Below the pieces are notes generated by a model. That model was not told the DNA's origin, made no database searches, and worked only from the letters and a program-made list of their open reading frames with translations. This document shows positions 1 through 64,000 of a stretch of 64,000 nt of DNA, one piece after another. Origin of the DNA: Candidatus Falkowbacteria bacterium (GTDB taxonomy: Bacteria > Patescibacteriota > Patescibacteriia > UBA11705 > JABHMO01); contig JABHAL010000001.1 in assembly GCA_018674305.1 (NCBI GenBank), positions 4,635-68,634 on the forward strand, in the 5' to 3' direction. Within the stretch, counting starts at the first letter, position 1, and each line of letters opens with the position of its first letter. The position numbers were made by a program, and so were the translations under genes.

Positions 1-10
1 ATATATTGAT

Positions 11-769
11 TTACTCGCCTGATTCTTTCTTCATTTTACCTGTAAATCCTTCAAAAGCTCTTAAAATTTCAATTGGCAAAGCAAAGACTACTGTATTTGA
101 CTGATCTGAACTTAAGTCATTGAGTGATTGCAAAGTCCTCAAATGAAGAGCTCCCGTTGAACCAGCTAACATTTTTGCAGCCTGAGCCATATTTGCTGAC
201 GCCTGAACTTCACCTTCGGCCTTGATAATAACTGCTCTTTTTTCTCTTTCCGCTTCAGCTTGCTTGGCAATGGTTCGTTCCATGTTTTCTGGTAAAGACA
301 CATCCTTTAGTTCCACATTTTCAACTTTTACTCCCCATGGATCGGTAGCTTTATCAACAATAACTTTAATTTTCTCAGAAATCTTATCGCGCTGACTCAA
401 TAATTCATCCAACTCAACCTCACCAACAATATTTCTCATCGTTGTTTGAGCTAATTGAGAAACAGCATAATAGAAATTTTCCACTTCCAAAATTGCCTTA
501 CCGGCATCTGTTATTTTGTAATAAATAACGGCATTAACACCAACTGAGATGTTATCCTTGGTAATTGCTTTTTGATCAGGAACGTCAACGGCTTTTGTTC
601 GCATATCCACTTTGGTCATCTGTTGAAAGACTGGCAACACAATTCTCCAGCCAGCATTTTTTACTCCTGTAAATCGTCCCATAGTAAACATCACACCTCT
701 TTGGAATGCATTGATCTGCCGCAAACTAATCACAATAAGAAAAATGATAACTCCAATAATATAATACAT
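11..769 (-). CDS. SPFH/band-7 (stomatin/prohibitin-like) membrane protein
   Basis: N-terminal TM helix, then an SPFH-like core (AVDVPDQKAITKDNISVGVNAVIYYKI...RNIVGEVELDELLSQRDKISEKIK) and a coiled-coil/Ala-rich tail (KQAEAEREKRAVIIKAEGE). Confidence 0.8.
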   Translation of the reverse strand: MYYIIGVIIFLIVISLRQINAFQRGVMFTMGRFTGVKNAGWRIVLPVFQQMTKVDMRTKAVDVPDQKAITKDNISVGVNAVIYYKITDAGKAILEVENFYYAVSQLAQTTMRNIVGEVELDELLSQRDKISEKIKVIVDKATDPWGVKVENVELKDVSLPENMERTIAKQAEAEREKRAVIIKAEGEVQASANMAQAAKMLAGSTGALHLRTLQSLNDLSSDQSNTVVFALPIEILRAFEGFTGKMKKESGE

Positions 770-811
770 ATGAATGGCAAAACTCGAATTTTAAAATTTG
801 AGTTTTTATTA

Positions 812-1882
812 TTAATTATTTATTTCTTCAAGTTGTTTTTTTAAATCTTCTAGCTGTTTTTCCAATTCAGCAGGATCAACACCTTCAATTTGCTTGAGTT
901 GCTCTTCGAAATCAAGTGTAGCACCATCTTCACTGTCCAATCCCATCAAATCCAAATCCATACCGGGCATAAATACTTCTGCCATGTTGAAATCACGGAC
1001 ATTAGCAGGTTCCTTGATTTCAAATTCCTGATCATAATCTGAAAAACTTAATGAGATATCATATTTCATGGAACCACGCTCTTCAGTTTCGGTCAACCAC
1101 CCTAGCTCTGCTTTGTATATTAGATAATCATCCACACCAATCCATAGATTACCAGTTACACTAGATAGAGCCTGAACTGATTCATCTAAATCAGTTTTTT
1201 CCTGAGCTGTTAAATTACGATCCTCCATGATCTCTGTAGCTTTTTGTAAAAACATTTTTAGATCCTTTTGATTCAAATTAGTTTGAAAGTTATATACTTC
1301 CTTGCCATCAAGATCCTTGATACCATTATTGGTAACAACATCAAAAAAATCTGTATTCTTGATCAATTTACGCAATTCTTTATTTTTCTTTTCATCAATC
1401 TTTTTTTGTTTACTTGATAAATCTTGTCCAAAACCAAGAGAACTAAAATCAAACTTGTACCAATTCCCTTTCAACTTAGATAAATCAGCAATTTGCAAAT
1501 TAGGTACCTCTGACAATGAAAAGTATAAAGTTTCCGATAAGTAACGGATTACTCCACTGAAAGATAGTTCTGATTCATCCAACCGATATTTAATATCGCC
1601 CGCCAAATCATAAGCCAAGTCCTTGCGCACATCAATCGGCCCATTAAGTTTAACTATCAACGCGCCCGGCACTAATGCCGCATTTGTAGACCCAAGATTT
1701 TCCAACTGTGGAAACTGGCCATGTACTCCGATACTGATTTCAGTATTATATGATTGCACACCAGACATCGCCAAAACCATTTTTTTCAAAACCTTTTCTG
1801 GACTTGGAGTACAAGCAGTTACACTAACCAAGACGACCACACACATTAAAATCATCCCTCCTATTTTCATTGTTCGCTGCAT
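812..1882 (-). CDS. hypothetical lipoprotein (signal peptide + lipobox VTAC), coiled-coil C-terminus
   Basis: MKIGGMILMCVVVLVSVTAC lipoprotein signal; no recognisable catalytic motifs. Confidence 0.5.
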   Translation of the reverse strand: MQRTMKIGGMILMCVVVLVSVTACTPSPEKVLKKMVLAMSGVQSYNTEISIGVHGQFPQLENLGSTNAALVPGALIVKLNGPIDVRKDLAYDLAGDIKYRLDESELSFSGVIRYLSETLYFSLSEVPNLQIADLSKLKGNWYKFDFSSLGFGQDLSSKQKKIDEKKNKELRKLIKNTDFFDVVTNNGIKDLDGKEVYNFQTNLNQKDLKMFLQKATEIMEDRNLTAQEKTDLDESVQALSSVTGNLWIGVDDYLIYKAELGWLTETEERGSMKYDISLSFSDYDQEFEIKEPANVRDFNMAEVFMPGMDLDLMGLDSEDGATLDFEEQLKQIEGVDPAELEKQLEDLKKQLEEINN

Positions 1883-1895
1883 ATAAACAAGTTTC

Positions 1896-1939
1896 GAATA
1901 TTACGCGAATATTACACTAATATTACACGAATATTGTAT
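1896..1939. repeat. four direct 11-bp repeats GAATATTAC(G/A)C, iteron-like
   Basis: gaatattacgc/gaatattacac/taatattacac/gaatattgtat with an exact 11-nt period, immediately upstream of the lipoprotein gene start. Confidence 0.6.
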
Positions 1940-1960
1940 TCACATTAATTAAACATTCTC

Positions 1961-2338
1961 TTAAGAATCTCTAGAAGAATAAGTTGTTTTAATCCATTTA
2001 TTTAACTGGTAATGGACTTGTTGTGCTCTCTCCACAAATAATTTATACTTTTCCTGAGTAATTTTTTCTCTCTTATACATTAGATCACACCAATGTTTTG
2101 ACTCCATTAATGATGCCCTTGCATTATAATAAAATTTAATTCGATCAAGATAGTGAAAACGACCATAACCTTCAACAATATTTGCAGCGTTAGAATCAAC
2201 TGAGCGAATAAATTGATCGCCAAGTATTTTTCTGTCTTGCCAACTTAAAAACTCATACAGCTGCCAACCCAAATCGCACAACTCTAGGGATATTTTATAA
2301 ACAAAAACATCTTCAATTGGAATATACTTACTTTCCAT
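1961..2338 (-). CDS. four-helix-bundle protein (23S rRNA intervening-sequence protein family, PF05635-like)
   Basis: SNAANIVEGYGRF...FYYNARASLMES matches the family signature AANIAEG.GR...A.GS..E. Confidence 0.75.
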   Translation of the reverse strand: MESKYIPIEDVFVYKISLELCDLGWQLYEFLSWQDRKILGDQFIRSVDSNAANIVEGYGRFHYLDRIKFYYNARASLMESKHWCDLMYKREKITQEKYKLFVERAQQVHYQLNKWIKTTYSSRDS

Positions 2339-2394
2339 TTTGTTATAATATTTGTTTAATATTTGCGCAATATCTGTTCAATATCTGTTCAAAT

Positions 2395-2715
2395 TTAAAA
2401 TTCTAATGAAGCTTCTTGCCAAGCGTCTTGTGAACCATTCCATTTGAAAATTTCTAAATTGTTTACAAACTCAGTGGCTGAATAATCATATTTCACGGAC
2501 ATATCACTACCAGATCGACTAGAATAAAAAGTTTTTTTATCCAATACTTTAGGAGTAGTTGTCCGTATTAATTTAATTCTTCCCATAGGTGAATCAAAGA
2601 CCACGGTTTCGATAATGCCACTCTCAATTTCAGGATGATCCTCAGTCAATTCTTCCTCCAACTGAAAATTTTCCTTAATTTTGAGCATCGCATCTTCCCA
2701 TTTTTCATCATTCAT
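2395..2715 (-). CDS. hypothetical protein
   Basis: 106-aa ORF, coding-like composition, no recognisable motif. Confidence 0.4.
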   Translation of the reverse strand: MNDEKWEDAMLKIKENFQLEEELTEDHPEIESGIIETVVFDSPMGRIKLIRTTTPKVLDKKTFYSSRSGSDMSVKYDYSATEFVNNLEIFKWNGSQDAWQEASLEF

Positions 2716-2921
2716 ATTATTAATAGTAAAACAAGCTAAACAAGTAAAACTAGCAAGACAAGTTATGTTAACTTGTTTTACTTGCTTTCCCTGAACTTAA
2801 CGAGCTTTGCGAGTTATAGTTTAGGGTCTCGCCCGCCTGCCAGAAAGCAGGCTAGTCTAGCTAGTCTTGCTCGTTCTAGTATATCAAAACAGTAGATTTT
2901 AGCAAATAATTTCCAACTAAA

Positions 2922-2957
2922 CAAAAAACGTGACTAAAGTAGTCACGTGTAATTTTA
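2922..2957 (-). terminator. rho-independent terminator (hairpin acgtgact..agtcacgt with flanking A/T runs)
   Basis: perfect 8-bp stem followed by a T-run on the minus strand, directly downstream of the 2980..3411 gene. Confidence 0.5.
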
Positions 2958-2979
2958 GACAACTCACAGTTGAGTGTTG

Positions 2980-3411
2980 TCATTTACTTTTCTTTCCTTT
3001 GCCCTTTCTTTCCCTGGCAGCTTGTTTCCTTTTTTCGAACTCATACAATCGATGAGCTTCTTTGAGATATATTCCTCGATAATACCGGAGCATGCTCTTG
3101 GTAGTTTCAAGTGTCAACCCATATCTTTTAGCTACCTGGTCACGAACATTCGCGTTACTAGATCTATCCTTCTCAGGAACTTTGGTGTTAATATAAAGAT
3201 GAAGTCGGCCTGCTGTCGGCCATAATCTCTTCCACTTGGGATCCTTTTGGCTCAAACTGTGAATAATTTCGGCCATTCGCTGACATTCAGCTTTTTGATC
3301 ATGATTTTTTTGTCCGGACTTCAACCACTCACTAACGTTTCGCCTGAACACAATCAACAAAATTAGCAGAACAAGAACAACTGCCAAAAACATATAAGTG
3401 GGAGTCAACAT
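2980..3411 (-). CDS. hypothetical membrane-anchored protein with basic tail
   Basis: N-terminal TM (FLAVVLVLLILLIVF), Lys/Arg-rich C-terminus. Confidence 0.45.
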   Translation of the reverse strand: MLTPTYMFLAVVLVLLILLIVFRRNVSEWLKSGQKNHDQKAECQRMAEIIHSLSQKDPKWKRLWPTAGRLHLYINTKVPEKDRSSNANVRDQVAKRYGLTLETTKSMLRYYRGIYLKEAHRLYEFEKRKQAARERKGKGKKSK

Positions 3412-3561
3412 TTAAGACCTCCAATCTTTAAATGAACTAATTGTATATTCCATATTAACTCTTTTGTAGTGCTCTGTCAAGGCTAACTTAAAAACCCTCC
3501 TTTCTAAATTCTGAACACAGTTCAGGGCAACAGAAAGGAGGGTTTTTATATTTCTATACTT

Positions 3562-4680
3562 TTATAATTCCGAACGAATCTTTTCCATCAAGCTTAAATA
3601 AAACTCAAGGTTATTTAACGTTGCCAACCTCTGCGCTAATGGCTCATCAGTATTAAACATATGCCGTAAATATGCCTTGGAATAATTTCTTAACTCTGCA
3701 AACTGAGACTCAGCGTTGATTGGACTTTGATCGAACTTAAATTTCTCGTTCTTTATATTTATTGTTGAATAAAACTCTTTTCCTGCCTCTAAAATATTAT
3801 CTACTTGATTCTTATCACTTGAAGATTGAAACTTGTATAAACGTCCATGTCGCGCTTCCCGAGTTGGAATCACGCAATCAAACATATCAATTCCACGCTT
3901 GACTGCCTCCACAATCTGATGTGGATAGCCAACTCCCATTAAGTAACGTGGTTTGTCCTCAGGCAGGTGTGGGCAGGTCATTTCTAGAGCTGAATACATT
4001 TCTTGCTCAGACTCTCCTACTGCCAATCCACCAACTGCATAACCATCAAACCCAATTTTAATCAAATCCTTTGCACTCTTTTCTCGCAAATCAGGTTCCA
4101 AGCCACCCTGAACTATCCCGAATAATAGAGGTTGCTTGGTTAATTGGTTAATTAGGTGATTATTTAAAAAAGCTTTACACCGCTTAGCCCAAGCTGTAGT
4201 TAATTCAACTGATCTTTCCAAGTAATCACGCTCAGCTGGCAATTTCACACATTCATCTAGTACCATCATAATATCTGAACCAATGTTAATTTGGATTTTG
4301 ATTGATTCTTCAGGTGTCATGAAAAACTTTTTACCATCTAGATGTGAATTGAATTCAACTCCATCTGGGGTGATCTTACTAATCTTGGACAAAGAAAAAA
4401 CCTGAAAACCACCAGAATCTGTCAAGATCGGTTTTCCCCAATTCATAAATTTATGTAAACCACCCAGCTTCTTGATTTCCTCTGACCCAGGTCGGAGCAT
4501 TAGATGATAAGTATTACCCAGAATAACATCTGGACCTAGCTTCTCAACCTCCTGATAACTCAAAGTTTTAATCGCACCCTTGGTAGCAATCGGCATAAAA
4601 CAAGGGGTTTGGATTTTACCCTTGCGTGTAGTTAACTCACCTCGGCGAGCCTTACCTTTAGTTGTTTTTAGATTAAACAT
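3562..4680 (-). CDS. tgt: queuine tRNA-ribosyltransferase (tRNA-guanine transglycosylase)
   Basis: LTDSGGFQ, GGLAVGE and GIDMFDCV catalytic/substrate motifs; TIM-barrel Tgt family throughout. Confidence 0.85.
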   Translation of the reverse strand: MFNLKTTKGKARRGELTTRKGKIQTPCFMPIATKGAIKTLSYQEVEKLGPDVILGNTYHLMLRPGSEEIKKLGGLHKFMNWGKPILTDSGGFQVFSLSKISKITPDGVEFNSHLDGKKFFMTPEESIKIQINIGSDIMMVLDECVKLPAERDYLERSVELTTAWAKRCKAFLNNHLINQLTKQPLLFGIVQGGLEPDLREKSAKDLIKIGFDGYAVGGLAVGESEQEMYSALEMTCPHLPEDKPRYLMGVGYPHQIVEAVKRGIDMFDCVIPTREARHGRLYKFQSSSDKNQVDNILEAGKEFYSTINIKNEKFKFDQSPINAESQFAELRNYSKAYLRHMFNTDEPLAQRLATLNNLEFYLSLMEKIRSEL

Positions 4681-4768
4681 ATTGTTCTAAACGATTATAC
4701 TACAAAATTAAACCTTTTTCAAGACTAAAAAAGCTCCGCATAAGATGCAGAGCTTTATTTTTCACTTG

Positions 4769-5102
4769 CTAAATAACTGGAATCACCAGTTGCTTCAGTT
4801 CAGTTACAACATAGGCTCTGAGCTTCTCACCATGATCAAGCATTCGAATAACCATTTCTTCTTCAAGAACAAACGGGTACCAATAACTGACCAAATTGTG
4901 ATGAAGGGTTGCTTTTCCAGGAACTCCTACTAAACCTTTGAATTCGTATTTCCTCAAACCGATTTTCTCTGCTGCCTGTTCCACAGACTCAGCATCCACA
5001 TAACCCATCTTTTGCCTGGCATCATGACAAAAAATCGGCGTTGAGTTAGGTTTGTCCGGAATAACTTCAAAAAATTCCACAAGAAAAACTTCATTCGCCA
5101 TC
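4769..5102 (-). CDS. hypothetical protein (start reassigned to MANEV, behind SD GGAGAAATCTG)
   Basis: ORF with a good SD; third gene of a three-gene small-protein operon. Confidence 0.4.
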
Positions 5103-5141
5103 AGATTTCTCCTCGAGTTCAACAAAAAGAATTTTTTCTGA

Positions 5142-5462
5142 TCAGTTCAACTGACCAGCATCTTCCAATTTCTCAACCTGTCGCAAGCGAAAGCCTTTGA
5201 CAATTTCACCATTACTGAGTTTTCTCAAAACTTCACCTAGGTCATCTTCCTTGTACCAATAGGATTCAAACTGACCACGGAACCAAACTGCTTTAACTTC
5301 AGAAAAATCTAATTTCCCTAGACCGAAGAGAACTGCTGCTTGGTTGGGATCTGTGCAACCCTCAAAATCAACTACACCAAGAACATTTTCGTTCTCATCA
5401 AAAATAGGTTGTTGTGGATTGCTATCCGGGTGAATATTAAACTCACCAATCAAATATTCCAT
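5142..5462 (-). CDS. hypothetical protein
   Basis: SD AGGAGAATA before the ATG; operon partner of 5477..5797. Confidence 0.4.
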   Translation of the reverse strand: MEYLIGEFNIHPDSNPQQPIFDENENVLGVVDFEGCTDPNQAAVLFGLGKLDFSEVKAVWFRGQFESYWYKEDDLGEVLRKLSNGEIVKGFRLRQVEKLEDAGQLN

Positions 5463-5476
5463 TATTCTCCTGTAAA

Positions 5477-5797
5477 TCAGTCCTCTTCAGGGCCATCAAC
5501 TTCAGTGATTTTGTATCCGTAAATAGCTGAGCCATCCTTCATTGTCACATCACAACCTAGTGTGATTACCAATTTCCCATCCACTTCTTCGACTTTAGTT
5601 CCTTCAGGCAAATAGAGCGGCTCATCAGTTAGAGGGTCAGAAATCAAAGACTCTTTTCCTAACCCATGCTTTTTGAAAATCGCATCAACTTTTTCAGCAC
5701 CAATTGCACCGAAAGATGTAGAAAAAGTCCGTTCCTCAATTTTTCCGTCTTTCAGAATATACTTCTGCCTGGTAACCAAAAACCATTTTTCAGACAT
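5477..5797 (-). CDS. hypothetical protein
   Basis: SD GGGAGG 6 nt upstream; preceded by a promoter-like conserved element. Confidence 0.4.
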   Translation of the reverse strand: MSEKWFLVTRQKYILKDGKIEERTFSTSFGAIGAEKVDAIFKKHGLGKESLISDPLTDEPLYLPEGTKVEEVDGKLVITLGCDVTMKDGSAIYGYKITEVDGPEED

Positions 5798-5828
5798 AAT
5801 TACCTCCCATTAAATTAAAGAACAATTC

Positions 5829-5869
5829 AATAATTAATCCTACCTTAATTCCAACAGTTTGTCAATACA
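5829..5869 (-). promoter_or_regulatory. conserved 41-nt promoter-region element, copy 1 (TTGACA ...17 nt... TAGGAT)
   Basis: aataattaatcctaccttaattccaacagtttgtcaataca, near-identical to 6581..6621; contains TTGACA on the gene strand directly after an upstream terminator hairpin. Confidence 0.5.
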
Positions 5870-5917
5870 AAAAAAGACCCCGCAATTTACGGGGTCAAAG
5901 CATTTCGTAAGATCGAA

Positions 5918-6550
5918 TTACTCGCTATACTGCTTTTTTTTATTTTCTTCGAGAGCTGCATCAATCAAGAGCCTATCTTCCGGATACTTTCCCAAAAGCA
6001 TTTCACGAAGAGTCGGGCCAGCCTCGTCAGATCCATCTTTGATCTTTGTATCTCGATGAGAATATGCGTCCACAAAGTCACAAATAGAAATGATCGTGGA
6101 AATGTTCAATACCTTCTTAATAGTGGCAGGATTCCAATGCTTTGGAAAATCCTCAACTGTCAGACCATAGCCAGCCTTGTAAACTGCGTGATGCAAACCA
6201 GCGCAAAGCGCAGTAAATTCATGAAAATCTTTCAGTGCTTCTACTCCTGCGACAGCATGTCTTTTTACTTCAGCATACTCCTCGGCAGTAATATTGCGTC
6301 CGTCAAAAAGGTAATAAGGCAAGACAATCTTGCCAATGTCGTGCAGTAAGCCAGCGAAAAATGCCGCTTTTCCATCCTTGTGAAGCTTCAGGGCCACAGC
6401 TTCGCTAAGTAATGCCACGCGCTCCAGATGTACCTTTACTTCTGGATGCTGTACTCCACTCAAAGCCAGGAAGATTTTTGCAGTTTGATCCAGGCTACCT
6501 TGGGGCTGATATTTTTCAATCTTCCTCTTAACCAAGGTTGATATCTTCAT
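5918..6550 (-). CDS. HD-domain phosphohydrolase
   Basis: H...HDIGK motif (FAGLLHDIGKIVLPYY) plus a downstream conserved His/Asp. Confidence 0.7.
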   Translation of the reverse strand: MKISTLVKRKIEKYQPQGSLDQTAKIFLALSGVQHPEVKVHLERVALLSEAVALKLHKDGKAAFFAGLLHDIGKIVLPYYLFDGRNITAEEYAEVKRHAVAGVEALKDFHEFTALCAGLHHAVYKAGYGLTVEDFPKHWNPATIKKVLNISTIISICDFVDAYSHRDTKIKDGSDEAGPTLREMLLGKYPEDRLLIDAALEENKKKQYSE

Positions 6551-6580
6551 CTGAACCTCCTATTATACAAAGAACTATTT

Positions 6581-6621
6581 AATAATTAAGCCTACCTTAA
6601 TTTAAACAGTTTGTCAAGAAT
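6581..6621 (-). promoter_or_regulatory. conserved 41-nt promoter-region element, copy 2
   Basis: aataattaagcctaccttaatttaaacagtttgtcaagaata; downstream of it lie a TATAAT and an AGGAGG SD before the HD gene ATG. Confidence 0.5.
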
Positions 6622-6637
6622 ACCCCCGATCCTTGTC

Positions 6638-6696
6638 ATCCCGGACACTGATCCGGGATCTAGTAAATTTCAGGGGATTCCGGATTAAATCCGGAA
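6638..6696 (-). other. pair of GC-containing hairpins (atcccggacactgatccgggat / attccggattaaatccggaat) 3' of ftsL
   Basis: two perfect 8-9 bp inverted repeats sharing a tcc(c)gga core; no T-run follows. Confidence 0.4.
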
Positions 6697-6815
6697 TGAC
6701 GAAAAGGGGATGAATAAAAAATCCACCTAACCTAAAGGCGGATATGTTAAGTGTTAAGTGTTAAGTAATTATAAAATAACAACCCTCGAGCTGTTATTTT
6801 TATACTTTTATATTT

Positions 6816-7163
6816 TTATCTTTGGGCCACCAACTGACCAGCAGAATCATAATAGGTTATACAATCAATTGGAACCATATTTAATTGGCTAACTTTTTCG
6901 GACAAATCTGTCATGGATCTCATCTCAATAGCTTGCAGTTGTAATTTTTCATTAGATTCCTGTAATGCAGTAATTTGTTTTTCAATATCACGAACTTGAA
7001 AACCCTTAGCAGCAATGTAATTGACCTCAACTAAATACACAACAATCGAACCAACAAACAAAAGACCTACCATCACCAAAAATACTGGCTTAGTCAATTT
7101 AGCCAAACGACGGTGCAAGTGGCTACTTCTTTTTGGCTTTAATGATTGTGAATATTTAGTCAT
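6816..7163 (-). CDS. ftsL: cell division protein FtsL-like (bitopic, coiled coil)
   Basis: immediately follows rsmH in the conserved dcw order; single TM plus coiled coil. Confidence 0.6.
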   Translation of the reverse strand: MTKYSQSLKPKRSSHLHRRLAKLTKPVFLVMVGLLFVGSIVVYLVEVNYIAAKGFQVRDIEKQITALQESNEKLQLQAIEMRSMTDLSEKVSQLNMVPIDCITYYDSAGQLVAQR

Positions 7164-7184
7164 AGAAATAATTAAAGGGAATAA

Positions 7185-8138
7185 TTAGATCTTTTCAGCA
7201 ACTCTGAGTTTAGCACTTCGACAACGAAAGTTCTGAATAATTTCTTCTTCTGATGGAACGATTGGTTTTTTGGTTATTATTTTGTACTGAGATCTATGTT
7301 CACAACGACAGACTGGAATCTCTTTTGGACAATGACACTGCGTTGCTTCATGACGAAAAAACTCTTTTATAATACGGTCTTCAATTGAATGAAAAGCGAT
7401 TACTGCCACTCTGGCCCCTGGCTCCAACAACTGTGTAATATCTTTCAATACCATGCGAATATTGGCTAATTCATTATTAACCTCCATTCGCAAAGCCTGA
7501 AAAACTTTTGTTGCTGGATGAATTCTTGATTTTTTACGTGGTAAAGTTCTAACGATTAGACCGACCAACTCCAAAGTTGTTTTAAGTCTATCTTGTTTTC
7601 TGGTTTCACAAATAGCTGTGGCAATTTTCCTAGCTGATTCTTCCTCAGCATTTTCCCTGAAAATATTAGTTAACTTATCTAACGGATACGTATTGACAAT
7701 GTGCTCGGCTGTTAAAGGATTACTTTCTGCATCATAACGCATGTCTAGCGGTTCATTAACCTGAAAAGAAAATCCACGTCCTGAATCTTGCAATTGATCT
7801 GAAGAAAGGCCAAGATCAAAAAGGATCCCGTCAATTTTATTAAATTTTTTATCATACACTGCTTGTTTTATTTCTATATAAGATTCATTTACTAAAACCA
7901 ATCGGCTGGCATATTTTGCTAATCGTTCTCTGGTTCTAGTAATTGCCTGCTTGTCCCAGTCTAAGCCTAGGACTTTCCCGTTTGGTCCAGTTAGAGACAA
8001 GATCGCCTCTGCGTGCCCTCCACCTCCAATGGTACAGTCAACAAAATTTTGATTTTTATGAGGATTTAACGCCTCAATGACCTCTTTCATGAGGACCGGT
8101 TTATGTACTGTCATCACATTTTTTGGATCTATTACCAA
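7185..8138 (-). CDS. rsmH: 16S rRNA (cytosine1402-N4)-methyltransferase RsmH/MraW
   Basis: VDCTIGGGGHAEAIL and LDLGLSSDQL motifs; dcw-cluster position. Confidence 0.9.
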   Translation of the reverse strand: MVIDPKNVMTVHKPVLMKEVIEALNPHKNQNFVDCTIGGGGHAEAILSLTGPNGKVLGLDWDKQAITRTRERLAKYASRLVLVNESYIEIKQAVYDKKFNKIDGILFDLGLSSDQLQDSGRGFSFQVNEPLDMRYDAESNPLTAEHIVNTYPLDKLTNIFRENAEEESARKIATAICETRKQDRLKTTLELVGLIVRTLPRKKSRIHPATKVFQALRMEVNNELANIRMVLKDITQLLEPGARVAVIAFHSIEDRIIKEFFRHEATQCHCPKEIPVCRCEHRSQYKIITKKPIVPSEEEIIQNFRCRSAKLRVAEKI

Positions 8139-8199
8139 ATAAAGATTAGTTCTAAAATTTTTAATAATTGCTTAGCCATACTATTTATTTTTATTTTAT

Positions 8200-8631
8200 T
8201 TAAACACCTAACTCACCTAATTGTTCAGCAATATCATTGCTATCCTTCTCTGTCTGATTTTTGTATGTATTCCATTTACCTTCATCCCAAATTTCCAAAC
8301 GATTATAAAGACCGGTAATAACAACCTTCTTTTTTACACTTGAATACTGACGCAGATAATCTGGCAACATAATTCGGCCTTGAGAATCTAATTTAACGTC
8401 CATAGCGCCAGCTAACATAAGCCGAGAAAAAGCCCGGCTATTCGCCTGGCTAATTGGAAGGGTTGCTAATTTTTGGGCAAGAACTGTCCATTCAGTTTTG
8501 GTATACACAAAAAGACAGTTATCTAATCCCCGTGTAACGACTGCCCCTGACTTTAATGCAGCTCGAAATTTGGCAGGGATTGCTAGTCTGCCTTTGGAAT
8601 CAACTGAATAATTGTATTCACCGATGAACAT
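8200..8631 (-). CDS. mraZ: transcriptional regulator MraZ
   Basis: MFIGEYNYSVDSKGRLAIPAKFR, duplicated MraZ/SpoVT-AbrB-like domains; start moved to the internal Met. Confidence 0.85.
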   Translation of the reverse strand: MFIGEYNYSVDSKGRLAIPAKFRAALKSGAVVTRGLDNCLFVYTKTEWTVLAQKLATLPISQANSRAFSRLMLAGAMDVKLDSQGRIMLPDYLRQYSSVKKKVVITGLYNRLEIWDEGKWNTYKNQTEKDSNDIAEQLGELGV

Positions 8632-8749
8632 AATTGAACGTTTAAACAAAAATGAAGAAAAGAGTTGTGAAAGTAATTCCACAATTCCCCACTTTTCTTC
8701 ACTCTGCAGTCATTATACCCCACCAAATACCATTGAGCAACACTTTTCT

Positions 8750-8819
8750 TGTGGATAACTTCTTGTGTAAAATTAAACAATCTAGACCTTTCCTAAATAA
8801 ATTATTGCGCTGTGGATAA
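8750..8819. promoter_or_regulatory. two direct repeats TGTGGATAACT(T/A), 61 bp apart, upstream of mraZ
   Basis: exact 11/12-mer repeated; reverse complement equals the DnaA-box consensus TTATCCACA; an additional TTGTG(G/T) half-repeat lies nearby. Confidence 0.45.
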
Positions 8820-8857
8820 CTATTTCTCTAAATTAAATAAAAAAACAGCCGTAGGTA

Positions 8858-8891
8858 CAAGTCTCGACGTATCCCTACGGCTGTTTTTTTT
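8858..8891. terminator. bidirectional rho-independent terminator
   Basis: cagccgtagg...cctacggctg stem flanked by A7 and T8 runs. Confidence 0.7.
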
Positions 8892-9380
8892 CTACGTAAT
8901 ATTCGGCTCCTTACCGTAAACAGGTATTACTAATTGTTTTCTTGTTTTTTTGCTTTCTTGCCCGCCTTGACCGCCGTCAGGCGAGGCAGGCTTTCGTGCT
9001 TCTGCCCAAACTTTTTCCAACTTTTCCTTTTCAGGCAAGTCCAACCACGATTTTTTCAACTGAACTCCAACAATCGGAATATTCAAACTGTGAGCCAAAG
9101 TATTGGCCGTAACAATTCCAATTCGCAAAGCTGAAAACTGTCCCGGCCCCTGAACGACGATAATGCCCTTTAGTTGTTCTTTAATTTTTGCTCCTTGCCC
9201 CTTAACCCTTCCTTGCCCTTTGCTCCTTAACCCTTGCCCCTCAAACAATCTATCGATTGTTTTCAACAACAACTCGGACTGTTTATACGGGTTTTCAACA
9301 GTTTTTATTTTCTCAATTTTATCTTCGCCAATGGCCAAAGAAAATCGAGCATTGCTTTCAGTTGAGATTAGTAAGTACAT
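8892..9380 (-). CDS. tsaB: tRNA t6A biosynthesis protein TsaB-like (truncated YeaZ, low-complexity insert)
   Basis: VVQGPGQFSALRIGIVTANTLAHSLNIPIVGV matches the TsaB GPGSFTG.RIG core; only the N-terminal domain is present. Confidence 0.6.
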   Translation of the reverse strand: MYLLISTESNARFSLAIGEDKIEKIKTVENPYKQSELLLKTIDRLFEGQGLRSKGQGRVKGQGAKIKEQLKGIIVVQGPGQFSALRIGIVTANTLAHSLNIPIVGVQLKKSWLDLPEKEKLEKVWAEARKPASPDGGQGGQESKKTRKQLVIPVYGKEPNIT

Positions 9381-9466
9381 AAATAATTAGTGATGAGTAA
9401 TAAGTGGTGAGTTGCCAATCAACAAAACCAACAAGAAGACCTTGGTCTACTAATAGCTGTTCTGGA

Positions 9467-10906
9467 TTAATCATAATAATTAATAATTTTCCCCATTACC
9501 ACAACACCTTCAACATCACCTTCAAAGAAAAATCTTCCACATACTTTACCTCCAACATTATGAACGTTCCTACAGTTTTTTATTTTCCTTCCTTCAATTT
9601 CAGTTATAATTTCTCCATTAATAACTGGGTAATAATCACCAGGGAGATCCTCAAATCTGGCGCTACAATTCAGTTTACCTTCAATAACCTCCACAGATTC
9701 TGTTTGCTTAATCTTATGCCCGTCAATCTCGCGGATTACTCGCCCTTCAACTATTGGATATTCTAGTACATACCCAGCCATTTGCCCAGGTCGTTTATAT
9801 GAAACTTTTGCTCTACCGTTTATAGAGTTTTCCGTATATTCAATATAATCAACATCATGTGAAACTGGATTATCATCTGGCAAATCATCAAGTTGTACTT
9901 CTTCACCACGGTTGACCACGACAACACCTTTGGATACTATTGATAGTCTTGCACAAAGTTTATTATCGATATTTTTAACATAACGACAATCAATTATTTC
10001 GTTGCCCTTAAACTCAACTATGTCCTTTCCGTCTATGACCGGAGTGTGTTTCCTTTGTTCAGTAAAACCTTTCGTGGTAATATAACCATTTAACTCACCA
10101 TTAATAAATTCTAATTCCTTAATATAATTAAGAGGGTGGCCATCCACTTGGTCAACTTCTGTCATCTTACCATTTTCCACATAAACTGGAATTCTTTTTG
10201 CTCTCCATTCTTGCGTTTTCGGATCAATATATTTATCATTCATGGAAAAACCAAAACTTCCAGTTGTTTGATCAAAATGGATATCCTCTGGATGAGCATA
10301 AACAGGGTCAGCAACTTCAAATTTATTATCTCCACATGCACCGACCTGTTCTAAAATCCTACCAGAATCATCAATCACAGCAATAGTCTTCCCAGATTCT
10401 AAATTGAAATGAGCCAGAATCTTCCCATTCTGAAAGCTCATGTCATAAACACTTTTTACTGAATATTTATTGCCGTCAGCATCAACCAACTCTCTGATAA
10501 TTTCTCCTTTGATTATCGGTAGCCAGACATCGTCTATACAAATACGGCCATACAACTTACCATTCATTTCAGCATAGCTGTTCCATTTATCCAACTTAAC
10601 ACTTAAGGCCTCTAGGTCATCTACAAAAGATTCAATCAAACCTGGATCAACCAGCTCCTTGTTAGCAAATGGTATTTTCTTAGTTTCAATAAACTCTACG
10701 ATCCGCTCTTTCTTGGCGATATAATTCCTCATCACTTGCAGTGTTTCTTTATCACCTGCCTCAGCCTTTGCTTTGAGCTCAGCAAAACCCAAACCTCCCG
10801 AAATCCTTTCCAGTTCAGACATTAATCTATCAAAATGTTGCTGCTGAAATTCGGTGAAGTTAGCTTTAAGTGCGTTTTCTTGTAATTGTTTTTCTGGATT
10901 TATCAT
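9467..10906 (-). CDS. paralog-family protein A: conserved 75-aa N-module + repeat-containing C-domain
   Basis: N-terminus MINPEKQLQENALKANFTEFQQQHFDRLMSELERISGGLGFAELKAKAEAGDKETLQVMRNYIAKKERIVEFIETKK; the C-terminus has ~35-aa internal repeats (V.G..I.EI.G.KIK). Confidence 0.6.
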   Translation of the reverse strand: MINPEKQLQENALKANFTEFQQQHFDRLMSELERISGGLGFAELKAKAEAGDKETLQVMRNYIAKKERIVEFIETKKIPFANKELVDPGLIESFVDDLEALSVKLDKWNSYAEMNGKLYGRICIDDVWLPIIKGEIIRELVDADGNKYSVKSVYDMSFQNGKILAHFNLESGKTIAVIDDSGRILEQVGACGDNKFEVADPVYAHPEDIHFDQTTGSFGFSMNDKYIDPKTQEWRAKRIPVYVENGKMTEVDQVDGHPLNYIKELEFINGELNGYITTKGFTEQRKHTPVIDGKDIVEFKGNEIIDCRYVKNIDNKLCARLSIVSKGVVVVNRGEEVQLDDLPDDNPVSHDVDYIEYTENSINGRAKVSYKRPGQMAGYVLEYPIVEGRVIREIDGHKIKQTESVEVIEGKLNCSARFEDLPGDYYPVINGEIITEIEGRKIKNCRNVHNVGGKVCGRFFFEGDVEGVVVMGKIINYYD

Positions 10907-11210
10907 ATTTAATGTGTATTATGTGTCAGATGTTACTCGTTATGTGTTACGTGTTACGTGCTACGTGCCTAGCTATTCTTTCTCAACCAACGTAAAACTC
11001 TCTTTAAATCCTGCTATTCCATTTGATAAATCAGCATATTCTTCTACGTTTTCGTAAGCTACCCTTATCTCAGCTTCCTTTGTGTTTAATTCTTTTGATC
11101 GTTTGACCAAGTTTTAGTTTTCCTTTTTCTAGTAGGAATTTGTAAAAATCTAATTAAAATTCGCCCCAAAGGGACCACTTCGTGGTAGATTCGGATTATA
11201 TTGTTCAGAT

Positions 11211-11936
11211 TTATTTCATAATTAAAGTTAAAAATCTTTTTTTTAATGATTTCGGGGTATGAATCATAGTCCTGTATAGCCCGCTTCCCAAATCAAACTC
11301 AATAGTTACATTATATCTACCAAACTTATAGTCAAAACAGATTACTTCAACAGATTCAATATCCTCAAGGCCTATTCCTGCTGGCAAATCCTTAATTGAC
11401 GGTGAGGAAGCACGAAATTCCAATTTTTGGCCAATGTAAATTCCCTCATATTTATTTAAGTCCAATTCGCCAGTCGCTTTATCAATAATTCTTGCAACAT
11501 GCTCATTTGTGGTAGAAACCACCTTACCATTCTTTAATTTAACATCTAAATACAAATATGATTCACCAGTTTCAGTAGAAGTATCAGACCTTTCTCCAAC
11601 GTACTCTCCCTGCTTGGCTCCATCACCAAAAAAGTCCACTGCCACTAAGTCACCTACTCTAAGTTCTTTATCCCGTAATGGAATAGTATCATAGTCGATT
11701 TCAATCTCTTTCGTTTCAATAAACTCAACTATCTGTTCTTTCTTAGCAACATAATCACGCAGCACTTGAAGTGCATCTTTATCACCGGCTTCTGCTTTTA
11801 CTTTCAGCTCAGTAAAACCCAAGCCACCTGAAATTTGTTCTAACTCAGACATTAACCTATCAAAATGCTCCTGCTGAACTTCAGTGAAGTTAACTTTTAA
11901 TGCCCTTTCTTGTAACTGTTGTTCTGGGTTAATCAT
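11211..11936 (-). CDS. paralog-family protein B
   Basis: same N-module (>65% identical), different C-domain; its C-region is distantly similar to D. Confidence 0.6.
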   Translation of the reverse strand: MINPEQQLQERALKVNFTEVQQEHFDRLMSELEQISGGLGFTELKVKAEAGDKDALQVLRDYVAKKEQIVEFIETKEIEIDYDTIPLRDKELRVGDLVAVDFFGDGAKQGEYVGERSDTSTETGESYLYLDVKLKNGKVVSTTNEHVARIIDKATGELDLNKYEGIYIGQKLEFRASSPSIKDLPAGIGLEDIESVEVICFDYKFGRYNVTIEFDLGSGLYRTMIHTPKSLKKRFLTLIMK

Positions 11937-12616
11937 ACATCCTCATATAATAGTTTAAACTCGGGTATTGATAAACAAGGGAACCTTTTTTCTCCCTCAT
12001 GATCACGATACAAATACTTCACATTAACTTGATGACTGTTATCAGTCCAACCAAACTCCAAAACCGTTACTTCCTTGGAGCCTAACATTTGCTTATCTTT
12101 ACATTTATATTTTTTCCCTCTTTCTAAACCACTCATAGCATTTCGAGCAATCAATTCTAAACTTGTACCACCTTCAGCTTGAGTTGTTGTGCCAACTAAC
12201 TTGATAACATCACTTTGTAAAACCCTCTCATTAGAACCATACTGGCGCCTTACTAAAATTATATTACCACTTCTGGCTCTTTCAATCCTAAGCACCTCTG
12301 CAACAATTGGGAACGAAGAATGATAACGTACTACCACTTGATCCCCAACATGAATTTCTTCATCATATTTTTCAAAATGCTCAGGGTCCTTTTTCTTTTC
12401 AATAAACTCCACAATCTGCTCTTTCTTCGCAATGTAATCTCGAAGCACCTGCAACGCTTCTTTGTCACCGGTTTCAGCTTTTTCTTTAAGCTCATCAAAA
12501 CCCAAGCCACCTGAAACCACTTCCAATTCAGACATTAACCTATCAAAATGCTCTTGCTGAACTTCGGTAAAGCTAGCTTTGAGTGCGTTTTCAGTTAGTT
12601 GTTCTATACTTTTCAT
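11933..12616 (-). CDS. paralog-family protein C
   Basis: same N-module, unrelated C-domain; 4-nt overlap with B. Confidence 0.6.
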   Translation of the reverse strand: MKSIEQLTENALKASFTEVQQEHFDRLMSELEVVSGGLGFDELKEKAETGDKEALQVLRDYIAKKEQIVEFIEKKKDPEHFEKYDEEIHVGDQVVVRYHSSFPIVAEVLRIERARSGNIILVRRQYGSNERVLQSDVIKLVGTTTQAEGGTSLELIARNAMSGLERGKKYKCKDKQMLGSKEVTVLEFGWTDNSHQVNVKYLYRDHEGEKRFPCLSIPEFKLLYEDV

Positions 12617-12721
12617 GTTTGATATTCTTTATTAAATATTGGATACTGTGTATTAGATATTTTACTCGTTATTGTTCTCGTCCCGCATAGCGGGATCCCG
12701 TTTGCGGGAGATTTAACATAA

Positions 12722-13453
12722 TTAAACTTTCTCATATAATTTTTCTAAATCTTTTGGTGAATATAAAACAGAGGATGCTGAGCTACCATCTTTATACAAA
12801 ATATCCAAACTTATTTTTAATCCATTAAATACATGCCAAAACCCCACAACTAAAATTGAATCAATTTGCTCAATATTAAGTGGTATACCCTGAGCTTCCG
12901 GCAACGGACTTTTTATTTTTAACTTTTGACCCGTAAAAAACCCTCCGTATTTATTCAAATCCAACTTACCACTTTGTTCATTAACAATCTCTGCCACTAT
13001 ATGAGGCCTAACCACGTGGCGCTTATCCCCAAAATCAACAGAATAATATACGGTGCCATCGTCATATCGACTTATTGAAGCAATTACTCCTTTTGATCCA
13101 GCGGGGATACCGGGATTATAATACCGTAAAACAATCACCTCGTCACCACGCTGTAACTCTTTATTTCTAAATGGTATATCATTATAAGAAACAGGTGTTT
13201 CTTTAGTTTCAATAAAAACCACAATTTGCTCTTTTTTGACGATGTAATCCCTCATCACTTGAAGTGCTTCTTTGTCACCAGCCTCAGCCTTCTCTTTTAA
13301 TTCAGCGAAGCCTAAGCCACCTGAGATCACTTCTAATTCCGACATCAGTTTATCAAAATGCGCCTGCTGAACTTCGGTGAAGCTAGCGTGGAGTGCGTTT
13401 TGTTGTAGTTGCTCTAAGTTTTTCATAGAAAAACGTTCTTGTTTAAGGGTCAA
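12722..13453 (-). CDS. paralog-family protein D
   Basis: same N-module after a 10-aa leader; C-domain shares GxLDLNKYxGxxxGQKL with B. Confidence 0.6.
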   Translation of the reverse strand: MTLKQERFSMKNLEQLQQNALHASFTEVQQAHFDKLMSELEVISGGLGFAELKEKAEAGDKEALQVMRDYIVKKEQIVVFIETKETPVSYNDIPFRNKELQRGDEVIVLRYYNPGIPAGSKGVIASISRYDDGTVYYSVDFGDKRHVVRPHIVAEIVNEQSGKLDLNKYGGFFTGQKLKIKSPLPEAQGIPLNIEQIDSILVVGFWHVFNGLKISLDILYKDGSSASSVLYSPKDLEKLYEKV

Positions 13454-13506
13454 AGTATATTCTTCAATAATTACTTTTCCTTTTTACCTTTGAACTTTTA
13501 ACTAAT

Positions 13507-14910
13507 TTATTCATGTATAATCACTGGCGTGCTAATCGGTGCCCACTTGTAAAGTGCTTCTGCTGGACCAACACCAAGTCGAACGCAACCATGCGAAACT
13601 GCCTTCCCTAAATGATCTTCACCTTCTTTATAACCATTCGGCCATTCTGGCAACTCGTGTAACCCATAGCGGGGTTTAAACGACATCCACCAAGGCATAT
13701 ATAAACCATATGTTGCAGAATAGGCTCGTGGTGATTTTTGAAAAATTTTAAATTCGCCGAGAGGCGTGGGCATAGACTTCAATCCACTGGAAATTATATA
13801 TTGGTCAACTAATTTTCCATTTTGATAATATTTTAGTTTTTGTTCTGAAATATCAATATCAATATATTTATGTAAAAACCCCTTTCCACCATCTCCAAGT
13901 TGTTGTGGCATGGTTATCAATTCTAATTGATCATCATTATTAATGTCAGAATAGTCAACGTTTACTCCCCCGCGAAAATCCTCGTCGTAGGCAAAAAAAG
14001 ATGGCTTGTCTATCAATTCGCCAAATGAATCAAAGAAACGAACATGAGGACCACCACTGTAGCCAGCTCCAGTTACAATTATGTTTCGCTCCAAAGTTTT
14101 GGCAACTGAAAAATTAACACCTCCACCAAAGCCAGGATGATAAGCAAAAAACTCTTTGATCATCGAACCGTCTCGACGAAAAATTTTAACCTTAGGAGAA
14201 TTACCAGACCCTAAACCGACAATTACTTCTTCAATGCCGTCACTCCCCAAATCAACAGCTTCAATTTTTACTGGCTCAAAATTATTTTCCAATTCAATTT
14301 CAATCGGCTGACCAATCTCCTCACCAAACCTAGTAAAAAATTTGATCCAACCACGAGAACCTTCTATCACGCTAACAATAATTTCTTTTTGTGAATCGCC
14401 ATCCACATCACCAGCCGTCACTTCCACTCCACCGCGATAATCCTTGTTATGAGCCCAGAAACCAAATGTATATAGTGGCTGGCCCTGGCCGTTGAATATT
14501 CGTATTTGTGGCCCACCGCCCGCGCCAGGGCCAGCAATGATCTCTTCACGCCCATCTCCATCCAGATCTGCTACAGCTAATGAAATTTCACCTGTAAAAC
14601 CTGGGGCATATGGTTGCCATTGATTTTGCAAGTTGCCCTCAAAATCAAAAATCTGAATTGTTGGCTGATCTTGATTACCCAAAGCAACTGCCAACTGCTT
14701 ATTACCAGATCCCTGTAAATCAATAGTTTGAAACCGCAAGCTACCTGAAAAATCATTAGGCATGATGTCCAACGTCTTTTCTAGCTTCAAGTCTTGATCG
14801 TAAACCATTAAGTCCGGCAAATCGCTTGCCAAAGAAGTTTGGACAAATAAAAAAAGCCCCCCGCAAAGGACTAAAACAAAAATCACTTGACTTTTCATAT
14901 ATTTAAGCAT
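13507..14910 (-). CDS. secreted FG-GAP-repeat protein with C-terminal L,D-transpeptidase (YkuD) domain
   Basis: signal peptide; repeated DLDGDG.EEII.G.G.GGGP..R.F units; C-terminal SHGCVRL catalytic motif. Confidence 0.7.
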   Translation of the reverse strand: MLKYMKSQVIFVLVLCGGLFLFVQTSLASDLPDLMVYDQDLKLEKTLDIMPNDFSGSLRFQTIDLQGSGNKQLAVALGNQDQPTIQIFDFEGNLQNQWQPYAPGFTGEISLAVADLDGDGREEIIAGPGAGGGPQIRIFNGQGQPLYTFGFWAHNKDYRGGVEVTAGDVDGDSQKEIIVSVIEGSRGWIKFFTRFGEEIGQPIEIELENNFEPVKIEAVDLGSDGIEEVIVGLGSGNSPKVKIFRRDGSMIKEFFAYHPGFGGGVNFSVAKTLERNIIVTGAGYSGGPHVRFFDSFGELIDKPSFFAYDEDFRGGVNVDYSDINNDDQLELITMPQQLGDGGKGFLHKYIDIDISEQKLKYYQNGKLVDQYIISSGLKSMPTPLGEFKIFQKSPRAYSATYGLYMPWWMSFKPRYGLHELPEWPNGYKEGEDHLGKAVSHGCVRLGVGPAEALYKWAPISTPVIIHE

Positions 14911-14926
14911 GGTTCTTGGCTAATTA

Positions 14927-15568
14927 TTAACTGATTATTTCAGTGTATTGAGAATCAATCTTTTTCTTGGCCAAATTATTAATAATAACGATATGACCAT
15001 CATTATCCATTATACTCTCTAAAAAATTATCTGCAATGTCTTTCCTTAAATTATACTCTGCTAATGTCAATAAAGTATAACGAATCTCCTTGCCTAATTC
15101 TTTTTCAAATTTCCTAAAACTCTCTTTTGCTTTCACTATGTCAAAGTCTCCGATAATAACAACGTCTGTTTCATCCTTATCCTTGTCAACAAACAATCCC
15201 CCAAAAGCCATATAATGAATATCACCCAATCGCTTGATCTTTTCTACTAATTTCTTTTCCAGGAGTATCTTACCCTTGTTAAACAAATTAGTTAAATCTT
15301 GCAAAAATAGATTCTTGGTGTTCAAGGAATAAAACTTTTTTACATTCAAACCTTTTTTTAGAGGCTTTTCATTTTCTGAATTATCAACAGCTTCCTCAGC
15401 CTGAATTATCTTCAAATTTACGAGATTATCAAGCTCTCTCCGAATAGAATTAATCAAAGAATCAGTTAAACGTGTTAGTTCCCGAACAAAAAATTTCTTT
15501 TCTGGATTATCCAGAAAAACCTTTATCAACTTCACGCGCGTCTTTGAACCAAATAATTGTTCAAACAT
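14927..15568 (-). CDS. winged-helix domain protein, putative regulator
   Basis: N-terminal wHTH-like segment (VRELTRLTDSLINSIRRELDNLVNLKII); C-terminus not assignable. Confidence 0.35.
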   Translation of the reverse strand: MFEQLFGSKTRVKLIKVFLDNPEKKFFVRELTRLTDSLINSIRRELDNLVNLKIIQAEEAVDNSENEKPLKKGLNVKKFYSLNTKNLFLQDLTNLFNKGKILLEKKLVEKIKRLGDIHYMAFGGLFVDKDKDETDVVIIGDFDIVKAKESFRKFEKELGKEIRYTLLTLAEYNLRKDIADNFLESIMDNDGHIVIINNLAKKKIDSQYTEIIS

Positions 15569-15614
15569 ATTTTATTACCATCTTGCCATTATCCCCCTTT
15601 TGTGGCTCAAATAG

Positions 15615-15644
15615 TTGATTATTTCTTTGCAAGTATAGTATAAT
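15615..15644 (+). promoter_or_regulatory. sigma70-type promoter (TTGATT, 18 nt, TATAAT)
   Basis: consensus-like hexamers 77 nt upstream of the only long plus-strand gene. Confidence 0.5.
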
Positions 15645-15720
15645 ATATATGTTGTTAAAACGTCAAATTAATAAGGGCTAAAATCACAACTATCTATTAA
15701 CGTTAAATCTAATTTTTCCC

Positions 15721-17922
15721 ATGGAACCAAATCACGATATTACCATCGAGGAACTGTATATCCCTTCAAAGCACGAAAAAAACACATACTTATGTGAAGA
15801 TTTTATTATTTATCCAGAAGGCAAAGAAAAAAACGGTGGCTATTTAATGGGTATTATTGAAATCAGGGCAACAAACATTGATGAAAGTGAAAAAATTGTT
15901 CAAACCATAATCAACAATCTCAAAGAGCATTATTACAATCAAATCAATTCATCACCCGAGCCACATAAACTCAATCTAGAAACAGTTTTCGAACACGCAC
16001 TACAAAAGACTAATGCTGCGCTAGTAGAAATGATACAAATCGGTCATATAAATCTAGTACTGGAAAATCTTCATTATGTTATCGCTGTAGCAAAGCCAAA
16101 TCAAGTCAAAAAAGAAATTGATTTTGTGTTTGCACATCAAGGGTTGATTCAAGTCTATTTATTACACAAAACCAAACAAAACAATTACAAGGTTTTAAAC
16201 ATAGTTGACAATACACCTCGAATCAAAGAGGAACAGTCTGACAAGCTAAAGATTTTTTCATCAACAATCAATGGAAAGATTTTTCACCACAATGCACTAT
16301 ACCTATGCTCAGAAATTTTCAGCAACTATATCCCTGCCCACAAAGTAAACAAAATCCTTTCCAGCAATGACTTATCAACAGCAATTGATTATTTCAAGAA
16401 CCTAATCAACAATGTAAAAAACAACTCCCACCTCACCTACTGCTCACTATTCATAAAAATGGAAGAAAAACGCAGCATATCTGATCAACCAATCTCCCAA
16501 CGATCAATTAACAAACTAATTGACACCAAGGACATTACTGAAAAATATTTATCACCCAATGTTGCTTTAAACATCTGGGGCACGTTGGGCAAAGTAATTG
16601 GCTGGGTCAAGAGTAAAAAAAGCAAGAAAACACTCCACTCTCCAAAAAATGAAAAGAAAATGAAATTTGGTATTCTAAAGTACATACTTAATGTAATAAA
16701 AATATTTGGCAGCTCTATTACTAAAATCGGAAAATCTATTGTAAATATATTTACTGGAAAAAGAAAACCAAAAACCGAAAAAACAGGTTCCCTAACTGCT
16801 CGCGCTGGAAAAAAATTATTCAGTTTACCAAAATTCAACAAAGCTCTTTTAATTTCTATTATTGTATTGATAGTAATATTTATATCTGGCATCTTTTGGA
16901 TGAATCACAATAAACAAGTCAAAGCTGATCAAGCTGCTTATACAACTGAAATACAAAAAGCAAAAAACTTTATTAACAATGCCCAAGTTAATTTAATCTA
17001 TAAAAATGAAAGCAAAAGCTTGGAGTTAATAAAACAGGCTGAGCAAATAATTCAGTACCTACCCCAAGCCTCAACTGTACAAAAAGCTAATCACACTGAA
17101 CTAACACGCCAAACTGAAAATATTAAAAATAAATTACTACACATTACTACACTTACACCACAATTAATTACAGAAATAAAAAAAGACGATCAACCAGTAC
17201 AACTAGCAAGCCTAAAAAAGATTGGGCAATCACTTTACACAAATAACCATAATAACAATTTATACTCAGTCAATTTGGACAACAAACAAACCACGTCCCT
17301 GAGCACCAGTACAGCTGGAGACTTTAATTTGAGCTTGCAGGAAGATGACAATCTGTACTTTATTACAAACCAAAACAAATTAATCAGATTTAATTCCGAA
17401 TCTAATGACTACAACACCTTATCTATTGACTGGGGAGAAAGTACAAATATTACAGCTGTTCAACTTTACAGTAAAAATATCTACGTATTAGACAAAGCCA
17501 AAGAACAAATCATCAAATGGAAAGCTAATGGCGATGACTTTGGCACAAGTACAAACTGGATAAAAGACAAAGGTGATGCTGTTTTAACTAAAGCTACCAG
17601 CCTGACAATTGATGGTAATATCTATATTGCCACAGAGCAAGGACAAATTTATAAATTCTTCACAGGAAGCAAGCAAGACTTTAACCTAACGACCATTGAA
17701 CCTAGTCTTAACGGTATCACAAAATTGTACACTTCACTTGACTTGGACCGTATTTACATCTTGGAAAGTAACAGTAAACGTATTGTGGTAATTAACAAGG
17801 AAGGTGCATTTGTAGCTCAATACTTATTTGACCTACTAGATCAAAACATTTCTGACTTTATTATCGAAGGCAAAACTCTATATTTAACTGTTGGCGGTAA
17901 ACTATACCAAGCTGAATTATAG
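15721..17922 (+). CDS. hypothetical bitopic membrane protein (cytoplasmic N-domain, TM, probable beta-propeller ectodomain)
   Basis: 733 aa; central TM ALLISIIVLIVIFISGIFWM; repetitive YxL/YVLD-type C-terminus. Confidence 0.5.
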   Translation: MEPNHDITIEELYIPSKHEKNTYLCEDFIIYPEGKEKNGGYLMGIIEIRATNIDESEKIVQTIINNLKEHYYNQINSSPEPHKLNLETVFEHALQKTNAALVEMIQIGHINLVLENLHYVIAVAKPNQVKKEIDFVFAHQGLIQVYLLHKTKQNNYKVLNIVDNTPRIKEEQSDKLKIFSSTINGKIFHHNALYLCSEIFSNYIPAHKVNKILSSNDLSTAIDYFKNLINNVKNNSHLTYCSLFIKMEEKRSISDQPISQRSINKLIDTKDITEKYLSPNVALNIWGTLGKVIGWVKSKKSKKTLHSPKNEKKMKFGILKYILNVIKIFGSSITKIGKSIVNIFTGKRKPKTEKTGSLTARAGKKLFSLPKFNKALLISIIVLIVIFISGIFWMNHNKQVKADQAAYTTEIQKAKNFINNAQVNLIYKNESKSLELIKQAEQIIQYLPQASTVQKANHTELTRQTENIKNKLLHITTLTPQLITEIKKDDQPVQLASLKKIGQSLYTNNHNNNLYSVNLDNKQTTSLSTSTAGDFNLSLQEDDNLYFITNQNKLIRFNSESNDYNTLSIDWGESTNITAVQLYSKNIYVLDKAKEQIIKWKANGDDFGTSTNWIKDKGDAVLTKATSLTIDGNIYIATEQGQIYKFFTGSKQDFNLTTIEPSLNGITKLYTSLDLDRIYILESNSKRIVVINKEGAFVAQYLFDLLDQNISDFIIEGKTLYLTVGGKLYQAEL

Positions 17923-17933
17923 TTATAATAAAA

Positions 17934-17989
17934 AACAGGCTATGAAGGCGAAGATGCGTATCTTTGCCTTCATAGCCTGTTTTATTTTC
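17934..17989. terminator. bidirectional rho-independent terminator between convergent genes
   Basis: 16-bp perfect stem aacaggctatgaaggc/gccttcatagcctgtt followed by a T-run. Confidence 0.75.
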
Positions 17990-17995
17990 AAAAAA

Positions 17996-18319
17996 TTAAA
18001 GCAAAAACAAGAAAACAATCACAGTCAGTATCAATAACCAGCCCAGATTGTAGGCTAACTGCTTTACTGCTTGCGACCAATCCTTCTTTAGCAACAAATA
18101 TACGGGCTTCCCAAACAATAAACTTCCGACAGTCGCTACTGACAGCACAAGCAACAATAAGACTGCAACAAATGTTAAATAGCCACCTTCATTACCATTA
18201 CCAAACAATTCTTCACCTCGGCTCATCAACAAGGAAACTAAACCAACATACGCAACGGTACAGGCTGCATACAAAAACCCCCAGGATAGATCATTGCACT
18301 TACATTTACATTTAAACAT
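17996..18319 (-). CDS. hypothetical small membrane protein
   Basis: three predicted TM helices; CKCKC N-terminus. Confidence 0.4.
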   Translation of the reverse strand: MFKCKCKCNDLSWGFLYAACTVAYVGLVSLLMSRGEELFGNGNEGGYLTFVAVLLLLVLSVATVGSLLFGKPVYLLLKKDWSQAVKQLAYNLGWLLILTVIVFLFLL

Positions 18320-18377
18320 ACGAATATTTTATTTATATTTTCATTATAACAAACATAGGACAAAACATAAAACGCCC

Positions 18378-18405
18378 TGAATTAGATTCAGGACGTTAAG
18401 CTTAT
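18378..18405 (-). terminator. rho-independent terminator
   Basis: cctgaat/attcagg stem then ttttatgtttt on the minus strand, after the 18435..18800 gene. Confidence 0.5.
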
Positions 18406-18434
18406 CCAATTGCCCACTCTGGGACAGCCCATCC

Positions 18435-18800
18435 TTACACTTCTTGACCTGAGGTCTCAACAAGCTCCACAGTTGGATTCGCACTTTTAACAAAATTCAG
18501 TTCGTATTTTCTTGGCGACGATTGAGGGGGATCAGTAAACTCAGTCAAAACTACAGTTACTTGAACTTCTAGTTCTTTATTAACTCCACATAACGCAGTC
18601 AATTTATACGTGTGGCCATTCATATCCATGCAGATTGCTACAACATAGTACTCTCCGGGAGCATCTGCTTCCCTTAATGTTACATCTGACAACAGGATCT
18701 TTCCAAAACCTGGATTAATTTCATCAGCACAAACCTCTATCCCTTCTGGCAAATACCGTAATATAGCGATTTGAGCTATATTTAAAGTAACTTCTCCCAT
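18435..18800 (-). CDS. hypothetical protein
   Basis: own promoter (TTGACA, 17 nt, TATTAT at ~18870-18898) and SD AGGAG; GC somewhat above background. Confidence 0.45.
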   Translation of the reverse strand: MGEVTLNIAQIAILRYLPEGIEVCADEINPGFGKILLSDVTLREADAPGEYYVVAICMDMNGHTYKLTALCGVNKELEVQVTVVLTEFTDPPQSSPRKYELNFVKSANPTVELVETSGQEV

Positions 18801-18939
18801 ATCTGACTCCTATTTTTTCTGTTTCAAATTTAAGAAAGACTATCTCGTCCTTTCAAAGAACTATATATAATAACAAAAAATGATACTCTTGTCAAATGAC
18901 TAACCACCAGCTTAAGCTGGTGGTTTTTATCAGAACAAA

Positions 18940-18968
18940 AAACCCGCATTAATGCGGGTTTTCTTATT
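18940..18968 (-). terminator. rho-independent terminator after rplL
   Basis: cccgcattaatgcggg stem flanked by A6/T-run. Confidence 0.7.
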
Positions 18969-18977
18969 CAAGAAGTT

Positions 18978-19445
18978 TTATTTTAAGTTAACTGTTCCAC
19001 CTGCTTCCATTAATTTCTTTTTCATTTCTTCAGCTTCTTCTTTCTTAACAGCTTCTTTGATGACCTTAGGTGCAGCATCAACTAAATCTTTGGCATCTTT
19101 TAGACCTAAACCTGTAATTTCTTTTACTACCTTGATCACAGCGATTTTGTTTTCACCACAACTAGCTAATTCAACATCAAATTCACTTTTTTCTTCAACT
19201 GCAGCTTCTGCTCCAGGAGCAGCGGCCATAGCCATCATAGGTGCAGCAGCGCTAACACCAAACTTATCTTCTAGGATCTCAACTAATTCAGCTAGATCCA
19301 TAACAGTCATTTTTTCAATTTCTTCTACCAATGACTTAAATTTTGCAGGAACTGCAACTTCTTTTTTTTCCTCCACAGTTGCTGGAGCTTCAGTTGCCAC
19401 GTCCTTTGTCTCCTCTACTGGAGCTGTTGTTTTTTCGTCTGCCAT
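18978..19445 (-). CDS. rplL: 50S ribosomal protein L7/L12
   Basis: N-terminal dimerisation/Ala-rich hinge and C-terminal [16 protein letters not shown]...AGGTVNLK. Confidence 0.95.
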
Positions 19446-19517
19446 ATTTAGTATATTGTTATATTGCTATATTGTTATATTGTTATATACAATTTAACAA
19501 TTTAACAGTTTAACAGT
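19446..19517. repeat. tandem repeats (TATATTGT x4, then AATTTAACAG x4) filling the rplJ-rplL spacer
   Basis: tatattgttatattgctatattgttatattgttatatacaatttaacaatttaacagtttaacagttt. Confidence 0.7.
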
Positions 19518-20039
19518 TTATTTATTTTCTTTTATTGCATTTAATACATTAACTAAACCACGAAGGTTACCGCTCAGCACATTAACAAATCCAGTAACTG
19601 GTGCTTTGATCGAACCAACGACTTTGGCCAGTAATTCTAGTTTGCTTGGTAGATCTGCTAACTTGCCAACTTGCTCAGCTGAAACAAGTGTTCCTTCTAA
19701 TACTCCGCCACAAAAAACTACCTGGCTGTGAGTCTTAGCAAAATCTTTCAGAATTTTTGCTGGAGCTACTTCATCCTCTCCACTAATCGCAATTGCTAAT
19801 CCACCAGTCATAGACTTTGTATCAGCATCTTTAATACCTGCTGACTCCAATGCCAATTTCAATAATGTTTTCTTCACTGCAACAAATTCCACATTTTGTT
19901 CTTTGCATTTTTCACGCAAGACTTGTGAATCATTCACAGTTAGACCTTCATGATTGGCAATTACTAGACCTTTTGCGTCTTTAATTTTTGCAACTATTTG
20001 ATCAATAGCTTCTTGTTTTTGTTGTTTTGTCTTCGCCAT
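19518..20039 (-). CDS. rplJ: 50S ribosomal protein L10
   Basis: MAKTKQQKQEAIDQIV...L10 family; upstream of rplL. Confidence 0.95.
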   Translation of the reverse strand: MAKTKQQKQEAIDQIVAKIKDAKGLVIANHEGLTVNDSQVLREKCKEQNVEFVAVKKTLLKLALESAGIKDADTKSMTGGLAIAISGEDEVAPAKILKDFAKTHSQVVFCGGVLEGTLVSAEQVGKLADLPSKLELLAKVVGSIKAPVTGFVNVLSGNLRGLVNVLNAIKENK

Positions 20040-20300
20040 ATATTAAAGGAGGGATAAGGAGGCTATAGGAGATAACTATGAATTATTAGATTTTAGTTAT
20101 CCTCTTGCCCCTCTATATCTTCTTTATCTTATAATAATTAAAAAATCTGCGTTAAATTCCGCAGACATATCTAAAAAAGGATATATTCCTCGACAGGTAA
20201 TTAAGCCCCTGATAAAATAAGGACACCCGTTGTCTACGGAGATTAATTTAATTGTTATAGATATTATAAAGTAAATTTTAGATTACGTCAACCCCACTAA
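20040..20300 (-). promoter_or_regulatory. rplJ promoter (TTGACG, 17 nt, TATAAT at ~20265-20293) and ~215-nt leader, putative L10 autoregulatory leader
   Basis: consensus promoter on the gene strand; long structured leader typical of rplJL operons; leader ends in a CU-rich tract instead of an SD. Confidence 0.4.
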
Positions 20301-20371
20301 ATTCACCTAAAATTACTACAACGTGAGCACTTTGCGAAACAAAAAAGAGGCTCCCCTTGCCTCTTGTGTTT

Positions 20372-21691
20372 TTATTCCAATTGAATCATTACTTCTGGAG
20401 CAATTGGATTTTGCTTGAATTTTTCCACAAAAATCTTTTTTACAATCGATTCCCTTTCAAAAGTTAGGAGCGTCGGATCATGCAAGACTTTTGACTGTCT
20501 AAGTTCTTTTTCGACATCAAAGGATAAACCTGTTACATGTTGATCAATTGATGATTGCAATACATCAGTTCGTGCCCATTTATCCAAAGCTACATGAAAC
20601 TCAATATCATCATTGATATCAAGTACATATTGGATCCTACTTTCAAATATAAAATTCTGTTCATTAGGTAAAACAGCATTCAACCGAAAATGCATTTTGA
20701 ACTCTCCATTTAACCGTAGTCCGGGCTCAATGGAATAGTATAAAGGACTGACTGACGCCTCTGTCCACTGCATAAAAGTATCTGTTTCATCCTGACTTAA
20801 ACGGGCTATTGGTCTATTTAGCTGTCGATCAATAACCACAAAACTTTTTTCCTGACCATTACTATCTTTATTAACATGAGTCCAATCGAAGCACCTACCA
20901 GCAGAAAACAGAACCAAGCTCGTCAAGATGAAACTTATCACCGTTATAGACAAGTGACGCCATTGCCAATGCATTTTTGTTCTTAATCCATAACTAGTAT
21001 AGTGTAGAAATAAGAAACCAGTGATATACACAATCCAAATCATAGCCATCAGTGGGATTGGAAAAAACTGGTACGCATGAACAGAAAATAACACCAAAGC
21101 ACCAATAGCACACACTTGGCTAAGTAAAAAAGCACTTCCGAAAACTGCTATAAAAACTAAATCACCAACAAATTCTAATTTACCGCCCCAAGATCGAACA
21201 ATACCCATATATTCAACTTTAACATTACCATTGACCAAGGTTATTTTCTCCTCGGTCCTATTGTGAATTCGATTACGCAGTTGATTCCAACGGTCACTAA
21301 CATCTGCACGCCACAGTTCAAACTTACTCAATCTTTTTTTAATATATTGCAAGTCTTGAGCTGAGCCTTCAAGCATGAACTTGAGCACTGGCCAGTGAAT
21401 AGACTTAATTGGTCGAGTAGAATACCCATCAAATCGGAAACTTTCCTTATTGTACTCAGACTCACCCGTTAGTAAATGGTAAACAGAAACACCAAGACTC
21501 TGCAAAGATACCGACACATCGCCAACTCTGTGCATTACTTCAAACTTCACCCTACCGACACTGGAAATCATGAGCCGAGTTGGAGTGAATAATGGAAACT
21601 CTCCCTTTTTCTCACCTTTGACTACTTCCTTAAATAACACTCGAAGCAACAAAAGCACTCTGTCATCATATTGTGATGATTCTTTTTCCAT
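20372..21691 (-). CDS. membrane protein with N-terminal protein-kinase C-lobe-like (pseudokinase) region
   Basis: DVSVSLQSLGVSVYHLLTGESEY resembles kinase subdomain IX (DVWSLGV.LYELLTG..PF); HRD/DFG equivalents are degenerate; 4-5 TM helices mid-protein. Confidence 0.4.
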   Translation of the reverse strand: MEKESSQYDDRVLLLLRVLFKEVVKGEKKGEFPLFTPTRLMISSVGRVKFEVMHRVGDVSVSLQSLGVSVYHLLTGESEYNKESFRFDGYSTRPIKSIHWPVLKFMLEGSAQDLQYIKKRLSKFELWRADVSDRWNQLRNRIHNRTEEKITLVNGNVKVEYMGIVRSWGGKLEFVGDLVFIAVFGSAFLLSQVCAIGALVLFSVHAYQFFPIPLMAMIWIVYITGFLFLHYTSYGLRTKMHWQWRHLSITVISFILTSLVLFSAGRCFDWTHVNKDSNGQEKSFVVIDRQLNRPIARLSQDETDTFMQWTEASVSPLYYSIEPGLRLNGEFKMHFRLNAVLPNEQNFIFESRIQYVLDINDDIEFHVALDKWARTDVLQSSIDQHVTGLSFDVEKELRQSKVLHDPTLLTFERESIVKKIFVEKFKQNPIAPEVMIQLE

Positions 21692-21797
21692 GTGATATTC
21701 CTCCTAGATTTTAATGTACAATTTTCATCAGAAAAGTCATTTTCAAAATCACTACTCTGATGAAAGCAGCACTATGTTTCGTGCTGCTTGTGTTTTT

Positions 21798-24200
21798 TTA
21801 GTTCATTGTTGGGTCACTTGGTACCGGTGTCGAATTAGACTGACTTCCACTTCCTGGATAAACAGCAGATTTTCTACTGATTCCCAGTCTTTCTTCGGCT
21901 TCAGACAAAGTCTGCTCCCAGCCCGTTGGTCTAAAGCGCTTAGAACTACATCGAAGTGCCATCACAGTTTGCCGATCCATATCAATAGGGTCTGTTTGCA
22001 TTTCCCAATCTGCAACTGCCTGGATCAAGTGTTTGGCTTCAACTATTTCCTTACCATTATCTTCTGCAATTAGATCAGCTTCACGTACCATCCAGTCGAT
22101 GTCAGCCCCCGTAATATAGAGCCTGTCTTTAGCGGCTTTGGCGAACCGGGTAAAGTCTGACAGTTGAGTTGGAATATCGTATTCGTTGAACTTAACTGCA
22201 AAAATCTGAGCCATGTCTTCTACCGTAGGCAGAACAAAGGGAATAACTTCATCGGTCCGGCCTTTTCGCCGGTAAGCAGAATCCAGTAAATCCTGCCTAT
22301 TGGTTAACCTAACCCAAATCACTCTACCCCGTCTCCTTGGATCAGAACAAAACTCAAACTTTTTCTTACGCATCCGGTTTGACACTCCAGCATCGCCACT
22401 TGCCGAATCGCGAGACCCCTCCGATTGATCAGCTTCATCTTCAATCACCACCACCGGCGACATGTCATCAATAATTCCTAGAATTTCATCTGTATTTTGT
22501 TCAGAGATGCCTTGCCACATGGATCGGAGTGTTCCAATACTCAAGCAGTTAAGGCCGGTCTCATGAGCAAAACACATCCAACAGGTTGTTTTGCCAGTAC
22601 CTGGTGGACCAGGTGACAAAATGCCAACTGGCACGCGTCGGTAAATCCCGTTTAGCATGTAGTACTGCAACTTTTGCAAATACTCAATCAGTTCAGGTCG
22701 ACCACCAAAATGATCATACCCGTATTCAGGATTTAACACATTAATTCGACCACCAAATTCATTCTGCAGTAAAGCTCTTTTTCGCTTGCGAATACTAGCT
22801 AAACTGATCCCCTGTCTTCGCACTACACTCAAACGATAAACCTCATCGATTTGCCGTAAAGACAAACCATTAGTCGCTCGACTAAGCATAGCAGGGGCTA
22901 GGCCCTCTTCCATTTCAACAGCTGTCTTGGTGGTCAAAAATCCCCAACGATCAGCTCGTTGCTCCTGCGTTGGTTTGGCAACTCGAATTGGCACAATTTC
23001 TGTATGCCCCTCGCGAATAGCCGGGTCCAACCGGGAAAGTTGCGGTGTGATCAGAAAGACTAGTGTGCCCGAATCTCTTACTCGATGATCCATTGCCCAA
23101 CGCTGAAGAGTTTCTGATACAATTCGGTCTCCCCGACCTTGCCCTTGGCTAGCATTGTAAGGAAACACATTATCCGCAAAGTTAATAACTAACACCTTGG
23201 GAGATGGTTTACGCTCTTTTCTTTCCCTTTTTGAATCACCAATCAAGGCTTTTTCCAAAAGCGGGAAAACTTTTTCTGGCATAGTACCAATCAAATCCTG
23301 CAAGGGCGTATTTTGCCGACTGGTGTTAAATGCATCAGCCAACTTTTGTTCACCACCTGAACCTGATCGTCTAGATCTACCACCATGACTTTCAGGTGGC
23401 GGCTGAGCTTCAGATTTTGGCATATATAAGTCACGAAAAGTATCTTCCATTTCTTCGTCAGCAAATTGCAGACCAGCTGAAAGACAATAATACATAATCA
23501 GCTTGCGCTGACTAAATATTTCTTCCAGATACTGCTGCAAAGTCAGATAAACACCTTTTTGATTTTGCTGCAAATCAGCAACATTACCCCACAGCGCAAA
23601 CACATGGCCAAACTTAGCTCGTCTTTTTTCATCAAGCTCAGTTAACCAATCAGCCATTGGAGTAAATTCATGTGTTCCTTCAACAGCAAATTCCTTAGCA
23701 GGTGATTCATTGACTTTGAGCTTTTGTTTGGCTTCTGGTGTAAAAACACTCAGTTCGCACCAAACATAGCGCTTACCATCATACTTGAACTGCTTAGGGA
23801 ACCAGGGCTTTTTCTTGTCCTTATTAGAAATTTCCTGCCCATCTTTAAAGGTTGCAAACTCAACCAACAAAGCATTGGTATAAGGGTTTATTGCGCGAAC
23901 AATTCCATTCAGATGTTTCGCCTTGCCACGTTGTGGTGTTACTCCATCACTTATCTTGTACAACAAGTCTGGCCGCTCAAATAAGATCAAGCCTTCCGCA
24001 GAAACTGGGGTTACCATTTTCTTTGTGGTCATGTTTTCTAACCACAGATTTTCCGTACCCTCAACTCCCTTGACTAGAAACTTGGCAATTTTTGAACGTC
24101 CCTGCTGAAAAGAAACTTGCACCACAATATCGTTCGCTCGAAACCCCCACAAAACTTTTTCTGTATCGATAGTTGAATTGCCTTCACGAAAACTTACCAT
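21798..24200 (-). CDS. AAA+ ATPase, 800 aa: N-domain, degenerate D1 and active D2
   Basis: Walker A GPPGTGKTT, Walker B VVVIEDEAD, C-terminal lid GADIDWMVREA...AKHLIQAV; the preceding ~200 aa look like an ATPase fold without a P-loop. Confidence 0.7.
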   Translation of the reverse strand: MVSFREGNSTIDTEKVLWGFRANDIVVQVSFQQGRSKIAKFLVKGVEGTENLWLENMTTKKMVTPVSAEGLILFERPDLLYKISDGVTPQRGKAKHLNGIVRAINPYTNALLVEFATFKDGQEISNKDKKKPWFPKQFKYDGKRYVWCELSVFTPEAKQKLKVNESPAKEFAVEGTHEFTPMADWLTELDEKRRAKFGHVFALWGNVADLQQNQKGVYLTLQQYLEEIFSQRKLIMYYCLSAGLQFADEEMEDTFRDLYMPKSEAQPPPESHGGRSRRSGSGGEQKLADAFNTSRQNTPLQDLIGTMPEKVFPLLEKALIGDSKRERKERKPSPKVLVINFADNVFPYNASQGQGRGDRIVSETLQRWAMDHRVRDSGTLVFLITPQLSRLDPAIREGHTEIVPIRVAKPTQEQRADRWGFLTTKTAVEMEEGLAPAMLSRATNGLSLRQIDEVYRLSVVRRQGISLASIRKRKRALLQNEFGGRINVLNPEYGYDHFGGRPELIEYLQKLQYYMLNGIYRRVPVGILSPGPPGTGKTTCWMCFAHETGLNCLSIGTLRSMWQGISEQNTDEILGIIDDMSPVVVIEDEADQSEGSRDSASGDAGVSNRMRKKKFEFCSDPRRRGRVIWVRLTNRQDLLDSAYRRKGRTDEVIPFVLPTVEDMAQIFAVKFNEYDIPTQLSDFTRFAKAAKDRLYITGADIDWMVREADLIAEDNGKEIVEAKHLIQAVADWEMQTDPIDMDRQTVMALRCSSKRFRPTGWEQTLSEAEERLGISRKSAVYPGSGSQSNSTPVPSDPTMN

Positions 24201-24215
24201 TGGCTACCTCCCCTT

Positions 24216-24407
24216 CTATCCGCAAGGGCTGTCGGTCGTAACATCGACCCTAAAACCCGCTTTTTGAAGTAGCACTAGGAACAACTGACTTCCTTTATGA
24301 CCGTCCTGGGAAAAGTCCTGCAAAACTAGTCGACCGTCGATAAAGTCAATCACAACGTCATAATGACGTCTTACTTTTGGATCAAGTTTTTTGACGTTTT
24401 TTGACAT
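24216..24407 (-). CDS. small protein (63 aa), paralog of 24382..24606
   Basis: MSKNVKKL...LQKAGFRVDVTTD shares the MSK start and AG(K)(M)GFRVD motif with the neighbouring small ORF; SD-like ggaggtag before the next gene. Confidence 0.35.
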   Translation of the reverse strand: MSKNVKKLDPKVRRHYDVVIDFIDGRLVLQDFSQDGHKGSQLFLVLLQKAGFRVDVTTDSPCG

Positions 24408-24606
24408 GGACTTCCTCCACTTGAGCCTCAGGACGACGACTACCCCCTTCTTCCTCAGTATCAACCCTAAATCCCATTTTACCAGCCAACACCTTAAAAA
24501 GGGCCATCTTGGCTTGACAACGTTTTCCTCCGGGATCACCAGGACAATGAACATCCATGATCAACTTACCATCTTCGACTTTAACGTCTACAATGTCCTT
24601 GCTCAT
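24382..24606 (-). CDS. small protein (74 aa)
   Basis: ATGA start/stop overlap with the upstream 171-aa gene (translational coupling); MSKDIVDVKVEDGKLIMDVHCPGDPGGKRC...AGKMGFRVDTEEE. Confidence 0.45.
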   Translation of the reverse strand: MSKDIVDVKVEDGKLIMDVHCPGDPGGKRCQAKMALFKVLAGKMGFRVDTEEEGGSRRPEAQVEEVHVKKRQKT

Positions 24607-25118
24607 GATACGCTCACCCCCTGAAAACTGATCGACTCAATTTTCCCAGTGCTCGAATTTTGTCGCGTTGACAACTCTGAAACCTCATGACCAGTTGCTC
24701 TCATCAAAGCCAACAGAGTTTCACTCAACATCAGGTTGACAAACTCTTGTTCCAGCAAATCCGCAGCCTTAGCTGTTTCACCCTCGGCGCGATAGAATTG
24801 AACCTGACCATTGTAATTATGGACACCCACGGCCAAGCCGTAAGTCAACCCACTTGGCTTAACAACTCCACGAAATTGCGTGTTGTTATAGCTTCTGATT
24901 CTTTCACCACGATCCATCAGAGCAAGCTCAACGGTTGTGTCTACTTCATCTCGATAACGATTCAAGACTCGATCAAGGCATTCCATGATCAAGTCAGCAG
25001 AATCAAAATCTCTGGCAACTACGGCTAACTGCTCATCAAGAGCAGCTAACTCTTCCATGGCTTCTTCCACAACTTGTGGCACGTCAATACAGACACCTGC
25101 AATCAACACTCTACTCAT
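24603..25118 (-). CDS. hypothetical protein, first gene of the GC-elevated cassette
   Basis: strong SD GAAGGAGGT before the ATG; ~48% GC. Confidence 0.45.
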   Translation of the reverse strand: MSRVLIAGVCIDVPQVVEEAMEELAALDEQLAVVARDFDSADLIMECLDRVLNRYRDEVDTTVELALMDRGERIRSYNNTQFRGVVKPSGLTYGLAVGVHNYNGQVQFYRAEGETAKAADLLEQEFVNLMLSETLLALMRATGHEVSELSTRQNSSTGKIESISFQGVSVS

Positions 25119-25247
25119 TGGAACCTCCTTCTCGTTGGGTTACACAAATGTAAAGAACACACTAACTACCTATACTTTTATTATAACTTGTCAAATTTTA
25201 AATAGCTAGCATTTGACTCTATATCTTAAAACTTTTTTTTAGTTAAA

Positions 25248-25292
25248 TCAATAAAAAACTCATGCTATACCATTTAACATGAGTTTTAGTCA
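25248..25292 (-). terminator. rho-independent terminator after pyrH
   Basis: aaactcatg...catgagttt stem then tttttatt on the minus strand. Confidence 0.55.
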
Positions 25293-25307
25293 AATTTACT
25301 TATTTTT

Positions 25308-25994
25308 TTAGGCAATTGTGGTGCCAATAAAATCATTTCCATTTAAAAAAGCCGCAAAGTTTTCTACATTTGTACCATTCATAAAAACAACTTTAAGACC
25401 AATCTCCTCAGCCAACTTGCAGGCCAATGGATCAAGCGGAGTGTTGGCTCCAGGAATCCATTCGTCTCCAACAATGGCCTTTAAATCTGCCCAAGTCATT
25501 TTTTCAATTGGTTTAGCATCATCAAACTTGCGAGGATCTTTGTCGTACACATAATCAACATTAGTTAAAATAACTAAAGTTGAAATCTCTTGTTTTGCTG
25601 CAACCTTTACTGCCACATAGTCAGTAGAGTTACCCGGCTTCCAACCACCACCAACCACAATATTTTCTTTGACTTCAGGTAAACTGGTCGGGTCAGTGAA
25701 AATTGTTTTGCTAGCGGCTTCACCCAAAAGAGTAGCCAGGAAAAATGCATTCAAGTGTGTAACCTTAATTCCCAGCCAATCCAGAGATTCAGAACTGAGC
25801 TTAGTAACCTGCTCAGCCCGACGATTAAATTCACGACATGGCCAACCTCCGCCTACCACAATGTAGAATTTTTTGTCTTTGGCTTGTTCAATTAAAAGAG
25901 TTCTTAACTTCTGAAGAAACTCTGATTGAAAATCTTTAGGCATAACAATTGAACCACCTAAATCAATAACAAATTTTTGCATATAGAAAACCAC
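25308..25994 (-). CDS. pyrH: uridylate kinase (amino-acid-kinase family)
   Basis: IVVGGG and VDYVYDKDPRKFDDAKPIEKMTWADL resemble the PyrH G-loop and VDGVY.ADP region; true start probably MQKF (25982). Confidence 0.7.
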   Translation of the reverse strand: MVFYMQKFVIDLGGSIVMPKDFQSEFLQKLRTLLIEQAKDKKFYIVVGGGWPCREFNRRAEQVTKLSSESLDWLGIKVTHLNAFFLATLLGEAASKTIFTDPTSLPEVKENIVVGGGWKPGNSTDYVAVKVAAKQEISTLVILTNVDYVYDKDPRKFDDAKPIEKMTWADLKAIVGDEWIPGANTPLDPLACKLAEEIGLKVVFMNGTNVENFAAFLNGNDFIGTTIA

Positions 25995-25999
25995 CTTAG

Positions 26000-27280
26000 T
26001 TATTTAAATATTAAAAACTCAGCATATAAAACAATGGTTACAATTATAACAAATGGTACAGTCGCGATTATTCCATATTTTGTAAAATCCCACAAACTAA
26101 TTTTATGTTTCTTCTTTTTAATTAAATGAAACCACATTATCCCAGCCAAAGAACCGAGAATCGTAATATTGGCACCAACATTAGAACCAATAATAATTGC
26201 ATAAGCAATAATATCTTGTTCAACCGACTTTACATTATACAGAATTGAAGAAAGTAAAGCGGTTGACGGAATATTATTAAAAATTCCACAAATTAAAGTT
26301 ACCAGAAACGACACAGCAAGAAAAACATAATAAGAAGCTCCAACTACTACGGAATCCAATCGCTGAATAATGTCATAAAGTAAGCCGGTACTAATGAAAC
26401 CATATAAAAGGATAAACAATCCTGTAACCAAAACAACTACGTTCCAAGGTAAATCTTTCAACAGTTGTTTAATTTTTATTTGTGAAACAAAAATTGCCAA
26501 CAAGGCACATATTGCAGAAACTATCCATAATTCCAATTTTATTAATGGAGCGACCGCAAAAAATAGCATTAGAACTAAAAGCATCACCACAAAAATTCGA
26601 CACTGATATTTGTTTTTTATTATTTTACTAAGATCAGTTTTTTTCTCTTTGTATTTAAGGTTAAATTCTTTATAAAAAACTTTTTTCAAAATAAAATATA
26701 TTGCGATTAAACCTAAAATTGTTGGCAAAAACATGTAAAGCAAATTTTCTAAAAAAGCAATGTCAAAAACCATAGACACGATAAAATTTGTGGGATTGGA
26801 AGTAATCTGTCCAATCGAGGCTGTATTAGCCACAACAAACATGGAAATCAAATATCCCCGAGCTTTTATTTTAGTGTACTTAGTAAAATATAAAATAAAT
26901 GGAGTCAAAGTCAAGATAACAATATCATTTGCAGCAACATAACTAACTACAGCCGACAACACAAAAAGATATTTATACAATTTCAAGCCATCATGCTTAG
27001 CCAATTGAATAGCTTTTATTGATAGATACTCAAAAAAACCAAGTTCATCAAGGCCGGTTGATAAAATAGCAAATGTTATAAAAAATACCAAAACAGCATA
27101 AGGCTTGACTACATCAAATGATATCAAGGCTTGACCTAAATCCGTAAATCTAAGTATCCCAGTAATTAACAAAAATATTATTGCGATAAAAACATAAATA
27201 CTTTCTGGAACATTCAAAGGACGAAAAAAAATTGCCAAAAATGTTACAACGATAACGATTAGAAAAATCCCCTCCAACAT
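26000..27280 (-). CDS. ArsB/NhaD-superfamily anion permease
   Basis: ~12 TM helices with an internal repeat; YbiR/ArsB-like topology. Confidence 0.55.
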   Translation of the reverse strand: MLEGIFLIVIVVTFLAIFFRPLNVPESIYVFIAIIFLLITGILRFTDLGQALISFDVVKPYAVLVFFITFAILSTGLDELGFFEYLSIKAIQLAKHDGLKLYKYLFVLSAVVSYVAANDIVILTLTPFILYFTKYTKIKARGYLISMFVVANTASIGQITSNPTNFIVSMVFDIAFLENLLYMFLPTILGLIAIYFILKKVFYKEFNLKYKEKKTDLSKIIKNKYQCRIFVVMLLVLMLFFAVAPLIKLELWIVSAICALLAIFVSQIKIKQLLKDLPWNVVVLVTGLFILLYGFISTGLLYDIIQRLDSVVVGASYYVFLAVSFLVTLICGIFNNIPSTALLSSILYNVKSVEQDIIAYAIIIGSNVGANITILGSLAGIMWFHLIKKKKHKISLWDFTKYGIIATVPFVIIVTIVLYAEFLIFK

Positions 27281-27281
27281 A

Positions 27282-28418
27282 TTAATTTAATAACTTTATT
27301 AACTTTTTCGATTGTTCAGACCAATTAAACTTTTGTTCTACTCGCAACTTTCCTCGCTGACCCAACTCTTGTGCACGACGTGGGTTTTGCAGCAATAAAA
27401 ATATAGCCTTGGCTATTTCACTCTCACTAAGTGGATTCACTAATAAGCCATTAACTCCCTCCTCGACAGCTTCAACTGCTCCACCTGCACGTCCAGCAAT
27501 TACCGGCTTGCCATAACAATTAGCTTCCAAGTAAACAATTCCAAAACCCTCAATGTCACCATCGTCCAGTTGCCGGCTTGGCATTATAAAAATATCTGAC
27601 AAATGATAAAACAACGGCACTTCTTTATTCATAACATCCGAAAAGAACAAGACACTTTCTCCCAAATTAGCTCCTTTTACCTGATTCTTCAATTTGTCTA
27701 ATTCTGGACCTTGACCAACAATTAAATAAACCACATTGGGGAATTTTTGGATTACTCTTTGCATAGCTGCAATAACTTTATCATGTCCCTTGCGCTCAAC
27801 CAATCGTCCAACCGTCAAAAGAATTTTTTTGTTATGAAGTTTAAATGATTTCTTAAATTCTTCAAGCCTGTCTGAATCAATATTTTCATAAACAAAATTT
27901 GGGCAAGGATAAACCGTACTTACTGGTTGAGAAATTGAACAAATCGAATTTAATAATTCATGTGTGTATTTACTGTTGGTCACAACACCTGAAGCATTAC
28001 GACAAATTAAACGTAGTAACCATCTTTTTCGTGGACGAACTTGGGTCATAGCAACATCCAAACCATGAACAGAAATCAAATATGGAATTTTAAATATTTT
28101 TTTCATCAAATACGCTACTGTTCCAGTTGGTAAAACATGAGCTACAATTAATCGTTGAATCTTTTCTTGACGAACTAATCGCCAAGTATGCCAGAAAAGT
28201 GGTAACCATTTAGGCCACATCCACTTTAAATTTGAAATTATATTTTTCCGATATATTAGATAGTTTTGTTTAATGTCAAAATCCAAGGTGTTATTATATT
28301 CAGAAGCCAAAACGACAAAATTATCCGCAGGTAACTGCCGACATAAATTAGACCAATAATTAGCCACTCCGCCAAACATCGGAGGGAAATCAATTGTAAT
28401 TAATAGTGTTCTCTTCAT
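27282..28418 (-). CDS. glycosyltransferase family 4
   Basis: EGFGIVYLEANCYGKPVIAGRAGGAVEAV E-x7-E motif region. Confidence 0.8.
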   Translation of the reverse strand: MKRTLLITIDFPPMFGGVANYWSNLCRQLPADNFVVLASEYNNTLDFDIKQNYLIYRKNIISNLKWMWPKWLPLFWHTWRLVRQEKIQRLIVAHVLPTGTVAYLMKKIFKIPYLISVHGLDVAMTQVRPRKRWLLRLICRNASGVVTNSKYTHELLNSICSISQPVSTVYPCPNFVYENIDSDRLEEFKKSFKLHNKKILLTVGRLVERKGHDKVIAAMQRVIQKFPNVVYLIVGQGPELDKLKNQVKGANLGESVLFFSDVMNKEVPLFYHLSDIFIMPSRQLDDGDIEGFGIVYLEANCYGKPVIAGRAGGAVEAVEEGVNGLLVNPLSESEIAKAIFLLLQNPRRAQELGQRGKLRVEQKFNWSEQSKKLIKLLN

Positions 28419-28467
28419 TTATAAACTTTATGTGTACAAACGCGATTAATCGCGTCTCTACTTTTAC

Positions 28468-29205
28468 TTAAGATTTATCCATCAACCAAATCAAACCTAG
28501 CATTCCCCCATCACAACTTTGTTTTTCTCTTCGAAATGAGTGAAAATTTAATTCACAACAAGTACACCTCTCAGAAATTTTAATATTTATTAAATCAACG
28601 TTTCTAATAATCAACTGTCTTTTTACAATATCAGCCAAATTTATATAATGTTTACCTTGTTCAATTTTAATAGAATCCGGATAATCCTGAAATTGTTCAA
28701 CCACATCTGACTGGACCTCAAAACAACATTGCTGAATATGCGGTCCTATAGCCACTTCTATATTACCAACTTCAGCGCCTTGGTCAAGCATTTTGTCAAA
28801 TAAAGCTACAACCGCATTATTTTTCACCCCACGCCAACCAGCATGAACAATTCCAATTACTTGAGCTTTTGGATCAAATGCATAAATCAAAAGGCAATCT
28901 GAAGCTTCCGCTCCTAAAACAATTCCCGGAGCCTTGGTTACCAAGCCCTCAACCCCTTCTAACCAATCATTTTTCAAAGCGCCTCGCCCCTGCAAGTCAT
29001 TTGTTATTACCTTGATAATTTTACCATGAACTTGCTCAGGCATCACCAGTTTATTCAAATTTAAATTTAAACTAGCAAAAAGCTTCTGTCTATGTTCCAA
29101 AACTTTTTCACCTGGCCACTTGAACGACAAATTACCCCAACTTTTGTCAGCAAAACAAGCCTGAACATTCTTGCTTTCTGGAAAATATTTTATAACCTTA
29201 GGCAT
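28468..29205 (-). CDS. peptidoglycan editing factor PgeF / YfiH (DUF152) family
   Basis: EQVHG, GIVHAGWRG and C..E.. motifs typical of YfiH. Confidence 0.7.
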   Translation of the reverse strand: MPKVIKYFPESKNVQACFADKSWGNLSFKWPGEKVLEHRQKLFASLNLNLNKLVMPEQVHGKIIKVITNDLQGRGALKNDWLEGVEGLVTKAPGIVLGAEASDCLLIYAFDPKAQVIGIVHAGWRGVKNNAVVALFDKMLDQGAEVGNIEVAIGPHIQQCCFEVQSDVVEQFQDYPDSIKIEQGKHYINLADIVKRQLIIRNVDLINIKISERCTCCELNFHSFRREKQSCDGGMLGLIWLMDKS

Positions 29206-30643
29206 GTTTTTTCTTGATTAATACTTCAATGAAATATTTTATATCTTTTTGAGTTAAACCTCTAGTGATGAACATAGTAGTGATATATACTACCCCACCG
29301 ACTAAAATCAGAATAGTGAAATGTAATTGGGCCATTAAATAATAAATAACCGCGGCCATAACCAAAACACTAATAAATGATTGGAAAATAGTTTTTAAAA
29401 GTAAAAACTTACTGTATGGGATAATCTTTCTAGCTACTACCATGCTTATGAAAAATAAAAAAGTATGACTGATTAAAAAAGCAATTGCTGCGCCAGTAAA
29501 ACTATATCGTGGAATTATAAAAATATTAATTATTACATTAAAAACCATGGTAATACCAACCAACACTGTATTCGCAACTTGCCGATCACAACCATTTAAC
29601 AAAGAACCCAAGGGGAAATTTAGAAACACAAAAATTAATCCCAGCATCAAAATCTGCAAAGGCAAAACCGAAGGCAAGTATTCATTGCCATAGAAAAACA
29701 AAATTATTGGTCGAGCCAAAAGTGCAACTCCAATTGAAATTGGCACAACGATTATAACTAAAAATTTCATCACTCGATCAAAGGTGAATTTGAGTTGTTT
29801 TTTATCATGTAAATAATAACGAGAAAAAGCTGGAAAAATAGCTGCCGCCAAAGCTGCAGGGATGAATTGCAAAGCAAAAGGGATCTTCATCGCCACACTA
29901 TACCAACCAACCGCCTTATCACCAATCAACTTGGACAACATTATTGAATCAATATAACCATAAACCCGACTAAAAATTGCAATTAATGCAAATGGAATAC
30001 CTATCTTAAAAAGAAACTTCAAAACTTCCTTGCTAAGCATTACAGAAAAATCTATTTTCAAAGCTTTTCTCACACTAATTCCAGCAAACAACAAACTAAA
30101 TAAACTGCCACAAATAAATGGCAGCATCAAATAAATTAATGGGAGCTTTAAATATATAACAACCACACCAACGGCCACAATAATTACCTGATTAATAGCA
30201 ATGCTAATAGCTTCGTATTTTAGGTTTTGAAAACCACGAAACACACCCCAAAAGCTCGCAGTAAATTGGTCAAAGATCATAGCAATACCAGCCACATAAA
30301 CTAGATTTTTGGTAACTTCTGGATAACCCATCAAATTTACCAACACAACAACCAAGGCATAAACTAAACCAGAAAATATCAATTTCATTCCCAGAACTGA
30401 TGAAATAAACTCTTTGGCTTTTTCTTTTCTTTTGGCTGCCTCCCGAATTAGTGACTGAGTTAAGCCAATATCCACGAATACAGCAAATAGCGTCACATAA
30501 GACAAAGCAAATGTATATTTACCTAGATCTTCAACTCCAATGAATCTAGCGATTAAAACAAAATAAAAAAATGACAATATTTTTTGCCAAATATAGGATC
30601 CGGTTAAGTAAGTAGTGTTTTTGGTTACTGTTTCACCTTGCAT
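29198..30643 (-). CDS. polysaccharide/oligosaccharide flippase (Wzx/MOP superfamily)
   Basis: 14-TM MOP-type topology, 481 aa, adjacent to GT4 and PgeF. Confidence 0.7.
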   Translation of the reverse strand: MQGETVTKNTTYLTGSYIWQKILSFFYFVLIARFIGVEDLGKYTFALSYVTLFAVFVDIGLTQSLIREAAKRKEKAKEFISSVLGMKLIFSGLVYALVVVLVNLMGYPEVTKNLVYVAGIAMIFDQFTASFWGVFRGFQNLKYEAISIAINQVIIVAVGVVVIYLKLPLIYLMLPFICGSLFSLLFAGISVRKALKIDFSVMLSKEVLKFLFKIGIPFALIAIFSRVYGYIDSIMLSKLIGDKAVGWYSVAMKIPFALQFIPAALAAAIFPAFSRYYLHDKKQLKFTFDRVMKFLVIIVVPISIGVALLARPIILFFYGNEYLPSVLPLQILMLGLIFVFLNFPLGSLLNGCDRQVANTVLVGITMVFNVIINIFIIPRYSFTGAAIAFLISHTFLFFISMVVARKIIPYSKFLLLKTIFQSFISVLVMAAVIYYLMAQLHFTILILVGGVVYITTMFITRGLTQKDIKYFIEVLIKKKHA

Positions 30644-30778
30644 AAAAGTAGTTAAATTGTAACAAAACCAAGAGAAAAAATCAATTATAACCGTTAACCT
30701 CCGACAAGCAGAACAAAACGTTAGCGGTTTAATTTTAACTACAAAAAGACCAAACTAAATTAGTTCGGTCTTTATTTT

Positions 30779-30952
30779 TCATCTTTCTTCTTCTGGTCGA
30801 TACGGTGGATCTTTATGCACTGGCGGTAACTTACTCCGCTCTTCACGTGCCTTTTTTGCAAAGGCTTCAGCATAATCAATGTTTTTGATTGCTTCGTCAA
30901 CCTGTTTTCTAAGCTCATCACCACGTGGTGGCATACCTTGTCGCTTTCCCAT
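30779..30952 (-). CDS. possible small protein (57 aa, MGKRQGMPPRGDELRKQVDEAIKNIDYAEAFAKKAREERSKLPPVHKDPPYRPEEER)
   Basis: ATG 6 nt after GGGAGGG; not in the ORF track (<60 aa); lies between a terminator and the flippase gene. Confidence 0.25.
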   Translation of the reverse strand: MGKRQGMPPRGDELRKQVDEAIKNIDYAEAFAKKAREERSKLPPVHKDPPYRPEEER

Positions 30953-31019
30953 TGAACCCTCCCGGGGTTAAAGAATCGATTTTTATAAGTTTAACACATC
31001 AACTAAAAACCAGCAAGAC

Positions 31020-31056
31020 AACAAAAAACCGCTCAAACAAGAGCGGTTCTTTTTAT
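31020..31056. terminator. bidirectional terminator (aaccgctc/gagcggtt stem)
   Basis: perfect 8-bp stem flanked by A6 and T5. Confidence 0.6.
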
Positions 31057-31091
31057 ATATTGTTACGTGATATGTGTTATATGCTACGTGA

Positions 31092-31691
31092 TTAACGCTT
31101 CTTCCATTGTGGTGCTTTTCGAGCTCGTTTCAATCCTGGTTTCTTTCTTTCCTTCTTTCTTGGATCTCGAGTTAAATAACCTGCTTTTTTTAATGGCTTT
31201 CTAAAATTAGCATTTAATAATAATAGTGCTCTGGCAATACCATGACGAACAGCTTCAGCTTGAGCAGTAGAACCACCGCCTTTGACTTTGGCTGAAACAT
31301 CTAATTTATCCTGTTGGCCAACAATCTTTAATGGAGATACAACCTTTTCTGCCAAACTTGGAGTTGCACAATATTCTTTAACTGTTTTTTCATTGATTAT
31401 AATCTTTCCATCTCCCTTTTTGAAAACTCTAACCTGAGCAATAGCAGTTTTACGTTTACCCACACCATACAGATATTCTGCCTTTTTCTTGCCTGCAACC
31501 ATTTCACTATCTTCGACGTCTTTCACAATCGGTGTGGATTCAACAGTATCAACCTTTTTATCTGAAACTGGCTTTTTGACAGCTGTTTTTTCTACCTTAA
31601 CCTTCTTAACAGTGTCTTTGTCAACTTTAGGCTTTGTTACTTTTGCAACAGTCTTTTTTGTAGCAGTTGTTGTTTTCTTTTTTTCTACCAT
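31092..31691 (-). CDS. rpsI: 30S ribosomal protein S9 with ~70-aa Lys/Thr/Val-rich N-terminal extension
   Basis: C-terminal GGG.TAQAEA.RHGIARAL...PRKKERKK.G...ARKA.Q..KR is canonical S9. Confidence 0.9.
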   Translation of the reverse strand: MVEKKKTTTATKKTVAKVTKPKVDKDTVKKVKVEKTAVKKPVSDKKVDTVESTPIVKDVEDSEMVAGKKKAEYLYGVGKRKTAIAQVRVFKKGDGKIIINEKTVKEYCATPSLAEKVVSPLKIVGQQDKLDVSAKVKGGGSTAQAEAVRHGIARALLLLNANFRKPLKKAGYLTRDPRKKERKKPGLKRARKAPQWKKR

Positions 31692-31714
31692 ATTGGATGA
31701 AACACTGAATTAAC

Positions 31715-32068
31715 TTATTTTTTTATAAATCTTAACCGTTTAATCATTTCTTTACGTAATTTATTACTTGGCAACATATGAACAACTGCATTACGTAAAA
31801 CAAAATGCGGCTCTTCTGCCATTTTCTTTTTTAAACCAGTTTCTTTCAAACCACCAGGATAACCTGAGTGACGGTAATACTTTTTTTGCTCCATTTTGTT
31901 GCCAGTGAATTTAAGTTTATCAACATTACTGACTTCAACTATATCACCACCGTCCACATTAGGCTGAAAAGTAACTTTGTGTTTTCCACGGATCAAAATA
32001 GCAATTTCGGTAGCTAATCGTCCCAAAACTCTATCTGTAGCATCAATTTTATGTAATTTTCTTTCCAT
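31715..32068 (-). CDS. rplM: 50S ribosomal protein L13
   Basis: IDATDRVLGRLATEIAILIRGKHK...YYRHSGYPGG. Confidence 0.9.
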   Translation of the reverse strand: MERKLHKIDATDRVLGRLATEIAILIRGKHKVTFQPNVDGGDIVEVSNVDKLKFTGNKMEQKKYYRHSGYPGGLKETGLKKKMAEEPHFVLRNAVVHMLPSNKLRKEMIKRLRFIKK

Positions 32069-32069
32069 A

Positions 32070-32420
32070 TTATACTAATTCTATTAAGGCCATTGGTGCA
32101 TTGTCACCTTTTCTTTCATTTAACTTTATAATTCTAGTGTATCCACCTTTTCGATCTTTATATTTAGGGCCAATTTTATCTATTAATTTTTTAACTGCCT
32201 TTTCGTCATAAAAATACTCTAACAATTGCCGTCTTGTAGCAAGATCACTTTTTTTACTAAGAGTAATGTATTTTTCAACAACTGGTCGCAACGCTTTAGC
32301 TCTTGTAGCAGTTGTTTTAATTTTTTCCTTCATCACAAAACTCGTTGCTAATCCTCGAAGCAATGCTTTTCGTGGGCCAACTTTCAGCCCTAATTTTGCA
32401 ATTGTTTTCTTATGTCGCAT
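32070..32420 (-). CDS. rplQ: 50S ribosomal protein L17
   Basis: MRHKKTIAKLG...LLRGLATSF...GGYTRIIKL. Confidence 0.9.
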   Translation of the reverse strand: MRHKKTIAKLGLKVGPRKALLRGLATSFVMKEKIKTTATRAKALRPVVEKYITLSKKSDLATRRQLLEYFYDEKAVKKLIDKIGPKYKDRKGGYTRIIKLNERKGDNAPMALIELV

Positions 32421-32439
32421 AAAATATATCTAATTTACG

Positions 32440-33129
32440 TTATTCCTTGTTTGAAAATAAAGAAAAGTGATCAATTAAAATTTTTGATGCTTGTTCGACT
32501 GCTTCCTGTGGAGTAAATGTACCATCAGTTTCAATCTCCATAACAAGCTTATCATAGTTAGTAATATCTCCCACACGAGTAGGAACAACTTTGTAACCAA
32601 CTTTTCTAACAGGTGTAAATACTGAATCAAGTAAAATTGTACCAATTTCAATATCTTCCTTTGTTCTTTCTTCTGTTGGCCAATAACCACGACCTTGCTG
32701 AACAGTAATTTCCATATTCAACTCTGCCTTTTTGTCAGTTAATTCTGTAATAACCAATGATGGATTAACAATTTCAACATCACTATTTTTTTCAAAATCT
32801 TCAGCTGTAACTGGCTTTGCGCCCTTAGTATTCAGCTTGAGTTTTACTGGTTCTTCACTATGAACCTTTAGTCTCAACTCTTTTAATTTTAAACAAATTT
32901 TCAAAATATCATCTTTTACATTTTCTAGTGCAGAAAATTCTTGATCAACACCATCAATTTTTACAGCTGTAACAGCTGCGCCTGGCAAAGATGATAGTAA
33001 AACTCTACGTAGAGCATTTCCCAAGGTTGTACCATAACCAAAATAACATGGTTCAATGGTCAATACTGCCTTGTTGGGCTCTTTGGTTTCCTCATAAGAA
33101 ATGTTTGAGGGCAAAAGTAGATTTTCCAT
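32440..33129 (-). CDS. rpoA: DNA-directed RNA polymerase alpha subunit, N-terminal domain only (no alphaCTD)
   Basis: LGNALRRVLLSSLPGAAVTAVKIDGV...; ORF ends at 229 aa and rplQ follows immediately. Confidence 0.85.
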   Translation of the reverse strand: MENLLLPSNISYEETKEPNKAVLTIEPCYFGYGTTLGNALRRVLLSSLPGAAVTAVKIDGVDQEFSALENVKDDILKICLKLKELRLKVHSEEPVKLKLNTKGAKPVTAEDFEKNSDVEIVNPSLVITELTDKKAELNMEITVQQGRGYWPTEERTKEDIEIGTILLDSVFTPVRKVGYKVVPTRVGDITNYDKLVMEIETDGTFTPQEAVEQASKILIDHFSLFSNKE

Positions 33130-33258
33130 ATTTTTTTGTTCTTGATCTTGAATTAATACTTAATTATTAGTTCAACACCAATCCCCTGTTGGGGTTTATA
33201 CTGTCTTCGGACTTTTTTTGTCCAGCAACAGTGATTTATTATTTTAATATCCTTAAAC

Positions 33259-33894
33259 TTATTTTGAATAAAACTCAATTATCAATTTTAGATCAAATCC
33301 AGGAGTACTCTTTTCAAGATTCGGTTCATCAATCATGGTTATTTGCATTTCTTTTGCATCAATACTTAACCATTCAGGTGCTTCAAAGTTTTTTAATTTC
33401 TCAGGTAGTGCGATAAACTCTTGCATTTTTTGACTCTTTGGTTTAACGGTAATTTTATCTTTAACTTTTACTTGAAATGATGGAATATTAACCTTTTTTC
33501 CATTTACCAAGAAATGATAATGACTGATCAATTGTCTTGCCGCATCACGACTATTACCAAAGCCAGCTTTGTAAATAACATTATCTAACCTGGTTTCTAG
33601 CAAATTGAATAAATTATCACCCGTTTCACCAGTTTTATGAATTGCTTTATCAAAATAATTTCTGAATTGTTTTTCTAAAATTCTATACATTCTCTTGGCT
33701 TTTTGTTTTTCTCTCAATTGAATTCCATAACCAGTTAAACGGCCACCACGACCAAGTTTAATACCATGTATTCCTGGAATATAGTTTCTTTTTACCATTG
33801 CACACTTTGAGCTATTACAACGCTCACCTTTAATAAAAAGTTTAACGCCTTCTCTTCTACATTGTTTACATTTTGCATTCAGATCCCTTGCCAT
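33259..33894 (-). CDS. rpsD: 30S ribosomal protein S4
   Basis: MARDLNAKCKQCRREGVKLFIKGERC zinc-ribbon-like N-terminus plus S4 domain. Confidence 0.9.
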   Translation of the reverse strand: MARDLNAKCKQCRREGVKLFIKGERCNSSKCAMVKRNYIPGIHGIKLGRGGRLTGYGIQLREKQKAKRMYRILEKQFRNYFDKAIHKTGETGDNLFNLLETRLDNVIYKAGFGNSRDAARQLISHYHFLVNGKKVNIPSFQVKVKDKITVKPKSQKMQEFIALPEKLKNFEAPEWLSIDAKEMQITMIDEPNLEKSTPGFDLKLIIEFYSK

Positions 33895-33905
33895 ATATAT
33901 ATTTT

Positions 33906-34445
33906 TTAAACTCTTCTTGGTTTACGTTTGCGACAACCATTATGAGGAATCGGAGTCACATCCTTAATTGCTAAAATATTTAAACCGTTAGCATTTAGCC
34001 CACGAACTGCTGATTCCCGGCCCATGCCAACACCCTTAACAAACACATTAACATCCTTTAATCCATAAGGTCGTGCTTTTTCTACTGCGTTACGAACAAT
34101 AATTGTAGCTGCAAATGGAGTGGCCTTTTTAGGTCCCTTGAAACCATTAGCGCCCGCGCTAGAAAAAGATATTACATTACCAGCCTGATCAGTCAAGGTT
34201 ACAATTGTATTATTATATGTAGCTTTAACGTAAGCATTACCTATTGGAACACTACGATATACTTTCTTCTTGCTTCTTTTGCCTTTTACCTTTTTTCCAC
34301 CTTTCTTTTTTTGTTCTCCTGCTTCTAAAGGCATATCAGGCAATCCATCGACTGGCGCTTGTTCAACCTGAACATCGCCCTCAGTTAGATTAACCGGTTC
34401 TTCAACTTTCTTATCTTCAATTGGTTGTTTGTTTTCTTCTGCCAT
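33906..34445 (-). CDS. rpsK: 30S ribosomal protein S11 with ~55-aa acidic/basic N-terminal extension
   Basis: [30 protein letters not shown]...[13 protein letters not shown]. Confidence 0.9.
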
Positions 34446-34472
34446 ATGTAAATATAATGCTAATACGTAATT

Positions 34473-34859
34473 TTAGGTTTTTTGTGCTGCCCCTTTACGA
34501 CCACTTCCCATGGTTCTCCGAGTATTACCACGCACAGTTCGACTATTAGTTTTTGATCGTTGGCCTCGAGCAGGTAATCCTTTGGAGTGACGAGTCCCTC
34601 TATAACTTTTAATTTCTTTTAGTCTTTTAATATTTGCTAACATTTCCCGTCTAAGAGTTCCTTCTACATTGTCCTTTTCAATTTCTTTACGTAAAGTATT
34701 TACTTGTTCTTCCGTTAGCTCCTTTACTCTAATTGATTTATCAATATCCAGCTGCTTTAATAGCTTTTCTGACTTGGTTATACCAATACCATAAATATAA
34801 GTTAGTGCAATTACTACTCTTTTATCTTTTGGAATGTTTACACCTGCAATTCGTGCCAT
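34473..34859 (-). CDS. rpsM: 30S ribosomal protein S13
   Basis: [26 protein letters not shown]. Confidence 0.9.
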
Positions 34860-34861
34860 AG

Positions 34862-34948
34862 TTTATCATGAATCATGAATCCTGTATCATGTATCACCAC
34901 GAAAGATAGTGAGTGCTACATGTTACATGTTACATGCTATATGTTTAT
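34862..34948. repeat. degenerate tandem heptamer/octamer repeats (ATCATGA / YTACATG) filling the rpmJ-rpsM spacer
   Basis: atcatgaatcatgaatcctgtatcatgtatc...gctacatgttacatgttacatgctatatg. Confidence 0.65.
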
Positions 34949-35062
34949 TTAACCTTGTCTTTGTTTATGTTTAGGATTTTTGCAGACAACCCAAACTCTT
35001 CGTTTACGACGAATGGTTTTACAATCTTTACAGATTTTTTTGACTGATGTTCTTACTTTCAT
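34949..35062 (-). CDS. rpmJ: 50S ribosomal protein L36
   Basis: translates to [37 protein letters not shown]; not in the ORF track (<60 aa). Confidence 0.8.
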
Positions 35063-35123
35063 AAGTAGTTAAACACTAGCCACTCCACTACGGAAGCGGT
35101 TATCAACAAAATTAGAAAATTAA

Positions 35124-35339
35124 TTAATATCTATAGACTATTCTTCCCTTGGTCAAGTCATACGGAGTCATCTCTATCTTTACTTTATCTCCAACTAGAA
35201 TTCTAATCCGATTCATACGCATTCTTCCTGCCAAATGCGCTCTAATAGAATGACCATTCTCAAGGGTAACCTGAAAAGATCCTGCCGGGAACAGTTCTTC
35301 AACCATGCCCGTCATTTCAATCACATCTTTTTTTCCCAT
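35124..35339 (-). CDS. infA: translation initiation factor IF-1
   Basis: [41 protein letters not shown]... Confidence 0.9.
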
Positions 35340-35354
35340 GCAAAAGTTAACTTA

Positions 35355-35382
35355 ATTATAATGATTTTAAAAAATATGTCAA
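35355..35382 (-). promoter_or_regulatory. sigma70 promoter (TTGACA, 16 nt, TATAAT) ending 14 nt before the infA ATG, giving a near-leaderless mRNA
   Basis: consensus hexamers on the gene strand; a second TTGACA/TAGTAT pair lies ~130 nt further upstream. Confidence 0.55.
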
Positions 35383-35558
35383 TATGGATGCTTTTAATAT
35401 GCGATTCCTGACATACTTTTGGTAAAATTAAATAAAATTAAAACTTATATAATTTTTTAATAAATTTCAAATGGCTAAATTTAGTCATATCAATTACTTA
35501 TATATACTAATGTATAATTAATATTTTGTCAAATGGTTTATTAACATATCACAAACAA

Positions 35559-37391
35559 TTACTTCTTTCGCTTAAACAACTTTTCAAGTTCACCAAATCT
35601 ATATTCCAAAAAGCAAGGTCTACCATGGACACAGGTATATTGATTTTCAAGACACTCAAGATCATTAATTAGGGCTGTCATTCCCAACTCGTTAAGCTGA
35701 TCACCAAACTTGATTGCGCTTTTGCAAGCCATCATTTTTAAAATAGTGTCAACGGGTTTACTAATTTTATCCTCAACTACAACTGGTTCAATTAACTCCC
35801 CAACAATTTGAAAAACTAATTCTTTTAGATCTACCCTAGCCAAAACCTGAGGCACCGCTGAAATCGCAAAAGTATTGTTGCCAAAATTTTCAACCTCAAA
35901 ACCCAGCTTATTCAAAAGTGAAAAATTACTATCCAATAGTTGCGCTTCCGCAGGAACTAATTCAATGTTTTGTGGCAATAACATTTTCTGACTAGCTAAT
36001 TTACCAATTTGCCACTCACGCTTAAGTTTTTCATATTGCACACGCTCTGAAGTTGCATGTTGATCATAGATTTTCAGACTCTCCGCACATTCAACAATAA
36101 TATATGAATTTTGCACTTGACCTAATATTTTAAAATCTTTATCCGGTTCACGAGATATTCCTTCTTCGCTATTGCTAAGAAGTACAGGCTCTGACTCGCC
36201 TCCTTCACGTAATCCTTCTACATCTGCGGTCTGTTGCATTATCTTATTAAAATCGGCTGAAGCCTTTTTAAATTCAGGACTTGGTTGAATAAAATCTTTT
36301 TTAATTCGAATATTACTTACCGGAAACCTTGATTGTACTGAACTTAATACTTGTTTAACTGGTATGAATTTTTTCATATCCTCAACTGGCACCTGCCGGC
36401 CAAGATCATTGTCGTCTAATGCCTTTGCAACCACTTGATAAACTGTTTTATAGATAATATGCGGCTCTGAAAATCGCACCTCAAGTTTACGAGGATGGAC
36501 GTTAACATCAATTTTCTCATTTTCAATTTTTAAGTTTAAAATATAGACGGGGTGCAACTCCTTGGACAAAAGGGTTGTATATGCCTGTTTAATTTGTTTA
36601 GCCACGATATATTCATTTACCGGTCGTTGGTTAACAAACAAATATTGTAACTTTCTATTATTACGAGCGATCTGTGGTTTACCAATAAACCCTTTAACAG
36701 AAACATTATTTAATTTTAAATCAACCTCTATTAAGTTCCCTGCAACCTCGTCGCCCAAGCAATCAGCAATGCGCTGAAACTGTCTTGCTGACGGGAATTG
36801 ATAAACTACTTTGTTATTATGAATAAGTTTCCAGGTAACCTCAGGGTAAGCCAAACAATAATTCAAAAACAAATCAACCACATGATTAAATTCAGTAACC
36901 GCAGTTTTTAAATACTTTTGCCGGGCAGGTACATTATAAAAAATATTTCTTATTTCCACACTGGTACCGTCTGCTGCTCCCGATTGTTCAGTTTTGACCT
37001 GTCCATTTTCAACTGTAACCTTCGTGCCCGCGACAGAATCACTGGTTTTACTAATTAAACAAAATTCACTGACCGAAGAAATACTTGCCAATGCTTCGCC
37101 ACGAAAACCTAAGCTACCAATATTGAATAAATCTTCCTGGCTGCCAATTTTACTAGTGGCATGCTGAACAATACTAAGCTCGGCATCCTCTTTATTCATG
37201 CCTGAACCATCGTCTGTGATTTTAATTAAGTTGATTCCTCCATTTTCTATTTCAACCTGAACATTAGTCGCTCCAGCATCAAGCGAATTTTCCACTAACT
37301 CCTTCACAACAGAAGCTGGTCGTTCAACTACTTCTCCAGCTGCGATTTTGTTGATTAGATCTTGAGGTAAAACTTTTATATTCATAAACAA
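35559..37391 (-). CDS. mutL: DNA mismatch repair protein MutL (endonuclease-type C-terminus)
   Basis: GHKL ATPase N-terminus (ELVENSLDAGAT, DDGSGM); C-terminal DQHA..E..YE and CVHGRP motifs. Confidence 0.9.
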   Translation of the reverse strand: MFMNIKVLPQDLINKIAAGEVVERPASVVKELVENSLDAGATNVQVEIENGGINLIKITDDGSGMNKEDAELSIVQHATSKIGSQEDLFNIGSLGFRGEALASISSVSEFCLISKTSDSVAGTKVTVENGQVKTEQSGAADGTSVEIRNIFYNVPARQKYLKTAVTEFNHVVDLFLNYCLAYPEVTWKLIHNNKVVYQFPSARQFQRIADCLGDEVAGNLIEVDLKLNNVSVKGFIGKPQIARNNRKLQYLFVNQRPVNEYIVAKQIKQAYTTLLSKELHPVYILNLKIENEKIDVNVHPRKLEVRFSEPHIIYKTVYQVVAKALDDNDLGRQVPVEDMKKFIPVKQVLSSVQSRFPVSNIRIKKDFIQPSPEFKKASADFNKIMQQTADVEGLREGGESEPVLLSNSEEGISREPDKDFKILGQVQNSYIIVECAESLKIYDQHATSERVQYEKLKREWQIGKLASQKMLLPQNIELVPAEAQLLDSNFSLLNKLGFEVENFGNNTFAISAVPQVLARVDLKELVFQIVGELIEPVVVEDKISKPVDTILKMMACKSAIKFGDQLNELGMTALINDLECLENQYTCVHGRPCFLEYRFGELEKLFKRKK

Positions 37392-37457
37392 ACCTTAACA
37401 TATTTTATTTAAAAAACAAAAGGGTATATTCACGTTGTGAATATACCCTTGTTAAAA

Positions 37458-37901
37458 CTACTGCAACCAACGGTAACCGTTAAATTCGTCACCATCTTCT
37501 TCGTCCTCGGCGACATCACCAAAATATGACATTCGCCGACGTACATCTTGCTTGATTCTTTCTTCCGGAATCCGAGCAAGCACTGCCTCATGAGCTCGCT
37601 CCGACAGGCGCTTCTTGTCATCTTCTGACAAAATCACTTCCGTCTCGACGACCAGGGATTCCATGAATGCCAATCGCAAGGCTTCCGCGACACGTCTGTC
37701 GACATGGTCAAATCTCGACAACCGATCTTCAATCGCCTGAATCGCGAACCTGACCAAGTCCGGTCGCTTGTCCATGAGAGTGTCTCGTACATCCCTCAAT
37801 TGCTGTACAGAACCGATTTTAAACAAATGTTCATACATAGAAGTACAACCACTTCTTCGCCGACTCTCGCAATTCTCACACTTCTTTCGCATTTCGATCA
37901 T
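37458..37901 (-). CDS. hypothetical Cys-motif protein (paralog of 38027..38638)
   Basis: C-x2-C-x7-C N-terminus then RPDL..FAIQAIEDRL; SD GGAGG; ~48% GC. Confidence 0.4.
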   Translation of the reverse strand: MIEMRKKCENCESRRRSGCTSMYEHLFKIGSVQQLRDVRDTLMDKRPDLVRFAIQAIEDRLSRFDHVDRRVAEALRLAFMESLVVETEVILSEDDKKRLSERAHEAVLARIPEERIKQDVRRRMSYFGDVAEDEEDGDEFNGYRWLQ

Positions 37902-38026
37902 CCCTTTCCTCCATCATTATAATAATTTATCAATATAGCACTATAGCACATATCCAGACTATTGTCAACATCAAGTAAAGTTAAACAAAAAAAGCACCGT
38001 ATATTTACGATGCTTAGGTAATTTAA

Positions 38027-38638
38027 CTAATGAACAAACGGTGAACCACCTCCCGAAGAACCAGGACAAGCCCCACCATCAAACATGATCTCAGCGTCAC
38101 AACCTTCTCGTTTTAGGATTCTGAGTAGTTCTTCATTAACTTTTTGACCAAGCCTTCTGATAAAATCAAAAACGGCGGCGTTATACAGAACTTCAATATG
38201 CTCAGCTCTATCAGTCAAACACTTGGCAACTTCCATTCCAAGCTCAGGTCTGTCAAACTCACACAGCAACTCAATAAATGAATGCATATGCTCATAGTCT
38301 TTTTTCATCTCCACGTAGAGCTGTTCTGCATCTGCGCCAGACAAAAAAATCTTTTTCAGACGTGCCTTAACAGCAGAGCACGTTTTCGGGGTTTCAATGA
38401 ACGTTTTCATTTGATACCGTAAACTGTCAAAGGCTGACGCATTACTCCTATCTGCCAAAGCTCTATCTTCAAGCGCCAGAATCGCCACCTTTTGCAAATC
38501 CGTACGCATGAGTAAAATAACCAACAAGGAACTTAGCATATCGTCAGGTTCAGCCATATTTACCACAGCCTGCAGTCTTGCCGTACAGTTTGCTCTGTCA
38601 TTGCAATCTTTGCAAGATTCACTCATTTCTTCCCCCAT
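38027..38638 (-). CDS. hypothetical Cys-motif protein (paralog of 37458..37901)
   Basis: C-x2-C-x6-C then RTDL..VAILALEDRAL; C-terminal CDAE...GGACPG. Confidence 0.4.
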   Translation of the reverse strand: MGEEMSESCKDCNDRANCTARLQAVVNMAEPDDMLSSLLVILLMRTDLQKVAILALEDRALADRSNASAFDSLRYQMKTFIETPKTCSAVKARLKKIFLSGADAEQLYVEMKKDYEHMHSFIELLCEFDRPELGMEVAKCLTDRAEHIEVLYNAAVFDFIRRLGQKVNEELLRILKREGCDAEIMFDGGACPGSSGGGSPFVH

Positions 38639-38748
38639 ATTAGAATGAACAAATTACAGTTTATTATATTCATCTTTTCAAAATTTGTCAATATAATTAA
38701 AAAAACGCCCCCGCATTACGAGGGCACTGAATTCAATAAAAACTTCTC

Positions 38749-39480
38749 TTAATATTCGCTTTCTCTAAACGCCTTGGCTTTTTCAGTCGGGCCGGAATAA
38801 CGTTCCTTGATTTCATCCACGCAAACATAGCTGAGCGTCCACATTTTGGCTGCCTGTTCAACAGTATAATCCGCAAAAGACTTGTCCTCTATCAATTCTC
38901 TCGTGTCTTGCTTGAAAGTGCCAACAGATCTCAAATACACATTGACACCATTGACCGAACTGCCACATTCCTGTGTTACTGATTCCGAAACAAAACCCAA
39001 CCGCAAATAATACTTTTTTCCGTCAGCCTTATCCCTAAACAGACAAAGCACGTCCGATAAATCAGTCAAGGCAGGTTGATACATCCATCCCATAAATTCA
39101 ACTTTCGACCATGGAACAAATGCTGACACCAAGTTCATCTTATCTGGAACTTCAGTCCTAAGAGATTTTACTTCCTCAAGCGAAAATCCCGGCAAACAAC
39201 GACGAGCAACAACAGGATCCAATTCCGAATTGTTCGCACGGTCATACGCGACCTCGAAGGTCTTGGAAGTATCAATGGCTTTCCTGTACGAAGGATTCTT
39301 TTCCTGAAGTAATTCAAGGTCCTGAACGCCTTGCTCAAAAGCAAGGACAATAGGATTCTTTTTTGTTTGTTCAACAACTACGGCTGACGGTGTATCAGCT
39401 TGTTTTTTTTCGACCAAGTCACAACCGTTAATCAAGAAAACTAAAAAGCAAGAAAATAACAAAACAATACATTTTCTCAT
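38749..39480 (-). CDS. hypothetical lipoprotein (start reassigned to MRKCIV behind SD GGAGGGAAAG; lipobox LINGC)
   Basis: strong SD 7 nt before the internal ATG; signal peptide with a cysteine lipobox. Confidence 0.45.
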   Translation of the reverse strand: MRKCIVLLFSCFLVFLINGCDLVEKKQADTPSAVVVEQTKKNPIVLAFEQGVQDLELLQEKNPSYRKAIDTSKTFEVAYDRANNSELDPVVARRCLPGFSLEEVKSLRTEVPDKMNLVSAFVPWSKVEFMGWMYQPALTDLSDVLCLFRDKADGKKYYLRLGFVSESVTQECGSSVNGVNVYLRSVGTFKQDTRELIEDKSFADYTVEQAAKMWTLSYVCVDEIKERYSGPTEKAKAFRESEY

Positions 39481-39714
39481 CTTTCCCTCCATAAGAAAAT
39501 AAATAACTGCTATTAATATTAACGAGAACGCCACGAATACATATTTTCGCCTCTTGCGGCTGCGCGGCGAATACGCCACCTCTTGATAATTCGCGCCATA
39601 AAAGCGACAAATAAACCAAGAAAAAATACTGGCACAAACAACCAAAAATAAGCACCAAACATTTTGACTCCTCACTAGTTGTTAAATTTCATGTTTCGGT
39701 TTATTTTAATACAA

Positions 39715-42285
39715 TTACTTGCTACCGTCAAGTTTAACCTTCAACTCCGCAATCTTTTGAAGTGCTTCAAGCGGTGTCATTTTATTAACATCAATTTTAT
39801 CTAAAGCTTTGGTGACTTTTTCTTCTTGTGGACTAATAGATAACGGCAAACTGCTTTGTTCAGCTTTTTTGCTAACTTTAATCTCAGTCTTTTTTTCCAG
39901 ACCATTCAAAATATCAGTTGCCCTGCTAATCATTTCATCAGGCAAACCTGCCAACTTAGCAACTTCAATACCATAACTTTCAGATGTAGCGCCTTTTACA
40001 ATTTTATGTAAGAAAACTACGTTACCCGCTTCTTCACTAACCGCCACACAATAATTTTCTGCGCGTTCTAATTTTTCAATAATATCTGTCAACTCATGGT
40101 AATGTGTAGCAAAAATTGTTTTAGCGCCAAGTTTATCGTGAATGTGTTCAATAATTGCCCAGGCAATACTAACGCCGTCGTAAGTGGAAGTACCACGTCC
40201 GAGTTCATCCAAGATTATTAATGATTTCTTAGTTGCATTATTTAAAATGTTAGCAGCTTCCTGCATTTCTGCCATAAAAGTGGAAACACCTTGAGTAATA
40301 TTATCTGAAGCGCCAACTCGAGTAAAAATTCGATCAACAATACCTAACTGAGCTGAATCAACTGGTACAAAGCTACCAATTTGTGCTAATAAACAAATCA
40401 GAGCCGACTGACGCAAATAACTGGACTTACCACTCATATTCGGACCGGTCAAAAGAAGAAACTCATTTTTTTTGTGGTCCATCTGCAAATCGTTAGGAAC
40501 ATAACGCTCAGTTTGAATTGCCTCAATTACTGAATGCCGACCAGCCTTAATATTAATTTCACCATTGCTGGTTATTTCAGGCTGATTATAATTATTTGAA
40601 TTAGCCAGTAAAGCAAAACCGGTTAACACATCCAACTTAGCAATAATCGAAGCTACACCTAACACATCAGAAAAATATTTAATAATCTTTTCAACAGTTT
40701 CCTGAAAAATCTGCAACTCCATGGTTTTGATTTTATCTTCAGCAGTTAAAATCTTTTCTTCGTATTCTTTTAGTTCAGGTGTAATGAATCGTTCAGCATT
40801 AACTAGAGTTTGCTTACGAGTATAATCTTCTGGAACTTGATTCAAATTGGAATTACTAACTTCAATATAATATCCAAACACTCGATTGAATTTTACTTTT
40901 AAAGATGAAATCTTAGTGCGTTCAACCTGCTTGGCCTGAAACTCTAATAACCAATCTTTACCACCACGTGAAATTTTTCTCAACTCATCCAAATCAGGAC
41001 TATAACCATCTTTGATCATCCCACCTTCAGTAATAAGAGCAGGTGGTTCCTCAATAATTATTTTATCAATAAATTCAACTACTTCTTTTAGCGGATCCAA
41101 GTTTTTATGATATTTTTGTAACAATTCTGCTTTTTTATCTTGCAATAATAGTTTTAATTCAGGAACGATCTGTAAACTTTTTTTCAAAGAAACTAAATCA
41201 CGAGCACTGCCTCGCCCACAACCCAACCGACCAATTAATCTTTCTAAATCCGCGATTTGTTTTAATTTTTCTTGAATACTTTTTATTACAGTTGTCTGTT
41301 CTTTGATTTCGGCCACAGCCTGCAGTCGACGGTTTATTTTATCTTCGTCCAAAAGTGGCAATATCAGCCAGCGCCGTAAACGTCGCCCACCCATACTGGT
41401 TACAGTTTTATCAATAACTGAAAGTAAGCTTCCCTCATATCCAGCGGTGTTGGCAGTTTGAAATAATTCCAAGTTCCGGACGGTCGCTTCGTCCAAAACC
41501 ATATAATTTTGAAAACTAAATCTTTGTATACGGGTAATATGACTTAAATCACTTTTTTGAGTATCTTTTAAATAACCCAGCAACAATCCTGCCGCTTCAA
41601 TACCAATTGGTAATTCTTCAACACCGAAACTTTGTAAATTTTTTACTTTAAACTGTTTAATCAAAAGTGCATATGCCTTTTGAAAAACTGACAATTGAAA
41701 AACATTAACATTGGACAAAGAACTTATAAATTCTTTATACCGAGTATCATTGAATAACTCTTGGTTAATTATTATTTCCGAAAAATCAAACCGGTAAATT
41801 TCATTCTTCAATAAACTTAAATCCAATACTTCTGCCACTCGAAATTCACCTGTAGTCAAATCTGCAATCGCCAAACCCCAAGTATTTTTCTGAAAAGTCA
41901 AAGCGGCAATAAAATTATTACTTTTATTATTTAAAGTTGAGTTAACTAAAGTCGTACCAGGTGTAACGACCTGCACAACTTCCCTCTTTACAATACCCGG
42001 TAAGCTTGCGTCACCAACTTGATCACAAATAGCCACTCGCTGACCAGCTCTTAATAATTTAGCTAAATAATTTTCTAAAGCATGATGAGGAATTCCACAC
42101 ATGGGCATTTCATTTGAAGAACCCTTGTGCCTAGCAGTCAAAACAATATCCAAAATAGCTGAAGCTTTTTTTGCATCCTCTCCAAACAATTCATAAAAAT
42201 CACCTAACCTAAAAAACAACAACTCATTCGGATGCTTTTCTTTTATTTCATTGTATTGCCTTAACATTGGAGTTAATTCGGCCAT
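39715..42285 (-). CDS. mutS: DNA mismatch repair protein MutS
   Basis: GPNMSGKSSYLRQ Walker A, DELGRGTSTYDG, N-terminal mismatch-binding domain. Confidence 0.95.
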   Translation of the reverse strand: MAELTPMLRQYNEIKEKHPNELLFFRLGDFYELFGEDAKKASAILDIVLTARHKGSSNEMPMCGIPHHALENYLAKLLRAGQRVAICDQVGDASLPGIVKREVVQVVTPGTTLVNSTLNNKSNNFIAALTFQKNTWGLAIADLTTGEFRVAEVLDLSLLKNEIYRFDFSEIIINQELFNDTRYKEFISSLSNVNVFQLSVFQKAYALLIKQFKVKNLQSFGVEELPIGIEAAGLLLGYLKDTQKSDLSHITRIQRFSFQNYMVLDEATVRNLELFQTANTAGYEGSLLSVIDKTVTSMGGRRLRRWLILPLLDEDKINRRLQAVAEIKEQTTVIKSIQEKLKQIADLERLIGRLGCGRGSARDLVSLKKSLQIVPELKLLLQDKKAELLQKYHKNLDPLKEVVEFIDKIIIEEPPALITEGGMIKDGYSPDLDELRKISRGGKDWLLEFQAKQVERTKISSLKVKFNRVFGYYIEVSNSNLNQVPEDYTRKQTLVNAERFITPELKEYEEKILTAEDKIKTMELQIFQETVEKIIKYFSDVLGVASIIAKLDVLTGFALLANSNNYNQPEITSNGEINIKAGRHSVIEAIQTERYVPNDLQMDHKKNEFLLLTGPNMSGKSSYLRQSALICLLAQIGSFVPVDSAQLGIVDRIFTRVGASDNITQGVSTFMAEMQEAANILNNATKKSLIILDELGRGTSTYDGVSIAWAIIEHIHDKLGAKTIFATHYHELTDIIEKLERAENYCVAVSEEAGNVVFLHKIVKGATSESYGIEVAKLAGLPDEMISRATDILNGLEKKTEIKVSKKAEQSSLPLSISPQEEKVTKALDKIDVNKMTPLEALQKIAELKVKLDGSK

Positions 42286-42448
42286 GAGCGACTAGAAGGA
42301 AGAAGAAGGGATAAGAAGATAACAAAAATGCTAACATTATCTTTTTTCGCCTTATTTCGACCAATTCATCATTTTGTAATATTTTAACAAAGAATCACTA
42401 TTATCGCAAATAAAAATACACTGATAAAAGCAGTGTATTTTAAAGTAT

Positions 42449-42844
42449 TTAAGCTTGTTCTTTTTTTCCTTGGTCTTCCGTAGCTTCAAGCGAAGGAAGG
42501 TCTTCCTCAACAGGAGTTTCTTCAAGTGGGATAGCTTCAATCTGCTCTTCCTTTAACTCTTCAGCCCATTCTTCTTGTTTATCTTCATCCTTAGAAACCG
42601 CAGGTTCTTCAACTTTCTCTGCAGGGGCACTCTCTGCTACTGCTGATGTTGGAATAGTTGGTGCAGTTGGTCTAGCAGTCTCTTTACCACTATCAAGATC
42701 CTTGACTGATTCTTCCCCAATCTTATCTTCACATTTATTACAATAATCTGGATTTTTTGCAGATTTTTTTACTCCAGCAAGACCTGAAATCTTTGCCCAA
42801 AATCCTTCAATTGGAGCACTACAGGCTTTACATTTTTTAGACAT
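42449..42844 (-). CDS. zinc-ribbon protein with acidic disordered tail
   Basis: CKAC...CNKC N-terminal ribbon, Glu/Pro-rich C-terminus. Confidence 0.4.
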   Translation of the reverse strand: MSKKCKACSAPIEGFWAKISGLAGVKKSAKNPDYCNKCEDKIGEESVKDLDSGKETARPTAPTIPTSAVAESAPAEKVEEPAVSKDEDKQEEWAEELKEEQIEAIPLEETPVEEDLPSLEATEDQGKKEQA

Positions 42845-42958
42845 AAACTCTTTTTTATTAGTAATTTAACTACAAATTGAATGTAGCATGAAATAAATGA
42901 TTATTCAAGTAAAAACCACCCTTTTTCAAGAGCGGTTTTTACTATTAAACTTTATAAA

Positions 42959-45900
42959 TTATTTGATCTGCACACTATCAGCCTTGGAATAATTAATTAT
43001 TGATGGACTATTACTAGATTGAATAGTTACCGGCTCAGCTCGGTATTCACCAAGAGCAGCTACTCGAGCATAGTACTTAAAGTAGTTTAGACCTTTACAC
43101 GGTTGCCAATTCTTATTCATACCAAACTTTATCTTCTGATCATTAATTTCGTAAGGATAACGTAGACCACACCAACTCCTAATACCAATTGAGTAAGGTC
43201 TAGTTACGCCTTTCAAACCACTTGGTAAAATATCGGTTATTTGATAATAACCATCGACCGAATCAACAGAAATCTGAGGATATAAACGAACCTCAATTAT
43301 ATCTCCAGCTGAAAAATGATTAACCTGCTGACCATCCACATAATATTGACGGTCAACTGACACATACTGACTAAATGCCTGATCAGTTACTTTTTCTTGA
43401 TAAATACTGGTTACGCCAATATCACCTTGTACGTCCTCAATTTTTAGCCTAGCCAACTGTTCAGGTAATAAGTCTAGCTTGAAGTTTTGACCATTTTCTA
43501 ATTCTTTTTTGTATTTTTTCCCATCAACGTTAACAGTGAAACTAACTGGCCCAACATTCAAGGTTGGCAGACGCTTTGTCAAATAATTAACTTCTTCTAA
43601 ATTGATCAAGACATCTTTAGTCCGGTGATCTGCCAGATAAGACCAAAGCCCTTTATGATATGGGTCATTCAGACCAGCTGCCAACACAGCAGCTAAACTT
43701 GTTGCCTGCAAAACATCATCTTGATCTTTGCCAGTTTTAATTCGGACATAAGAATCTAATTCTTCAGCATTTTCTTTCATTACCTCTAGATAAAGTTTAC
43801 GACCAAGTTCACGATCACCGATCTCAAATGCTGCCAATGCAATATATAATTTTTCTTTAACAGTAACATCTTCAAGTGTCGCAATATTTTGAATTGGCAA
43901 AAGCACAGGCTCTCCCAATCCAGCTAATCCGTAAAGGGAAATAATTACTTCCTCCTGACTAGACTCTTCTGAATTTAGTTTTGTGTAAAAATACTTTGAC
44001 AAAGAAACTTTATCAAATTCAGCCCCTGCAATTGAAGCAACTTTGGCACTCAATTCAAAGTCACTTGAACTATAAGGCAATAAAGTCAAACCACCTTTAC
44101 TCTCCTGATAAGTAGCTGAATTAAAGTTATCTACTTTGTATTCCTTACTGAAATACTGCTTAAATAACTTTTGAGCGGCAACTTTGGAAACTCTCTGGTC
44201 CAACCGATCTCCGTACTGCCAACTTAATCGAAGTAGTCGATGATAAAGCTGTCCAATACTCTCGTCCATAAAAACTAGAGTTGTTCTGTCCGTTGCCGAA
44301 CCAGAAATTTCCACGCCTGACTCATACTTATAATAATCCTGCACTTCTTTGGTCAACAAACTTTCAGCCACAGCAAATTTATTTATCAAGGTATCTTCAA
44401 GTTCACCCTTTTTGGCAGTTGAACTAATTTCATACTGTCCAACGCCAACTTCCCCTAGCGCTACGCTTAAAGCATCAAAAGCTTCCGTTTGTTTAACTAT
44501 TTTATTCAAGTCTAATGCTTCAGAACTAATTTCATAATCAATCACATCACCTGAAGTTAAAGTTTCACCATATGTTCGTAACTGCATAACAGGAGAATCC
44601 CCTTCCAAAAACTTATCTGGTAAAGTTGAGTTTATAAACAAAGGAAGACTAACCGGCAAGGCTGTTACCTCTCTACCAGCGTAAATATCCTTATTAATTG
44701 CCTGCGTAGTAATTCGCCATGAGGTTATATTATCAGGTAATTCAAATCTAACAGTTGCGCGACCAAATAAATCAGTCTTGGCCATTTTGAATAAAGCAGT
44801 ATCCTGAAAGTCTTCTCGCGCTCCACCTTTGTCATTGTGAACAAAGAAACCTTCTGCGAAATATGTGTGATATTTTTCAATATGTAAATTATAAACATCA
44901 ACCATTTGACCGAATCTCTCAATGCTCTCAATTTTAACTCTTTGACCAAATTCATCTAATAAATAATCACCTACTTTAGACTGACCAATCATCTGCCAAC
45001 CATTATTAACAAATACTCTATGCTCAGGAGTAACCCGCAACTTCCCATTAATTAGGTAATAGCCATAAACTGTATGCTCAAAAGTGTTTAACACTTTAGC
45101 TCTAACTAATTTCTTCGATAGCGGATCACTAAAAGTTAAGATCTCATCACCAATCTGAATTTCTTCAATATTCTTGTATGAGCCGTCAGCCATCTTGATC
45201 TGGGTACCAGCCACAAAACAACCGCCCATACCACTCGCATCAGGCGCCAAAGACAATGCTTCATGGGAAGCATAAGTCGTTTTTAGTCCAGCACTTTCCA
45301 ACTGATATACACTGGCCAAAATATCTGCCCAATCTTCGCTCAGCTGAAAAAAGGCTTCATCAACCAAACTTAAATTCAAAGTTGCTGCAACCGGATTTCC
45401 TTTTTGATTAGTAACTTTAACTTCTAATTCCACATCCTCACCTGGTGCATACTCCTCCTTATTTGAAGTAACTTCAACATTTAATTCTTTTTCTGAATAA
45501 TCATATCTGATTGATGTTCCACTGCTAGAACTATACCAATTGTTACTTCCGCTCTGATGATATTTCTCACCATCAAACCAAACTCCACTAACATAAATAT
45601 TTGGAATATAGCTATCCTTGAAGTTAAATTCGTAAACTGGTTCAGTTGACAATGAATAGTCAACTAGACCACGTCGCATCTTGTAGTACAAATAATCTTT
45701 CTTTTCCTGAGAAGATAAAATATCATTATTTTTTGTGAATTCCAAAATCACACTCTCGTCTACCTTAAACTTAACTTTATCACCCTTAATTGCCAACTTA
45801 TAATATTCGTAATTATTGGAACTATATGGATTGCCATAATATGAAGAGCCATACATTTGAGTGGATAAATAATTATTCCCTTGCTCATCAATGGCAATCA

Positions 45901-48505
45901 AGCGAATTTGGTAATAACTCTTTTCTTCAGTTTCAAATTCATAAGTAAACTCACCTGCGGCATCAGTTAAACCTGACATCTCATGAATAACTTTTTCTTC
46001 TTTTTCGTACTTGTATTTTTTATTAACGACCTTATTAATATAATCATACTCTTCACCAATTTCATTCTTGTGCCAAATTATTTGGATAATTTTACCTTTA
46101 ATAGCTGTATTTGGCGCCACTTCTTCCTCATCAACAACACTCCAAAGACTCCCTTTGGCCCTTTTCTCTAAATCGTATTTTTTCACTGTGGCCTTTATTT
46201 TTGCTGTTAATGAATTCTTTTCTTTTGGCGCAACTTCCATCTTGGTATAAACACGAGAGTTATAAGTATAGACATAAGCTGTTTGATTAATCTGTGCCAC
46301 TTCCGGTTGCGTTGAATTCAAATTTAAGTATACTGTTTGCATGTTGGAACAATATGTTTTTTCTAAAGTACACTTAGTCGCGACTGATGGCACCTCGATA
46401 CGCGCCTCACCAGCTAAGTCAACCTCGACTTCTCCTTTCACAGACTTATTACTGGAACTATAATCTAAAACTAAATCTGACACGGGAGTACCTTCAAAAA
46501 ATTCCGCATTAACATCAAAAACTGCAGTTTCTCCGGACCAAATCACTTTATTCTCTGGCTCAACCTTGATTTGATATGCTGGTTTATCGTAAGTCTGAAT
46601 ATTAATGTACTTAGTAGACAAAATCTCATCACCAAGTCTAACGTCCACATAATAATAACCCGGGACTAACTTTTCAAGCTTCAACTCACCAGAATAAACA
46701 AAATCAGGAGACACTTCAAGTTCTTGTTCTGCCAAACTTATTTCTTCATTATAATAATTATAATAACGAGCATAACTATTTTGCCGCAAAGCAACTGTAA
46801 CTTTTTCATCAATCCCCTTTGAATCCTTGGGTTTTACAAATCCCCAAAATTTAATAGTATCGTCAGGTTGAAATAAATTTCGATCAGTGTAAAAATATTT
46901 CCAATACTCTTTTTGCTCTTGTTTAGAAAAACTAACAGGAACAATAGTTACATCACCATCTTTTCGAACCCTCAAGTAGTCAGTCTCATATCGATCTTCC
47001 TCGCTAAAAACAAAAGCTGTGTCGGTATTAAATTTAGTAATTCCTTGACCGTCAGTACTTTTAGTAATTCCACTGGAAATTATTTTAACCTCAGCATTTT
47101 GAACTGACCCTTTATCCACAATACTATTAACCCAAACTAGGCTTTCACTGGTAGACACCATAGAAAATACTGCTAATTCACTAACTGAGAAAAAAGTCTG
47201 TCTTTTCACGTCCTGAACAGTTGATTCAATGACATAAAACCCCGGTTCATATACTTCTGGAAAAACTATAAACTTATTGTAATTAACTTCTCGAACTTCC
47301 AATTCATAGTCAGTTATATGACTAAGGGTATTAGTGTCAACCAAAGAAGACTCGCGATTATAGCTTGCCCAAGCAGGATAATCATATCTACTTTTCAGCG
47401 CCTCTAAATAAGCTGTATCATTGGCCAAGGAATAAACATTTAACTTAATTTTACTATCAAGTAAATTTCGTTCGTAAACTTTGAAGGCTGGCTCTCTAGT
47501 TGGAGAAAATTCTAGATAATCACCGATAATCATGAAGTAAGGTTTATTATTTGAACCTCGCTTATAATTTACCAATGGACTGGTCTCAAATTGCAGGGTG
47601 TAATCTTTTACCATTTTTTCATCTGACTCCGACAAAGGTAACTCCTTGTCTACAATTATTCTGTAAATAGTACCAGGCATTAAATTCTTGGGTACAAAAA
47701 CCCAAGTTCTTTTATGCTTTTCGAAACTTCCATCAACCTTTGGTTCAATTGTAAAATGTTTAGCAAACTCTTCCACATTGTCATGACTGAAAGTAAATTC
47801 AATTCCTGTATCAAGTGGTACCCCAGAACTTTTATCACGAGGCAAAGAGCCGATAATTTTGAATTGGTCTTTAGTTTGAAACGCCCAAGAATAATCTTGT
47901 TCAAATGTTAAACCGCTTTCTGCCATAATAGAGGCCGAAATTACAACACTATAAACAACTCGTGGTTGCAATGGTTCACTTGGAATAATCTTAAACTCAT
48001 GATCATTTACTTTTTTAAAACTAAACTCTAATTCAGGTTTGATCTGAATATTCTCTTCCAATAATTCTGAATCTACGACTTCTTTACTTTTAATAACAAA
48101 AGCAGTGTCCGACTCAACGCCAATACTATCACTAACTGTCGCCTCAACTGTAAAATTATCCTGCGCGTATGCTGGACTAATTATAAGTCGAGAAAATTCA
48201 CTGAAAGGTGAATCTTGGCCAGGCCAGTAATGACTAGCTGTTACAAGTAAAGCAAAAATCACCAGAACAGCTAGAACTGGAGATAAGCGCCTGACAGTAA
48301 AAAGTGAAGAAAATCCTTTTACAAAATTTAGCATATGTTTTTTTTGCTGCCGTTTTTCTAGGATCTTCGATTTTAATGCATAACGAAAATCATCAGAAGC
48401 AGGCTCATTTTTAAATTGTGCTTTTTTTAGCATACTCTCTGCTTCCTGTAACGGATGATTTTCACTTTTATTACGTTTTTTATTGTTATTGTTGTAATTT
48501 TGCAT
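42959..48505 (-). CDS. giant (1848 aa) surface protein: anti-sigma-like cytoplasmic N-terminus, TM, MG/Ig-like repeats, embedded Hint domain, alpha-2-macroglobulin-like TED region (no CGEQ)
   Basis: start 3 nt after the ECF sigma stop; TM LSPVLAVLVIFALLVTA at ~aa 75-95; LSLVDEAFFQL and ITSWRITTQAIN resemble A2M-family motifs; C...HN Hint domain. Confidence 0.6.
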   Translation of the reverse strand: MQNYNNNNKKRNKSENHPLQEAESMLKKAQFKNEPASDDFRYALKSKILEKRQQKKHMLNFVKGFSSLFTVRRLSPVLAVLVIFALLVTASHYWPGQDSPFSEFSRLIISPAYAQDNFTVEATVSDSIGVESDTAFVIKSKEVVDSELLEENIQIKPELEFSFKKVNDHEFKIIPSEPLQPRVVYSVVISASIMAESGLTFEQDYSWAFQTKDQFKIIGSLPRDKSSGVPLDTGIEFTFSHDNVEEFAKHFTIEPKVDGSFEKHKRTWVFVPKNLMPGTIYRIIVDKELPLSESDEKMVKDYTLQFETSPLVNYKRGSNNKPYFMIIGDYLEFSPTREPAFKVYERNLLDSKIKLNVYSLANDTAYLEALKSRYDYPAWASYNRESSLVDTNTLSHITDYELEVREVNYNKFIVFPEVYEPGFYVIESTVQDVKRQTFFSVSELAVFSMVSTSESLVWVNSIVDKGSVQNAEVKIISSGITKSTDGQGITKFNTDTAFVFSEEDRYETDYLRVRKDGDVTIVPVSFSKQEQKEYWKYFYTDRNLFQPDDTIKFWGFVKPKDSKGIDEKVTVALRQNSYARYYNYYNEEISLAEQELEVSPDFVYSGELKLEKLVPGYYYVDVRLGDEILSTKYINIQTYDKPAYQIKVEPENKVIWSGETAVFDVNAEFFEGTPVSDLVLDYSSSNKSVKGEVEVDLAGEARIEVPSVATKCTLEKTYCSNMQTVYLNLNSTQPEVAQINQTAYVYTYNSRVYTKMEVAPKEKNSLTAKIKATVKKYDLEKRAKGSLWSVVDEEEVAPNTAIKGKIIQIIWHKNEIGEEYDYINKVVNKKYKYEKEEKVIHEMSGLTDAAGEFTYEFETEEKSYYQIRLIAIDEQGNNYLSTQMYGSSYYGNPYSSNNYEYYKLAIKGDKVKFKVDESVILEFTKNNDILSSQEKKDYLYYKMRRGLVDYSLSTEPVYEFNFKDSYIPNIYVSGVWFDGEKYHQSGSNNWYSSSSGTSIRYDYSEKELNVEVTSNKEEYAPGEDVELEVKVTNQKGNPVAATLNLSLVDEAFFQLSEDWADILASVYQLESAGLKTTYASHEALSLAPDASGMGGCFVAGTQIKMADGSYKNIEEIQIGDEILTFSDPLSKKLVRAKVLNTFEHTVYGYYLINGKLRVTPEHRVFVNNGWQMIGQSKVGDYLLDEFGQRVKIESIERFGQMVDVYNLHIEKYHTYFAEGFFVHNDKGGAREDFQDTALFKMAKTDLFGRATVRFELPDNITSWRITTQAINKDIYAGREVTALPVSLPLFINSTLPDKFLEGDSPVMQLRTYGETLTSGDVIDYEISSEALDLNKIVKQTEAFDALSVALGEVGVGQYEISSTAKKGELEDTLINKFAVAESLLTKEVQDYYKYESGVEISGSATDRTTLVFMDESIGQLYHRLLRLSWQYGDRLDQRVSKVAAQKLFKQYFSKEYKVDNFNSATYQESKGGLTLLPYSSSDFELSAKVASIAGAEFDKVSLSKYFYTKLNSEESSQEEVIISLYGLAGLGEPVLLPIQNIATLEDVTVKEKLYIALAAFEIGDRELGRKLYLEVMKENAEELDSYVRIKTGKDQDDVLQATSLAAVLAAGLNDPYHKGLWSYLADHRTKDVLINLEEVNYLTKRLPTLNVGPVSFTVNVDGKKYKKELENGQNFKLDLLPEQLARLKIEDVQGDIGVTSIYQEKVTDQAFSQYVSVDRQYYVDGQQVNHFSAGDIIEVRLYPQISVDSVDGYYQITDILPSGLKGVTRPYSIGIRSWCGLRYPYEINDQKIKFGMNKNWQPCKGLNYFKYYARVAALGEYRAEPVTIQSSNSPSIINYSKADSVQIK
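44834..45220 (-). other. Hint / bacterial intein-like (BIL) domain, 129 aa, embedded in the giant protein
   Basis: GMGG|CFVAGTQIKMADG...HIEKYHTYFAEGFFVHN|DKGG: N-terminal Cys, block-A-like start, C-terminal His-Asn; the +1 residue is Asp, so a BIL-type cleavage module rather than a splicing intein; coordinates +/-1 nt. Confidence 0.6.
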
Positions 48506-48508
48506 AAA

Positions 48509-49042
48509 TTATTTATGTAAACTTTTGAATTTATTTAAGGCTCGATAAAGTAAAACTCCCACATTATTTGCTGAAATATGCATCGTTTCGGCAATCTCCT
48601 GATTGGACAATTCAGCGAAATACTTCAAATTTACCACCTGTTGATAACGGCCGGACATTTTCTGAATAATCTGCATAACCTTTTTCTTATCTTCTAAACT
48701 CATTAAATATTCTTCTGTAGTTTGTTTAATTTCCGCTGGTTCAGTTATGTCTTCAATATCCACCTTTGTATTTTTTAATTCTTTGCGATAATAATCAATT
48801 AAATTATTAGTGGCAATTTTATAAACCCAGGACTTAAATGATCCTTTACGTGGATTAAAATTCTTTAAACCACAAAAAACCTTGGTAAAGGTTTCTGAAA
48901 CAATATCCTCAGCAATTTCACGTTTACCACAACGCTTAAATACATAGCCGTAAATTTTATCAAAATAAAAATCATACAAGACACCAAAAGCCTGGTGATC
49001 ATGTACTGCATCTTTGACCAGTTGTTTTTCATTTTCCAACAT
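48509..49042 (-). CDS. ECF-type RNA polymerase sigma factor (sigma-70 regions 2 and 4)
   Basis: YDFYFDKIYGYVFKRCGKREIAEDIVSETFTKVF (region 2) and LSNQEIAETMHISANNVGVLLYRAL (region 4 HTH). Confidence 0.8.
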   Translation of the reverse strand: MLENEKQLVKDAVHDHQAFGVLYDFYFDKIYGYVFKRCGKREIAEDIVSETFTKVFCGLKNFNPRKGSFKSWVYKIATNNLIDYYRKELKNTKVDIEDITEPAEIKQTTEEYLMSLEDKKKVMQIIQKMSGRYQQVVNLKYFAELSNQEIAETMHISANNVGVLLYRALNKFKSLHK

Positions 49043-49100
49043 TAATCTAATTATAGCACAAAAAAAGACGCTCTTGAATCAAGAACGTCTTGTGTTTAAC

Positions 49101-50561
49101 TTAACGTTGGAATGGCCGGCAAGATTTACCTTTCTTAGCCCACATACCAACTCGGAACCTTTGAACAATCCGGTGAGTTCTGGATCCGTAAACCGGTGGC
49201 GGCTTGGTCAGGTCAACCTTGTCCGGTACTTGGTCCATGGAATAGTTAGAAGCAAGGAACTCTTGATGCGCCTGGCGGGCTACCTCCTCCCTTTCTCTCT
49301 CAATCTGCCATTTGGATTTTGGCGGCATTTTGACCACCTTGGCTTTTTTCTTTTTCTCAGGCTTTTTCCCGTCAACTTCTTTTCTGGTTGCTGTCTTCCT
49401 GGCAACATTGTTTTTTCTTTGTTCACGAGATTTTCGTCTTTGTACAGCCATAGCTCGAAAAAACTTCTTAACCAAGTTAGTATACTTGCTCCACTTTTGT
49501 AGAGCACGAGAACGAAAACGAACAGACCATTGCATTTTGCAGTTGATCAAGAAATAGGTAAAACCAAGAGCACCTGCTCCTGAAGCAAAATTTCCTAACC
49601 AGTATAAACCCTCCCCATGAGTGGGCACCTGCACAAAAGACCAAACAGCCAGAGTCATAATCCCGACCCAGACTAAAAAACCAATTGGAGAAAACGGTAG
49701 ATATTGACGTTTTTCATAAGGATATCCGCTCTTACTCCATAGCAGTCGAATTTCTGGATGCACTCTCCAATAAGCTTTCAACCATCCATCTCGACCACGA
49801 AGAACATTCCACACTTCCCGTCGAATAGAGATCGTTCGCCAACCGGCCATAAAAAATGCTGCACAGCCAAAGATAATTAACAAACTGCGAAACAACTTGG
49901 CAATCACTTCTGTGAACAGTAAATACAGCAAATAGCAAGGAACAGCTAAGACCTTAGGTATTGAAAGAATCTTGCGCCGTCTATACTGACACTCATCACG
50001 AGGCGGCTCTGAATGCAACCAATTTACATAGTGCCAAACCAACTTGCTAAACTTAGTTTCTGGCTCTTTAGCAAATAAAGCTTCTGGCACCTCCACTTCA
50101 ACAAGCTTAGAAGCAACTGACCTCCGAGGAAGATCATATAATCGATAAAACTCCAGACCCTGCCAAGAAATGCACTGATAAAAGCGGCCATTACGATCAC
50201 GCTCTAAAAGCCCCTTTATATACTCTTGGTCATCGTCACGAAAAGAAAAAACAAGCACACCAAGACGATGCTTGCCAGCACGCAGAAATTGCAGAAACTG
50301 CAGACCATCAGCAATTCGAAACAGCTGACGACGACCATAATCCCGATCATTCCTCCAATAATCACGATCCACCTTATCGGATTTTTCCAAGCACTGTTCA
50401 ATCAATAAAATATGAGTAGGGTTCTTGGCTAACAATTCTTCACCCAGTCCAATCTGAACTGGAATTGTAGCAGAATCCATCTCCTCTTTACCACCATTGA
50501 ATACTACTTTAAACTCTGGACTCAATGACTCATTTTCCGCAGCGGCTTGTAAATCTGACAT
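49101..50561 (-). CDS. hypothetical membrane protein with basic C-terminal tail
   Basis: 486 aa, 4-5 TM helices, ~45% GC versus ~32% background. Confidence 0.4.
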   Translation of the reverse strand: MSDLQAAAENESLSPEFKVVFNGGKEEMDSATIPVQIGLGEELLAKNPTHILLIEQCLEKSDKVDRDYWRNDRDYGRRQLFRIADGLQFLQFLRAGKHRLGVLVFSFRDDDQEYIKGLLERDRNGRFYQCISWQGLEFYRLYDLPRRSVASKLVEVEVPEALFAKEPETKFSKLVWHYVNWLHSEPPRDECQYRRRKILSIPKVLAVPCYLLYLLFTEVIAKLFRSLLIIFGCAAFFMAGWRTISIRREVWNVLRGRDGWLKAYWRVHPEIRLLWSKSGYPYEKRQYLPFSPIGFLVWVGIMTLAVWSFVQVPTHGEGLYWLGNFASGAGALGFTYFLINCKMQWSVRFRSRALQKWSKYTNLVKKFFRAMAVQRRKSREQRKNNVARKTATRKEVDGKKPEKKKKAKVVKMPPKSKWQIEREREEVARQAHQEFLASNYSMDQVPDKVDLTKPPPVYGSRTHRIVQRFRVGMWAKKGKSCRPFQR

Positions 50562-50720
50562 GCTTAACCTCCATTTAAATAGTCAAAGTTCAATATAACT
50601 AATTATAATATCAACTAATTACAAAAATGTCAACCCCGCCGCTCGCGAACAGCTGGGTCAAGGACTTAAGTAAAATAACCTAAAAGCCCCCTAATGGGGG
50701 CTTCTTCTTAAATTCTTATT

Positions 50721-51056
50721 TTAATCATCAAAACGTGCCTCTCTCTCTTGCCTATCCCTTTCATCTTGGTCAACATTGGGTTCTCCTTCAATTTTCCTAG
50801 TTACTCTTTCATCCAGAGTTTCTGGAGCTTCTAAATCTTTTTCCTTATTACGAATGCGTCGTTTCATTTCCTCAATTAATCGGAGCAATCTTTGTTTTTC
50901 TTGTTCTAATTTTTCCACATCCCCCTCGCCTTTTCTAATTTTCTCCTCAATTCTTGATAAACTACTTTGCAAAGATCGCAACTCATCTTTTAGGTGCTCT
51001 AGATCTTCTTGGATGCTGGGTCTTTGTGGTGAGCGCTCCCCAAAACCTTTAAACAT
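50721..51056 (-). CDS. hypothetical coiled-coil protein
   Basis: heptad-rich charged sequence (LKDELRSLQSSLSRIEEKIRK...). Confidence 0.35.
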   Translation of the reverse strand: MFKGFGERSPQRPSIQEDLEHLKDELRSLQSSLSRIEEKIRKGEGDVEKLEQEKQRLLRLIEEMKRRIRNKEKDLEAPETLDERVTRKIEGEPNVDQDERDRQEREARFDD

Positions 51057-51067
51057 AATATTATAAG

Positions 51068-52897
51068 TTATTCTAAAATCGCTTTTATTCTACGAACACC
51101 AGCTGAACTGGATTCTTCTTTTCTAATTTTAAAATGGCCCAAGTCACCAGTTTGTTCAACATGCGGACCGCCACACATTTCAGCACTCACATCACCGATG
51201 GAGAAAACTTTTACCACATCGCCATATTTATCTTCAAACAAACCAACCACACCACGTTCTTTTGCGTCCATATAGGGGATTTCTTCACACACAATCTGCA
51301 AGTCTTGTTTAATCCAATCATTAACTAAATCTTCAACTTGTTTTTTTTGTTCATCTGTCATCTTCTCTTCATGGGTAAAGTCAAAACGTAAACGATCAGG
51401 AGTAATGTTACTTCCCTTTTGTTTAATATGTTCGCCTAAAACTTGTTGTAATGCTGCTTGCAGTAAATGAGTGGCAGTATGCAACTTCGTGGTTGATTCA
51501 CCCTGATCAGCTAGACCACCTTTGAACTTTTGTTCAGCACCCGCGCGGGATAACTCTTGATGTTTTACAAATTCTTTTTCAAATTCTACTTCATCAACTG
51601 TAAGCCCTTGCTCGCCGGCTAATTCTTTAGTCATTTCCAAAGGAAATCCATAAGTAGAAAATAAATCAAATGCTTCTTCCCCAGTAATTTTGCTTTCTTG
51701 CTTTTTTTCTTTTTTACTTTCTTGCAATTTCCCAAGTTGCTTTAATCCATTCTCAAGTGTATGGGCAAACTTTTCTTCTTCCAAAACCAATTGATTGATA
51801 ATGAAATCTTTATTATTTTTCAATTCAGGATAAACATCTGCCATTTGTTTAATCACAACTTCAGCAATTTTAGATGTAAACACTTCTTCAATTCCTAGCT
51901 GTTTACCATAACGAACTGCGCGACGAATTAAACGCCGAAGAATGTAGCCTTGATCAACATTTGAGGGTTGAACTCCCTTTTCATCACCTAAAATGAAAGC
52001 TGCAGCTCGAACATGATCAGCAACAATGCGAAAAGCTGATTTATTGTCCTCATACTTTTTATCACAAAGCTCACTTATTTTTTCAAATAAAACGGCAAAC
52101 TCTTCAATATCAAATACTTCTTTTTCGCCATTCAAAACCGCTACCGTGCGTTCCAATCCCATGCCAGTGTCCACATTTTTCTTTTCTAGTGGAGTTAACT
52201 TACCAGCCGCATCTTTATCGAATTCCATAAACACGTCATTCCAAACTTCAAAAAACTTACCGTTATCTACCAGTTCATCAAAAGTTAATTCAGTGAACCC
52301 TTCTTCTGGTCGGGTGTCATAAAACATTTCTGAACATGGTCCGCAAGGTCCAATATTTAAGCCCCACCAATTATCTTCTGCTGGCAAAGCAAAAATGCGC
52401 ACATTTTCACTTGTCCATTTACCTTCTTTATCTAATTCGGCGGTAATATTAACTTTAGCAAACTGCTCTTGCCAAAGTTTAACGGATTCTTCGTCCAAAG
52501 GGGCTGAATCATCACCTTGAAAAACCGTAATATAAATTCGTTTAGGGTCTAAACCTAACCAATCTTTGGAAGTTAAAAATTCCCAACTCCATTCAATAGC
52601 TTCTTTTTTAAAATAATCACCTAAACTCCAATTGCCCAACATTTCAAAAAATGTTAAATGCCGATTATCTCCAACATCTTCAATATCGCCTGTACGAATA
52701 CATTTTTGTGAATCAACTAAACGAGTTCCACTAGCATGTTTTTCGCCCATTAAAAATGGTACTAATGGGTGCATTCCCGCCATAGTAAATAAAACTGTAG
52801 CATCATTTTCTGGAATTAATGAAGCTGATGGAATAATTTCATGTCCTTTACTTTTGAAAAAATCTAAGTATTTTTGTCTAAGTTCCTTCGTTGTCAT
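51068..52897 (-). CDS. alaS: alanine--tRNA ligase, catalytic + editing domains, no C-Ala domain
   Basis: class II motifs, the AlaRS tRNA-recognition region, and the editing-site H...H / CGG.H motifs (TATHLLQAAL, MCGGPHV). Confidence 0.9.
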   Translation of the reverse strand: MTTKELRQKYLDFFKSKGHEIIPSASLIPENDATVLFTMAGMHPLVPFLMGEKHASGTRLVDSQKCIRTGDIEDVGDNRHLTFFEMLGNWSLGDYFKKEAIEWSWEFLTSKDWLGLDPKRIYITVFQGDDSAPLDEESVKLWQEQFAKVNITAELDKEGKWTSENVRIFALPAEDNWWGLNIGPCGPCSEMFYDTRPEEGFTELTFDELVDNGKFFEVWNDVFMEFDKDAAGKLTPLEKKNVDTGMGLERTVAVLNGEKEVFDIEEFAVLFEKISELCDKKYEDNKSAFRIVADHVRAAAFILGDEKGVQPSNVDQGYILRRLIRRAVRYGKQLGIEEVFTSKIAEVVIKQMADVYPELKNNKDFIINQLVLEEEKFAHTLENGLKQLGKLQESKKEKKQESKITGEEAFDLFSTYGFPLEMTKELAGEQGLTVDEVEFEKEFVKHQELSRAGAEQKFKGGLADQGESTTKLHTATHLLQAALQQVLGEHIKQKGSNITPDRLRFDFTHEEKMTDEQKKQVEDLVNDWIKQDLQIVCEEIPYMDAKERGVVGLFEDKYGDVVKVFSIGDVSAEMCGGPHVEQTGDLGHFKIRKEESSSAGVRRIKAILE

Positions 52898-52963
52898 ATT
52901 AGAAAATTAACTATAATTAGCTATTTAAAATAATACAGCAAATTGCTATTTTTCGCAATGGTA

Positions 52964-52992
52964 TTGACAAATCCATCAATATTTGCTATAGT
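52964..52992 (+). promoter_or_regulatory. consensus sigma70 promoter P1 (TTGACA, 17 nt, TATAGT)
   Basis: ttgacaaatccatcaatatttgctatagt. Confidence 0.65.
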
Positions 52993-52999
52993 AAATGCA

Positions 53000-53126
53000 C
53001 AAAGACGGTGTGTCGCTGACACAAGCCTTAGGGCGTCGGCTTAACACATCTAGAGACTCTAAACCCATTCATGCAGTTAACATCTACGAAGGACCAGTGA
53101 TTCAATATCACTGGCCTTTTCTTTTG
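53000..53126 (+). ncRNA. candidate small RNA 1 (~125 nt, promoter P1 to terminator)
   Basis: bounded by P1 and the intrinsic terminator ccagtgattcaatatcactgg+ccttttctttt; contains GTGTGTC...AAGCCTTAGGGCG; no ORF. Confidence 0.45.
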
Positions 53127-53177
53127 TCTCGACGAGACTACTTTATTGTAATTTTAGTACATATCAACTAACATAGC

Positions 53178-53206
53178 TTGACTAATCTAAAAAAGTATGC
53201 TATAAT
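53178..53206 (+). promoter_or_regulatory. consensus sigma70 promoter P2 (TTGACT, 17 nt, TATAAT)
   Basis: ttgactaatctaaaaaagtatgctataat. Confidence 0.65.
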
Positions 53207-53212
53207 GCAATT

Positions 53213-53566
53213 GAACGTGATGAATAGCGTGTGTCTCCCCACTCTTCAAAAGCCTTAGGGCGAAGTTGTGGGTAAATAAAATTTTGTTATTATTAGTTAG
53301 AAAAAGAAAAGAAAAGAAAAAATCATTCATCACTTAGTTCACTTGTTCGTTCTTTTGCAGTCTTTTTTCATGGTTCTTGGTAGTTTTCTTTTTTGTCTCG
53401 TGGTAGTTCTCAGCTGGTAGACATAGTCTACCGAAAGAAAGCTACTAACAGATTAATTCTGTTAGTAGCAACATTTTCACTGCATATGCAGTGAAAAAAC
53501 TCGCCAACATGAGCCTTAGGGACTTGTTGGTTTAACCCCTTAATAAAATTAAGGGGTTTTTTCTTT
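53213..53566 (+). ncRNA. candidate small/structured RNA 2 (~350 nt, promoter P2 to terminator)
   Basis: terminator aaccccttaataaaattaaggggtt+tttttcttt; internal perfect hairpins (cactgcatatgcagtg; gctactaacag..ctgttagtagc); two copies of the AGCCTTAGGG motif; no ORF >20 codons. Confidence 0.4.
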
Positions 53567-53584
53567 ATTAGAATAAACTAAAAC

Positions 53585-53613
53585 TTGACATACTTAAGTA
53601 TCTGTGATATACT
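53585..53613 (+). promoter_or_regulatory. consensus sigma70 promoter P3 (TTGACA, 17 nt, TATACT)
   Basis: ttgacatacttaagtatctgtgatatact, 64 nt upstream of the 53677 ATG. Confidence 0.6.
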
Positions 53614-53676
53614 GTTAAATCAATAAACAATGATAACTTATCTTTTTAACTACAACATTTGAAGGAGATCAGAAAG

Positions 53677-54006
53677 ATGTCTAGCAGAAAGGAAACTCGG
53701 GTAGAAAAAGAGGCTCGGCTCGAAGCAACGGCTATTGCCAATGCGGCAGCTGGAAAGGTTGCCAACGCAGCCTCCACGGCCATCCTGGCCCAGGAACTGT
53801 TCGACGATGAGTTTGAGCGGGTTTACGAGGAAGCTTACCGCGACATTCTGCAAGATAAGCAGAATAAGGAGTTCTTCAGCGCTTGCGATGAGGATCCGCT
53901 TTTCAATGATGATCTTCAGAAAGAGCACGAGGAACTGTACTTCGCGAACCTCGCAGCTGAACAGGGTATTGCAAGGCCTCCGATCAATAAGGCCATCGAA
54001 GCATAA
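53677..54006 (+). CDS. small acidic protein (109 aa), ~52% GC
   Basis: ATG 7 nt after GAAGGAGA; Ala-rich then acidic (EELFDDEFERVYEEAYRD...); GC ~20 points above background; terminator follows. Confidence 0.5.
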   Translation: MSSRKETRVEKEARLEATAIANAAAGKVANAASTAILAQELFDDEFERVYEEAYRDILQDKQNKEFFSACDEDPLFNDDLQKEHEELYFANLAAEQGIARPPINKAIEA

Positions 54007-54020
54007 AAAAACCTACAACC

Positions 54021-54042
54021 CGGTAATATAGTTACCGGCGAC
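54021..54042 (+). terminator. hairpin terminator after the small acidic gene
   Basis: ccggtaatatagttaccgg perfect stem just after the stop codon; no T-run follows, so weak. Confidence 0.4.
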
Positions 54043-54071
54043 CGTATACTACATTGTGTGCGGTCTTTCTT

Positions 54072-54108
54072 TTAAAATAAAAAACAAAGAACTTGTCAAG
54101 CTCTTTGT
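54072..54108 (-). terminator. rho-independent terminator after mnmA
   Basis: acaaaga...tctttgt stem then tttttatttt on the minus strand. Confidence 0.55.
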
Positions 54109-54127
54109 TGTGATTTATGTAATTTTG

Positions 54128-55225
54128 CTACTCAATAACACCGCCACCTAAGCACTCCTCGCCTTTATAAAAAACACAATACTGTCCGGAAGTGATGGCG
54201 CGCTGAGGTTTTGTGAATTCAACCCGATATTTGCCTTGCGACAATTCATGAATTGTCGCTACGACAAAATCGCTTCGATAACGAATTTTACATTTACATT
54301 TTAATGGTAATTTTGGTTGCTCACCAGAAATCCAATTAACCGACCTCACAATCAATTCTTTTGAATCCAAGTCCTTTTCATCTTTACTTACCCAAAGGAT
54401 GTTTTTCTTTTTATCTAATTGAACAACATACCAAGGACCGCCGGCAAGACCAATCCCCTTCCGTTGGCCAATTGTATACAAAGGCAGTCCTTCGTGTTGG
54501 CCAAGAACATCTTCAGAACCAACGTCAACAATATTTCCCTTTTCAAATTTTATATACCTTTTTAAAAATTCGCCAACCTTGCCGTCTGCAACAAAACAAA
54601 TCTCTTGTGATTCTTTTTTACTAGCCGTTGATAAACCATATTTTTTTGCCAACTTGCGAACATTTGGTTTAGTGTAATCTCCCAATGGGAACAAAGTATG
54701 TTTTAAATGTTTTTGCTGGATTTGATGAAGGAAATATGACTGGTCTTTGTTTTTGTCGCGACCCGCGCGTAACAATGCGCGCGGTGGTAGAGACAATTCA
54801 TGAATTGTCTCTACCCGGGCATAATGCCCGGTCGCGACAAAATCAACTCCCATTGGTTTCAATTTCTTCCACAATTCCTCAAATTTAATATATTGGTTGC
54901 AACGCACACATGGATTTGGAGTATGACCACATTCATATTCATTAACAAAGTCATCTACAATCTTTTTCTTAAACGGAACTTTCATATCAATTACATAAAA
55001 CGGAACTCCAAGTTTATTACAAACTTGTCTCGCATCCTCTGATGACTCCAACGAACAACAAATATTTTCTCTAATTTTACCTTTAATATTCTCGCTCCAA
55101 AATTTCATAAAAACACCAATGACCTCATGGCCCTGTTCTTTTAATAATGCTGCAGCAACTGATGAATCAACACCGCCGGACATGCCTACTGCTACTCGTT
55201 GTTTAATTTCATTCTTCATAACCAT
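54128..55225 (-). CDS. mnmA: tRNA-specific 2-thiouridylase MnmA
   Basis: SGGVDSSVAA PP-loop, catalytic Cys, DKNKDQSYFL, C-terminal beta-barrel. Confidence 0.9.
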   Translation of the reverse strand: MVMKNEIKQRVAVGMSGGVDSSVAAALLKEQGHEVIGVFMKFWSENIKGKIRENICCSLESSEDARQVCNKLGVPFYVIDMKVPFKKKIVDDFVNEYECGHTPNPCVRCNQYIKFEELWKKLKPMGVDFVATGHYARVETIHELSLPPRALLRAGRDKNKDQSYFLHQIQQKHLKHTLFPLGDYTKPNVRKLAKKYGLSTASKKESQEICFVADGKVGEFLKRYIKFEKGNIVDVGSEDVLGQHEGLPLYTIGQRKGIGLAGGPWYVVQLDKKKNILWVSKDEKDLDSKELIVRSVNWISGEQPKLPLKCKCKIRYRSDFVVATIHELSQGKYRVEFTKPQRAITSGQYCVFYKGEECLGGGVIE

Positions 55226-55269
55226 ATTATAACAAAAAAGACGCTAATTGCGTCTTTCTTTATATCACA

Positions 55270-55635
55270 CTATCCTGCTTTTTTCAAGGTCACCATCACA
55301 TCTGGTAAATACTTATTATCTTTTTCATCAACAATCTCAATTTTATTATTTTTCATAAGCTCGTTCCACATAAGATCTGACATCACTTGCTTAGTATCTT
55401 TTATATCCGTTTTTAGATCTTCTACATCATTATACTCACTAGCACACTCATGGCGAACAGCAGTTTCAATTTCTTTTTTCTTGGTTTTCAGTTCTGCAAT
55501 TTCTTCCATTAACTCCTGATATTGCTTACGGTTTTCAAAGGCGTCCTTGATAACCATGGTTAATTCTCTCTTTTTTCCTTTAGCTTCTTGGATTTCATTG
55601 TATAAATCCTGAATACGCTGTTGACCATCTTCCAT
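55270..55635 (-). CDS. hypothetical coiled-coil protein
   Basis: charged heptad sequence, 121 aa. Confidence 0.35.
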   Translation of the reverse strand: MEDGQQRIQDLYNEIQEAKGKKRELTMVIKDAFENRKQYQELMEEIAELKTKKKEIETAVRHECASEYNDVEDLKTDIKDTKQVMSDLMWNELMKNNKIEIVDEKDNKYLPDVMVTLKKAG

Positions 55636-55717
55636 ACATTAGGTAAATGTTAAAAATTAAAGTAAATACAAATTCAAGTATAACAAAAATTCCCCTACTT
55701 AACAATTGTGTATAAAA

Positions 55718-55742
55718 AAATAGCTACTACAGCTATTTTTTA
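55718..55742. terminator. bidirectional terminator (aatagct/agctatt stem, A7/T6 flanks)
   Basis: perfect stem flanked by homopolymer runs, after the carboxypeptidase gene. Confidence 0.6.
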
Positions 55743-55754
55743 ATTTTAATCTAT

Positions 55755-56969
55755 CTATAAATATTTTTTTAGCAAGTTATACACTTCCTCATAATTCATC
55801 CGAATCTTGGCGCCCATCACCAAGGCAATTAATTCCGTGGTAGATCCTTTCGCCTGCATGACAAGATTATAACCAGCCTCATCAGTCCAGCCAGTCTTAG
55901 AACCCGTAATATATAAATCTCGATCTAAAATCTTTATGCAAGTATTTTTCACCCAGTAAACTACATCTTTGTTTATCGGTTCAACTTTGTACCACTTTGT
56001 GGTTGTAGACTTGAGAATATCAATATTCTTGAATGCTCTTTTCGAAATTGCGGCCATCTCAAAAGCGGTAGAAATATTATTTTCATTTAATCCAGTGGGT
56101 TCAACAAAGTTAGTTTTCGTTAATCCAAATCCTCTTACTTTTTCATTCATCTTCTGAACAAACTCATCCAGTGTCAATCCAGTGGCTCGAACGAGAACGT
56201 GAGTAGTATTGTTTTTTGAACCGACCAAGGTCGCGTAAAATATATCTTTTACTGTAATCTGATCCCCTTCTTTTGCCCAGAGAGTAGCTCCGCCTACATA
56301 GTCTGACTTCTGCATAGTCATAACCTTGTCCCAACCAGGATTGTGGTCAAGAAAAACTAAAGCGGAAACTAATTTTGTCATGCTAGCAATCGGTCGCACA
56401 TCATTCATGTTCTTTTGAAAAATGATACTACCGGAATCTTTATCAACCACGATTGCGGACTGCGCAGTTAAAGCGCTCGAATCATTTTCCAAAACAGCCA
56501 CTTTCGCATATGGGAAAATTGTTTTGGCTCGAATTAATTTATTTTCATAATCAATCTTTGAAGGAAGCTCTCGCCACTTTTGTTGATGATTATCATAAAA
56601 ATAAATCGCCTTATCTAGGTCATTATCACTTTCATAAGTCATCGCAATCAGCTGGGCACGTTCCATAAACCCCGGTTTATCTTTTCGAATATCAAAAGTA
56701 TAAAACCCAGAAACTGCTTTCTTCTTTTCAGGTAAATCATTAAAATTATCATTCTTGGAAATTTTAACTAATAGTTTACCCTGATGAAAATTTGGGAAAA
56801 TTGGAACCCAAAGCTGTTTATCAACACTTTGAACTGTATACCCTCTTTCCAGTGTCGACTGATCAAAATCAACAATAACAGTGTCTAATGTTTTAGCATC
56901 AGCTGCCTGGTAAATTGCAAAGCAAAACACAATAATTGAGAGTAAAACTACCCAACGCTTAATATCCAT
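55755..56969 (-). CDS. D-alanyl-D-alanine carboxypeptidase (peptidase S11, PBP5/6-like) with N-terminal extra domain
   Basis: signal peptide; SMTK (SxxK) at ASMTKLVSALV; SGN-like and KTG-like (SKTGWT) motifs. Confidence 0.8.
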   Translation of the reverse strand: MDIKRWVVLLSIIVFCFAIYQAADAKTLDTVIVDFDQSTLERGYTVQSVDKQLWVPIFPNFHQGKLLVKISKNDNFNDLPEKKKAVSGFYTFDIRKDKPGFMERAQLIAMTYESDNDLDKAIYFYDNHQQKWRELPSKIDYENKLIRAKTIFPYAKVAVLENDSSALTAQSAIVVDKDSGSIIFQKNMNDVRPIASMTKLVSALVFLDHNPGWDKVMTMQKSDYVGGATLWAKEGDQITVKDIFYATLVGSKNNTTHVLVRATGLTLDEFVQKMNEKVRGFGLTKTNFVEPTGLNENNISTAFEMAAISKRAFKNIDILKSTTTKWYKVEPINKDVVYWVKNTCIKILDRDLYITGSKTGWTDEAGYNLVMQAKGSTTELIALVMGAKIRMNYEEVYNLLKKYL

Positions 56970-57008
56970 ACTTTATTTAATCGTGAATTCTAAACTTTAA
57001 TGTCTCCT

Positions 57009-57482
57009 CTACTTTTTACTAATGCCGTCTGGTGTCACCTTGTAACAACCACCTTCATTATACTGACCTGAACCCTTTTCTAAATTAAACAAAATTTCAT
57101 AATCATTTTCTTCCAGTTTCACAAGAGTATAATTACAGCCCTTACTCAAACAAGCATCTGGTGTAGCACAACTAACATTTTTTACTTTTGGATCGTTAAT
57201 TGATTTTAATTCTGGCAAAACTTTGATTAATTCAGAATTCTCAACATTTGCGCACATACTAACAAATGACAAAGGACAGTATGATCTTTGAAAACTTCCA
57301 GTCTCATTTTTCACTACTGCCAATGCGCTATGCACAGCCTGCATATCACTAACTCGCTTAGAATCTCTTAATTCTTTTTCTTTTGCACTTAAAACCAAAA
57401 CTAATCCAGATAAGAGTATCCCTACAATAACTAATACTATCAAAATTTCAACCAAAGTAAAGCCTTTGCTTTTTGTAAACAT
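57009..57482 (-). CDS. type IV pilin-like protein (class III signal, GFTLVE)
   Basis: MFTKSKGFTLVEILIVLVIVGILL prepilin cleavage/methylation motif. Confidence 0.75.
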   Translation of the reverse strand: MFTKSKGFTLVEILIVLVIVGILLSGLVLVLSAKEKELRDSKRVSDMQAVHSALAVVKNETGSFQRSYCPLSFVSMCANVENSELIKVLPELKSINDPKVKNVSCATPDACLSKGCNYTLVKLEENDYEILFNLEKGSGQYNEGGCYKVTPDGISKK

Positions 57483-57497
57483 AGTTATTCTGTTATG

Positions 57498-57971
57498 TTA
57501 TTTCTTTATAATCCCTTTGTCTGTCAAAAAGTAACAACCAGGTTCTTTGAATTGGCCAGCCCCAGTTTCCAGATAAAAGTAAACTGCAAATTCATCATCA
57601 TTAATTCCTCTAATAGTATAATCACAAGGCTTAGTACAATCACTTTGACAACTTGCCACACCTAGCGGGTCTTTCATGTTTGCCACGGTTGTTAAATACT
57701 CTCCTAAATTTCCACCTACACACTGATGAACAAAAGCTCCACCATAATCCTGGGCCTCATTTGGACAACCCAAATCTGCTCCAAATCCGCCATATTCATT
57801 ATTAACAAGTTGCAAGGAAGTCTGAAGAGCATCCATATCACTAAGACGTTTGGTATCACGAGCTTTTTCTCTAATATCACCAAGAGAAACAACTGCCAAA
57901 GATGAGAGTAACCCAATAATAGCAATAACGACTAATAGTTCAATCAAAGTAAACCCTTTAATTCTTTTCAT
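57498..57971 (-). CDS. type IV pilin-like protein
   Basis: [27 protein letters not shown]; paralog of 57983..58438. Confidence 0.75.
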   Translation of the reverse strand: MKRIKGFTLIELLVVIAIIGLLSSLAVVSLGDIREKARDTKRLSDMDALQTSLQLVNNEYGGFGADLGCPNEAQDYGGAFVHQCVGGNLGEYLTTVANMKDPLGVASCQSDCTKPCDYTIRGINDDEFAVYFYLETGAGQFKEPGCYFLTDKGIIKK

Positions 57972-57982
57972 AAATTTATTTA

Positions 57983-58438
57983 TTAGTTTTTAAATACACC
58001 TTTTTCTGTTTGAATATAACATCCTGGTTCATCATACTGTCCAGCTCCATTTTCTAAATAGAATAGCACTGCCCAATCATAATCATCGACTTCAATAGGT
58101 GTGTAATCACACGCTTTATTACAAGTCGCAACAGTACAAACAGTATCACCCAAAGGATCTTTTAAAGTTGCAACTCCTGGTAAAAATTCCTCTAAAGTTC
58201 CGCCCGTACAAGTATGCATAGCATCCCCTGGATCACAATCAGCAACACCTTCAAACCCATATTCTTCTTGAACTAAGGCCATGGCTGTTTGTACAGCAGA
58301 TAAATCACTAAGACGTTTAGTATCACGAGCTTTTTCTCTAATGTTACCAAGAGAAACAACTGCTAGCGATGATAATAACCCAATAATGGCTATTACCACC
58401 AAAAGTTCAATTAAAGTAAAACCTTTGACTCTTTTCAT
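57983..58438 (-). CDS. type IV pilin-like protein
   Basis: [27 protein letters not shown]; N-terminal 45 aa nearly identical to its neighbour, C-terminus diverged. Confidence 0.75.
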
Positions 58439-58496
58439 ACTTTTTTTAAAGTTATTTATAATTTAGGTACTTTTGTTTAACTACTTATATATATTA

Positions 58497-59702
58497 TCAC
58501 ATATTTGTTGAAATTTCATACATTGGGAGTACTATCGCTGTAATCATTAAACCAACTGCGACGCCCAAGACTACCATTATAAATGGCTCCATCAGAGACA
58601 TCATATTTGAAATGAGATTATTAACTTCACGAGTATAAAAATCGCTGACTTTTTCTAGGACATCTTCAATCTTTCCGGTAGCCTCTCCTGTATCCAACAT
58701 TTGAGGTAACATTTTAGGGACTAATTTATTGTTTTCAAAAATTTCGCCAAAACCTCCGCCACTCTCTATATTTTCTCGTGTCTTATCAATCAAATCAGAA
58801 TAAACAACATTACCAACCATAGCAGAACTAATTTCCAGACCACTGACAACATCAACCCCACCAAGCATTAAAGTTCGCAGTCCAAGAGAAAATCGAATAA
58901 CAGAAATATAATTAAACAACTTACCAAAGATTGGCAATCGCAACTTTATATTGTCAATATGTTTTCGACCAACAACACTTTTAGAATAAAAATATACAAG
59001 TATTATAATAACAATAATTATCAAAAACACCAACCACCAAAAATTAACCATAAAATCACTTGTCCCTTTCAAAATTCTTGTCGCCAAAGGAAGTTGGGCG
59101 CCAGTTTGGGACAACATATCCGTCAATTTAGGAATAACAAAGACCATCATTAAAACGCCAATGGCAAACAAACTACCAACCACAAAGGCTGGATAAATTA
59201 ATGCGCCCTTGATTTTACTACGTAAATCATAATCCTTTTCTAATTGATCGGCTAAATATAAAAGCACTTCTTGTAAACGACCTGACACTTCTCCAGACTT
59301 GATAATATTAACAAAAAAATTATCAAAAACTTTTGGATGATTAGCCAATGCTTCAGAAAACTTTACTCCGCCTTCCACCTCAGTTGCCACTTCAACAATT
59401 GATTTTTTTAGTTTTTTATTCTTGGTTTGATTAACAACATCTTTCAGCGATTCAACCACAGGCACGCCAGCAGAAATTAAAATTGACAATTGTCGTGAGA
59501 AAATTACTAAATCTTTTGCCTTAACACCACCCAACATTAATTCCAAATTTGCTAAACCAGTTTTTTTTTCTTCAACAAATAAAACCATGAAGCCTCTTTC
59601 TTCCAAAATGTCCACAGCCAAACTTTCAGACTCAGCTTCAACTAATCCTTCAAATATATCTTCTTCTTGTTTTTTTCGTGCTCGATAACTGAATATTGGC
59701 AT
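58497..59702 (-). CDS. pilC: type IV pilus platform protein PilC (GspF family)
   Basis: duplicated GspF domains, 3 TM helices, 401 aa. Confidence 0.85.
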   Translation of the reverse strand: MPIFSYRARKKQEEDIFEGLVEAESESLAVDILEERGFMVLFVEEKKTGLANLELMLGGVKAKDLVIFSRQLSILISAGVPVVESLKDVVNQTKNKKLKKSIVEVATEVEGGVKFSEALANHPKVFDNFFVNIIKSGEVSGRLQEVLLYLADQLEKDYDLRSKIKGALIYPAFVVGSLFAIGVLMMVFVIPKLTDMLSQTGAQLPLATRILKGTSDFMVNFWWLVFLIIIVIIILVYFYSKSVVGRKHIDNIKLRLPIFGKLFNYISVIRFSLGLRTLMLGGVDVVSGLEISSAMVGNVVYSDLIDKTRENIESGGGFGEIFENNKLVPKMLPQMLDTGEATGKIEDVLEKVSDFYTREVNNLISNMMSLMEPFIMVVLGVAVGLMITAIVLPMYEISTNM

Positions 59703-59819
59703 AAACTATCACATATCATAGATCACATACCACGTATCAATCACCAAGTCATGTGCTACGTGTTATGTGCTACATATTATGTGTTACGTGTTATGTGCTA
59801 CGTGTTATGTGCTACGTGT
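59703..59819. repeat. tandem degenerate repeats (unit ~TGYTACGTGTTATG, 14-16 nt) filling the pilB-pilC spacer
   Basis: tcatgtgctacgtgttatgtgctacatattatgtgttacgtgttatgtgctacgtgttatgtgctacgtgttt. Confidence 0.7.
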
Positions 59820-61580
59820 TTACTCTTGCTCTTCAACTTCTTTGCTAACCCTAAAGACCTCCTCCAAAGCTGTACTGCCTTGTAGCGCTTTTATAATTCC
59901 GTCTTGTAATAAACTGACTACCCCAATCTCAGCCAACTCCTTCAGGACTTCGGCTTTTGGAAAATTATTAGCAATTAGAGAGCGCATTTTTTCATTAATA
60001 GGTAAAACCTCTGAAAAAACAACTCTTCCACTGTAACCAGAATTCTTACACGCTGGACAACCCTTACCCTTATATCCAGACAATTCTCCTTCTAAATTAA
60101 TATCTTTTGGCAATAGACGACGAGGTAATTTAGCCAACTCTTTGCGTATTTTATTTGCCGTTTCTTCAGGTAAAGGTGTTTTTTCCTTGCATTTAGAACA
60201 GATTCGCCGACCCAGTCTCTGAGCAATTACTAAATTTAAAGTTGAGGCTAATAAAAATGGTTCTACTTTCATATCAACCAAACGAGGAACTGAACCAATA
60301 GAATCATTAGTATGTAAAGTCGAAAACAATAAATGACCTGTCAGAGCAGCGTGTACTGACATTTCCGCAGTTTCACTATCTCTAATTTCACCAACCATGA
60401 TAATATCGGGGTCTTGCCTCATCAAAGAACGTAAACCAGACGCAAAAGTAAATTTCACTTCAGGACGAACTTGCGCTTGATTAATTCCTGGAACATTATA
60501 CTCAATAGGATCTTCTAACGTTGTAATATTCACTCCTTCTTTGTTCAAAATACTTAAAAGTGAAAACAAAGTAGTTGATTTACCAGATCCAGTCGGCCCA
60601 GTAACTAAAACCATGCCAAAAGTTTGCTTTAGTGCTTTGTGAATTATTTCAATTATATTATCACTAAAGCCAAGCTGTTCTAGCGACAGGGCCTTGCTAG
60701 AAACATCCAATAACCTCATTGTCACTTTTTCTTTGCCTGACAAAGGCATAACTGAAACACGTAAATCAAATTCATGTTTACCAGATTTATACTTAAATCG
60801 CCCATCTTGAGGAACACGAGTTTCGTCAATTTTCAAATTAGACAACACTTTGATACGAGAAATAATTGAATCATGAACATGTGCAGGAACAGTTAAAACT
60901 GTAGTTAATATTCCATCAATGCGATAGCGAACACGGGAAGATTTTTCAAACGGCTCAATATGTATATCTGAAGCCCTACTTTCTACAGCATGCTTAACAA
61001 TCATTGATACAATCTGAGCAACTGGGGCTCTTTTAATGACTTCCTCAATATTATCAGTTGACAGATCATCTTCGTCTTTTTTTTCTTCGCGCTCTTTTTC
61101 AACCTGATCAACTGCGCTGGCCACATCTTCTCCAAACACATTATAATTTTGAAACTTCTCCTGCCAGGCATGAAGAGAGCAAACATAGTATTCCACAGTA
61201 TAACCTTTACTGGAGGCCCAAAAATCCAAGGCTTCTCGAGCATCATAATCTTCTGGTTTAGCTAAAGCTAATTTTAATTTTGTTCCATGTTTAGAAAAAC
61301 ATAAGACGAAATGTTGCTCTGCTAAATTACGAGGTAAAACATCATTCACTTCCGCTGTAAGTTTTTCAAGTATTAAATTAACATATGGGTGGTTATAAAA
61401 CTCTGCCTCTGCCTGAGCTAAAACTTCTGCATCCACAAACCCACCCTTAACTAAAATTTCGCGCAAATCTTTGTCATTTGCGCTTTTTAGAACATTCTCA
61501 ACTTCCTGTTCCTGAATTTCCCTAATTGCCTTTTTCCCAACCAGGAAGTGTAATAAATTTTTTTGGTTTTCCCTTAACAT
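59820..61580 (-). CDS. pilB: type IV pilus assembly ATPase PilB (GspE family)
   Basis: Walker A GPTGSGKSTT, Asp box, His box, C-terminal CxxC...CxxC zinc motif. Confidence 0.9.
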   Translation of the reverse strand: MLRENQKNLLHFLVGKKAIREIQEQEVENVLKSANDKDLREILVKGGFVDAEVLAQAEAEFYNHPYVNLILEKLTAEVNDVLPRNLAEQHFVLCFSKHGTKLKLALAKPEDYDAREALDFWASSKGYTVEYYVCSLHAWQEKFQNYNVFGEDVASAVDQVEKEREEKKDEDDLSTDNIEEVIKRAPVAQIVSMIVKHAVESRASDIHIEPFEKSSRVRYRIDGILTTVLTVPAHVHDSIISRIKVLSNLKIDETRVPQDGRFKYKSGKHEFDLRVSVMPLSGKEKVTMRLLDVSSKALSLEQLGFSDNIIEIIHKALKQTFGMVLVTGPTGSGKSTTLFSLLSILNKEGVNITTLEDPIEYNVPGINQAQVRPEVKFTFASGLRSLMRQDPDIIMVGEIRDSETAEMSVHAALTGHLLFSTLHTNDSIGSVPRLVDMKVEPFLLASTLNLVIAQRLGRRICSKCKEKTPLPEETANKIRKELAKLPRRLLPKDINLEGELSGYKGKGCPACKNSGYSGRVVFSEVLPINEKMRSLIANNFPKAEVLKELAEIGVVSLLQDGIIKALQGSTALEEVFRVSKEVEEQE

Positions 61581-61616
61581 TAGAAAATTAAATTGTATTC
61601 AAAACTATTCTTATGA

Positions 61617-62027
61617 TTATTCAACAACAGGTACTTCAGGCATTAAATCTTCTGTCTCTACTAACTCTGTTATAGTCCCTTCTTCCAATATCTCGATCAC
61701 TATCTCAGAAGTTGGATCAAAAGGATTACTGATTTCTTTTTCAATTGAATCAATTTGCAATGGCCAATCACCATTTTTTTGTAAATTGATAAACTCCTCG
61801 TTGGTCAATAATTCTTCCTTGATTGCAGTAAACTCCTTTTCAATCTTACTGCTATTGCTACCAATACTAATCCCATCATTTGATATATCAATTTGCTGTT
61901 CTGCTGGTTGAAAATACAAAAATTCAGCCAACCCTAAAAATATTATAAGTAATAATATTATTATAGTTAAAATAATAACTGAAGGAATCTTACTCTTCTT
62001 CTTGTGTAATTGCATAACCTTCGCCAA
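61617..62027 (-). CDS. bitopic membrane protein, putative pilus assembly component (PilO/PilP-like position)
   Basis: single TM then acidic ectodomain; in the pil operon. Confidence 0.35.
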   Translation of the reverse strand: MAKVMQLHKKKSKIPSVIILTIIILLLIIFLGLAEFLYFQPAEQQIDISNDGISIGSNSSKIEKEFTAIKEELLTNEEFINLQKNGDWPLQIDSIEKEISNPFDPTSEIVIEILEEGTITELVETEDLMPEVPVVE

Positions 62028-62739
62028 AATAATATGTATTCATGGAAATATTGTAGGTATTGCCTTCTGGTGAATAAACAATTGACCTAATATCCAGCAA
62101 TCTCAAATTATTTTCTACATCATTTAAAAAGTTTTTTAGGGTAAAATAATCACCTCCAGACAAGCTAAGGTTAATAACCAATTTATGCAACTCAACTTTG
62201 TCCTTCTTCCTTTTTTCTTCGCCAGTTGATTGTTCAGCCGCAATATCAACCGTCGACAAAAACAAATTATGTTTATAAGCTAAAGCTTCTAATTGCACAA
62301 AAACACTAGGCAAATCTCTTTCGTCCGGCAAAACCTGCAAGATCTTTTTTGATGAATCTTCTAAATCCTCATAACTAACCTTGATAGATTTTAATTGGTT
62401 TAATTCCTGTTCCTTGATATCCAAGGTTTGCTGTTTTTTTTCAATTAGACCTTGCCACTCTACGATATTAACTTTATATAACCAATACCCACCATAAGAC
62501 ACCGCCAATAATACAATAATCACAACCAATAAAAAAATTAGACGATATAACCGAATAAAACTTTCTGCAAAATTAATAAATCCATTTTTCTTTTTTACAC
62601 CATCAGAAATTAAAGTTGGCCCTGCCTTGCGCTTGACCATGGAGCCCGGAACTTGTCTCTTCAGTTTAATATTATCCGGTTGATTGGACTTAACCTTGCC
62701 GGATTTATTAGGATTGTTCTGCTTTTTTTGTTCAAACAT
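61990..62739 (-). CDS. bitopic membrane protein, PilN-like (TM + coiled coil)
   Basis: TM LLVVIIVLLAVSYGGYWLY followed by a coiled coil, PilN-like architecture. Confidence 0.4.
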   Translation of the reverse strand: MFEQKKQNNPNKSGKVKSNQPDNIKLKRQVPGSMVKRKAGPTLISDGVKKKNGFINFAESFIRLYRLIFLLVVIIVLLAVSYGGYWLYKVNIVEWQGLIEKKQQTLDIKEQELNQLKSIKVSYEDLEDSSKKILQVLPDERDLPSVFVQLEALAYKHNLFLSTVDIAAEQSTGEEKRKKDKVELHKLVINLSLSGGDYFTLKNFLNDVENNLRLLDIRSIVYSPEGNTYNISMNTYYFGEGYAITQEEE

Positions 62740-62742
62740 AAA

Positions 62743-63858
62743 TTATTTCAATAATGCATCTTGTTTTAGCTTGAGTGTAATACTAAAGTCAATTGGGGAA
62801 ACCGGCGCTACTTCCACTGCTTCCACCGCCTCAATTTCATCACTTAATTCCAGGTCTAAAAAAGTTAAATCTTCCACGACTTCTTCAGGTGCTTGACTAG
62901 CAGAATTAATTTCTACAGAATCGACAAAATCTGATTCCTTGAACGTCAAAAGCTGTTCTGCCACATTGTTATAAGTTTTGGCTTTAGCACTTAGCACTAT
63001 ATTACCATTACTTTGAGCAACAAAATTTGTATAATATACATCTTTAACAGTATGGTGTTCCAATTTATCCAAAAACTGCGTCCAATAAATATGATTATTC
63101 AGGAGAATCTGCAAAACCTGGGCTCTATCCTTTAGCGAAATTGCTTGTATTTTTTCTAGACTATGAGAATTAATTTCTGCTTCAGTTTGATTTATAGTCT
63201 GACCTAATTCAGCGTACTGTTTTAATAAATTTGTTTTCTGAATTTTAATAAAAATATAACCACCAACAAAAATCATTGAGAATATAAAAACGACAACCAA
63301 TAAATTTCGTACTCTTAACCAAAACTGTCTACGTACCAACAATACATAATCCTCTTCCATTAAATTCACTTCAGGTTGTGGTCCTTGCTCTTGCCAATTT
63401 TTTTTGCCAAACTGATCTGCTAGCGGAGGAGGACTTACAACTTCTTCAAGCTGATCAGCAGTTTCCCGAATAATCTTTTTTCCTTTTCCATTCAACCGAT
63501 TAAGTATCTTTGGAATATGCATTAAAAAAGTTGATTCGTCTCGTTTTACTGGCGCAGGTGGTGGAGCAAGAGGTGCAACTGGCTTCTCAATCTTTGGTGG
63601 GGCGGGTGGTTTTAAGGGCTGCGGAGATTTTTTTTTAACCATTCGAAAAATTCCTTTTTTTTGTTCGGGCTTAGCGTTTTCTAGACCAATCTCAATACCA
63701 ACCTCCTGTTTTTTAACAGGTTGTTTATCACCCAAGGCATTTGTCTTTTCTTCTGGCAAATGCATCTTGAACTTAGGATCACCCATGGCTTGTTTAACTT
63801 TTTCCTTTTCCTGATCTTCTTTGTCCCGCAGGTCTTCTGGAAGTAAACTGATAGACAT
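62743..63858 (-). CDS. Pro-rich cytoplasmic N-terminus + TM + periplasmic domain protein, putative pilus assembly component
   Basis: first gene of the pil operon; PAPPKIEKPVAPLAPPPAP linker; TM LLVVVFIFSMIFVGGYIFI. Confidence 0.35.
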   Translation of the reverse strand: MSISLLPEDLRDKEDQEKEKVKQAMGDPKFKMHLPEEKTNALGDKQPVKKQEVGIEIGLENAKPEQKKGIFRMVKKKSPQPLKPPAPPKIEKPVAPLAPPPAPVKRDESTFLMHIPKILNRLNGKGKKIIRETADQLEEVVSPPPLADQFGKKNWQEQGPQPEVNLMEEDYVLLVRRQFWLRVRNLLVVVFIFSMIFVGGYIFIKIQKTNLLKQYAELGQTINQTEAEINSHSLEKIQAISLKDRAQVLQILLNNHIYWTQFLDKLEHHTVKDVYYTNFVAQSNGNIVLSAKAKTYNNVAEQLLTFKESDFVDSVEINSASQAPEEVVEDLTFLDLELSDEIEAVEAVEVAPVSPIDFSITLKLKQDALLK

Positions 63859-63885
63859 AAATTATACTGTTAAATTGCTATATTG

Positions 63886-64000
63886 TTATATTGCTAATTT
63901 TTCGTTTGTATACTTAATTAAATGATTTATTTCTCGAGGCATTTTTTCTAATGCACTTTTAATATACTTATATTGCTCTTCTAAAATTAATTTCCTATAA
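63886..64000 (-). CDS. partial CDS (C-terminal ~38 codons) running off the window end
   Basis: open frame ...KLILEEQYKYIKSALEKMPREINHLIKYTNEKLAI* on the minus strand; too short to classify. Confidence 0.2.
   Translation of the reverse strand, partial: YRKLILEEQYKYIKSALEKMPREINHLIKYTNEKLAI

Follow-up and report, generated by a model that had tools for sequence, protein, structure and literature searches.

In a 64,000-nucleotide stretch of the genome of a Candidatus Falkowbacteria bacterium (hereafter the window), a gene for a predicted ECF sigma factor is directly followed by a gene for a giant membrane protein. The ectodomain of this protein is an alpha-2-macroglobulin (A2M), and a Hint domain sits in its bait loop. 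We consider that the pair is best read as a sigma/anti-sigma pair with a type-II-like macroglobulin sensor and a self-processing bait, an interpretation that we hold to be somewhat likelier to be right than wrong. A sigma-coupled, thioester-less A2M homolog with a Hint domain in the bait loop is a combination that was not found in the literature searched. The features of the locus are listed in Table 1.

Table 1. Features of the sigma factor and macroglobulin locus, in window positions and in the order in which the minus strand is read.
Feature	Position	Strand	Details
Intrinsic terminator of the gene upstream	49065..49091	minus	12-bp stem and T-run
TGcTATAAT, extended -10-like element	49050..49058	minus	7 nt 5' of the sigma ATG; read directly
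ECF sigma gene (predicted)	48509..49042	minus	177 aa; Pfam and NCBIfam matches
Giant A2M-like gene	42959..48505	minus	1848 aa; single-pass membrane protein
Cytoplasmic N-terminal tail, aa 1-73	48287..48505	minus	putative sigma-binding (anti-sigma) module
Single transmembrane helix, aa about 74-93	48227..48286	minus	hydropathy maximum 2.18 over 19 residues from aa 74
N-terminal Ig-like/MG array	46775..48133	minus	Big_5 aa 125-211; bMG3 aa 441-525; MG2 aa 537-577 (Pfam)
A2M bait-region domain, aa 905-1055	45341..45793	minus	Pfam A2M_BRD, E 4.9e-10
Disordered N-side bait linker, aa 1078-1095	45221..45274	minus	pLDDT <50, AlphaFold2 model residues 229-246
Hint domain, BIL/PT-HINT type, 129 aa, aa 1096-1224	44834..45220	minus	Pfam PT-HINT, E 7.5e-12
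Disordered C-side bait linker, aa 1225-1236, DKGGAREDFQDT	44798..44833	minus	pLDDT <50, model residues 376-387
A2M domain, aa 1237-1305, with 'LPDNITSWR'	44591..44797	minus	Pfam A2M, E 1.9e-9
TED-like helical domain, aa 1417-1648	43562..44257	minus	AlphaFold2 helices, model residues 568-799
C-terminal MG (receptor-binding-like) domain, aa about 1654-1848	42962..43546	minus	profile to ECAM C-terminal MG, E 4e-18

A sigma factor gene and a giant gene form a two-gene unit

As the sequence-only reading had stated, the sigma gene ends 3 nt before the giant gene: only TTT separates its TAA stop from the ATG of the giant gene, which is in the same frame. The NCBI annotation puts the start of the giant protein at Met25. 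Because conservation among homologs continues 5' of Met25 (for example, KRNKSENHPLQEAESMLKKAQF versus KRNKKDDSSLLEAEQLIKKAQF in homolog P0003), the long 1848-aa open reading frame and the 3-nt gap are probably right. The terminator of the gene upstream is the start boundary of the unit composed of the sigma gene and the giant gene. Gene order around the pair is AlaRS, one further gene, the sigma gene, the giant gene, a small CxxC ORF and MutS. Only two partners were seen to recur among the loci fetched: the upstream ECF sigma gene, present in about half of the loci of the family, and a downstream Memo-like gene, found in 52 of 80 loci and absent at the window locus. The A2M family is widespread in CPR bacteria, and its members occur in CPR and Gram-positive-type lineages.

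Sigma factors of the ECF group (group 4) contain the sigma2 and sigma4 domains only and measure about 170-200 aa. Because the 177-aa protein carries Sigma70_r2 (aa 23-88, Pfam, E 3.6e-16) and Sigma70_r4_2 (aa 121-171, Pfam, E 2.1e-13), it has the composition of this group, and its domain content predicts an ECF sigma-70 family factor. It scored 110 bits with the NCBIfam model sigma70-ECF (cutoff 42.9) and reached none of the NCBIfam equivalog cutoffs, the best being that of the BldN family (135 vs 206).

Autoregulation is a typical trait of sigma/anti-sigma operons. In 11 of the 14 relatives with the closest sigma factors, the ECF-type motif TGTAAY-N15-18-CGTWW, which has a background rate of 0.014 per kb, lies just 5' of the sigma ATG. 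The same motif was searched for upstream of the window sigma gene and, unlike in these relatives, was absent. The extended -10-like element found there predicts a promoter of the housekeeping type, and its position may give rise to a leaderless or near-leaderless mRNA. An identical layout precedes the sigma gene in a syntenic relative (L017).

The ectodomain is a thioester-less bacterial macroglobulin

An A2M-like ectodomain had been proposed from the sequence, with A2M-family HMMs as a check. Pfam A2M_BRD and A2M both scored above threshold, with the previously quoted motifs inside them, and the bMG3 and MG2 matches of the N-terminal array scored below the gathering score. A family profile over this array aligned to the MG domains of ECAM, TEP1, C3 and C4; the A2M_BRD region was aligned to ECAM, and the family profile matched ECAM, C5, CD109, TEP1 and A2M. 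The AlphaFold2 model of aa 850-1848 (pLDDT 84) contains the TED-like block followed by the C-terminal MG domain, whose beta strands lie at model residues 805-998. A Foldseek search with this model, which agreed with the proposal, returned bacterial A2Ms at the top (ECAM 5a42, E 1.8e-32; Salmonella 4u48, E 5.7e-32), with a probability of 1.00 to bacterial and eukaryotic A2Ms.

The TED-like region had also been described as helical and devoid of a thioester, and both points held. The CxEQ motif occurs in none of 121 family members (the window protein and 120 homologs), and the TED-like block contains no cysteine in the window protein, nor in 92 of 121 relatives. Assignment to the Type I (thioester) A2Ms was ruled out by the absence of CxEQ in 121/121 sequences. 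The ectodomain (~1750 aa) is a thioester-less bacterial A2M, closest in kind to type II.

Type II A2Ms (MagD of P. aeruginosa, YfaS of E. coli) share with the window protein the multi-MG, bait-region, TED-like and C-terminal MG domains, the lack of CxEQ and an association with the cytoplasmic membrane. However, the window protein has its own N-terminal transmembrane anchor, whereas MagD and YfaS are periplasmic and held in the Mag complex; the six-gene mag/yfa operon is absent at the window locus and the fetched loci, and a bait-loop Hint domain is a feature of the window protein and not of Type II A2Ms. The Type I proteins (ECAM/YfhM, Salmonella A2M) give the best structural match (E about 1e-32), and their bait-region and C-terminal MG domains align by sequence, but the window protein lacks their thioester, lipoprotein anchor and pbpC neighbour. 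The Type I bait is a protease-sensitive peptide, whereas that of the window protein is occupied by a putative autoprocessing domain.

A Hint domain is inserted in the bait loop

The Hint domain at aa 1096-1224 is the most unusual feature of the protein and had been overlooked in the sequence-only reading.

The PT-HINT match (46 bits, above the Pfam gathering score of 27.7) is accompanied by matches to Intein_splicing, Vint and Hint on the same residues, and the order of Pfam domains along the protein is A2M_BRD, PT-HINT, A2M. In the AlphaFold2 model, Hint is a confident beta domain between the two disordered linkers; among solved structures, it is most similar to 6Y75/6TMM (E 2.5e-10) and to the BIL domain 2LWY (E 4.6e-10). 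Topology places the domain on the extracytoplasmic side. Downstream of it come the A2M, TED-like and MG domains and no toxin module; the window Hint is therefore not in the pretoxin position, just before a C-terminal toxin.

The insertion site can be read directly by comparison. The N-side linker ends in a conserved '..G-A-E-G-G-G' (DASGMGG in the window protein), and Hint-less relatives carry a contiguous 'GAE.GG(G/E/D)..R.DF.D' exactly at the insertion point. In the family profile, this motif is matched with ECAM 'AALRFGGDGD', which puts the insertion at about ECAM Gly949/Asp950, with the ECAM numbering fixed by Met1634 of E-x-M-Y. In the ECAM bait, elastase excises Arg923-Leu942, and Arg956 belongs to the cleaved bait (PMC4498604). 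The insertion site falls between these two landmarks, at the only position for which a mechanistic role of proteolysis is known.

In the window protein, Cys1096 is residue 1 of the domain, block B reads T-P-E-H, and the domain ends in His1223-Asn1224. These residues of the catalytic set are conserved across the family: Cys1 is kept in 55/56 protein clusters and 79/79 loci, the block-B T..H in at least 98%, and the terminal His-Asn in 56/56 clusters and 79/79 loci, with Gly at -1 in 53/56 clusters and 78/79 loci. One homolog (P0050, 1864 aa) has no cysteine other than Cys1. Since these residues are invariant, the domain is unlikely to be inactive, and from their conservation we infer autocleavage at one or both junctions. 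BIL domains yield mainly cleavage products (PMC7664689).

The +1 residue is Asp in the window protein. Its spectrum in the family is D/E/Q/A/N/G/I, with Cys, Ser or Thr in 0 of 56 clusters and Ser in 2 of 79 loci. Canonical transesterification is impossible because Asp, Glu, Gln or Ala at +1 provides no nucleophile. A canonical class 1 intein, which needs Cys, Ser or Thr at this position, was excluded for the same reason, despite Cys1, T-x-x-H and His-Asn. In other respects the window Hint resembles canonical class 1 mini-inteins: it is 129 aa long, has blocks A, B, F and G and no endonuclease, occupies a conserved site of its host and is missing from the alleles of some close relatives. Mini-inteins, however, reside in cytoplasmic replication or repair enzymes, whereas the window host is an exported surface protein. 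A-type BIL and PT-HINT domains share the Hint fold, Cys1, T-x-x-H, the terminal His-Asn, the missing +1 nucleophile and an occurrence in secreted or surface proteins. Unlike them, the window Hint is found neither before a toxin nor in a ubiquitin-like polyprotein; its host is a folded multi-domain protein, in which it occupies an internal loop.

Proteins with Hint are found in at least five separate clades. Two homologs that are 83.5% identical outside Hint (P0038 and P0056) differ in its presence, and a second pair with clean presence or absence is 66% identical; Hint has been gained or lost cleanly between close relatives. In view of this polymorphism, the host protein evidently functions both with the domain and without it. 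Such patchy, clean presence also fits a selfish element, that is, a mini-intein-like domain without host function that removes itself and re-ligates the bait loop, leaving a conventional protease-triggered trap. The aminolysis route of A-type BIL domains would restore a 'GAEGGG-DKGG' loop that would look like the Gly-rich loop of Hint-less relatives, the conserved host site is typical of inteins, and the splicing-type blocks are all intact. We nevertheless regard a purely selfish Hint as rather unlikely. All 56 protein clusters and 77 of the 79 loci lack a +1 nucleophile, and BIL domains mainly cleave; there is no homing endonuclease in Hint; and the host is extracytoplasmic, unlike usual intein hosts. 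Hint is more strongly constrained than its host (pairwise identity 51% vs 38%), and the two co-diverge (r = 0.78). Furthermore, tandem arrays of the same Hint subtype are found in secreted proteins, for which a processing role is the simplest reading and which are hard to explain as parasitism.

The cytoplasmic tail accompanies the sigma factor gene

Residues 1-73 of the giant protein are hydrophilic and Lys/Asn-rich, and its sole strong hydrophobic segment begins at aa 74, in agreement with the Lys-rich cytoplasmic part of about 75 aa and the single transmembrane helix previously read from the 1848-aa sequence. The N-in orientation, the single helix at aa 74-93, the Lys-rich N-terminus and the adjoining sigma gene match the layout of single-pass anti-sigma factors. 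A tail motif, 'L.EAE..lKKA.F...PAS.DF...LK.KILE.R', is conserved in 24 aligned homologs.

We compared tail and sigma gene in 65 complete CPR loci, where sigma-linked means that an ECF sigma gene lies directly upstream. Each of the 36 sigma-linked loci (36/36) encodes a cytoplasmic tail of 36-120 aa, against a median tail of 15 aa in the 29 loci without an upstream sigma gene. On the ectodomain tree, the sigma state switched at least about 10 times; sigma state and tail agree in 61/65 loci. An HMM of the window tail type matched 13 loci, all of them sigma-linked (13/13), and the Hint-less relatives with a tail have a sigma gene upstream in 3/3 cases. In most sigma-linked relatives, the gap between the two genes is -14 to +17 nt, compared with 3 nt in the window, and the tail sequence classes follow the sigma similarity classes. 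The co-occurrence of sigma gene and tail is thus established directly, and it upholds the coupling suggested by the sequence-only reading.

The anti-sigma domain homology expected in the same reading was not found. Searches of four representative tails against Pfam anti-sigma domains gave no match at E up to 10, and, with the same limit, none of the anti-sigma chains of the PDB was matched by a profile of 24 tails. The HxxxCxxC zinc motif of the ZAS subclass is absent from the tail, whose residues 1-73 contain no Cys; the tails of some relatives carry a single 'CND'. A Class I anti-sigma domain (ASD/ZAS, RsiW/RslA/ChrR type) was rejected on the lack of Pfam or PDB similarity and of HxxxCxxC. 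The sequence-only reading had named the joint lack of anti-sigma similarity at the N-terminus and of MG/TED domains in the ectodomain as evidence against it; the former similarity is missing, and MG and TED-like domains are both present. The sigma-tail complex, also suggested for prediction, was modelled with AlphaFold2 as a fusion of sigma with tail residues 1-62 (pLDDT 89.9, pTM 0.45, the tail being without alignment depth). The tail forms two helices (pLDDT 75-87), and because of the pTM of 0.45 its docking on sigma is not confident.

Alternatively, the sigma factor could merely drive, or be co-transcribed with, the macroglobulin gene, and the tail could serve localisation or another partner. 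Apart from the missing Pfam and PDB similarity and the low-confidence fusion, this explanation is favoured by the housekeeping-type promoter predicted for the window sigma gene and by the length of the tail, which is far shorter than a classical ASD of about 80-90 aa and goes down to 36 aa in some clades. It does not readily account for a tail that is always present with the sigma gene and mostly absent otherwise, over about 10 independent state changes, nor for tail classes that track sigma similarity classes; an N-in single-pass protein with translational coupling to, or overlap with, the sigma gene is moreover the standard anti-sigma arrangement. We give this alternative a fairly low probability, and the short cytoplasmic tail is probably an anti-sigma element.

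The sigma-linked tail and Hint are independent modules, as all four combinations exist. Hint can therefore not be obligatory for signalling.

Proposed mechanism and relation to known systems

Under the sigma/anti-sigma reading, the two genes would form an operon for an ECF sigma factor and its membrane-bound partner, whose two-helix cytoplasmic tail would hold the sigma factor. Hint, with its full catalytic set, would perform an N-to-S acyl shift at Gly1095-Cys1096 and cyclisation of Asn1224. After export, the protein would cut itself at one Hint junction or at both. Two-chain molecules would be the main product; in some molecules the flanks might be joined again, a reaction of which A-type BIL domains are capable, and the mature protein might then consist of a single chain. 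The bait would in effect be self-cleaving. In ECAM, a cut in the bait loop frees the segment just downstream and leads to a large conformational change, which is why autocleavage could pre-arm or switch the macroglobulin without a foreign protease. In sigma-linked members, the processed ectodomain would be lost, moved or degraded, leaving a membrane stub open to regulated proteolysis, and this proteolysis would release the sigma factor.

In complement C3, C4 and C5, the bait-equivalent loop is cut during maturation by a host furin-type protease, which gives a two-chain protein, and the same loop hosts the anaphylatoxin insertion. The window protein differs in that an inserted autoprocessing domain would take the place of the external furin-type protease.

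The release route would resemble that of the autoproteolysis-dependent anti-sigma factors RsgI and FecR/FoxR. Signalling by RsgI of C. thermocellum requires autoproteolysis (PMC10328401), and the cell-surface signalling regulators FecR and FoxR self-cleave. Like the window protein, they are single-pass N-in proteins encoded beside their ECF sigma gene, and their extracytoplasmic self-cleavage by acyl-shift or Asn chemistry is a prerequisite for regulated intramembrane proteolysis. However, the cleavage module is a juxtamembrane domain in RsgI and FecR/FoxR, whereas Hint lies ~1000 residues from the membrane in the window protein, whose cytoplasmic part is not a recognisable ASD and whose Hint is optional in the family.

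The trigger proposed in the sequence-only reading, an external protease cutting the bait, needs revision because the bait loop is occupied by Hint. In that model, an envelope protease would cut the bait, the macroglobulin would snap shut and the sigma factor would be released, Hint being incidental or inactive. Hint is still flanked by two disordered linkers, about 18 and 12 residues long, that proteases could cut, Hint-less relatives with sigma linkage exist, and MagD traps protease after bait cleavage without a thioester (PMC5764988). Invariant catalytic residues nevertheless speak against an inactive Hint and, if Hint self-cleaves, an arriving protease would find the bait already cut. The sequences beside the bait are conserved, in contrast to the hypervariable ones of broad-spectrum traps, and protease trapping by the window macroglobulin, as in the family, is putative. 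We consider an external protease trigger unlikely.

A further reading, to which we assign a very low probability, is that Hint is more than a maturation device and serves as the reactive warhead or switch of the macroglobulin. The Gly1095~Cys1096 thioester that it forms in the bait loop would take over the function of the one lost from the TED, and a nucleophile of an approaching protease or of a host-cell surface would resolve it in the manner of Hedgehog. The membrane-anchored N-terminal fragment would then be coupled covalently to the target and the C-terminal 620-aa fragment released; in sigma-linked members, the sigma factor would be freed in response to this redox- or nucleophile-dependent chemistry. 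If this were true, a transmembrane signalling pathway of CPR episymbionts would have an intein-like domain as its sensor.

Genetic organization of the sigma factor–giant protein pair

The sigma factor ORF ends with TAA, followed by TTT and then by the ATG of the 1848-aa ORF. The 177-aa protein contains the Sigma70_r2 and Sigma70_r4_2 domains (Pfam) and scores 110 bits against the NCBIfam sigma70-ECF model (cutoff 42.9), which identifies it as an ECF sigma factor; no NCBIfam equivalog-level assignment was reached. The sequence-only reading had placed an ECF sigma gene 3 nt ahead of the giant gene, and both the spacing and the ECF assignment were confirmed. The corresponding NCBI protein (HN858_05755, 100% identical, annotated as hypothetical) begins at Met25 of the 1848-aa ORF. 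Because homologs conserve the residues ahead of Met25, the longer ORF and the 3-nt gap are supported. The sigma gene is translationally coupled to the single-pass giant protein. A terminator ending the upstream gene is followed by TGcTATAAT located 7 nt ahead of the sigma ATG, and the gene pair therefore forms its own transcription unit.

The genes flanking the pair are housekeeping genes or of unknown function: AlaRS and a 486-aa ORF without assigned role upstream, and a 131-aa CxxC ORF, MutS and MutL downstream. They were rejected as a conserved family context, being absent from the family loci except the syntenic relative L017. The 131-aa ORF combines an N-terminal zinc-ribbon-like CxxC...CxxC region with a long acidic Pro/Glu-rich tail, and no homolog of it was found among the family loci.

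Features of the window and domains of the giant protein
Feature	Position	Strand	Remarks
ECF sigma factor gene	48509..49042	(-)	177-aa ORF
Giant A2M-like gene	42959..48505	(-)	1848-aa ORF, same frame as sigma ORF
Big_5	aa 125-211		Pfam
bMG3	aa 441-525		Pfam, below threshold
MG2	aa 537-577		Pfam, below threshold
A2M_BRD	aa 905-1055		Pfam
PT-HINT and several other Hint/intein models	aa 1096-1224		Pfam
A2M	aa 1237-1305		Pfam
Terminator of upstream gene	49091..49065	(-)	12-bp stem
131-aa ORF between giant gene and mutS	42449-42844	(-)	no Pfam match
Band_7/SPFH gene	11..769		follows 356-aa ORF
356-aa ORF	812..1882		no Pfam match
ECF-type motif match	1901-1927	(-)	18 nt upstream of 356-aa ORF
125-aa ORF	1961-2338	(-)	23S rRNA-intervening-sequence protein family (PF05635, E 6.5e-19)
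733-aa ORF	15721-17922	(+)	low-GC stretch
L10 leader	20131-20257	(-)	RF00557, 55 bits

An ECF-type promoter-like motif precedes the sigma gene in relatives

Among the 14 relatives with the closest sigma factors, 11 carry the motif TGTAAY-N15-18-CGTWW upstream of the sigma gene (L002, L004, L007, L012, L013, L043, L051, L063, L070, L073 and L074), with TGTAAT-N16-17-CGTTA as the conserved form, and two others have one-mismatch variants. The background frequency is 0.014 per kb. The presence of this motif ahead of the sigma gene suggests autoregulation, and its end about 5-10 nt before the ATG implies near-leaderless mRNAs. It is absent from this position in the window (49043-49100) and in L017, which have instead a terminator and then TGnTATAAT 7 nt before the sigma ATG. 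The motif was not retained as a window-wide signal (2 matches versus 0.91 expected, not significant). One of the two matches lies in a region of repeated GTAATATT units.

The ectodomain belongs to the macroglobulin superfamily

The first 73 residues of the giant protein are hydrophilic and Lys/Asn-rich, and its sole strong hydrophobic helix begins at aa 74. Residues 850-1848 were modelled with AlphaFold2 from a 44-sequence family alignment (model m6a89f4497770, mean pLDDT 84.3, pTM 0.62). In the model, beta-sandwich domains are accompanied by a Hint domain that is compact and rich in beta structure (model residues 247-375), by about 12 helices grouped in one block (aa 1417-1648) and, at the C-terminus, by a beta domain. 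The top Foldseek matches in the PDB were bacterial macroglobulins, namely E. coli alpha-2-macroglobulin (ECAM; 5a42, E 1.8e-32, and 4ziq, 7.5e-32) and Salmonella A2M (4u48, 5.7e-32), followed by human A2ML1, CD109, A2M, complement proteins and TEP1. No CxEQ motif was found in the giant protein or in any of 120 homologs, and the thioester-domain-like (TED-like) block is devoid of cysteine in the giant protein and in 92 of 121 family members. All these lines agree with the earlier claim of an A2M-like ectodomain whose TED-like domain has no thioester. The giant protein is thus a member of the A2M superfamily; it resembles type II A2M in having no thioester but differs from it in operon context and anchoring.

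The model fitted activated better than native forms of ECAM, human A2M, A2ML1 and CD109, the activated references being protease- or methylamine-activated structures. For ECAM, TMq was 0.47 and 0.43 with protease-activated forms, versus 0.29 and 0.24 with native ones. By structure, the activated forms gave 0.47 (4ziq), 0.43 (4rtd), 0.39 (6tav), 0.39 (9fx3) and 0.37 (7q62), and the native ones 0.29 (5a42), 0.24 (4u48), 0.27 (7q1y) and 0.27 (8s3o). The modelled C-terminal half would therefore be nearer to the activated forms, a comparison made on a truncated construct and suggestive only.

A BIL-type Hint domain interrupts the bait region

The Hint domain, which the sequence-only reading did not note, starts with CFVAGTQI, contains the block B motif TPEH, ends with GFFVHN and is followed by Asp. 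It occupies one common site in 56 Hint-bearing protein clusters, with a length of 129 aa; across 79 junctions from fetched genomic loci, it measures 128-131 aa (129 aa in 68). Its catalytic residues are nearly invariant: Cys1 (55/56 clusters, 79/79 loci), the terminal His-Asn (56/56 and 79/79) and the block B Thr and His (at least 98%). Gly is found at -1 in 53 of the 56 clusters and 78 of the 79 loci, and Lys at +2 in 55 and 63, respectively. At +1, Asp, Glu, Gln, Ala, Asn, Gly or Ile is found, Ser being restricted to 2 of 79 loci. One homolog of 1864 residues has no cysteine other than Cys1. The nearest solved structures are of the bacterial-intein-like (BIL) type (6Y75/6TMM, E 2.5e-10; the Clostridium BIL domain 2LWY, 4.6e-10), versus E ~1e-5 for canonical RecA mini-inteins. 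BIL domains are without +1 nucleophile and give predominantly cleaved products, and single mutations convert them into splicing domains (PMC7664689). The domain fits the definition of BIL/PT-HINT domains and departs from canonical inteins at +1. Its residues mark the Hint in the bait loop as catalytically complete and of BIL type. The idea that its thioester stands in for the one missing from the TED-like block has a low probability: no correlation was seen, and Hint-less relatives likewise have no CxEQ.

Hint-less relatives carry at the precise insertion site an unbroken conserved sequence, GAE-x-GG-(G/E/D)...R-x-DF-x-D. The family profile pairs this motif with ...GRLAALRFGGDGDELKRGG... of ECAM and places the ECAM E-x-M-Y methionine at chain position 1595. 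This residue is Met1634 in the numbering of Fyfe et al. (PMC4498604), giving an offset of 39, with which chain R884, L903 and R917 consistently become Arg923, Leu942 and Arg956. In ECAM, Arg923-Leu942 is the bait segment missing after elastase cleavage, and Arg956 belongs to the freed bait, which drives activation by binding to the C-terminal MG domain (Fyfe et al., PMC4498604). The Hint insertion therefore falls at about ECAM Gly949/Asp950, inside the bait region, a point that by this alignment lies immediately ahead of the segment that, once untethered, sets off the conformational change. In the AlphaFold2 model, pLDDT is below 50 for the 18 residues ahead of Cys1 and the 12 past Asn1224, so that the Hint is predicted to hang in a disordered loop.

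Hint-less relatives do not have a hypervariable bait loop: from CPR to Clostridia, it reads SH....GAE-x-GG-(G/E/D), then R-x-DF-x-D. Such conservation suggests that the loop serves a dedicated partner or processing enzyme and not the sensing of proteases at large. The sequence-only reading had proposed an external protease as trigger. MagD does trap a protease after bait cleavage without a thioester (PMC5764988), but we regard such a trigger as quite improbable here.

The Hint domain has been gained or lost repeatedly

A scan of one genome per species returned at least 593 relatives of the giant protein. The best 80 of these loci come essentially all from Patescibacteria/CPR (Parcu-, Uhr-, Magasanik-, Falkow-, Peregrini-, Gracili-, Collier-, Doudna- and Saccharibacteria-like groups), and all 80 bear the Hint; Hint-less relatives occur in CPR, Clostridia, Dehalococcoidia and others. 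On a host tree computed without the Hint columns, Hint-bearing proteins are not monophyletic, forming pure clades of 32, 6, 6, 4 and 3 plus singletons. The proteins P0038 (with Hint) and P0056 (without) are 83.5% identical over 1663 residues, and where the former has A-[Hint]-IK, the latter has GGG; the same pattern is seen in the 66% identical pair P0058/P0080. The tree and these close pairs rule out one ancient insertion, and the Hint has therefore been gained or lost repeatedly and cleanly, in the fashion of an intein. The host macroglobulin evidently works with or without it.

Such behavior would be expected of a selfish, self-removing element, an explanation that we consider unlikely. Mean pairwise identity is 51% for the Hint versus 38% for the remaining ectodomain, and the two co-diverge (r = 0.78). 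A Hint-only search of 1.84 billion cluster representatives gave 2,760 proteins with an E of 1e-10 or less. Matches among macroglobulins have a single Hint (47-65% identity), and many top matches are secreted proteins in which 2-10 Hints of this subtype are arrayed in tandem, every copy with a CF.AGT start and a VHN-xK end. These tandem proteins also bear signal peptides, a pilin-like N_methyl N-terminus or PKD domains and look like self-processing polyproteins; a processing role is the natural reading of their Hints. They range from 266 to 4119 aa (among P0174-P0307, e.g. P0176, P0179, P0181, P0185 and P0194), and P0176 has 10 matched Hint stretches.

The cytoplasmic tail as a putative anti-sigma element

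The tail was claimed earlier to be anti-sigma-like. Its similarity to anti-sigma domains did not hold: there was no Pfam match at E up to 10, a 24-sequence tail profile matched no anti-sigma chain in the PDB, and no zinc motif was found in the tail. Against 5.8 billion proteins, a profile search gave nothing at E up to 1e-3, the profile being too short for a database so large. An AlphaFold2 model of one chain made of sigma, F and tail residues 1-62, with an alignment that had depth over sigma alone (pLDDT 89.9, pTM 0.45), gave no confident docking of the tail, which forms two helices with pLDDT 75-87.

Topology, gene linkage and co-occurrence stood in favor of the claim. Sixty-five complete loci extend far enough upstream to be scored; in 36 of them, a same-strand ECF sigma gene immediately precedes the A2M-like gene, with gaps mostly of -14 to +17 nt. 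The tail is 36-120 aa long in all 36 (median 65), versus a median of 15 aa in the other 29, and an HMM of the window-type tail matched 13 loci, every one of them sigma-linked. At least about 10 changes of sigma state occur on the ectodomain tree, and in 61 of 65 loci the tail matches that state; in the nearest pair of opposite state (distance 0.33), both sigma and tail differ. Three Hint-less relatives bearing tails have an overlapping upstream sigma gene, and a Clostridia relative with a short N-terminus has none. Second sigma genes in the relatives' loci L022, L032 and L066 are followed by small multi-TM proteins and were uninformative about the tail.

The tail is sigma-associated and has the topology, linkage and co-occurrence expected of an anti-sigma element, while failing every sequence test for known anti-sigma domains; that it is something else seems to us doubtful. 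Tail and Hint are independent modules, since all four combinations occur: Hint and tail (36), Hint without tail (18), tail without Hint (14) and neither (47).

A Memo-like gene is a conserved partner

In relatives, the A2M-like gene is followed immediately by a Memo-family gene (PF01875), which overlaps it or begins no more than a few nt further on. Because this gene occurs in 4/4 Hint-less loci and in 52 of the best 80 of at least 593 loci, all Hint-bearing, it is a conserved partner of the macroglobulin family; the same counts reject the Hint as a replacement for Memo. The Memo-like protein carries a signal or lipoprotein-like anchor at its N-terminus, and some copies are PGA_cap fusions. 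In L017, the gene lies between the A2M-like gene and mutS. The window has no such gene at the corresponding place (42286-42958), and a tblastn search with the L017 Memo found no gene or remnant at 42201-43100 or elsewhere in the window. No link between Memo and a bacterial macroglobulin operon was found in full-text searches of open-access PubMed Central and bioRxiv.

Other features of the window

Almost all ORFs of at least 100 aa that do not overlap a larger one are on the reverse strand, and GC skew is negative throughout 1-64000. The main strand exception is the 733-aa ORF, in a stretch with strongly positive AT skew (16001-18000: GC 0.33, AT skew +0.21). GC reaches 0.41-0.44 at 22001-26000. 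The L10 leader is the sole Rfam match in the window, ARAGORN detected no tRNA gene in the 64 kb, and no rRNA gene is present in the window despite the PF05635 ORF.

Proposed mode of action and significance

After export, the Hint would undergo an N-S acyl shift at Gly1095-Cys1096 and cyclisation of Asn1224. With no +1 nucleophile, the chain would be mostly severed, although re-ligation in the style of A-type BIL domains may occur. A cut at this site would free the segment that triggers activation in ECAM, where untethering just downstream of the cut is proposed to drive the conformational change (PMC4498604). The macroglobulin may thus arm or switch itself and not depend on a protease as trigger. 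Where a sigma gene is linked, the processed ectodomain, by its state or its loss, could control whether the membrane stub is proteolysed and sigma released. There are precedents: autoproteolysis of RsgI is a prerequisite for signalling (PMC10328401), and FecR/FoxR likewise self-cleave. The combined reading, with a sigma-holding tail, a self-cleaving bait and ectodomain-controlled sigma release, has in our judgment slightly better than an even chance. The alternatives were weighed separately and are not exclusive, as they bear on different parts of the model.

Each part (ECF sigma factor, bacterial macroglobulin, BIL-type Hint) is of a known kind. In full-text searches of open-access PubMed Central and bioRxiv, no paper was found that brings together macroglobulin, Hint domain and bacteria, and anti-sigma, macroglobulin and ECF together matched only an unrelated antimicrobial-peptide review. 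The family is abundant in nature and can be tested at little cost. It is large and clean: hundreds of CPR species, more than 130 sequences, and matched alleles with and without Hint at 84% identity. With it, one can ask directly if an intein-like element carried by an exported protein is domesticated or selfish, and the self-cutting bait loop amounts to a natural experiment on how ECAM is proposed to be activated. The Hint is short, has Gly at -1, makes no demand on +1 and could be used as a self-cleaving tag. The tail, 36-90 aa long and without known homology, is a candidate for a minimal anti-sigma module. The conserved Memo-like partner is a lead to the role of surface macroglobulins. With their very small genomes, CPR organisms spend their lives attached to other cells; in them, the giant protein is a candidate sensor of ~190 kDa.

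What the first reader, a model, noticed from the sequence alone, without database searches (positions are those of the whole stretch)
44834..45220. Hint / bacterial intein-like autoprocessing domain embedded mid-protein in the giant surface protein
A compact 129-aa segment begins GMGG|CFVAGTQIKMADG and ends FFVHN|DKGG. An N-terminal Cys in a block-A-like context, a C-terminal His-Asn, and a length typical of BIL/mini-Hint domains are all present. The residue after Asn is Asp, which rules out splicing but still allows N- or C-terminal autocleavage. In a macroglobulin-like, anti-sigma-fused protein this could replace the bait-region or regulated-intramembrane-proteolysis trigger by self-cleavage.
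Basis: partly seen in the sequence, partly recalled or inferred. Interest (0 to 1): 0.75.

Follow-up and report, generated by a model that had tools for sequence, protein, structure and literature searches.

The report
Self-processing Hint domain in macroglobulin bait loop
A giant membrane-anchored, protease-trap-like (alpha-2-macroglobulin-type) surface protein of a Candidatus Falkowbacteria bacterium carries a small, fully intact intein-like "Hint" domain inserted in its bait loop, the loop that normally has to be cut to spring the trap; this placement has not been described in any paper I could find, and it suggests the loop processes itself.

Summary
Window 44834-45220(-) encodes aa 1096-1224 (Cys...His-Asn, then Asp) of an 1848-aa ORF.

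- **Identity of the domain.** It is a genuine Hint domain of the bacterial intein-like (BIL / PT-HINT) type. Pfam PT-HINT scores 50.6 bits against a cutoff of 27.7. The AF2 model has pLDDT 90. The best structural matches are Tetrahymena BIL2 (TM 0.81) and the C. thermocellum type-A BIL 2LWY.
- **The host protein.** It is a thioester-less bacterial alpha-2-macroglobulin-like protein with one N-terminal membrane helix. An ECF sigma gene lies 4 nt upstream.
- **Position.** The Hint sits codon-precisely in the disordered Gly-rich bait loop, six residues before the motif that aligns with human A2M just after its bait region.
- **Conservation.** In 98 family members Cys1, block-B Thr/His, His-Asn and Lys+2 are invariant, -1 is Gly, and +1 is almost never a nucleophile. 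The Hint is the most conserved part of the protein.
- **Polymorphism.** Alleles 81% identical in DNA lack the Hint exactly, and 6-10 gain/loss events are needed.
- **Best reading.** A self-excising type-A-like BIL whose thioester is resolved by a C-flank amine, possibly Lys1226. Cleavage-only and trans-conjugation are rivals.

I found no prior description in the papers I could search. I rate it a new variant of a known kind.

The parts
42959..48505 (-). Host ORF, 1848 aa: membrane-anchored, thioester-less bacterial alpha-2-macroglobulin-like protein. 100% identical to NCBI 'hypothetical protein HN858_05755 [Candidatus Falkowbacteria bacterium]'.
   Evidence: Big_5, bMG3, MG2, A2M_BRD, PT-HINT, A2M; P0001; Foldseek: ECAM 5A42 E 4e-45, Salmonella A2M 4U48; no CxEQ in any of 121 sequences.
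44834..45220 (-). Hint / BIL domain, aa 1096-1224 (Cys1096 ... His1223-Asn1224).
   Evidence: profiles above curated cutoffs. (AF2 pLDDT 90.2). (6Y75 TM 0.81, 2LWY TM 0.77/0.83). (profile against PDB: BILs about 1e-17, inteins about 1e-9).
45218..45220 (-). Cys1096, the N-terminal nucleophile (block A). One of only 5 Cys in the protein.
   Evidence: 98/98 Cys; Cys positions.
45020..45031 (-). Block B Thr1159-Pro-Glu-His1162 (TxxH).
   Evidence: Thr 98/98, His 98/98.
44867..44893 (-). Block F 'VYNLHIEKY-H' (aa 1205-1213). Asn1206 is invariant where classical inteins usually have Asp. The same VYN...HTY signature occurs in the type-A BIL 2LWY.
44834..44839 (-). His1223-Asn1224, the block G residues for Asn cyclisation.
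   Evidence: His 98/98, Asn 98/98.
45221..45277 (-). N-side bait linker aa 1077-1095 (TYASHEALSLAPDASGMGG), predicted disordered, ending in Gly-Gly at -2/-1.
   Evidence: pLDDT below 50 for model 429-446. (-2 Gly 95/98, -1 Gly 96/98).
44822..44833 (-). C-flank Asp1225-Lys1226-Gly-Gly. The +1 residue is non-nucleophilic and the +2 Lys is invariant.
   Evidence: +1 D61 E16 Q14 I2 N1 G1 A1 T1; +2 Lys 98/98. (no C-side Lys in 16/16 nested Hint-less loops). (disordered).
44591..44797 (-). A2M (MG) domain aa 1237-1305. It follows the R-x-x-F-x-D-x-A-x-F motif (R1230...), which aligns with human A2M 'RKYFPETWIW' just after the bait region.
   Evidence: (profile aligns to 6TAV residues 729-812).
45341..45793 (-). 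A2M bait-region domain (PF07703) aa 905-1055.
   Evidence: 40.3 bits, cutoff 22.7.
43562..44257 (-). Helical TED-like domain aa 1417-1648. The would-be thioester site reads QYGDRLDQ (aa 1430-1437, window 44195-44218) and has no Cys.
   Evidence: helices at model 769-1000. (motif position between the first two helices). (no CxEQ). The positional equivalence is inferred.
48230..48286 (-). Single N-terminal hydrophobic helix (about aa 74-92), the membrane anchor. About 70 aa would be cytoplasmic.
   Evidence: hydropathy maximum. The topology is inferred.
48509..49042 (-). ECF-type sigma-70 factor gene, 4 nt upstream of the A2M-like gene and probably co-transcribed.
   Evidence: Sigma70_r2, r4_2, Sigma70_ECF. 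The same arrangement occurs in L001, L003 and L004.

Best explanation
The segment is a type-A-like bacterial intein-like (BIL / PT-HINT) autoprocessing domain. It sits codon-precisely in the flexible Gly-rich bait loop of a membrane-anchored, thioester-less alpha-2-macroglobulin-like surface protein of CPR bacteria.

Proposed course of events (inferred from BIL and intein chemistry, not shown here):
1. After export and folding, Cys1096 attacks the Gly1095 carbonyl in an N-S acyl shift, assisted by Thr1159 and His1162. This gives a thioester.
2. Asn1224 cyclises, assisted by His1223, and cuts the Hint off the C-flank.
3. The thioester is then resolved by an amine of the C-flank. This is either the freed alpha-amine of Asp1225 (the type-A BIL route) or the epsilon-amine of the invariant Lys1226 (the route shown for Tetrahymena BIL2).
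4. The 129-aa Hint leaves, and the two halves of the macroglobulin are re-joined. The resulting bait loop has the same length as in Hint-less alleles.
5. Hydrolysis of the thioester would give a two-chain by-product.

The domain is inherited vertically with the host gene, has no endonuclease, and has been lost (or gained) precisely several times.
For: Shown:
- Hint fold and BIL affinity.
- All catalytic positions, the Gly-Gly at -2/-1 and Lys+2 are invariant or nearly so in 98 members, with no decayed copy.
- The +1 residue is a nucleophile in only 1 of 98.
- The Hint is the most conserved 129-aa window of the protein: 54% identity against 36-40% for the flanks.
- Hint divergence tracks host divergence (r = 0.78, slope 0.94), and the Hint DNA has normal GC.
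- The insert lies between the only two disordered stretches of that region, 6 residues before the motif that aligns with the first post-bait residues of human A2M.
- The Hint-bearing P0038 and Hint-less P0056 genes are 81% identical in DNA on both sides. The exactly excised loop AE-GGGAIKG-R equals AE-GGGGGGG-R in length.
- The C-side Lys is present in 98/98 Hint-bearing loops and 0/16 nested Hint-less loops.

From the literature:
- Type A BILs have a C-terminal His-Asn, lack a +1 nucleophile, cleave, and can splice by aminolysis (PMC4031507, PMC7664689).
- BIL2, the top structural match, forms a Lys-epsilon isopeptide with a Gly-Gly-ending N-extein (PMC8616854).
Against: No biochemical data exist for this protein. 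For characterised type-A BILs, cleavage products dominate over spliced ones (PMC4031507, PMC7664689), so re-ligation may be minor here. High conservation of the catalytic residues is expected equally for a beneficial processing module and for a harmless element that must remove itself. I could not inspect model coordinates to see whether Lys1226 can reach the Gly1095-Cys1096 junction. The AF2 model of aa 649-1848 superposes better on protease-activated ECAM (TM 0.53) than on native ECAM (TM 0.26). If that difference is meaningful, it would favour a cut loop. The close relatives with the Lys directly at +1 are tandem Hint arrays of unknown product, so the role of the Lys is not established.
Confidence: 0.5

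Rival explanations
1. Cleavage-only, a self-cutting bait. The Hint cuts at one or both of its ends without re-joining the flanks. The macroglobulin then matures as a two-chain molecule held together non-covalently, comparable to the furin-processed beta/alpha chains of C3/C4/C5, which are cut in the same loop. Alternatively it is constitutively sprung or primed without needing a foreign protease.
For: Characterised BILs give predominantly N- and C-cleavage products (PMC7664689, PMC4031507). The domain sits exactly in the loop whose cleavage is the trigger in all A2M-family proteins. The AF2 model of aa 649-1848 resembles trypsin-activated ECAM (TM 0.53) more than native ECAM (0.26), and active CD109 (0.42) more than native CD109 (0.28).
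Against: Alleles about 85% identical in protein lack the Hint and keep an intact, colinear loop. This is hard to reconcile with a large functional difference between cut and uncut states. The invariant Gly-Gly at -2/-1 and the Hint-coupled invariant Lys+2 have no obvious role in simple hydrolysis. AF2 conformations of a truncated multi-domain protein are weak evidence.
Confidence: 0.27
2. Trans-conjugation, a covalent warhead. The Gly1095 thioester made by the Hint is passed to a foreign nucleophile, as Hedgehog passes its thioester to cholesterol and Tetrahymena BIL2 passes ubiquitin-like domains to lysines of other proteins. The nucleophile could be a lysine of an attacking protease or of a host-cell surface protein. 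This would give a thioester-less macroglobulin a covalent capture chemistry that replaces the missing CxEQ site.
For: No CxEQ occurs in any of 121 family members, and the TED site reads GDRLDQ. The N-extein ends in Gly-Gly as in ubiquitin-like BIL substrates. BIL2, the top structural match, conjugates its N-extein to several substrates (PMC8616854). The thioester would form inside the bait loop, where an attacking protease binds.
Against: Hint-less relatives also lack CxEQ, so the Hint does not correlate with loss of the canonical thioester. A Hint thioester forms spontaneously after folding and would not wait for a target unless it is regulated. An invariant Lys two residues away should win intramolecularly. 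The membrane-anchored N-fragment would be the part conjugated, and that makes little obvious sense for trapping.
Confidence: 0.1
3. Catalytically silent Hint fold used as a structural or binding module in the bait loop, or a classical intein.
For: Some Hint-fold domains are non-catalytic (own knowledge). The block-F Asp typical of class 1 inteins is Asn here.
Against: All catalytic residues are invariant in 98/98 sequences, with no decay. The VYN block F is shared with the active type-A BIL 2LWY. A classical intein is excluded by the absence of a +1 Cys/Ser/Thr in 97/98. The insertion is in a disordered, variable loop and not in a conserved active site.
Confidence: 0.05

Closest known systems
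Type A bacterial intein-like (BIL) domains, e.g. Clostridium thermocellum BIL4 (PDB 2LWY); Pfam PT-HINT PF07591
   Same: Mini-Hint of about 130 aa. N-terminal Cys, block B TxxH, block F 'VYN..V...HTY', C-terminal His-Asn, no +1 nucleophile, no endonuclease, and found in secreted or surface proteins. 30% identity, TM 0.77/0.83. Profile E 8e-18.
   Different: The host and position are new: the bait loop of an alpha-2-macroglobulin-like protein, not a pre-toxin or adhesin context. This family has fixed flanks (GG | ... | D/E/Q-K-G-G) with an invariant Lys+2. It is inherited vertically across a CPR-wide orthologous family.
Tetrahymena thermophila BUBL BIL2 (PDB 6Y75/6TMM)
   Same: Best structural and sequence match (TM 0.81, 31-32% identity, E 7e-18). 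Its N-extein ends in Gly-Gly, and a lysine amine resolves the thioester to an isopeptide (PMC8616854).
   Different: It is eukaryotic and flanked by ubiquitin-like domains, where it acts as a ubiquitin-dispensing platform. Here the flanks are two halves of one macroglobulin, and the candidate Lys is 2 residues after Asn.
Bacterial alpha-2-macroglobulins (E. coli ECAM/YfhM 5A42, 4ZIQ; Salmonella A2M 4U48) and the thioester-less class (YfaS/MagD; own knowledge)
   Same: MG-domain chain, bait-region domain, A2M domain, helical TED-like domain and C-terminal MG domain. Foldseek E down to 4e-45. Some sources name homologs 'YfaS'.
   Different: No CxEQ thioester. Anchored by an N-terminal transmembrane helix, not a lipobox. 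The gene partners are an ECF sigma and Memo, not PBP1c or the yfa/mag operon. There is a Hint domain in the bait loop.
Complement C3/C4/C5 (own knowledge of the family; PDB hits)
   Same: The loop equivalent to the A2M bait carries an inserted domain (the anaphylatoxin domain). It is constitutively cut during maturation to give a two-chain protein that stays assembled.
   Different: In complement the cut is made by furin and convertases. Here the inserted domain would process the loop itself. This is an analogy only, with no homology between the inserts.
Classical mini-inteins (e.g. Mtu RecA, Ssp DnaB)
   Same: Same fold and catalytic blocks A, B, F and G. Codon-precise presence/absence between close alleles.
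   Different: No +1 Cys/Ser/Thr. Block F Asp is replaced by Asn. The insertion is in a disordered, non-conserved loop of a surface protein. The sequence is much closer to BILs (1e-17 against 1e-9).

Membership tests
Hint (Hedgehog/intein) superfamily | Hint fold recognised by curated profiles and by structure | tested here: met
   PT-HINT 50.6 bits (cutoff 27.7), plus Intein_splicing, Vint, Hint_2 and TIGR01443 all above their cutoffs. AF2 pLDDT 90.2. Foldseek hits to BILs, inteins and Hedgehog 1AT0, all at probability 1.00.
Type A bacterial intein-like (BIL) domain | N-terminal Cys/Ser nucleophile and block B TxxH | tested here: met
   Cys1096, Thr1159 and His1162, each 98/98 in the family.
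Type A bacterial intein-like (BIL) domain | C-terminal His-Asn (intein-like block G), which distinguishes type A from type B | tested here: met
   His1223-Asn1224, 98/98. Definition taken from PMC4031507.
Type A bacterial intein-like (BIL) domain | No nucleophilic residue at +1 | tested here: met
   +1 = Asp here. Across the family: D61 E16 Q14 I2 N1 G1 A1 T1 of 98.
Type A bacterial intein-like (BIL) domain | Closer in sequence and structure to BILs than to inteins or Hog domains | tested here: met
   Profile against PDB: 2LWY 8e-18 and 6Y75 7e-18, against Mtu RecA intein 6e-10. TM 0.77-0.81 against about 0.70. Shared 'VYN...HTY' block F.
Type A bacterial intein-like (BIL) domain | Autocatalytic N- and/or C-terminal cleavage, with some splicing | not testable with these tools
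   This needs expression with native flanks and SDS-PAGE/MS. Only the conservation of the catalytic residues is available.
Classical (class 1) intein | Cys/Ser/Thr at +1 of the C-extein | tested here: not met
   Asp1225. A nucleophile occurs in only 1 of 98.
Classical (class 1) intein | Insertion in a conserved functional site of an essential (often replication or repair) protein; frequently carries a homing endonuclease | tested here: not met
   The insertion is in a disordered Gly-rich loop of a surface protein. At 129 aa there is no room for an endonuclease.
Hedgehog/Hog autoprocessing domain | Hint at the C-terminal part of the protein followed by a sterol/adduct-recognition region; no C-terminal His-Asn cleavage | tested here: not met
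   The domain is internal, has His-Asn, and is followed by 624 further residues of macroglobulin.
Alpha-2-macroglobulin / thioester-containing protein superfamily (host protein) | MG-domain array with bait-region domain, A2M domain, TED-like helical domain and C-terminal MG domain | tested here: met
   Pfam A2M_BRD and A2M are above their cutoffs; the bMG3 (32.4 against 34.9) and MG2 (24.0 against 32.8) matches fall below theirs. AF2 plus Foldseek match ECAM and Salmonella A2M at E about 1e-44.
Alpha-2-macroglobulin / thioester-containing protein superfamily (host protein) | CxEQ internal thioester in the TED | tested here: not met
   No C.EQ in the query or in 120 homologs. The site reads QYGDRLDQ. 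The protein therefore belongs with the thioester-less members.
Membrane-bound anti-sigma factor | Recognisable cytoplasmic anti-sigma domain | tested here: inconclusive
   No Pfam match in aa 1-110 even at E = 5. Short, divergent anti-sigma segments often escape profiles.
Membrane-bound anti-sigma factor | Gene directly downstream of, or overlapping, an ECF sigma gene; single-pass topology | tested here: met
   Sigma gene 4 nt upstream in the window. Overlapping sigma genes in L001, L003 and L004, but absent in the P0048, P0120, P0071 and P0038 contexts. Single hydrophobic helix at aa 74-92.

The most novel reading that the evidence does not exclude
The Hint converts a thioester-less macroglobulin into a covalent one by a different chemistry. 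It generates a Gly1095 thioester inside the bait loop, and a lysine amine captures it. Intramolecular capture by Lys1226 would give an isopeptide-spliced bait loop. Capture in trans, by a lysine of an attacking protease or of the host cell surface, would give a covalent conjugate. The trans route would be an ATP-independent, BUBL-like conjugation system in bacteria, and a convergent replacement of the CxEQ warhead of the A2M/complement family.
Probability: 0.12. Interest if true: 0.85.

Novelty: new variant of a known kind. Interest (0 to 1): 0.62.

Why it matters
All alpha-2-macroglobulin and complement-type proteins are triggered by proteolysis of one loop. Here a family-wide, perfectly conserved autoprocessing domain is built into that loop, in proteins that have lost the canonical thioester.

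- If the Hint only splices itself out, it is a clean natural example of a BIL behaving as a vertically inherited, endonuclease-free, intein-like element in an extracytoplasmic protein. Natural Hint-bearing and Hint-less allele pairs are available for comparison.
- If it cuts the loop, or passes the thioester to a lysine, it is a new way to arm or regulate a macroglobulin trap. It would also be a possible bacterial counterpart of the BIL-mediated isopeptide conjugation seen in Tetrahymena.

The family also offers compact (129 aa) BIL domains with fixed Gly-Gly / x-Lys-Gly-Gly junctions, which could be useful for protein ligation tools. It concerns surface proteins of CPR bacteria, whose cell-surface biology is almost unknown.

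Tried and rejected
1. Plus-strand reading of the coordinates: only stops.
2. Classical intein: rejected. There is no +1 nucleophile, the insertion is in a disordered loop, and the domain is closer to BILs.
3. Recent horizontal insertion: rejected. Hint GC is 0.344 against 0.358 +/- 0.022 for the gene, and Hint distances track host distances.
4. The Hint compensating for loss of the CxEQ thioester: not supported as a correlation, because Hint-less relatives also lack CxEQ.
5. The Hint tied to the ECF-sigma pairing: rejected. Sigma and Memo neighbours occur with and without the Hint.
6. Anti-sigma domain in the N-terminus: none found.
7. The search for homologous proteins with the Hint profile returned mostly short fragments under 270 aa and was uninformative about architecture. 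The exhaustive representative search was used instead.
8. Single-sequence phmmer of aa 649-1848 against PDB found only the Hint hits. The alignment profile was needed to reach A2M structures.
9. Literature searches for macroglobulin combined with Hint domain, bacterial intein-like, PT-HINT, or anti-sigma + ECF returned no paper. Macroglobulin + intein + Patescibacteria returned nothing relevant. The library omits most subscription journals, so absence is not proof.
10. I could not access model coordinates, so the Lys1226-to-junction distance was not measured.
Full report
**1. The observation.**
The coordinates are right, but the feature is on the minus strand. The plus-strand frame is full of stop codons. 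The reverse strand of 44834-45220 translates to CFVAGTQIKMADG...YFAEGFFVHN, 129 aa. This is aa 1096-1224 of a single 1848-aa ORF, 42959..48505(-). It is preceded by ...DASGMGG and followed by DKGGAREDF.

The segment alone passes the curated thresholds of five independent Hint/intein models:

| Model | Score (bits) | Cutoff (bits) |
|---|---|---|
| PT-HINT | 50.6 | 27.7 |
| Intein_splicing | 38.6 | 35.8 |
| Vint | 30.9 | 27 |
| Hint_2 | 29.8 | 28.4 |
| TIGR01443 intein_Cterm | 28 | 15.6 |

This is not a chance resemblance.

**2. What the domain is.**
I predicted the structure of aa 1086-1234 with a 40-sequence alignment. The model is confident (pLDDT 90.2, pTM 0.84) and all-beta.

The best PDB matches are bacterial intein-like (BIL) domains:
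- Tetrahymena BUBL BIL2 (6Y75/6TMM): TM 0.81, 31-32% identity.
- Clostridium thermocellum BIL (2LWY): TM 0.77/0.83, 30% identity.
- Mini-inteins follow at TM about 0.7, then Hedgehog 1AT0.

A sequence profile gives the same ranking: BILs at about 1e-17 and the Mtu RecA mini-intein at about 1e-9. The block-F sequence VYNLHIEKYHTY matches VYNFKVDDFHTY of the type-A BIL 2LWY. The Asn in place of the classical intein Asp is therefore a BIL trait and not a defect.

By the published definition, type A BILs have a C-terminal His-Asn, no +1 nucleophile, mostly cleave and can splice (PMC4031507, PMC7664689). This domain meets every sequence criterion for type A.

**3. The host protein and the exact position.**
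- **Organism.** The ORF is 100% identical to a hypothetical protein of a Candidatus Falkowbacteria bacterium.
- **Domains.** Pfam finds Big_5, A2M_BRD (aa 905-1055) and A2M (aa 1237-1305) above their cutoffs, and bMG3 and MG2 below theirs, with the Hint in between.
- **Fold.** An AF2 model of aa 649-1848 (pLDDT 87.7, pTM 0.73) matches E. coli ECAM and Salmonella alpha-2-macroglobulin best, at E about 1e-44. It contains a helical TED-like domain.
- **No thioester.** No CxEQ motif exists in this protein or in any of 120 homologs. The positionally equivalent site reads QYGDRLDQ, between the first two TED helices. That equivalence is inferred.
- **Membrane anchor.** One hydrophobic helix at about aa 74-92 is the only membrane segment.
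- **Flanking disorder.** In the model the Hint is well folded. It is bracketed by the only disordered stretches of the region: aa 1077-1094, and aa 1225-1227.
- **Relation to the bait region.** At profile level it aligns with 6TAV residues 729-812, which start right after the human bait region (about 690-728, own knowledge).

The Hint therefore sits at the C-terminal end of the bait loop. This is the same loop that carries the anaphylatoxin domain and the maturation cut in C3/C4/C5 (own knowledge).

**4. Comparative evidence.**
- **Presence and absence.** Among the 120 best homologs, 57 carry the Hint at the same site. Their source names are Falkowbacteria, Uhrbacteria, Magasanikbacteria, Parcubacteria and one 'Bipolaricaulota'. 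The other 63 lack it, and the names given to them include Clostridia and Dehalococcoidia.
- **A clean insertion.** Hint-less loops read GGAE(Q/K)GGE-GGG(E/D)-R.DF.D.A.F. Hint-bearing loops read GAEG-GG|C...VHN|(D/E/Q)KGG.-R..F.D.A.F.
- **Census of 98 members**, after adding the exhaustive representative search (991 proteins at E <= 1e-30):
  - Cys1, block-B Thr and His, block-F Asn, the penultimate His, the terminal Asn and Lys+2 are each 98/98.
  - Position -1 is Gly in 96/98.
  - Position +1 is D61, E16, Q14, I2, N1, G1, A1, T1.
  - No copy shows catalytic decay.
- **Conservation.** The Hint is the most conserved 129-aa window of the whole protein: 54% mean identity to the query, against 36% for the N part and 40% for the C part.
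- **Vertical inheritance.** Hint distances track host distances (r = 0.78, slope 0.94), and its GC content is typical of the gene. There is no sign of recent transfer.

**5. Presence/absence polymorphism.**
On the non-Hint columns, all Hint-bearing proteins fall in one clade, which also contains 16 Hint-less members. Fitch parsimony needs 6-10 events (median 8) in 60 bootstrap NJ trees, against about 39 for shuffled states.

The closest pair is P0038 (Hint-bearing) and P0056 (Hint-less). Their genes are 81% identical in DNA on both sides of the site. They differ by a 423-nt block against 36 nt. P0038's loop after exact excision of Cys...Asn would be AE-GGGAIKG-R, the same length as P0056's AE-GGGGGGG-R.

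A second pair, P0058 and P0080, differs by one residue in loop length.

The C-side Lys is present in 98/98 Hint-bearing loops and in 0/16 nested Hint-less loops. The Lys is therefore coupled to the Hint and not to the macroglobulin.

**6. Neighbourhood.**
An ECF sigma-70 gene ends 4 nt upstream of the A2M-like gene. The same overlapping arrangement, plus a downstream Memo-family gene, occurs in:
- Hint-bearing loci L001 and L003;
- Hint-less locus L004.

Other loci of both kinds lack the sigma gene. The Hint is therefore an add-on to a pre-existing module. No anti-sigma domain is detectable in aa 1-110, so 'anti-sigma-fused' remains an inference from adjacency and topology.

**7. Mechanism.**
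*Shown:* an intact type-A-like BIL active site; its position in a flexible bait loop; Gly-Gly before Cys1 and x-Lys-Gly-Gly after Asn; and colinearity of the excised loop with Hint-less alleles.

*Inferred from established Hint chemistry:*
1. An N-S acyl shift at Gly1095-Cys1096.
2. Cyclisation of Asn1224.
3. Resolution of the thioester.

I favour self-excision with re-joining of the flanks (confidence about 0.5). The joining amine would be either the freed alpha-amine of Asp1225, as proposed for type A BILs (PMC4031507), or the epsilon-amine of Lys1226, by analogy with Tetrahymena BIL2. BIL2 is the top structural match. It has a Gly-Gly-ending N-extein and forms a Lys isopeptide (PMC8616854).

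My reasons for favouring re-joining:
- The invariant Lys is coupled to the Hint.
- The Gly-Gly is invariant.
- Near-identical Hint-less alleles have an intact loop of the same length.

Rivals:
- **Cleavage only (about 0.27).** This would give a two-chain or pre-sprung macroglobulin. It is supported by the dominance of cleavage in characterised BILs. It is weakly supported by the AF2 model resembling activated ECAM (TM 0.53) more than native ECAM (TM 0.26).
- **Trans-conjugation to a foreign lysine (about 0.1).** This is chemically attractive. However, the Hint does not correlate with loss of CxEQ, and a Lys two residues away should win.
- **Inert fold or classical intein (about 0.05).** This is contradicted by the perfect catalytic conservation and by the +1 residues.

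**8. Novelty.**
BIL/PT-HINT domains and bacterial macroglobulins are both known. Automated annotation already tags some of these proteins, for example 'polymorphic toxin-type HINT domain-containing protein'.

I found no paper combining macroglobulin with Hint domain, bacterial intein-like or PT-HINT, and nothing relevant for macroglobulin + intein + Patescibacteria. The searchable library is incomplete, so this is not proof of absence.

What is new:
- the architecture, a BIL in the bait loop of a thioester-less A2M;
- its conservation across a CPR-wide family;
- the fixed GG | x-K-G-G junctions;
- the natural Hint-bearing and Hint-less allele pairs.

I rate it a new variant of a known kind, with interest about 0.6.

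Noticed in passing
window 48509-49042(-) and 42959-48505(-); loci L001 5460-12488, L003 2442-9505, L004 2439-8990, L002 6001-11729, L005 3001-8791, L006 3001-10196: There is a recurrent gene cassette: ECF sigma (overlapping the start of the A2M gene) - thioester-less A2M-like protein - Memo-family protein (PF01875). Memo is directly downstream in 6 of 8 contexts inspected, including Hint-less Firmicute-like loci. The sigma gene is present in 4 of 8. In this window Memo is not adjacent; a 131-aa ORF with weak zinc-finger-like hits follows instead. I know of no description of an A2M-Memo pairing.
   Followed up: partly
proteins P0181-P0199 and others (e.g. P0183 aa 31-718, P0195 aa 29-446): The closest non-A2M relatives of this Hint are proteins with 2-14 tandem Hint copies joined head-to-tail by only 'KGGG' or 'KG' (...VHN|KGGG|CF...). 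In 230 such domains +1 is Lys in 151 and -1 is Gly in 121. It is unclear what a string of self-processing Hints separated by K-G-G-G produces (free or cyclised KGGG peptides, or a polyprotein).
   Followed up: partly
Hint-less homologs, loop equivalent to window 44822-45277(-) (e.g. P0086, P0087, P0092, P0056, P0080): In Hint-less relatives the bait loop is an almost pure poly-glycine run (e.g. AEGGGGGGGR, QGGGGGGGGGGR). This is an unusual bait sequence. It might select for glycyl-glycine endopeptidases, or simply act as a flexible hinge.
   Followed up: no
AF2 model of aa 649-1848 (window 42962-46561, minus strand): The predicted conformation superposes better on protease-activated forms (ECAM 4ZIQ TM 0.53; active CD109 9FX3 0.42) than on native forms (ECAM 5A42 0.26; native CD109 8S3O 0.28). 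This could be an artefact of modelling a truncated protein.
   Followed up: no
window 49101-50561(-), 38749-39675(-), 38027-38638(-), 37458-37901(-): Several sizeable ORFs next to the locus (486, 308, 203 and 147 aa) have no Pfam match at E <= 0.001. They sit among ordinary housekeeping genes (AlaRS 51068-52897, MutS 39715-42285, MutL 35559-37391).
   Followed up: partly
window 48434-48505(-): The ORF as listed starts 24 codons upstream of the NCBI-annotated start (1848 against 1824 aa). The extra N-terminus is Asn/Lys-rich (MQNYNNNNKKRNK...), so the true start is probably Met25.
   Followed up: no

What the first reader, a model, noticed from the sequence alone, without database searches (positions are those of the whole stretch)
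52898..53650. Promoter-dense 750-bp block: three consensus sigma70 promoters, two terminated noncoding transcripts sharing GTGTGTC...AAGCCTTAGGGCG
Three promoters sit within 650 bp. All have a TTGACA/TTGACT -35 and exact 17-nt spacing, the strongest promoters in the window. P1 drives a ~125-nt transcript ending at a textbook intrinsic terminator. P2 drives a ~350-nt transcript with several perfect hairpins, ending at another terminator. Both transcripts start with G(Y)GTGTGTC followed 10-25 nt later by AAGCCTTAGGGCG, and a third AGCCTTAGGGAC copy lies near the 3' end of transcript 2. None has an ORF. This looks like a small family of highly expressed structured sRNAs with a shared seed or protein-binding motif. 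They do not match tmRNA, RNase P, SRP or 6S RNA features I can recognise.
Basis: seen in the sequence. Interest (0 to 1): 0.7.

Follow-up and report, generated by a model that had tools for sequence, protein, structure and literature searches.

The report
Two unclassified small RNA genes
A candidate-phylum bacterium (Candidatus Falkowbacteria) carries two neighbouring genes for folded non-coding RNAs that match no described RNA family, display the same small hairpin three times, and are found in only one other related lineage; what they do is unknown.

Summary
Window 52960-53613 contains three 11/12 sigma-70 promoters with 17-nt spacers and TGn-extended -10 boxes. It also has two intrinsic terminators and three exact copies of AGCCTTAGGG, each capping a hairpin.

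The organism is a Candidatus Falkowbacteria (CPR). A relative with 78% AlaRS identity (L002) has the same two RNA genes. Promoters, terminators and all three motif hairpins are conserved, and the stems show compensatory and G-U changes that only work on the + strand. Rfam 15 and ARAGORN give no match.

More distant relatives have mnmA and alaS 72-97 bp apart. The 1.2-kb block (RNA1 of about 127 nt, RNA2 of about 354 nt, and an orphan acidic 109-aa helical protein) therefore sits in a variable spot upstream of alaS. One relative has the protein gene without the RNAs.

No further copy was found in the window, in relatives' alaS loci, or by exact-pattern scans of genome, metagenome and viral collections.

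Best reading: two paralogous, separately transcribed trans-acting RNAs that share a docking hairpin (A-rich bulge, GCC/GGC, UUAG loop). A protein partner is favoured over base pairing. Expression and function are untested. This is a new RNA family of a known kind, of moderate interest.

The parts
52964..52992 (+). Promoter P1 (TTGACA-17-TATAGT, TGn-extended -10); predicted start near 52999
   Evidence: The -35, the spacing and the TGCTAT start of the -10 region are conserved in L002.
52999..53125 (+). RNA1, predicted at about 127 nt
   Evidence: MFE -40.6 kcal/mol, z = -5.0. The L002 homologue has the same fold, z = -3.7. 78% identity to L002, against 53-61% in flanking spacers.
53007..53050 (+). 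RNA1 5' hairpin: GGUGUGU/ACACAUC, then GCUGAC/GUCGGC, capped by motif copy 1 (CACAAGCCTTAGGGCG, 53020-53035)
   Evidence: Consensus fold with L002 shows one G:C to A:U double change and one U-G to C:G change in the inner stem. CM R1 score 39.4 bits.
53094..53125 (+). Terminator T1 (CCAGUGAU...AUCACUGG plus U tract)
   Evidence: conserved in L002.
53178..53206 (+). Promoter P2 (TTGACT-17-TATAAT, TGn-extended); predicted start near 53213
   Evidence: A 22-nt block spanning the -10, AAAAAAGTATGCTATAATGCA, is identical in L002.
53213..53566 (+). RNA2, predicted at about 354 nt
   Evidence: MFE -104.6 kcal/mol, z = -5.4. L002 homologue z = -4.7. 77% identity to L002.
53213..53340 (+). Long-range stem GAACGUGAUGAAU (53213-53225) with AUUCAUCACUUAGUUC (53325-53340), enclosing motif hairpin 2
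   Evidence: 13 predicted pairs, all invariant between window and L002, so they give no covariation evidence.
53238..53272 (+). Motif hairpin 2 (CCCAC/GUGGG, CUUC/GAAG, capped by CAAAAGCCTTAGGGCG at 53247-53262)
   Evidence: R1 score 39.2 bits.
53363..53379 (+). 17-nt stretch TTTTTTCATGGTTCTTG, identical in L002, inside a U-rich tract (about 53356-53400) that can pair with the A-rich tract 53298-53322
   Evidence: inverted repeat I2.
53416..53497 (+). Three consecutive hairpins: 53416-53432, 53441-53469 (12 bp perfect, near-identical in L002) and 53474-53497 (replaced in L002 by a different sequence that again forms a 9-10-bp hairpin)
53504..53530 (+). Motif hairpin 3 (CCAACA/UGUUGG, capped by CATGAGCCTTAGGGAC at 53508-53523), 3 nt before T2
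   Evidence: R1 score 32.7 bits. The L002 copy has stem GCCAGC/GUUGGC with the canonical cap.
53534..53566 (+). Terminator T2 (11-bp stem plus U tract)
   Evidence: Three double compensatory changes relative to L002.
53585..53613 (+). Promoter P3 (TTGACA-17-TATACT, TGn-extended) for the 109-aa gene
   Evidence: L002 and L052 each have their own near-consensus promoter before the homologous gene.
53677..54006 (+). Orphan 109-aa acidic helical protein gene (AAGGAG ribosome-binding site at 53662-53667). It is a neighbour in the same inserted block, not shown to work with the RNAs.
   Evidence: Codon-position identities 0.82/0.87/0.66 against L002. pI 4.5. AlphaFold2 predicts a long helix at 8-72, pLDDT 78. 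Only two relatives among 1.8 billion representative proteins at E<=1e-10. No Pfam, PHROG or PADLOC hit.
54020..54073 (+). Conserved 3'UTR hairpin (54020-54038) plus terminator T3 (54040-54065)
   Evidence: 82-85% identical in L002 and L052, behind homologues of different length.

Best explanation
SHOWN.
- Window 52964-53566 holds two separate transcription units, each with a near-consensus promoter and an intrinsic terminator. They specify structured RNAs of about 127 and 354 nt on the + strand.
- The RNAs are partial paralogues. Together they display three copies of one capped hairpin: a variable, covarying stem; a 3-4-nt A-rich 5' bulge (ACAA, AAAA or UGA); a GCC/GGC mini-helix; and a UUAG loop.
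- The pair, plus an orphan acidic helical protein gene, forms a 1.2-kb + strand block between mnmA and alaS, both on the - strand. These two genes are adjacent in more distant relatives.
- The RNAs are known from only two Falkowbacteria lineages.

INFERRED.
- Both RNAs act in trans.
- The invariant cap is a docking site for one common partner. That partner is most likely an RNA-binding protein not yet identified and not the acidic neighbour.
- With one site on RNA1 and two on RNA2, the RNAs would titrate, scaffold or deliver that partner, in the manner of hairpin-loop decoy RNAs.

I rate 'genuine structured non-coding RNA genes' at about 0.8 and the protein-docking mechanism at about 0.35. The confidence value given for this entry (0.4) refers to the whole statement including the inferred mechanism.
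For: - Promoters and terminators are present.
- Both RNAs fold far better than shuffles in both species.
- The whole arrangement is conserved in L002, where AlaRS is 78% identical. RNA identity is 0.77-0.78, against 0.53-0.61 for flanking spacers and 0.63 for alaS third codon positions.
- Compensatory changes occur in the RNA1 inner stem and in T2. One hairpin is wholly replaced yet still forms a hairpin.
- G-U pairs exist only on the + strand.
- Across the six motif hairpins, 85% of cells pair, against 31-52% when partners are slid. The covariation score is 0.356 against 0.134 in shuffles (0/500 as high). The cap's two inner C:G pairs are invariant in all six copies; the outer G:C holds in five.
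- Five of the six copies share CAHAAGCCTTAGGGCG.
- No sequence complementary to the motif occurs elsewhere in the 64-kb window, and the motif is closed in a mini-helix. Both points fit docking better than a single-stranded seed.
- There is no Rfam or ARAGORN match.
- Relatives show the empty site.
Against: - Only two distinct sequences exist, so covariation statistics are thin.
- There is no expression data.
- No candidate binding protein has been identified.
- The covariance model found no further motif hairpin in 64 kb or in relatives' alaS loci. A regulator with many mRNA targets is therefore not visible, although most of the genome was not searchable.
- Any hairpin cap is partly self-complementary, so RNA-RNA kissing cannot be excluded.
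- L052 keeps the neighbouring protein gene without the RNAs, so no functional link to the neighbour can be used as support.
Confidence: 0.4

Rival explanations
1. These are base-pairing regulatory RNAs. The shared loop (a CUUA/UUAG, YUNR-like turn) or the conserved unpaired stretches pair with mRNAs, as the C-rich loops of Staphylococcus RNAIII and Rsa RNAs do.
For: - The stretch TTTTTTCATGGTTCTTG is invariant and predicted to be unpaired.
- Its CAUGGUUCUUGG is perfectly complementary to -9..+3 of the start of an L,D-transpeptidase gene at 14908-14919 on the - strand.
- Conserved unpaired patches exist in RNA1.
Against: - No complement of the shared motif occurs in 64 kb.
- The 12-nt match is marginal after multiple testing: 16 matches of at least 12 nt observed against 7.5 expected, mostly low-complexity.
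- Conservation of the target site could not be tested in the relative.
Confidence: 0.25
2. This is a type I toxin-antitoxin-like module. RNA2 is a structured mRNA for a 23-25-aa hydrophobic peptide, and RNA1 is its antitoxin, recognising RNA2 through loop-loop contacts between the identical self-complementary caps.
For: - An in-frame hydrophobic ORF exists in both species: MFVLLQSFFMVLGSFLFCLVVVLSW and MFIRFAVFFMVLGLLVCFVLWSF.
- The strongest conserved RNA1-RNA2 duplexes are motif to motif, at -23 to -25 kcal/mol.
- The block lies in an accessory spot and the genome uses few Shine-Dalgarno sites (8 of 44 genes).
- The 5' end of RNA2 pairs next to the ORF start.
Against: - An open frame is expected from composition alone (P = 0.6-0.76), and all three frames are open in L002.
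- A compensated frameshift inside the ORF keeps the nucleotides but not the residues (and my reading).
- There is no antisense or extended complementarity as in known type I pairs.
- The RNA1 segment that pairs with the start region in the window is not conserved in L002.
Confidence: 0.08
3. These are cis-acting leaders. The 5'-proximal hairpins modify RNA polymerase or bind a factor or ligand so that T1 and T2 are read through into the 109-aa gene, in the manner of nut/put antitermination or a riboswitch.
For: - Motif hairpins lie 8-25 nt after each predicted start.
- The third hairpin lies 3 nt before T2.
- All three units share one orientation.
Against: - P2 and P3 are independent, conserved near-consensus promoters.
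- L052 expresses the homologous gene from its own promoter with no RNAs upstream.
- T1 and T2 are strong and conserved.
- No alternative antiterminator pairing is conserved.
Confidence: 0.08
4. These are DNA-level elements: operator sites for a repressor, or recombination sites of a cassette system at the alaS hotspot.
For: - The site upstream of alaS carries different cargo in different relatives.
- Near-palindromic sequences are present, including a 12-bp perfect inverted repeat at 53441-53469.
Against: - Stems flanking the motif covary and use G-U pairs, which would be A-C mismatches on the other strand and are irrelevant in duplex DNA.
- No recombinase, target-site duplication or terminal repeats were found.
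Confidence: 0.04
5. These are divergent housekeeping RNAs (SRP, 6S, RNase P, tmRNA), a T-box for alaS, or non-functional remnants.
For: The sizes of about 120 and 350 nt are in the range of such RNAs. The position next to alaS could suggest a T-box.
Against: - No Rfam hit even at E<=10, and the weak hits differ between the two homologues.
- ARAGORN finds nothing.
- The RNAs are transcribed away from alaS.
- They are absent from relatives' alaS loci and from exact-pattern scans of 185,579 species genomes.
- Conservation above the neutral level argues against remnants.
Confidence: 0.03

Closest known systems
Staphylococcus aureus RNAIII and Rsa RNAs (several RNAs sharing one loop motif)
   Same: Several separately transcribed, terminator-ended structured RNAs of 100-500 nt repeat the same short motif in hairpin loops. 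The larger RNA has many hairpins and a possible small ORF.
   Different: The motif is not C-rich or anti-Shine-Dalgarno. No complementary targets were seen in the window. There is no sequence or Rfam relationship; RsaOG and RsaA appear only as chance-level hits at E = 0.1-1 in L002.
CsrB/RsmZ-type protein-sponge RNAs
   Same: A repeated hairpin-presented motif on strongly transcribed non-coding RNAs, with paralogous RNAs of different size.
   Different: There are only 1 and 2 sites rather than about 5-20. Five of the six caps read AGGGC and lack the GGA core. No CsrA-like partner is known here.
Type I toxin-antitoxin loci (e.g. ibs/sib, fst par)
   Same: A short RNA lies next to a longer structured RNA with a tiny hydrophobic ORF, in an accessory position with narrow distribution. 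Loop-loop (YUNR-type) recognition is conceivable.
   Different: The two RNAs are tandem and co-oriented, with no antisense overlap. The ORF is not distinguishable from a composition artefact.
Phage operator and boxB-type hairpins (MS2 operator, lambda nut boxB)
   Same: A short stem with a 5' purine-rich bulge and a small loop of fixed sequence on a variable lower stem, close to the 5' end of transcripts.
   Different: The sequence differs. No coat or N-like protein is present: the neighbouring protein is acidic, pI 4.5. There are no viral matches.

Membership tests
Any Rfam 15 family | Covariance-model score at or above the family's gathering threshold | tested here: not met
   The only hit in the window is the L10 leader at 20131-20257. 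In the region the best scores are at most 22 bits against thresholds of 37-80. The weak hits differ between window and L002.
tmRNA / tRNA-like | tRNA-like domain and tag reading frame detectable by ARAGORN | tested here: not met
   ARAGORN finds no genes in the window.
T-box leader of alaS | Lies on the alaS strand upstream of its start, with specifier loop and T-box sequence | tested here: not met
   The RNAs are on the opposite strand and give no T-box hit at E<=10.
CsrB/Rsm sponge RNAs | Many hairpin loops carrying the ANGGA/GGA core | tested here: not met
   Five of the six caps read UUAGGGC. Only window copy 3 has AGGGA.
Type I toxin-antitoxin | Conserved small hydrophobic toxin ORF under coding constraint | tested here: inconclusive
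   The ORF is present in both species. It is expected by chance in the A-poor tract (P = 0.6-0.76) and has an internal compensated frameshift.
Type I toxin-antitoxin | Antitoxin RNA with antisense or extended complementarity to the toxin mRNA | tested here: not met
   The genes are co-oriented and do not overlap. The only conserved complementarity is cap to cap.
Type III toxin-antitoxin (toxIN-like) | Tandem array of RNA repeats followed by an endoribonuclease toxin gene | tested here: not met
   Repeat copies lie 227 and 261 nt apart and are not tandem. The downstream protein is an acidic long helix with no PADLOC or Pfam hit.
Trans-encoded bacterial small RNA gene (generic kind) | Own promoter, intrinsic terminator, no conserved coding frame, and conserved structure in relatives | tested here: met
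Trans-encoded bacterial small RNA gene (generic kind) | Detected as a discrete transcript | not testable with these tools
   No RNA-seq or metatranscriptome mapping was available.

The most novel reading that the evidence does not exclude
The two RNAs are an RNA-only accessory module of an uncultivated CPR bacterium. Its identical, self-complementary caps would let RNA1 and RNA2 assemble with each other by loop-loop kissing, or load several copies of a lineage-specific RNA-binding protein. That would be a regulatory or addiction device with no described counterpart, acquired at a variable spot upstream of alaS.
Probability: 0.12. Interest if true: 0.7.

Novelty: new member of a known kind. Interest (0 to 1): 0.42.

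Why it matters
To my knowledge, almost nothing is known about regulatory RNAs in candidate-phyla-radiation bacteria. They are uncultivated, have tiny genomes and few recognisable regulators.

This locus offers a clean candidate: two promoter-to-terminator RNA genes with a sharply defined, thrice-repeated hairpin under selection. The hairpin could be synthesised and used as bait to find its partner.

The locus also illustrates a pattern in this genome. Accessory cassettes, each with its own near-consensus promoter and terminator, sit between conserved housekeeping genes.

The limits are real. There are only two lineages, no expression data and no function, so at present it is a lead rather than a discovery.

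Tried and rejected
- Rfam at gathering and at E<=10, on the window and on the L002 homologue: no consistent family.
- ARAGORN: nothing.
- Plasmid BLAST of the region: no match.
- Exact-pattern scans:
  - Viral contigs with CAHAAGCCTTAGGGCG gave 35 hits, none in a comparable hairpin context and most recurring in a few conserved sequence contexts, apparently coding.
  - Three further viral patterns gave 0, 1 (apparently within an ORF, unrelated) and 0 hits.
  - 185,579 species genomes with GTGTGTN{5,20}AAGCCTTAGGGCG gave 8 hits, none CPR and none a hairpin.
  - JGI metagenomes with the double-motif pattern gave 77 hits, none similar to the block by blastn.
  - These scans also failed to return the window's own sequence. 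The collections evidently do not contain it, so absence elsewhere is weaker than it looks.
- Synteny walk through AlaRS relatives. Only L002 has the RNAs. L052 has only the protein gene. L053 and L135 have the empty site. L050, L136 and L137 carry other cargo.
- A closer strain (L140) is identical where it overlaps the block and ends before the RNAs.
- The covariance model of the hairpin found only the six known copies.
- Protein neighbour: Pfam, PHROG, PADLOC and a profile search of 1.8 billion representative proteins gave essentially nothing. The AlphaFold2 model is a long helix, so no fold search was run.
- Long-window duplex predictions against neighbouring mRNAs were uninformative.
- Literature searches for CPR small RNAs and for the motif string found nothing relevant.
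- Considered and dropped from reading the sequence only: retron, integron attC, SRP domain IV, boxA, K-turn/box C-D, and an anticodon-loop mimic. In each case a defining element is missing.

Full report
**What is in the sequence.**
- The finding lies between alaS (51068-52897, - strand, 609 aa; Pfam tRNA-synt_2c) and mnmA (54128-55225, - strand).
- A consensus scan finds three + strand promoters scoring 11/12, each with a 17-nt spacer and TG before the -10. They start at 52964, 53178 and 53585.
- Terminator-like hairpins with U tracts lie at 53094-53114 and 53534-53558.
- The predicted units are therefore RNA1 (about 52999-53125) and RNA2 (about 53213-53566).
- AGCCTTAGGG occurs exactly three times in 64 kb, all here, at 53024, 53251 and 53512. 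GTGTGTC occurs only at 53008 and 53229.
- Both RNAs fold much better than dinucleotide shuffles: z = -5.0 and -5.4, with no shuffle as good.
- Each motif copy caps a hairpin built the same way: a stem, a 3-4-nt A-rich 5' bulge, a GCC/GGC mini-helix and a UUAG loop.
- The third promoter drives a 109-aa ORF (53677-54006) with an AAGGAG ribosome-binding site and 52% GC, in a genome of 36% GC.
Two 12/12 promoters exist elsewhere in the window, and short ORFs do exist.

**Organism and relatives.**
- AlaRS and MnmA are identical to proteins that NCBI names Candidatus Falkowbacteria bacterium. This is a candidate-phyla-radiation genome.
- The 109-aa protein has one close homologue, P0001 at 73% identity. 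Its contigs L002-L006 again lie next to alaS.
- L002 carries the whole arrangement: P1-RNA1-T1, P2-RNA2-T2, a promoter, an extra 127-aa membrane ORF, and the 109-aa homologue with the same 3'UTR.
- All three L002 motif copies read CAHAAGCCTTAGGGCG.

**Evidence for selection on RNA structure.**
- Window and L002 share 78% AlaRS residues and 63% of alaS third codon positions.
- The RNA units are 77-78% identical, while the spacers beside them are 53-61% identical.
- The RNA1 inner stem changes from GCUGAC/GUCGGC to CCAAC/GUUGG, with one double change and one U-G to C:G change.
- T2 has three double compensatory changes. One RNA2 hairpin (53474-53497) is replaced in L002 by an unrelated sequence that again forms a 9-10-bp hairpin.
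- Several pairs are G-U on the + strand, so they would be A-C mismatches on the other strand. This fixes the strand and argues against a duplex-DNA site.
- Treating the six motif hairpins as one alignment, 85% of cells pair, against 31-52% when partners are slid. The covariation score is 0.356 against 0.134 in shuffles (0/500 as high). The cap's two inner C:G pairs are invariant in all six copies; the outer G:C is kept in five.
- With only two species this is suggestive, not statistically strong.
- The 109-aa gene shows a coding pattern of position identities (0.82/0.87/0.66) and an in-frame 9-nt indel.

**Known families.**
- Rfam 15 gives only an L10 leader elsewhere in the window.
- At E<=10 the region yields only sub-threshold hits, and these differ between the two homologues.
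- ARAGORN finds nothing.
- The RNAs point away from alaS, so they cannot be its T-box leader.

**Genomic setting.**
- In L053 and L135 (AlaRS 69-70% identical), peptidase S11, mnmA and alaS follow one another, with only 97 and 72 bp between mnmA and alaS.
- The 1.2-kb + strand block in the window is therefore an insertion at that junction.
- L052/L134 (AlaRS 75%) carries a 143-aa homologue of the acidic protein. It has its own consensus promoter and the same 3'UTR double hairpin, but no RNAs.
- L050, L136 and L137 carry other orphan ORFs at the same place.
- The site upstream of alaS is thus a variable spot, and the RNAs are an accessory element seen in two lineages.

**Search for further copies.**
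- The covariance model of the hairpin scores only the six known copies (33-40 bits; next best under 10 bits). This holds in the window and in all relatives' loci.
- Exact-pattern scans of viral contigs, one genome per 185,579 species, and JGI metagenomes returned only unrelated matches.
- These scans need exact motif conservation and did not contain the window's own sequence, so they set only a weak upper bound on distribution.

**The neighbouring protein.**
- It is acidic, with pI 4.5.
- It is predicted as one long helix plus a short one.
- It has no family assignment.
- It has only two relatives at E<=1e-10 among 1.8 billion representative proteins.
- It exists without the RNAs in L052. It is therefore an unlikely binder of the hairpin, and its link to the RNAs is positional only.

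**Mechanism.**
That is the signature of a recognition element presented by a hairpin.
- The motif is closed in a mini-helix, and no complementary site exists in the window. I therefore favour a common protein partner (decoy or scaffold) over a single-stranded seed.
- The cap is inherently self-complementary. The best conserved RNA1-RNA2 duplexes are cap to cap, at -23 to -25 kcal/mol, so loop-loop contacts remain possible.
- A base-pairing role for the invariant unpaired 17-mer TTTTTTCATGGTTCTTG is a live rival. Twelve of its bases are perfectly complementary to the start region of an L,D-transpeptidase gene. The statistics are marginal, and I could not test conservation of the site.
- A type I toxin reading rests on a 23-25-aa hydrophobic ORF. 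Composition alone explains that ORF: P(open frame) is 0.6-0.76, and all three frames are open in L002.
- The cis-leader reading is weakened by the conserved independent promoters P2 and P3, and by L052.

**Verdict.** The RNAs belong to no described family and have a very narrow known distribution. Function is unknown. The docking-hairpin model is the best-supported guess, at about one in three. This is a new RNA family within a familiar kind of element, of moderate interest mainly because it comes from a CPR bacterium and offers a crisp motif to test.

Noticed in passing
window 49101-50561 (- strand), promoter 50633..50605: A 486-aa orphan ORF with 43-47% GC in a 36% GC genome. It has its own 11/12 TGn-extended promoter and a GGAGG ribosome-binding site, and no Pfam, PHROG or PADLOC hit. 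It is absent from L002, where the upstream 117-aa gene is followed directly by the ECF sigma gene. It looks like another inserted cassette.
   Followed up: partly
window 54020-54073; L002 about 4370-4420; L052 about 385-460: A 3'UTR double hairpin (CCGGUAAY-NNA-GUUACCGG, then a terminator) is 82-85% identical behind three homologous acidic-protein genes of different length. In L052 the stop codon lies inside the first hairpin.
   Followed up: partly
alaS upstream region in L050, L052, L053, L135, L136, L137: The junction upstream of alaS is a variable spot. It is empty (72-97 bp) in two relatives and filled with different orphan ORFs in the others. These include about 60% GC ORFs behind AT-rich consensus promoters in L050.
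   Followed up: partly
whole window: Only 8 of 44 crudely called genes have a Shine-Dalgarno-like sequence. Those that do include the GC-rich cassette genes.
   Followed up: no
window 14908-14919 (- strand), start of the L,D-transpeptidase gene 13507-14910: CCAAGAACCATG, spanning the start codon, is perfectly complementary to the invariant CAUGGUUCUUGG of RNA2 (53370-53381). The statistics are marginal and conservation was not tested.
   Followed up: partly
L002 about 3438-3459: The hairpin that replaces window 53474-53497 has a UUAG loop closed by C:G (AUCAUC-UUAG-GAUGAU). This echoes the core of the shared motif. It may be a fourth, degenerate copy or a coincidence.
   Followed up: no
L002 3657-4040: An extra 127-aa ORF with N-terminal hydrophobic segments lies between P3 and the acidic-protein gene. 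The window has a clean deletion of it, including its ribosome-binding site.
   Followed up: no
window 20131-20257 (- strand): Ribosomal protein L10 leader, the only Rfam match at gathering threshold in the window (55.3 bits).
   Followed up: no
window 42959-48505 (- strand): A 1848-aa alpha-2-macroglobulin-like protein with faint or weak intein/Hint-domain hits in precomputed Pfam annotations.
   Followed up: no
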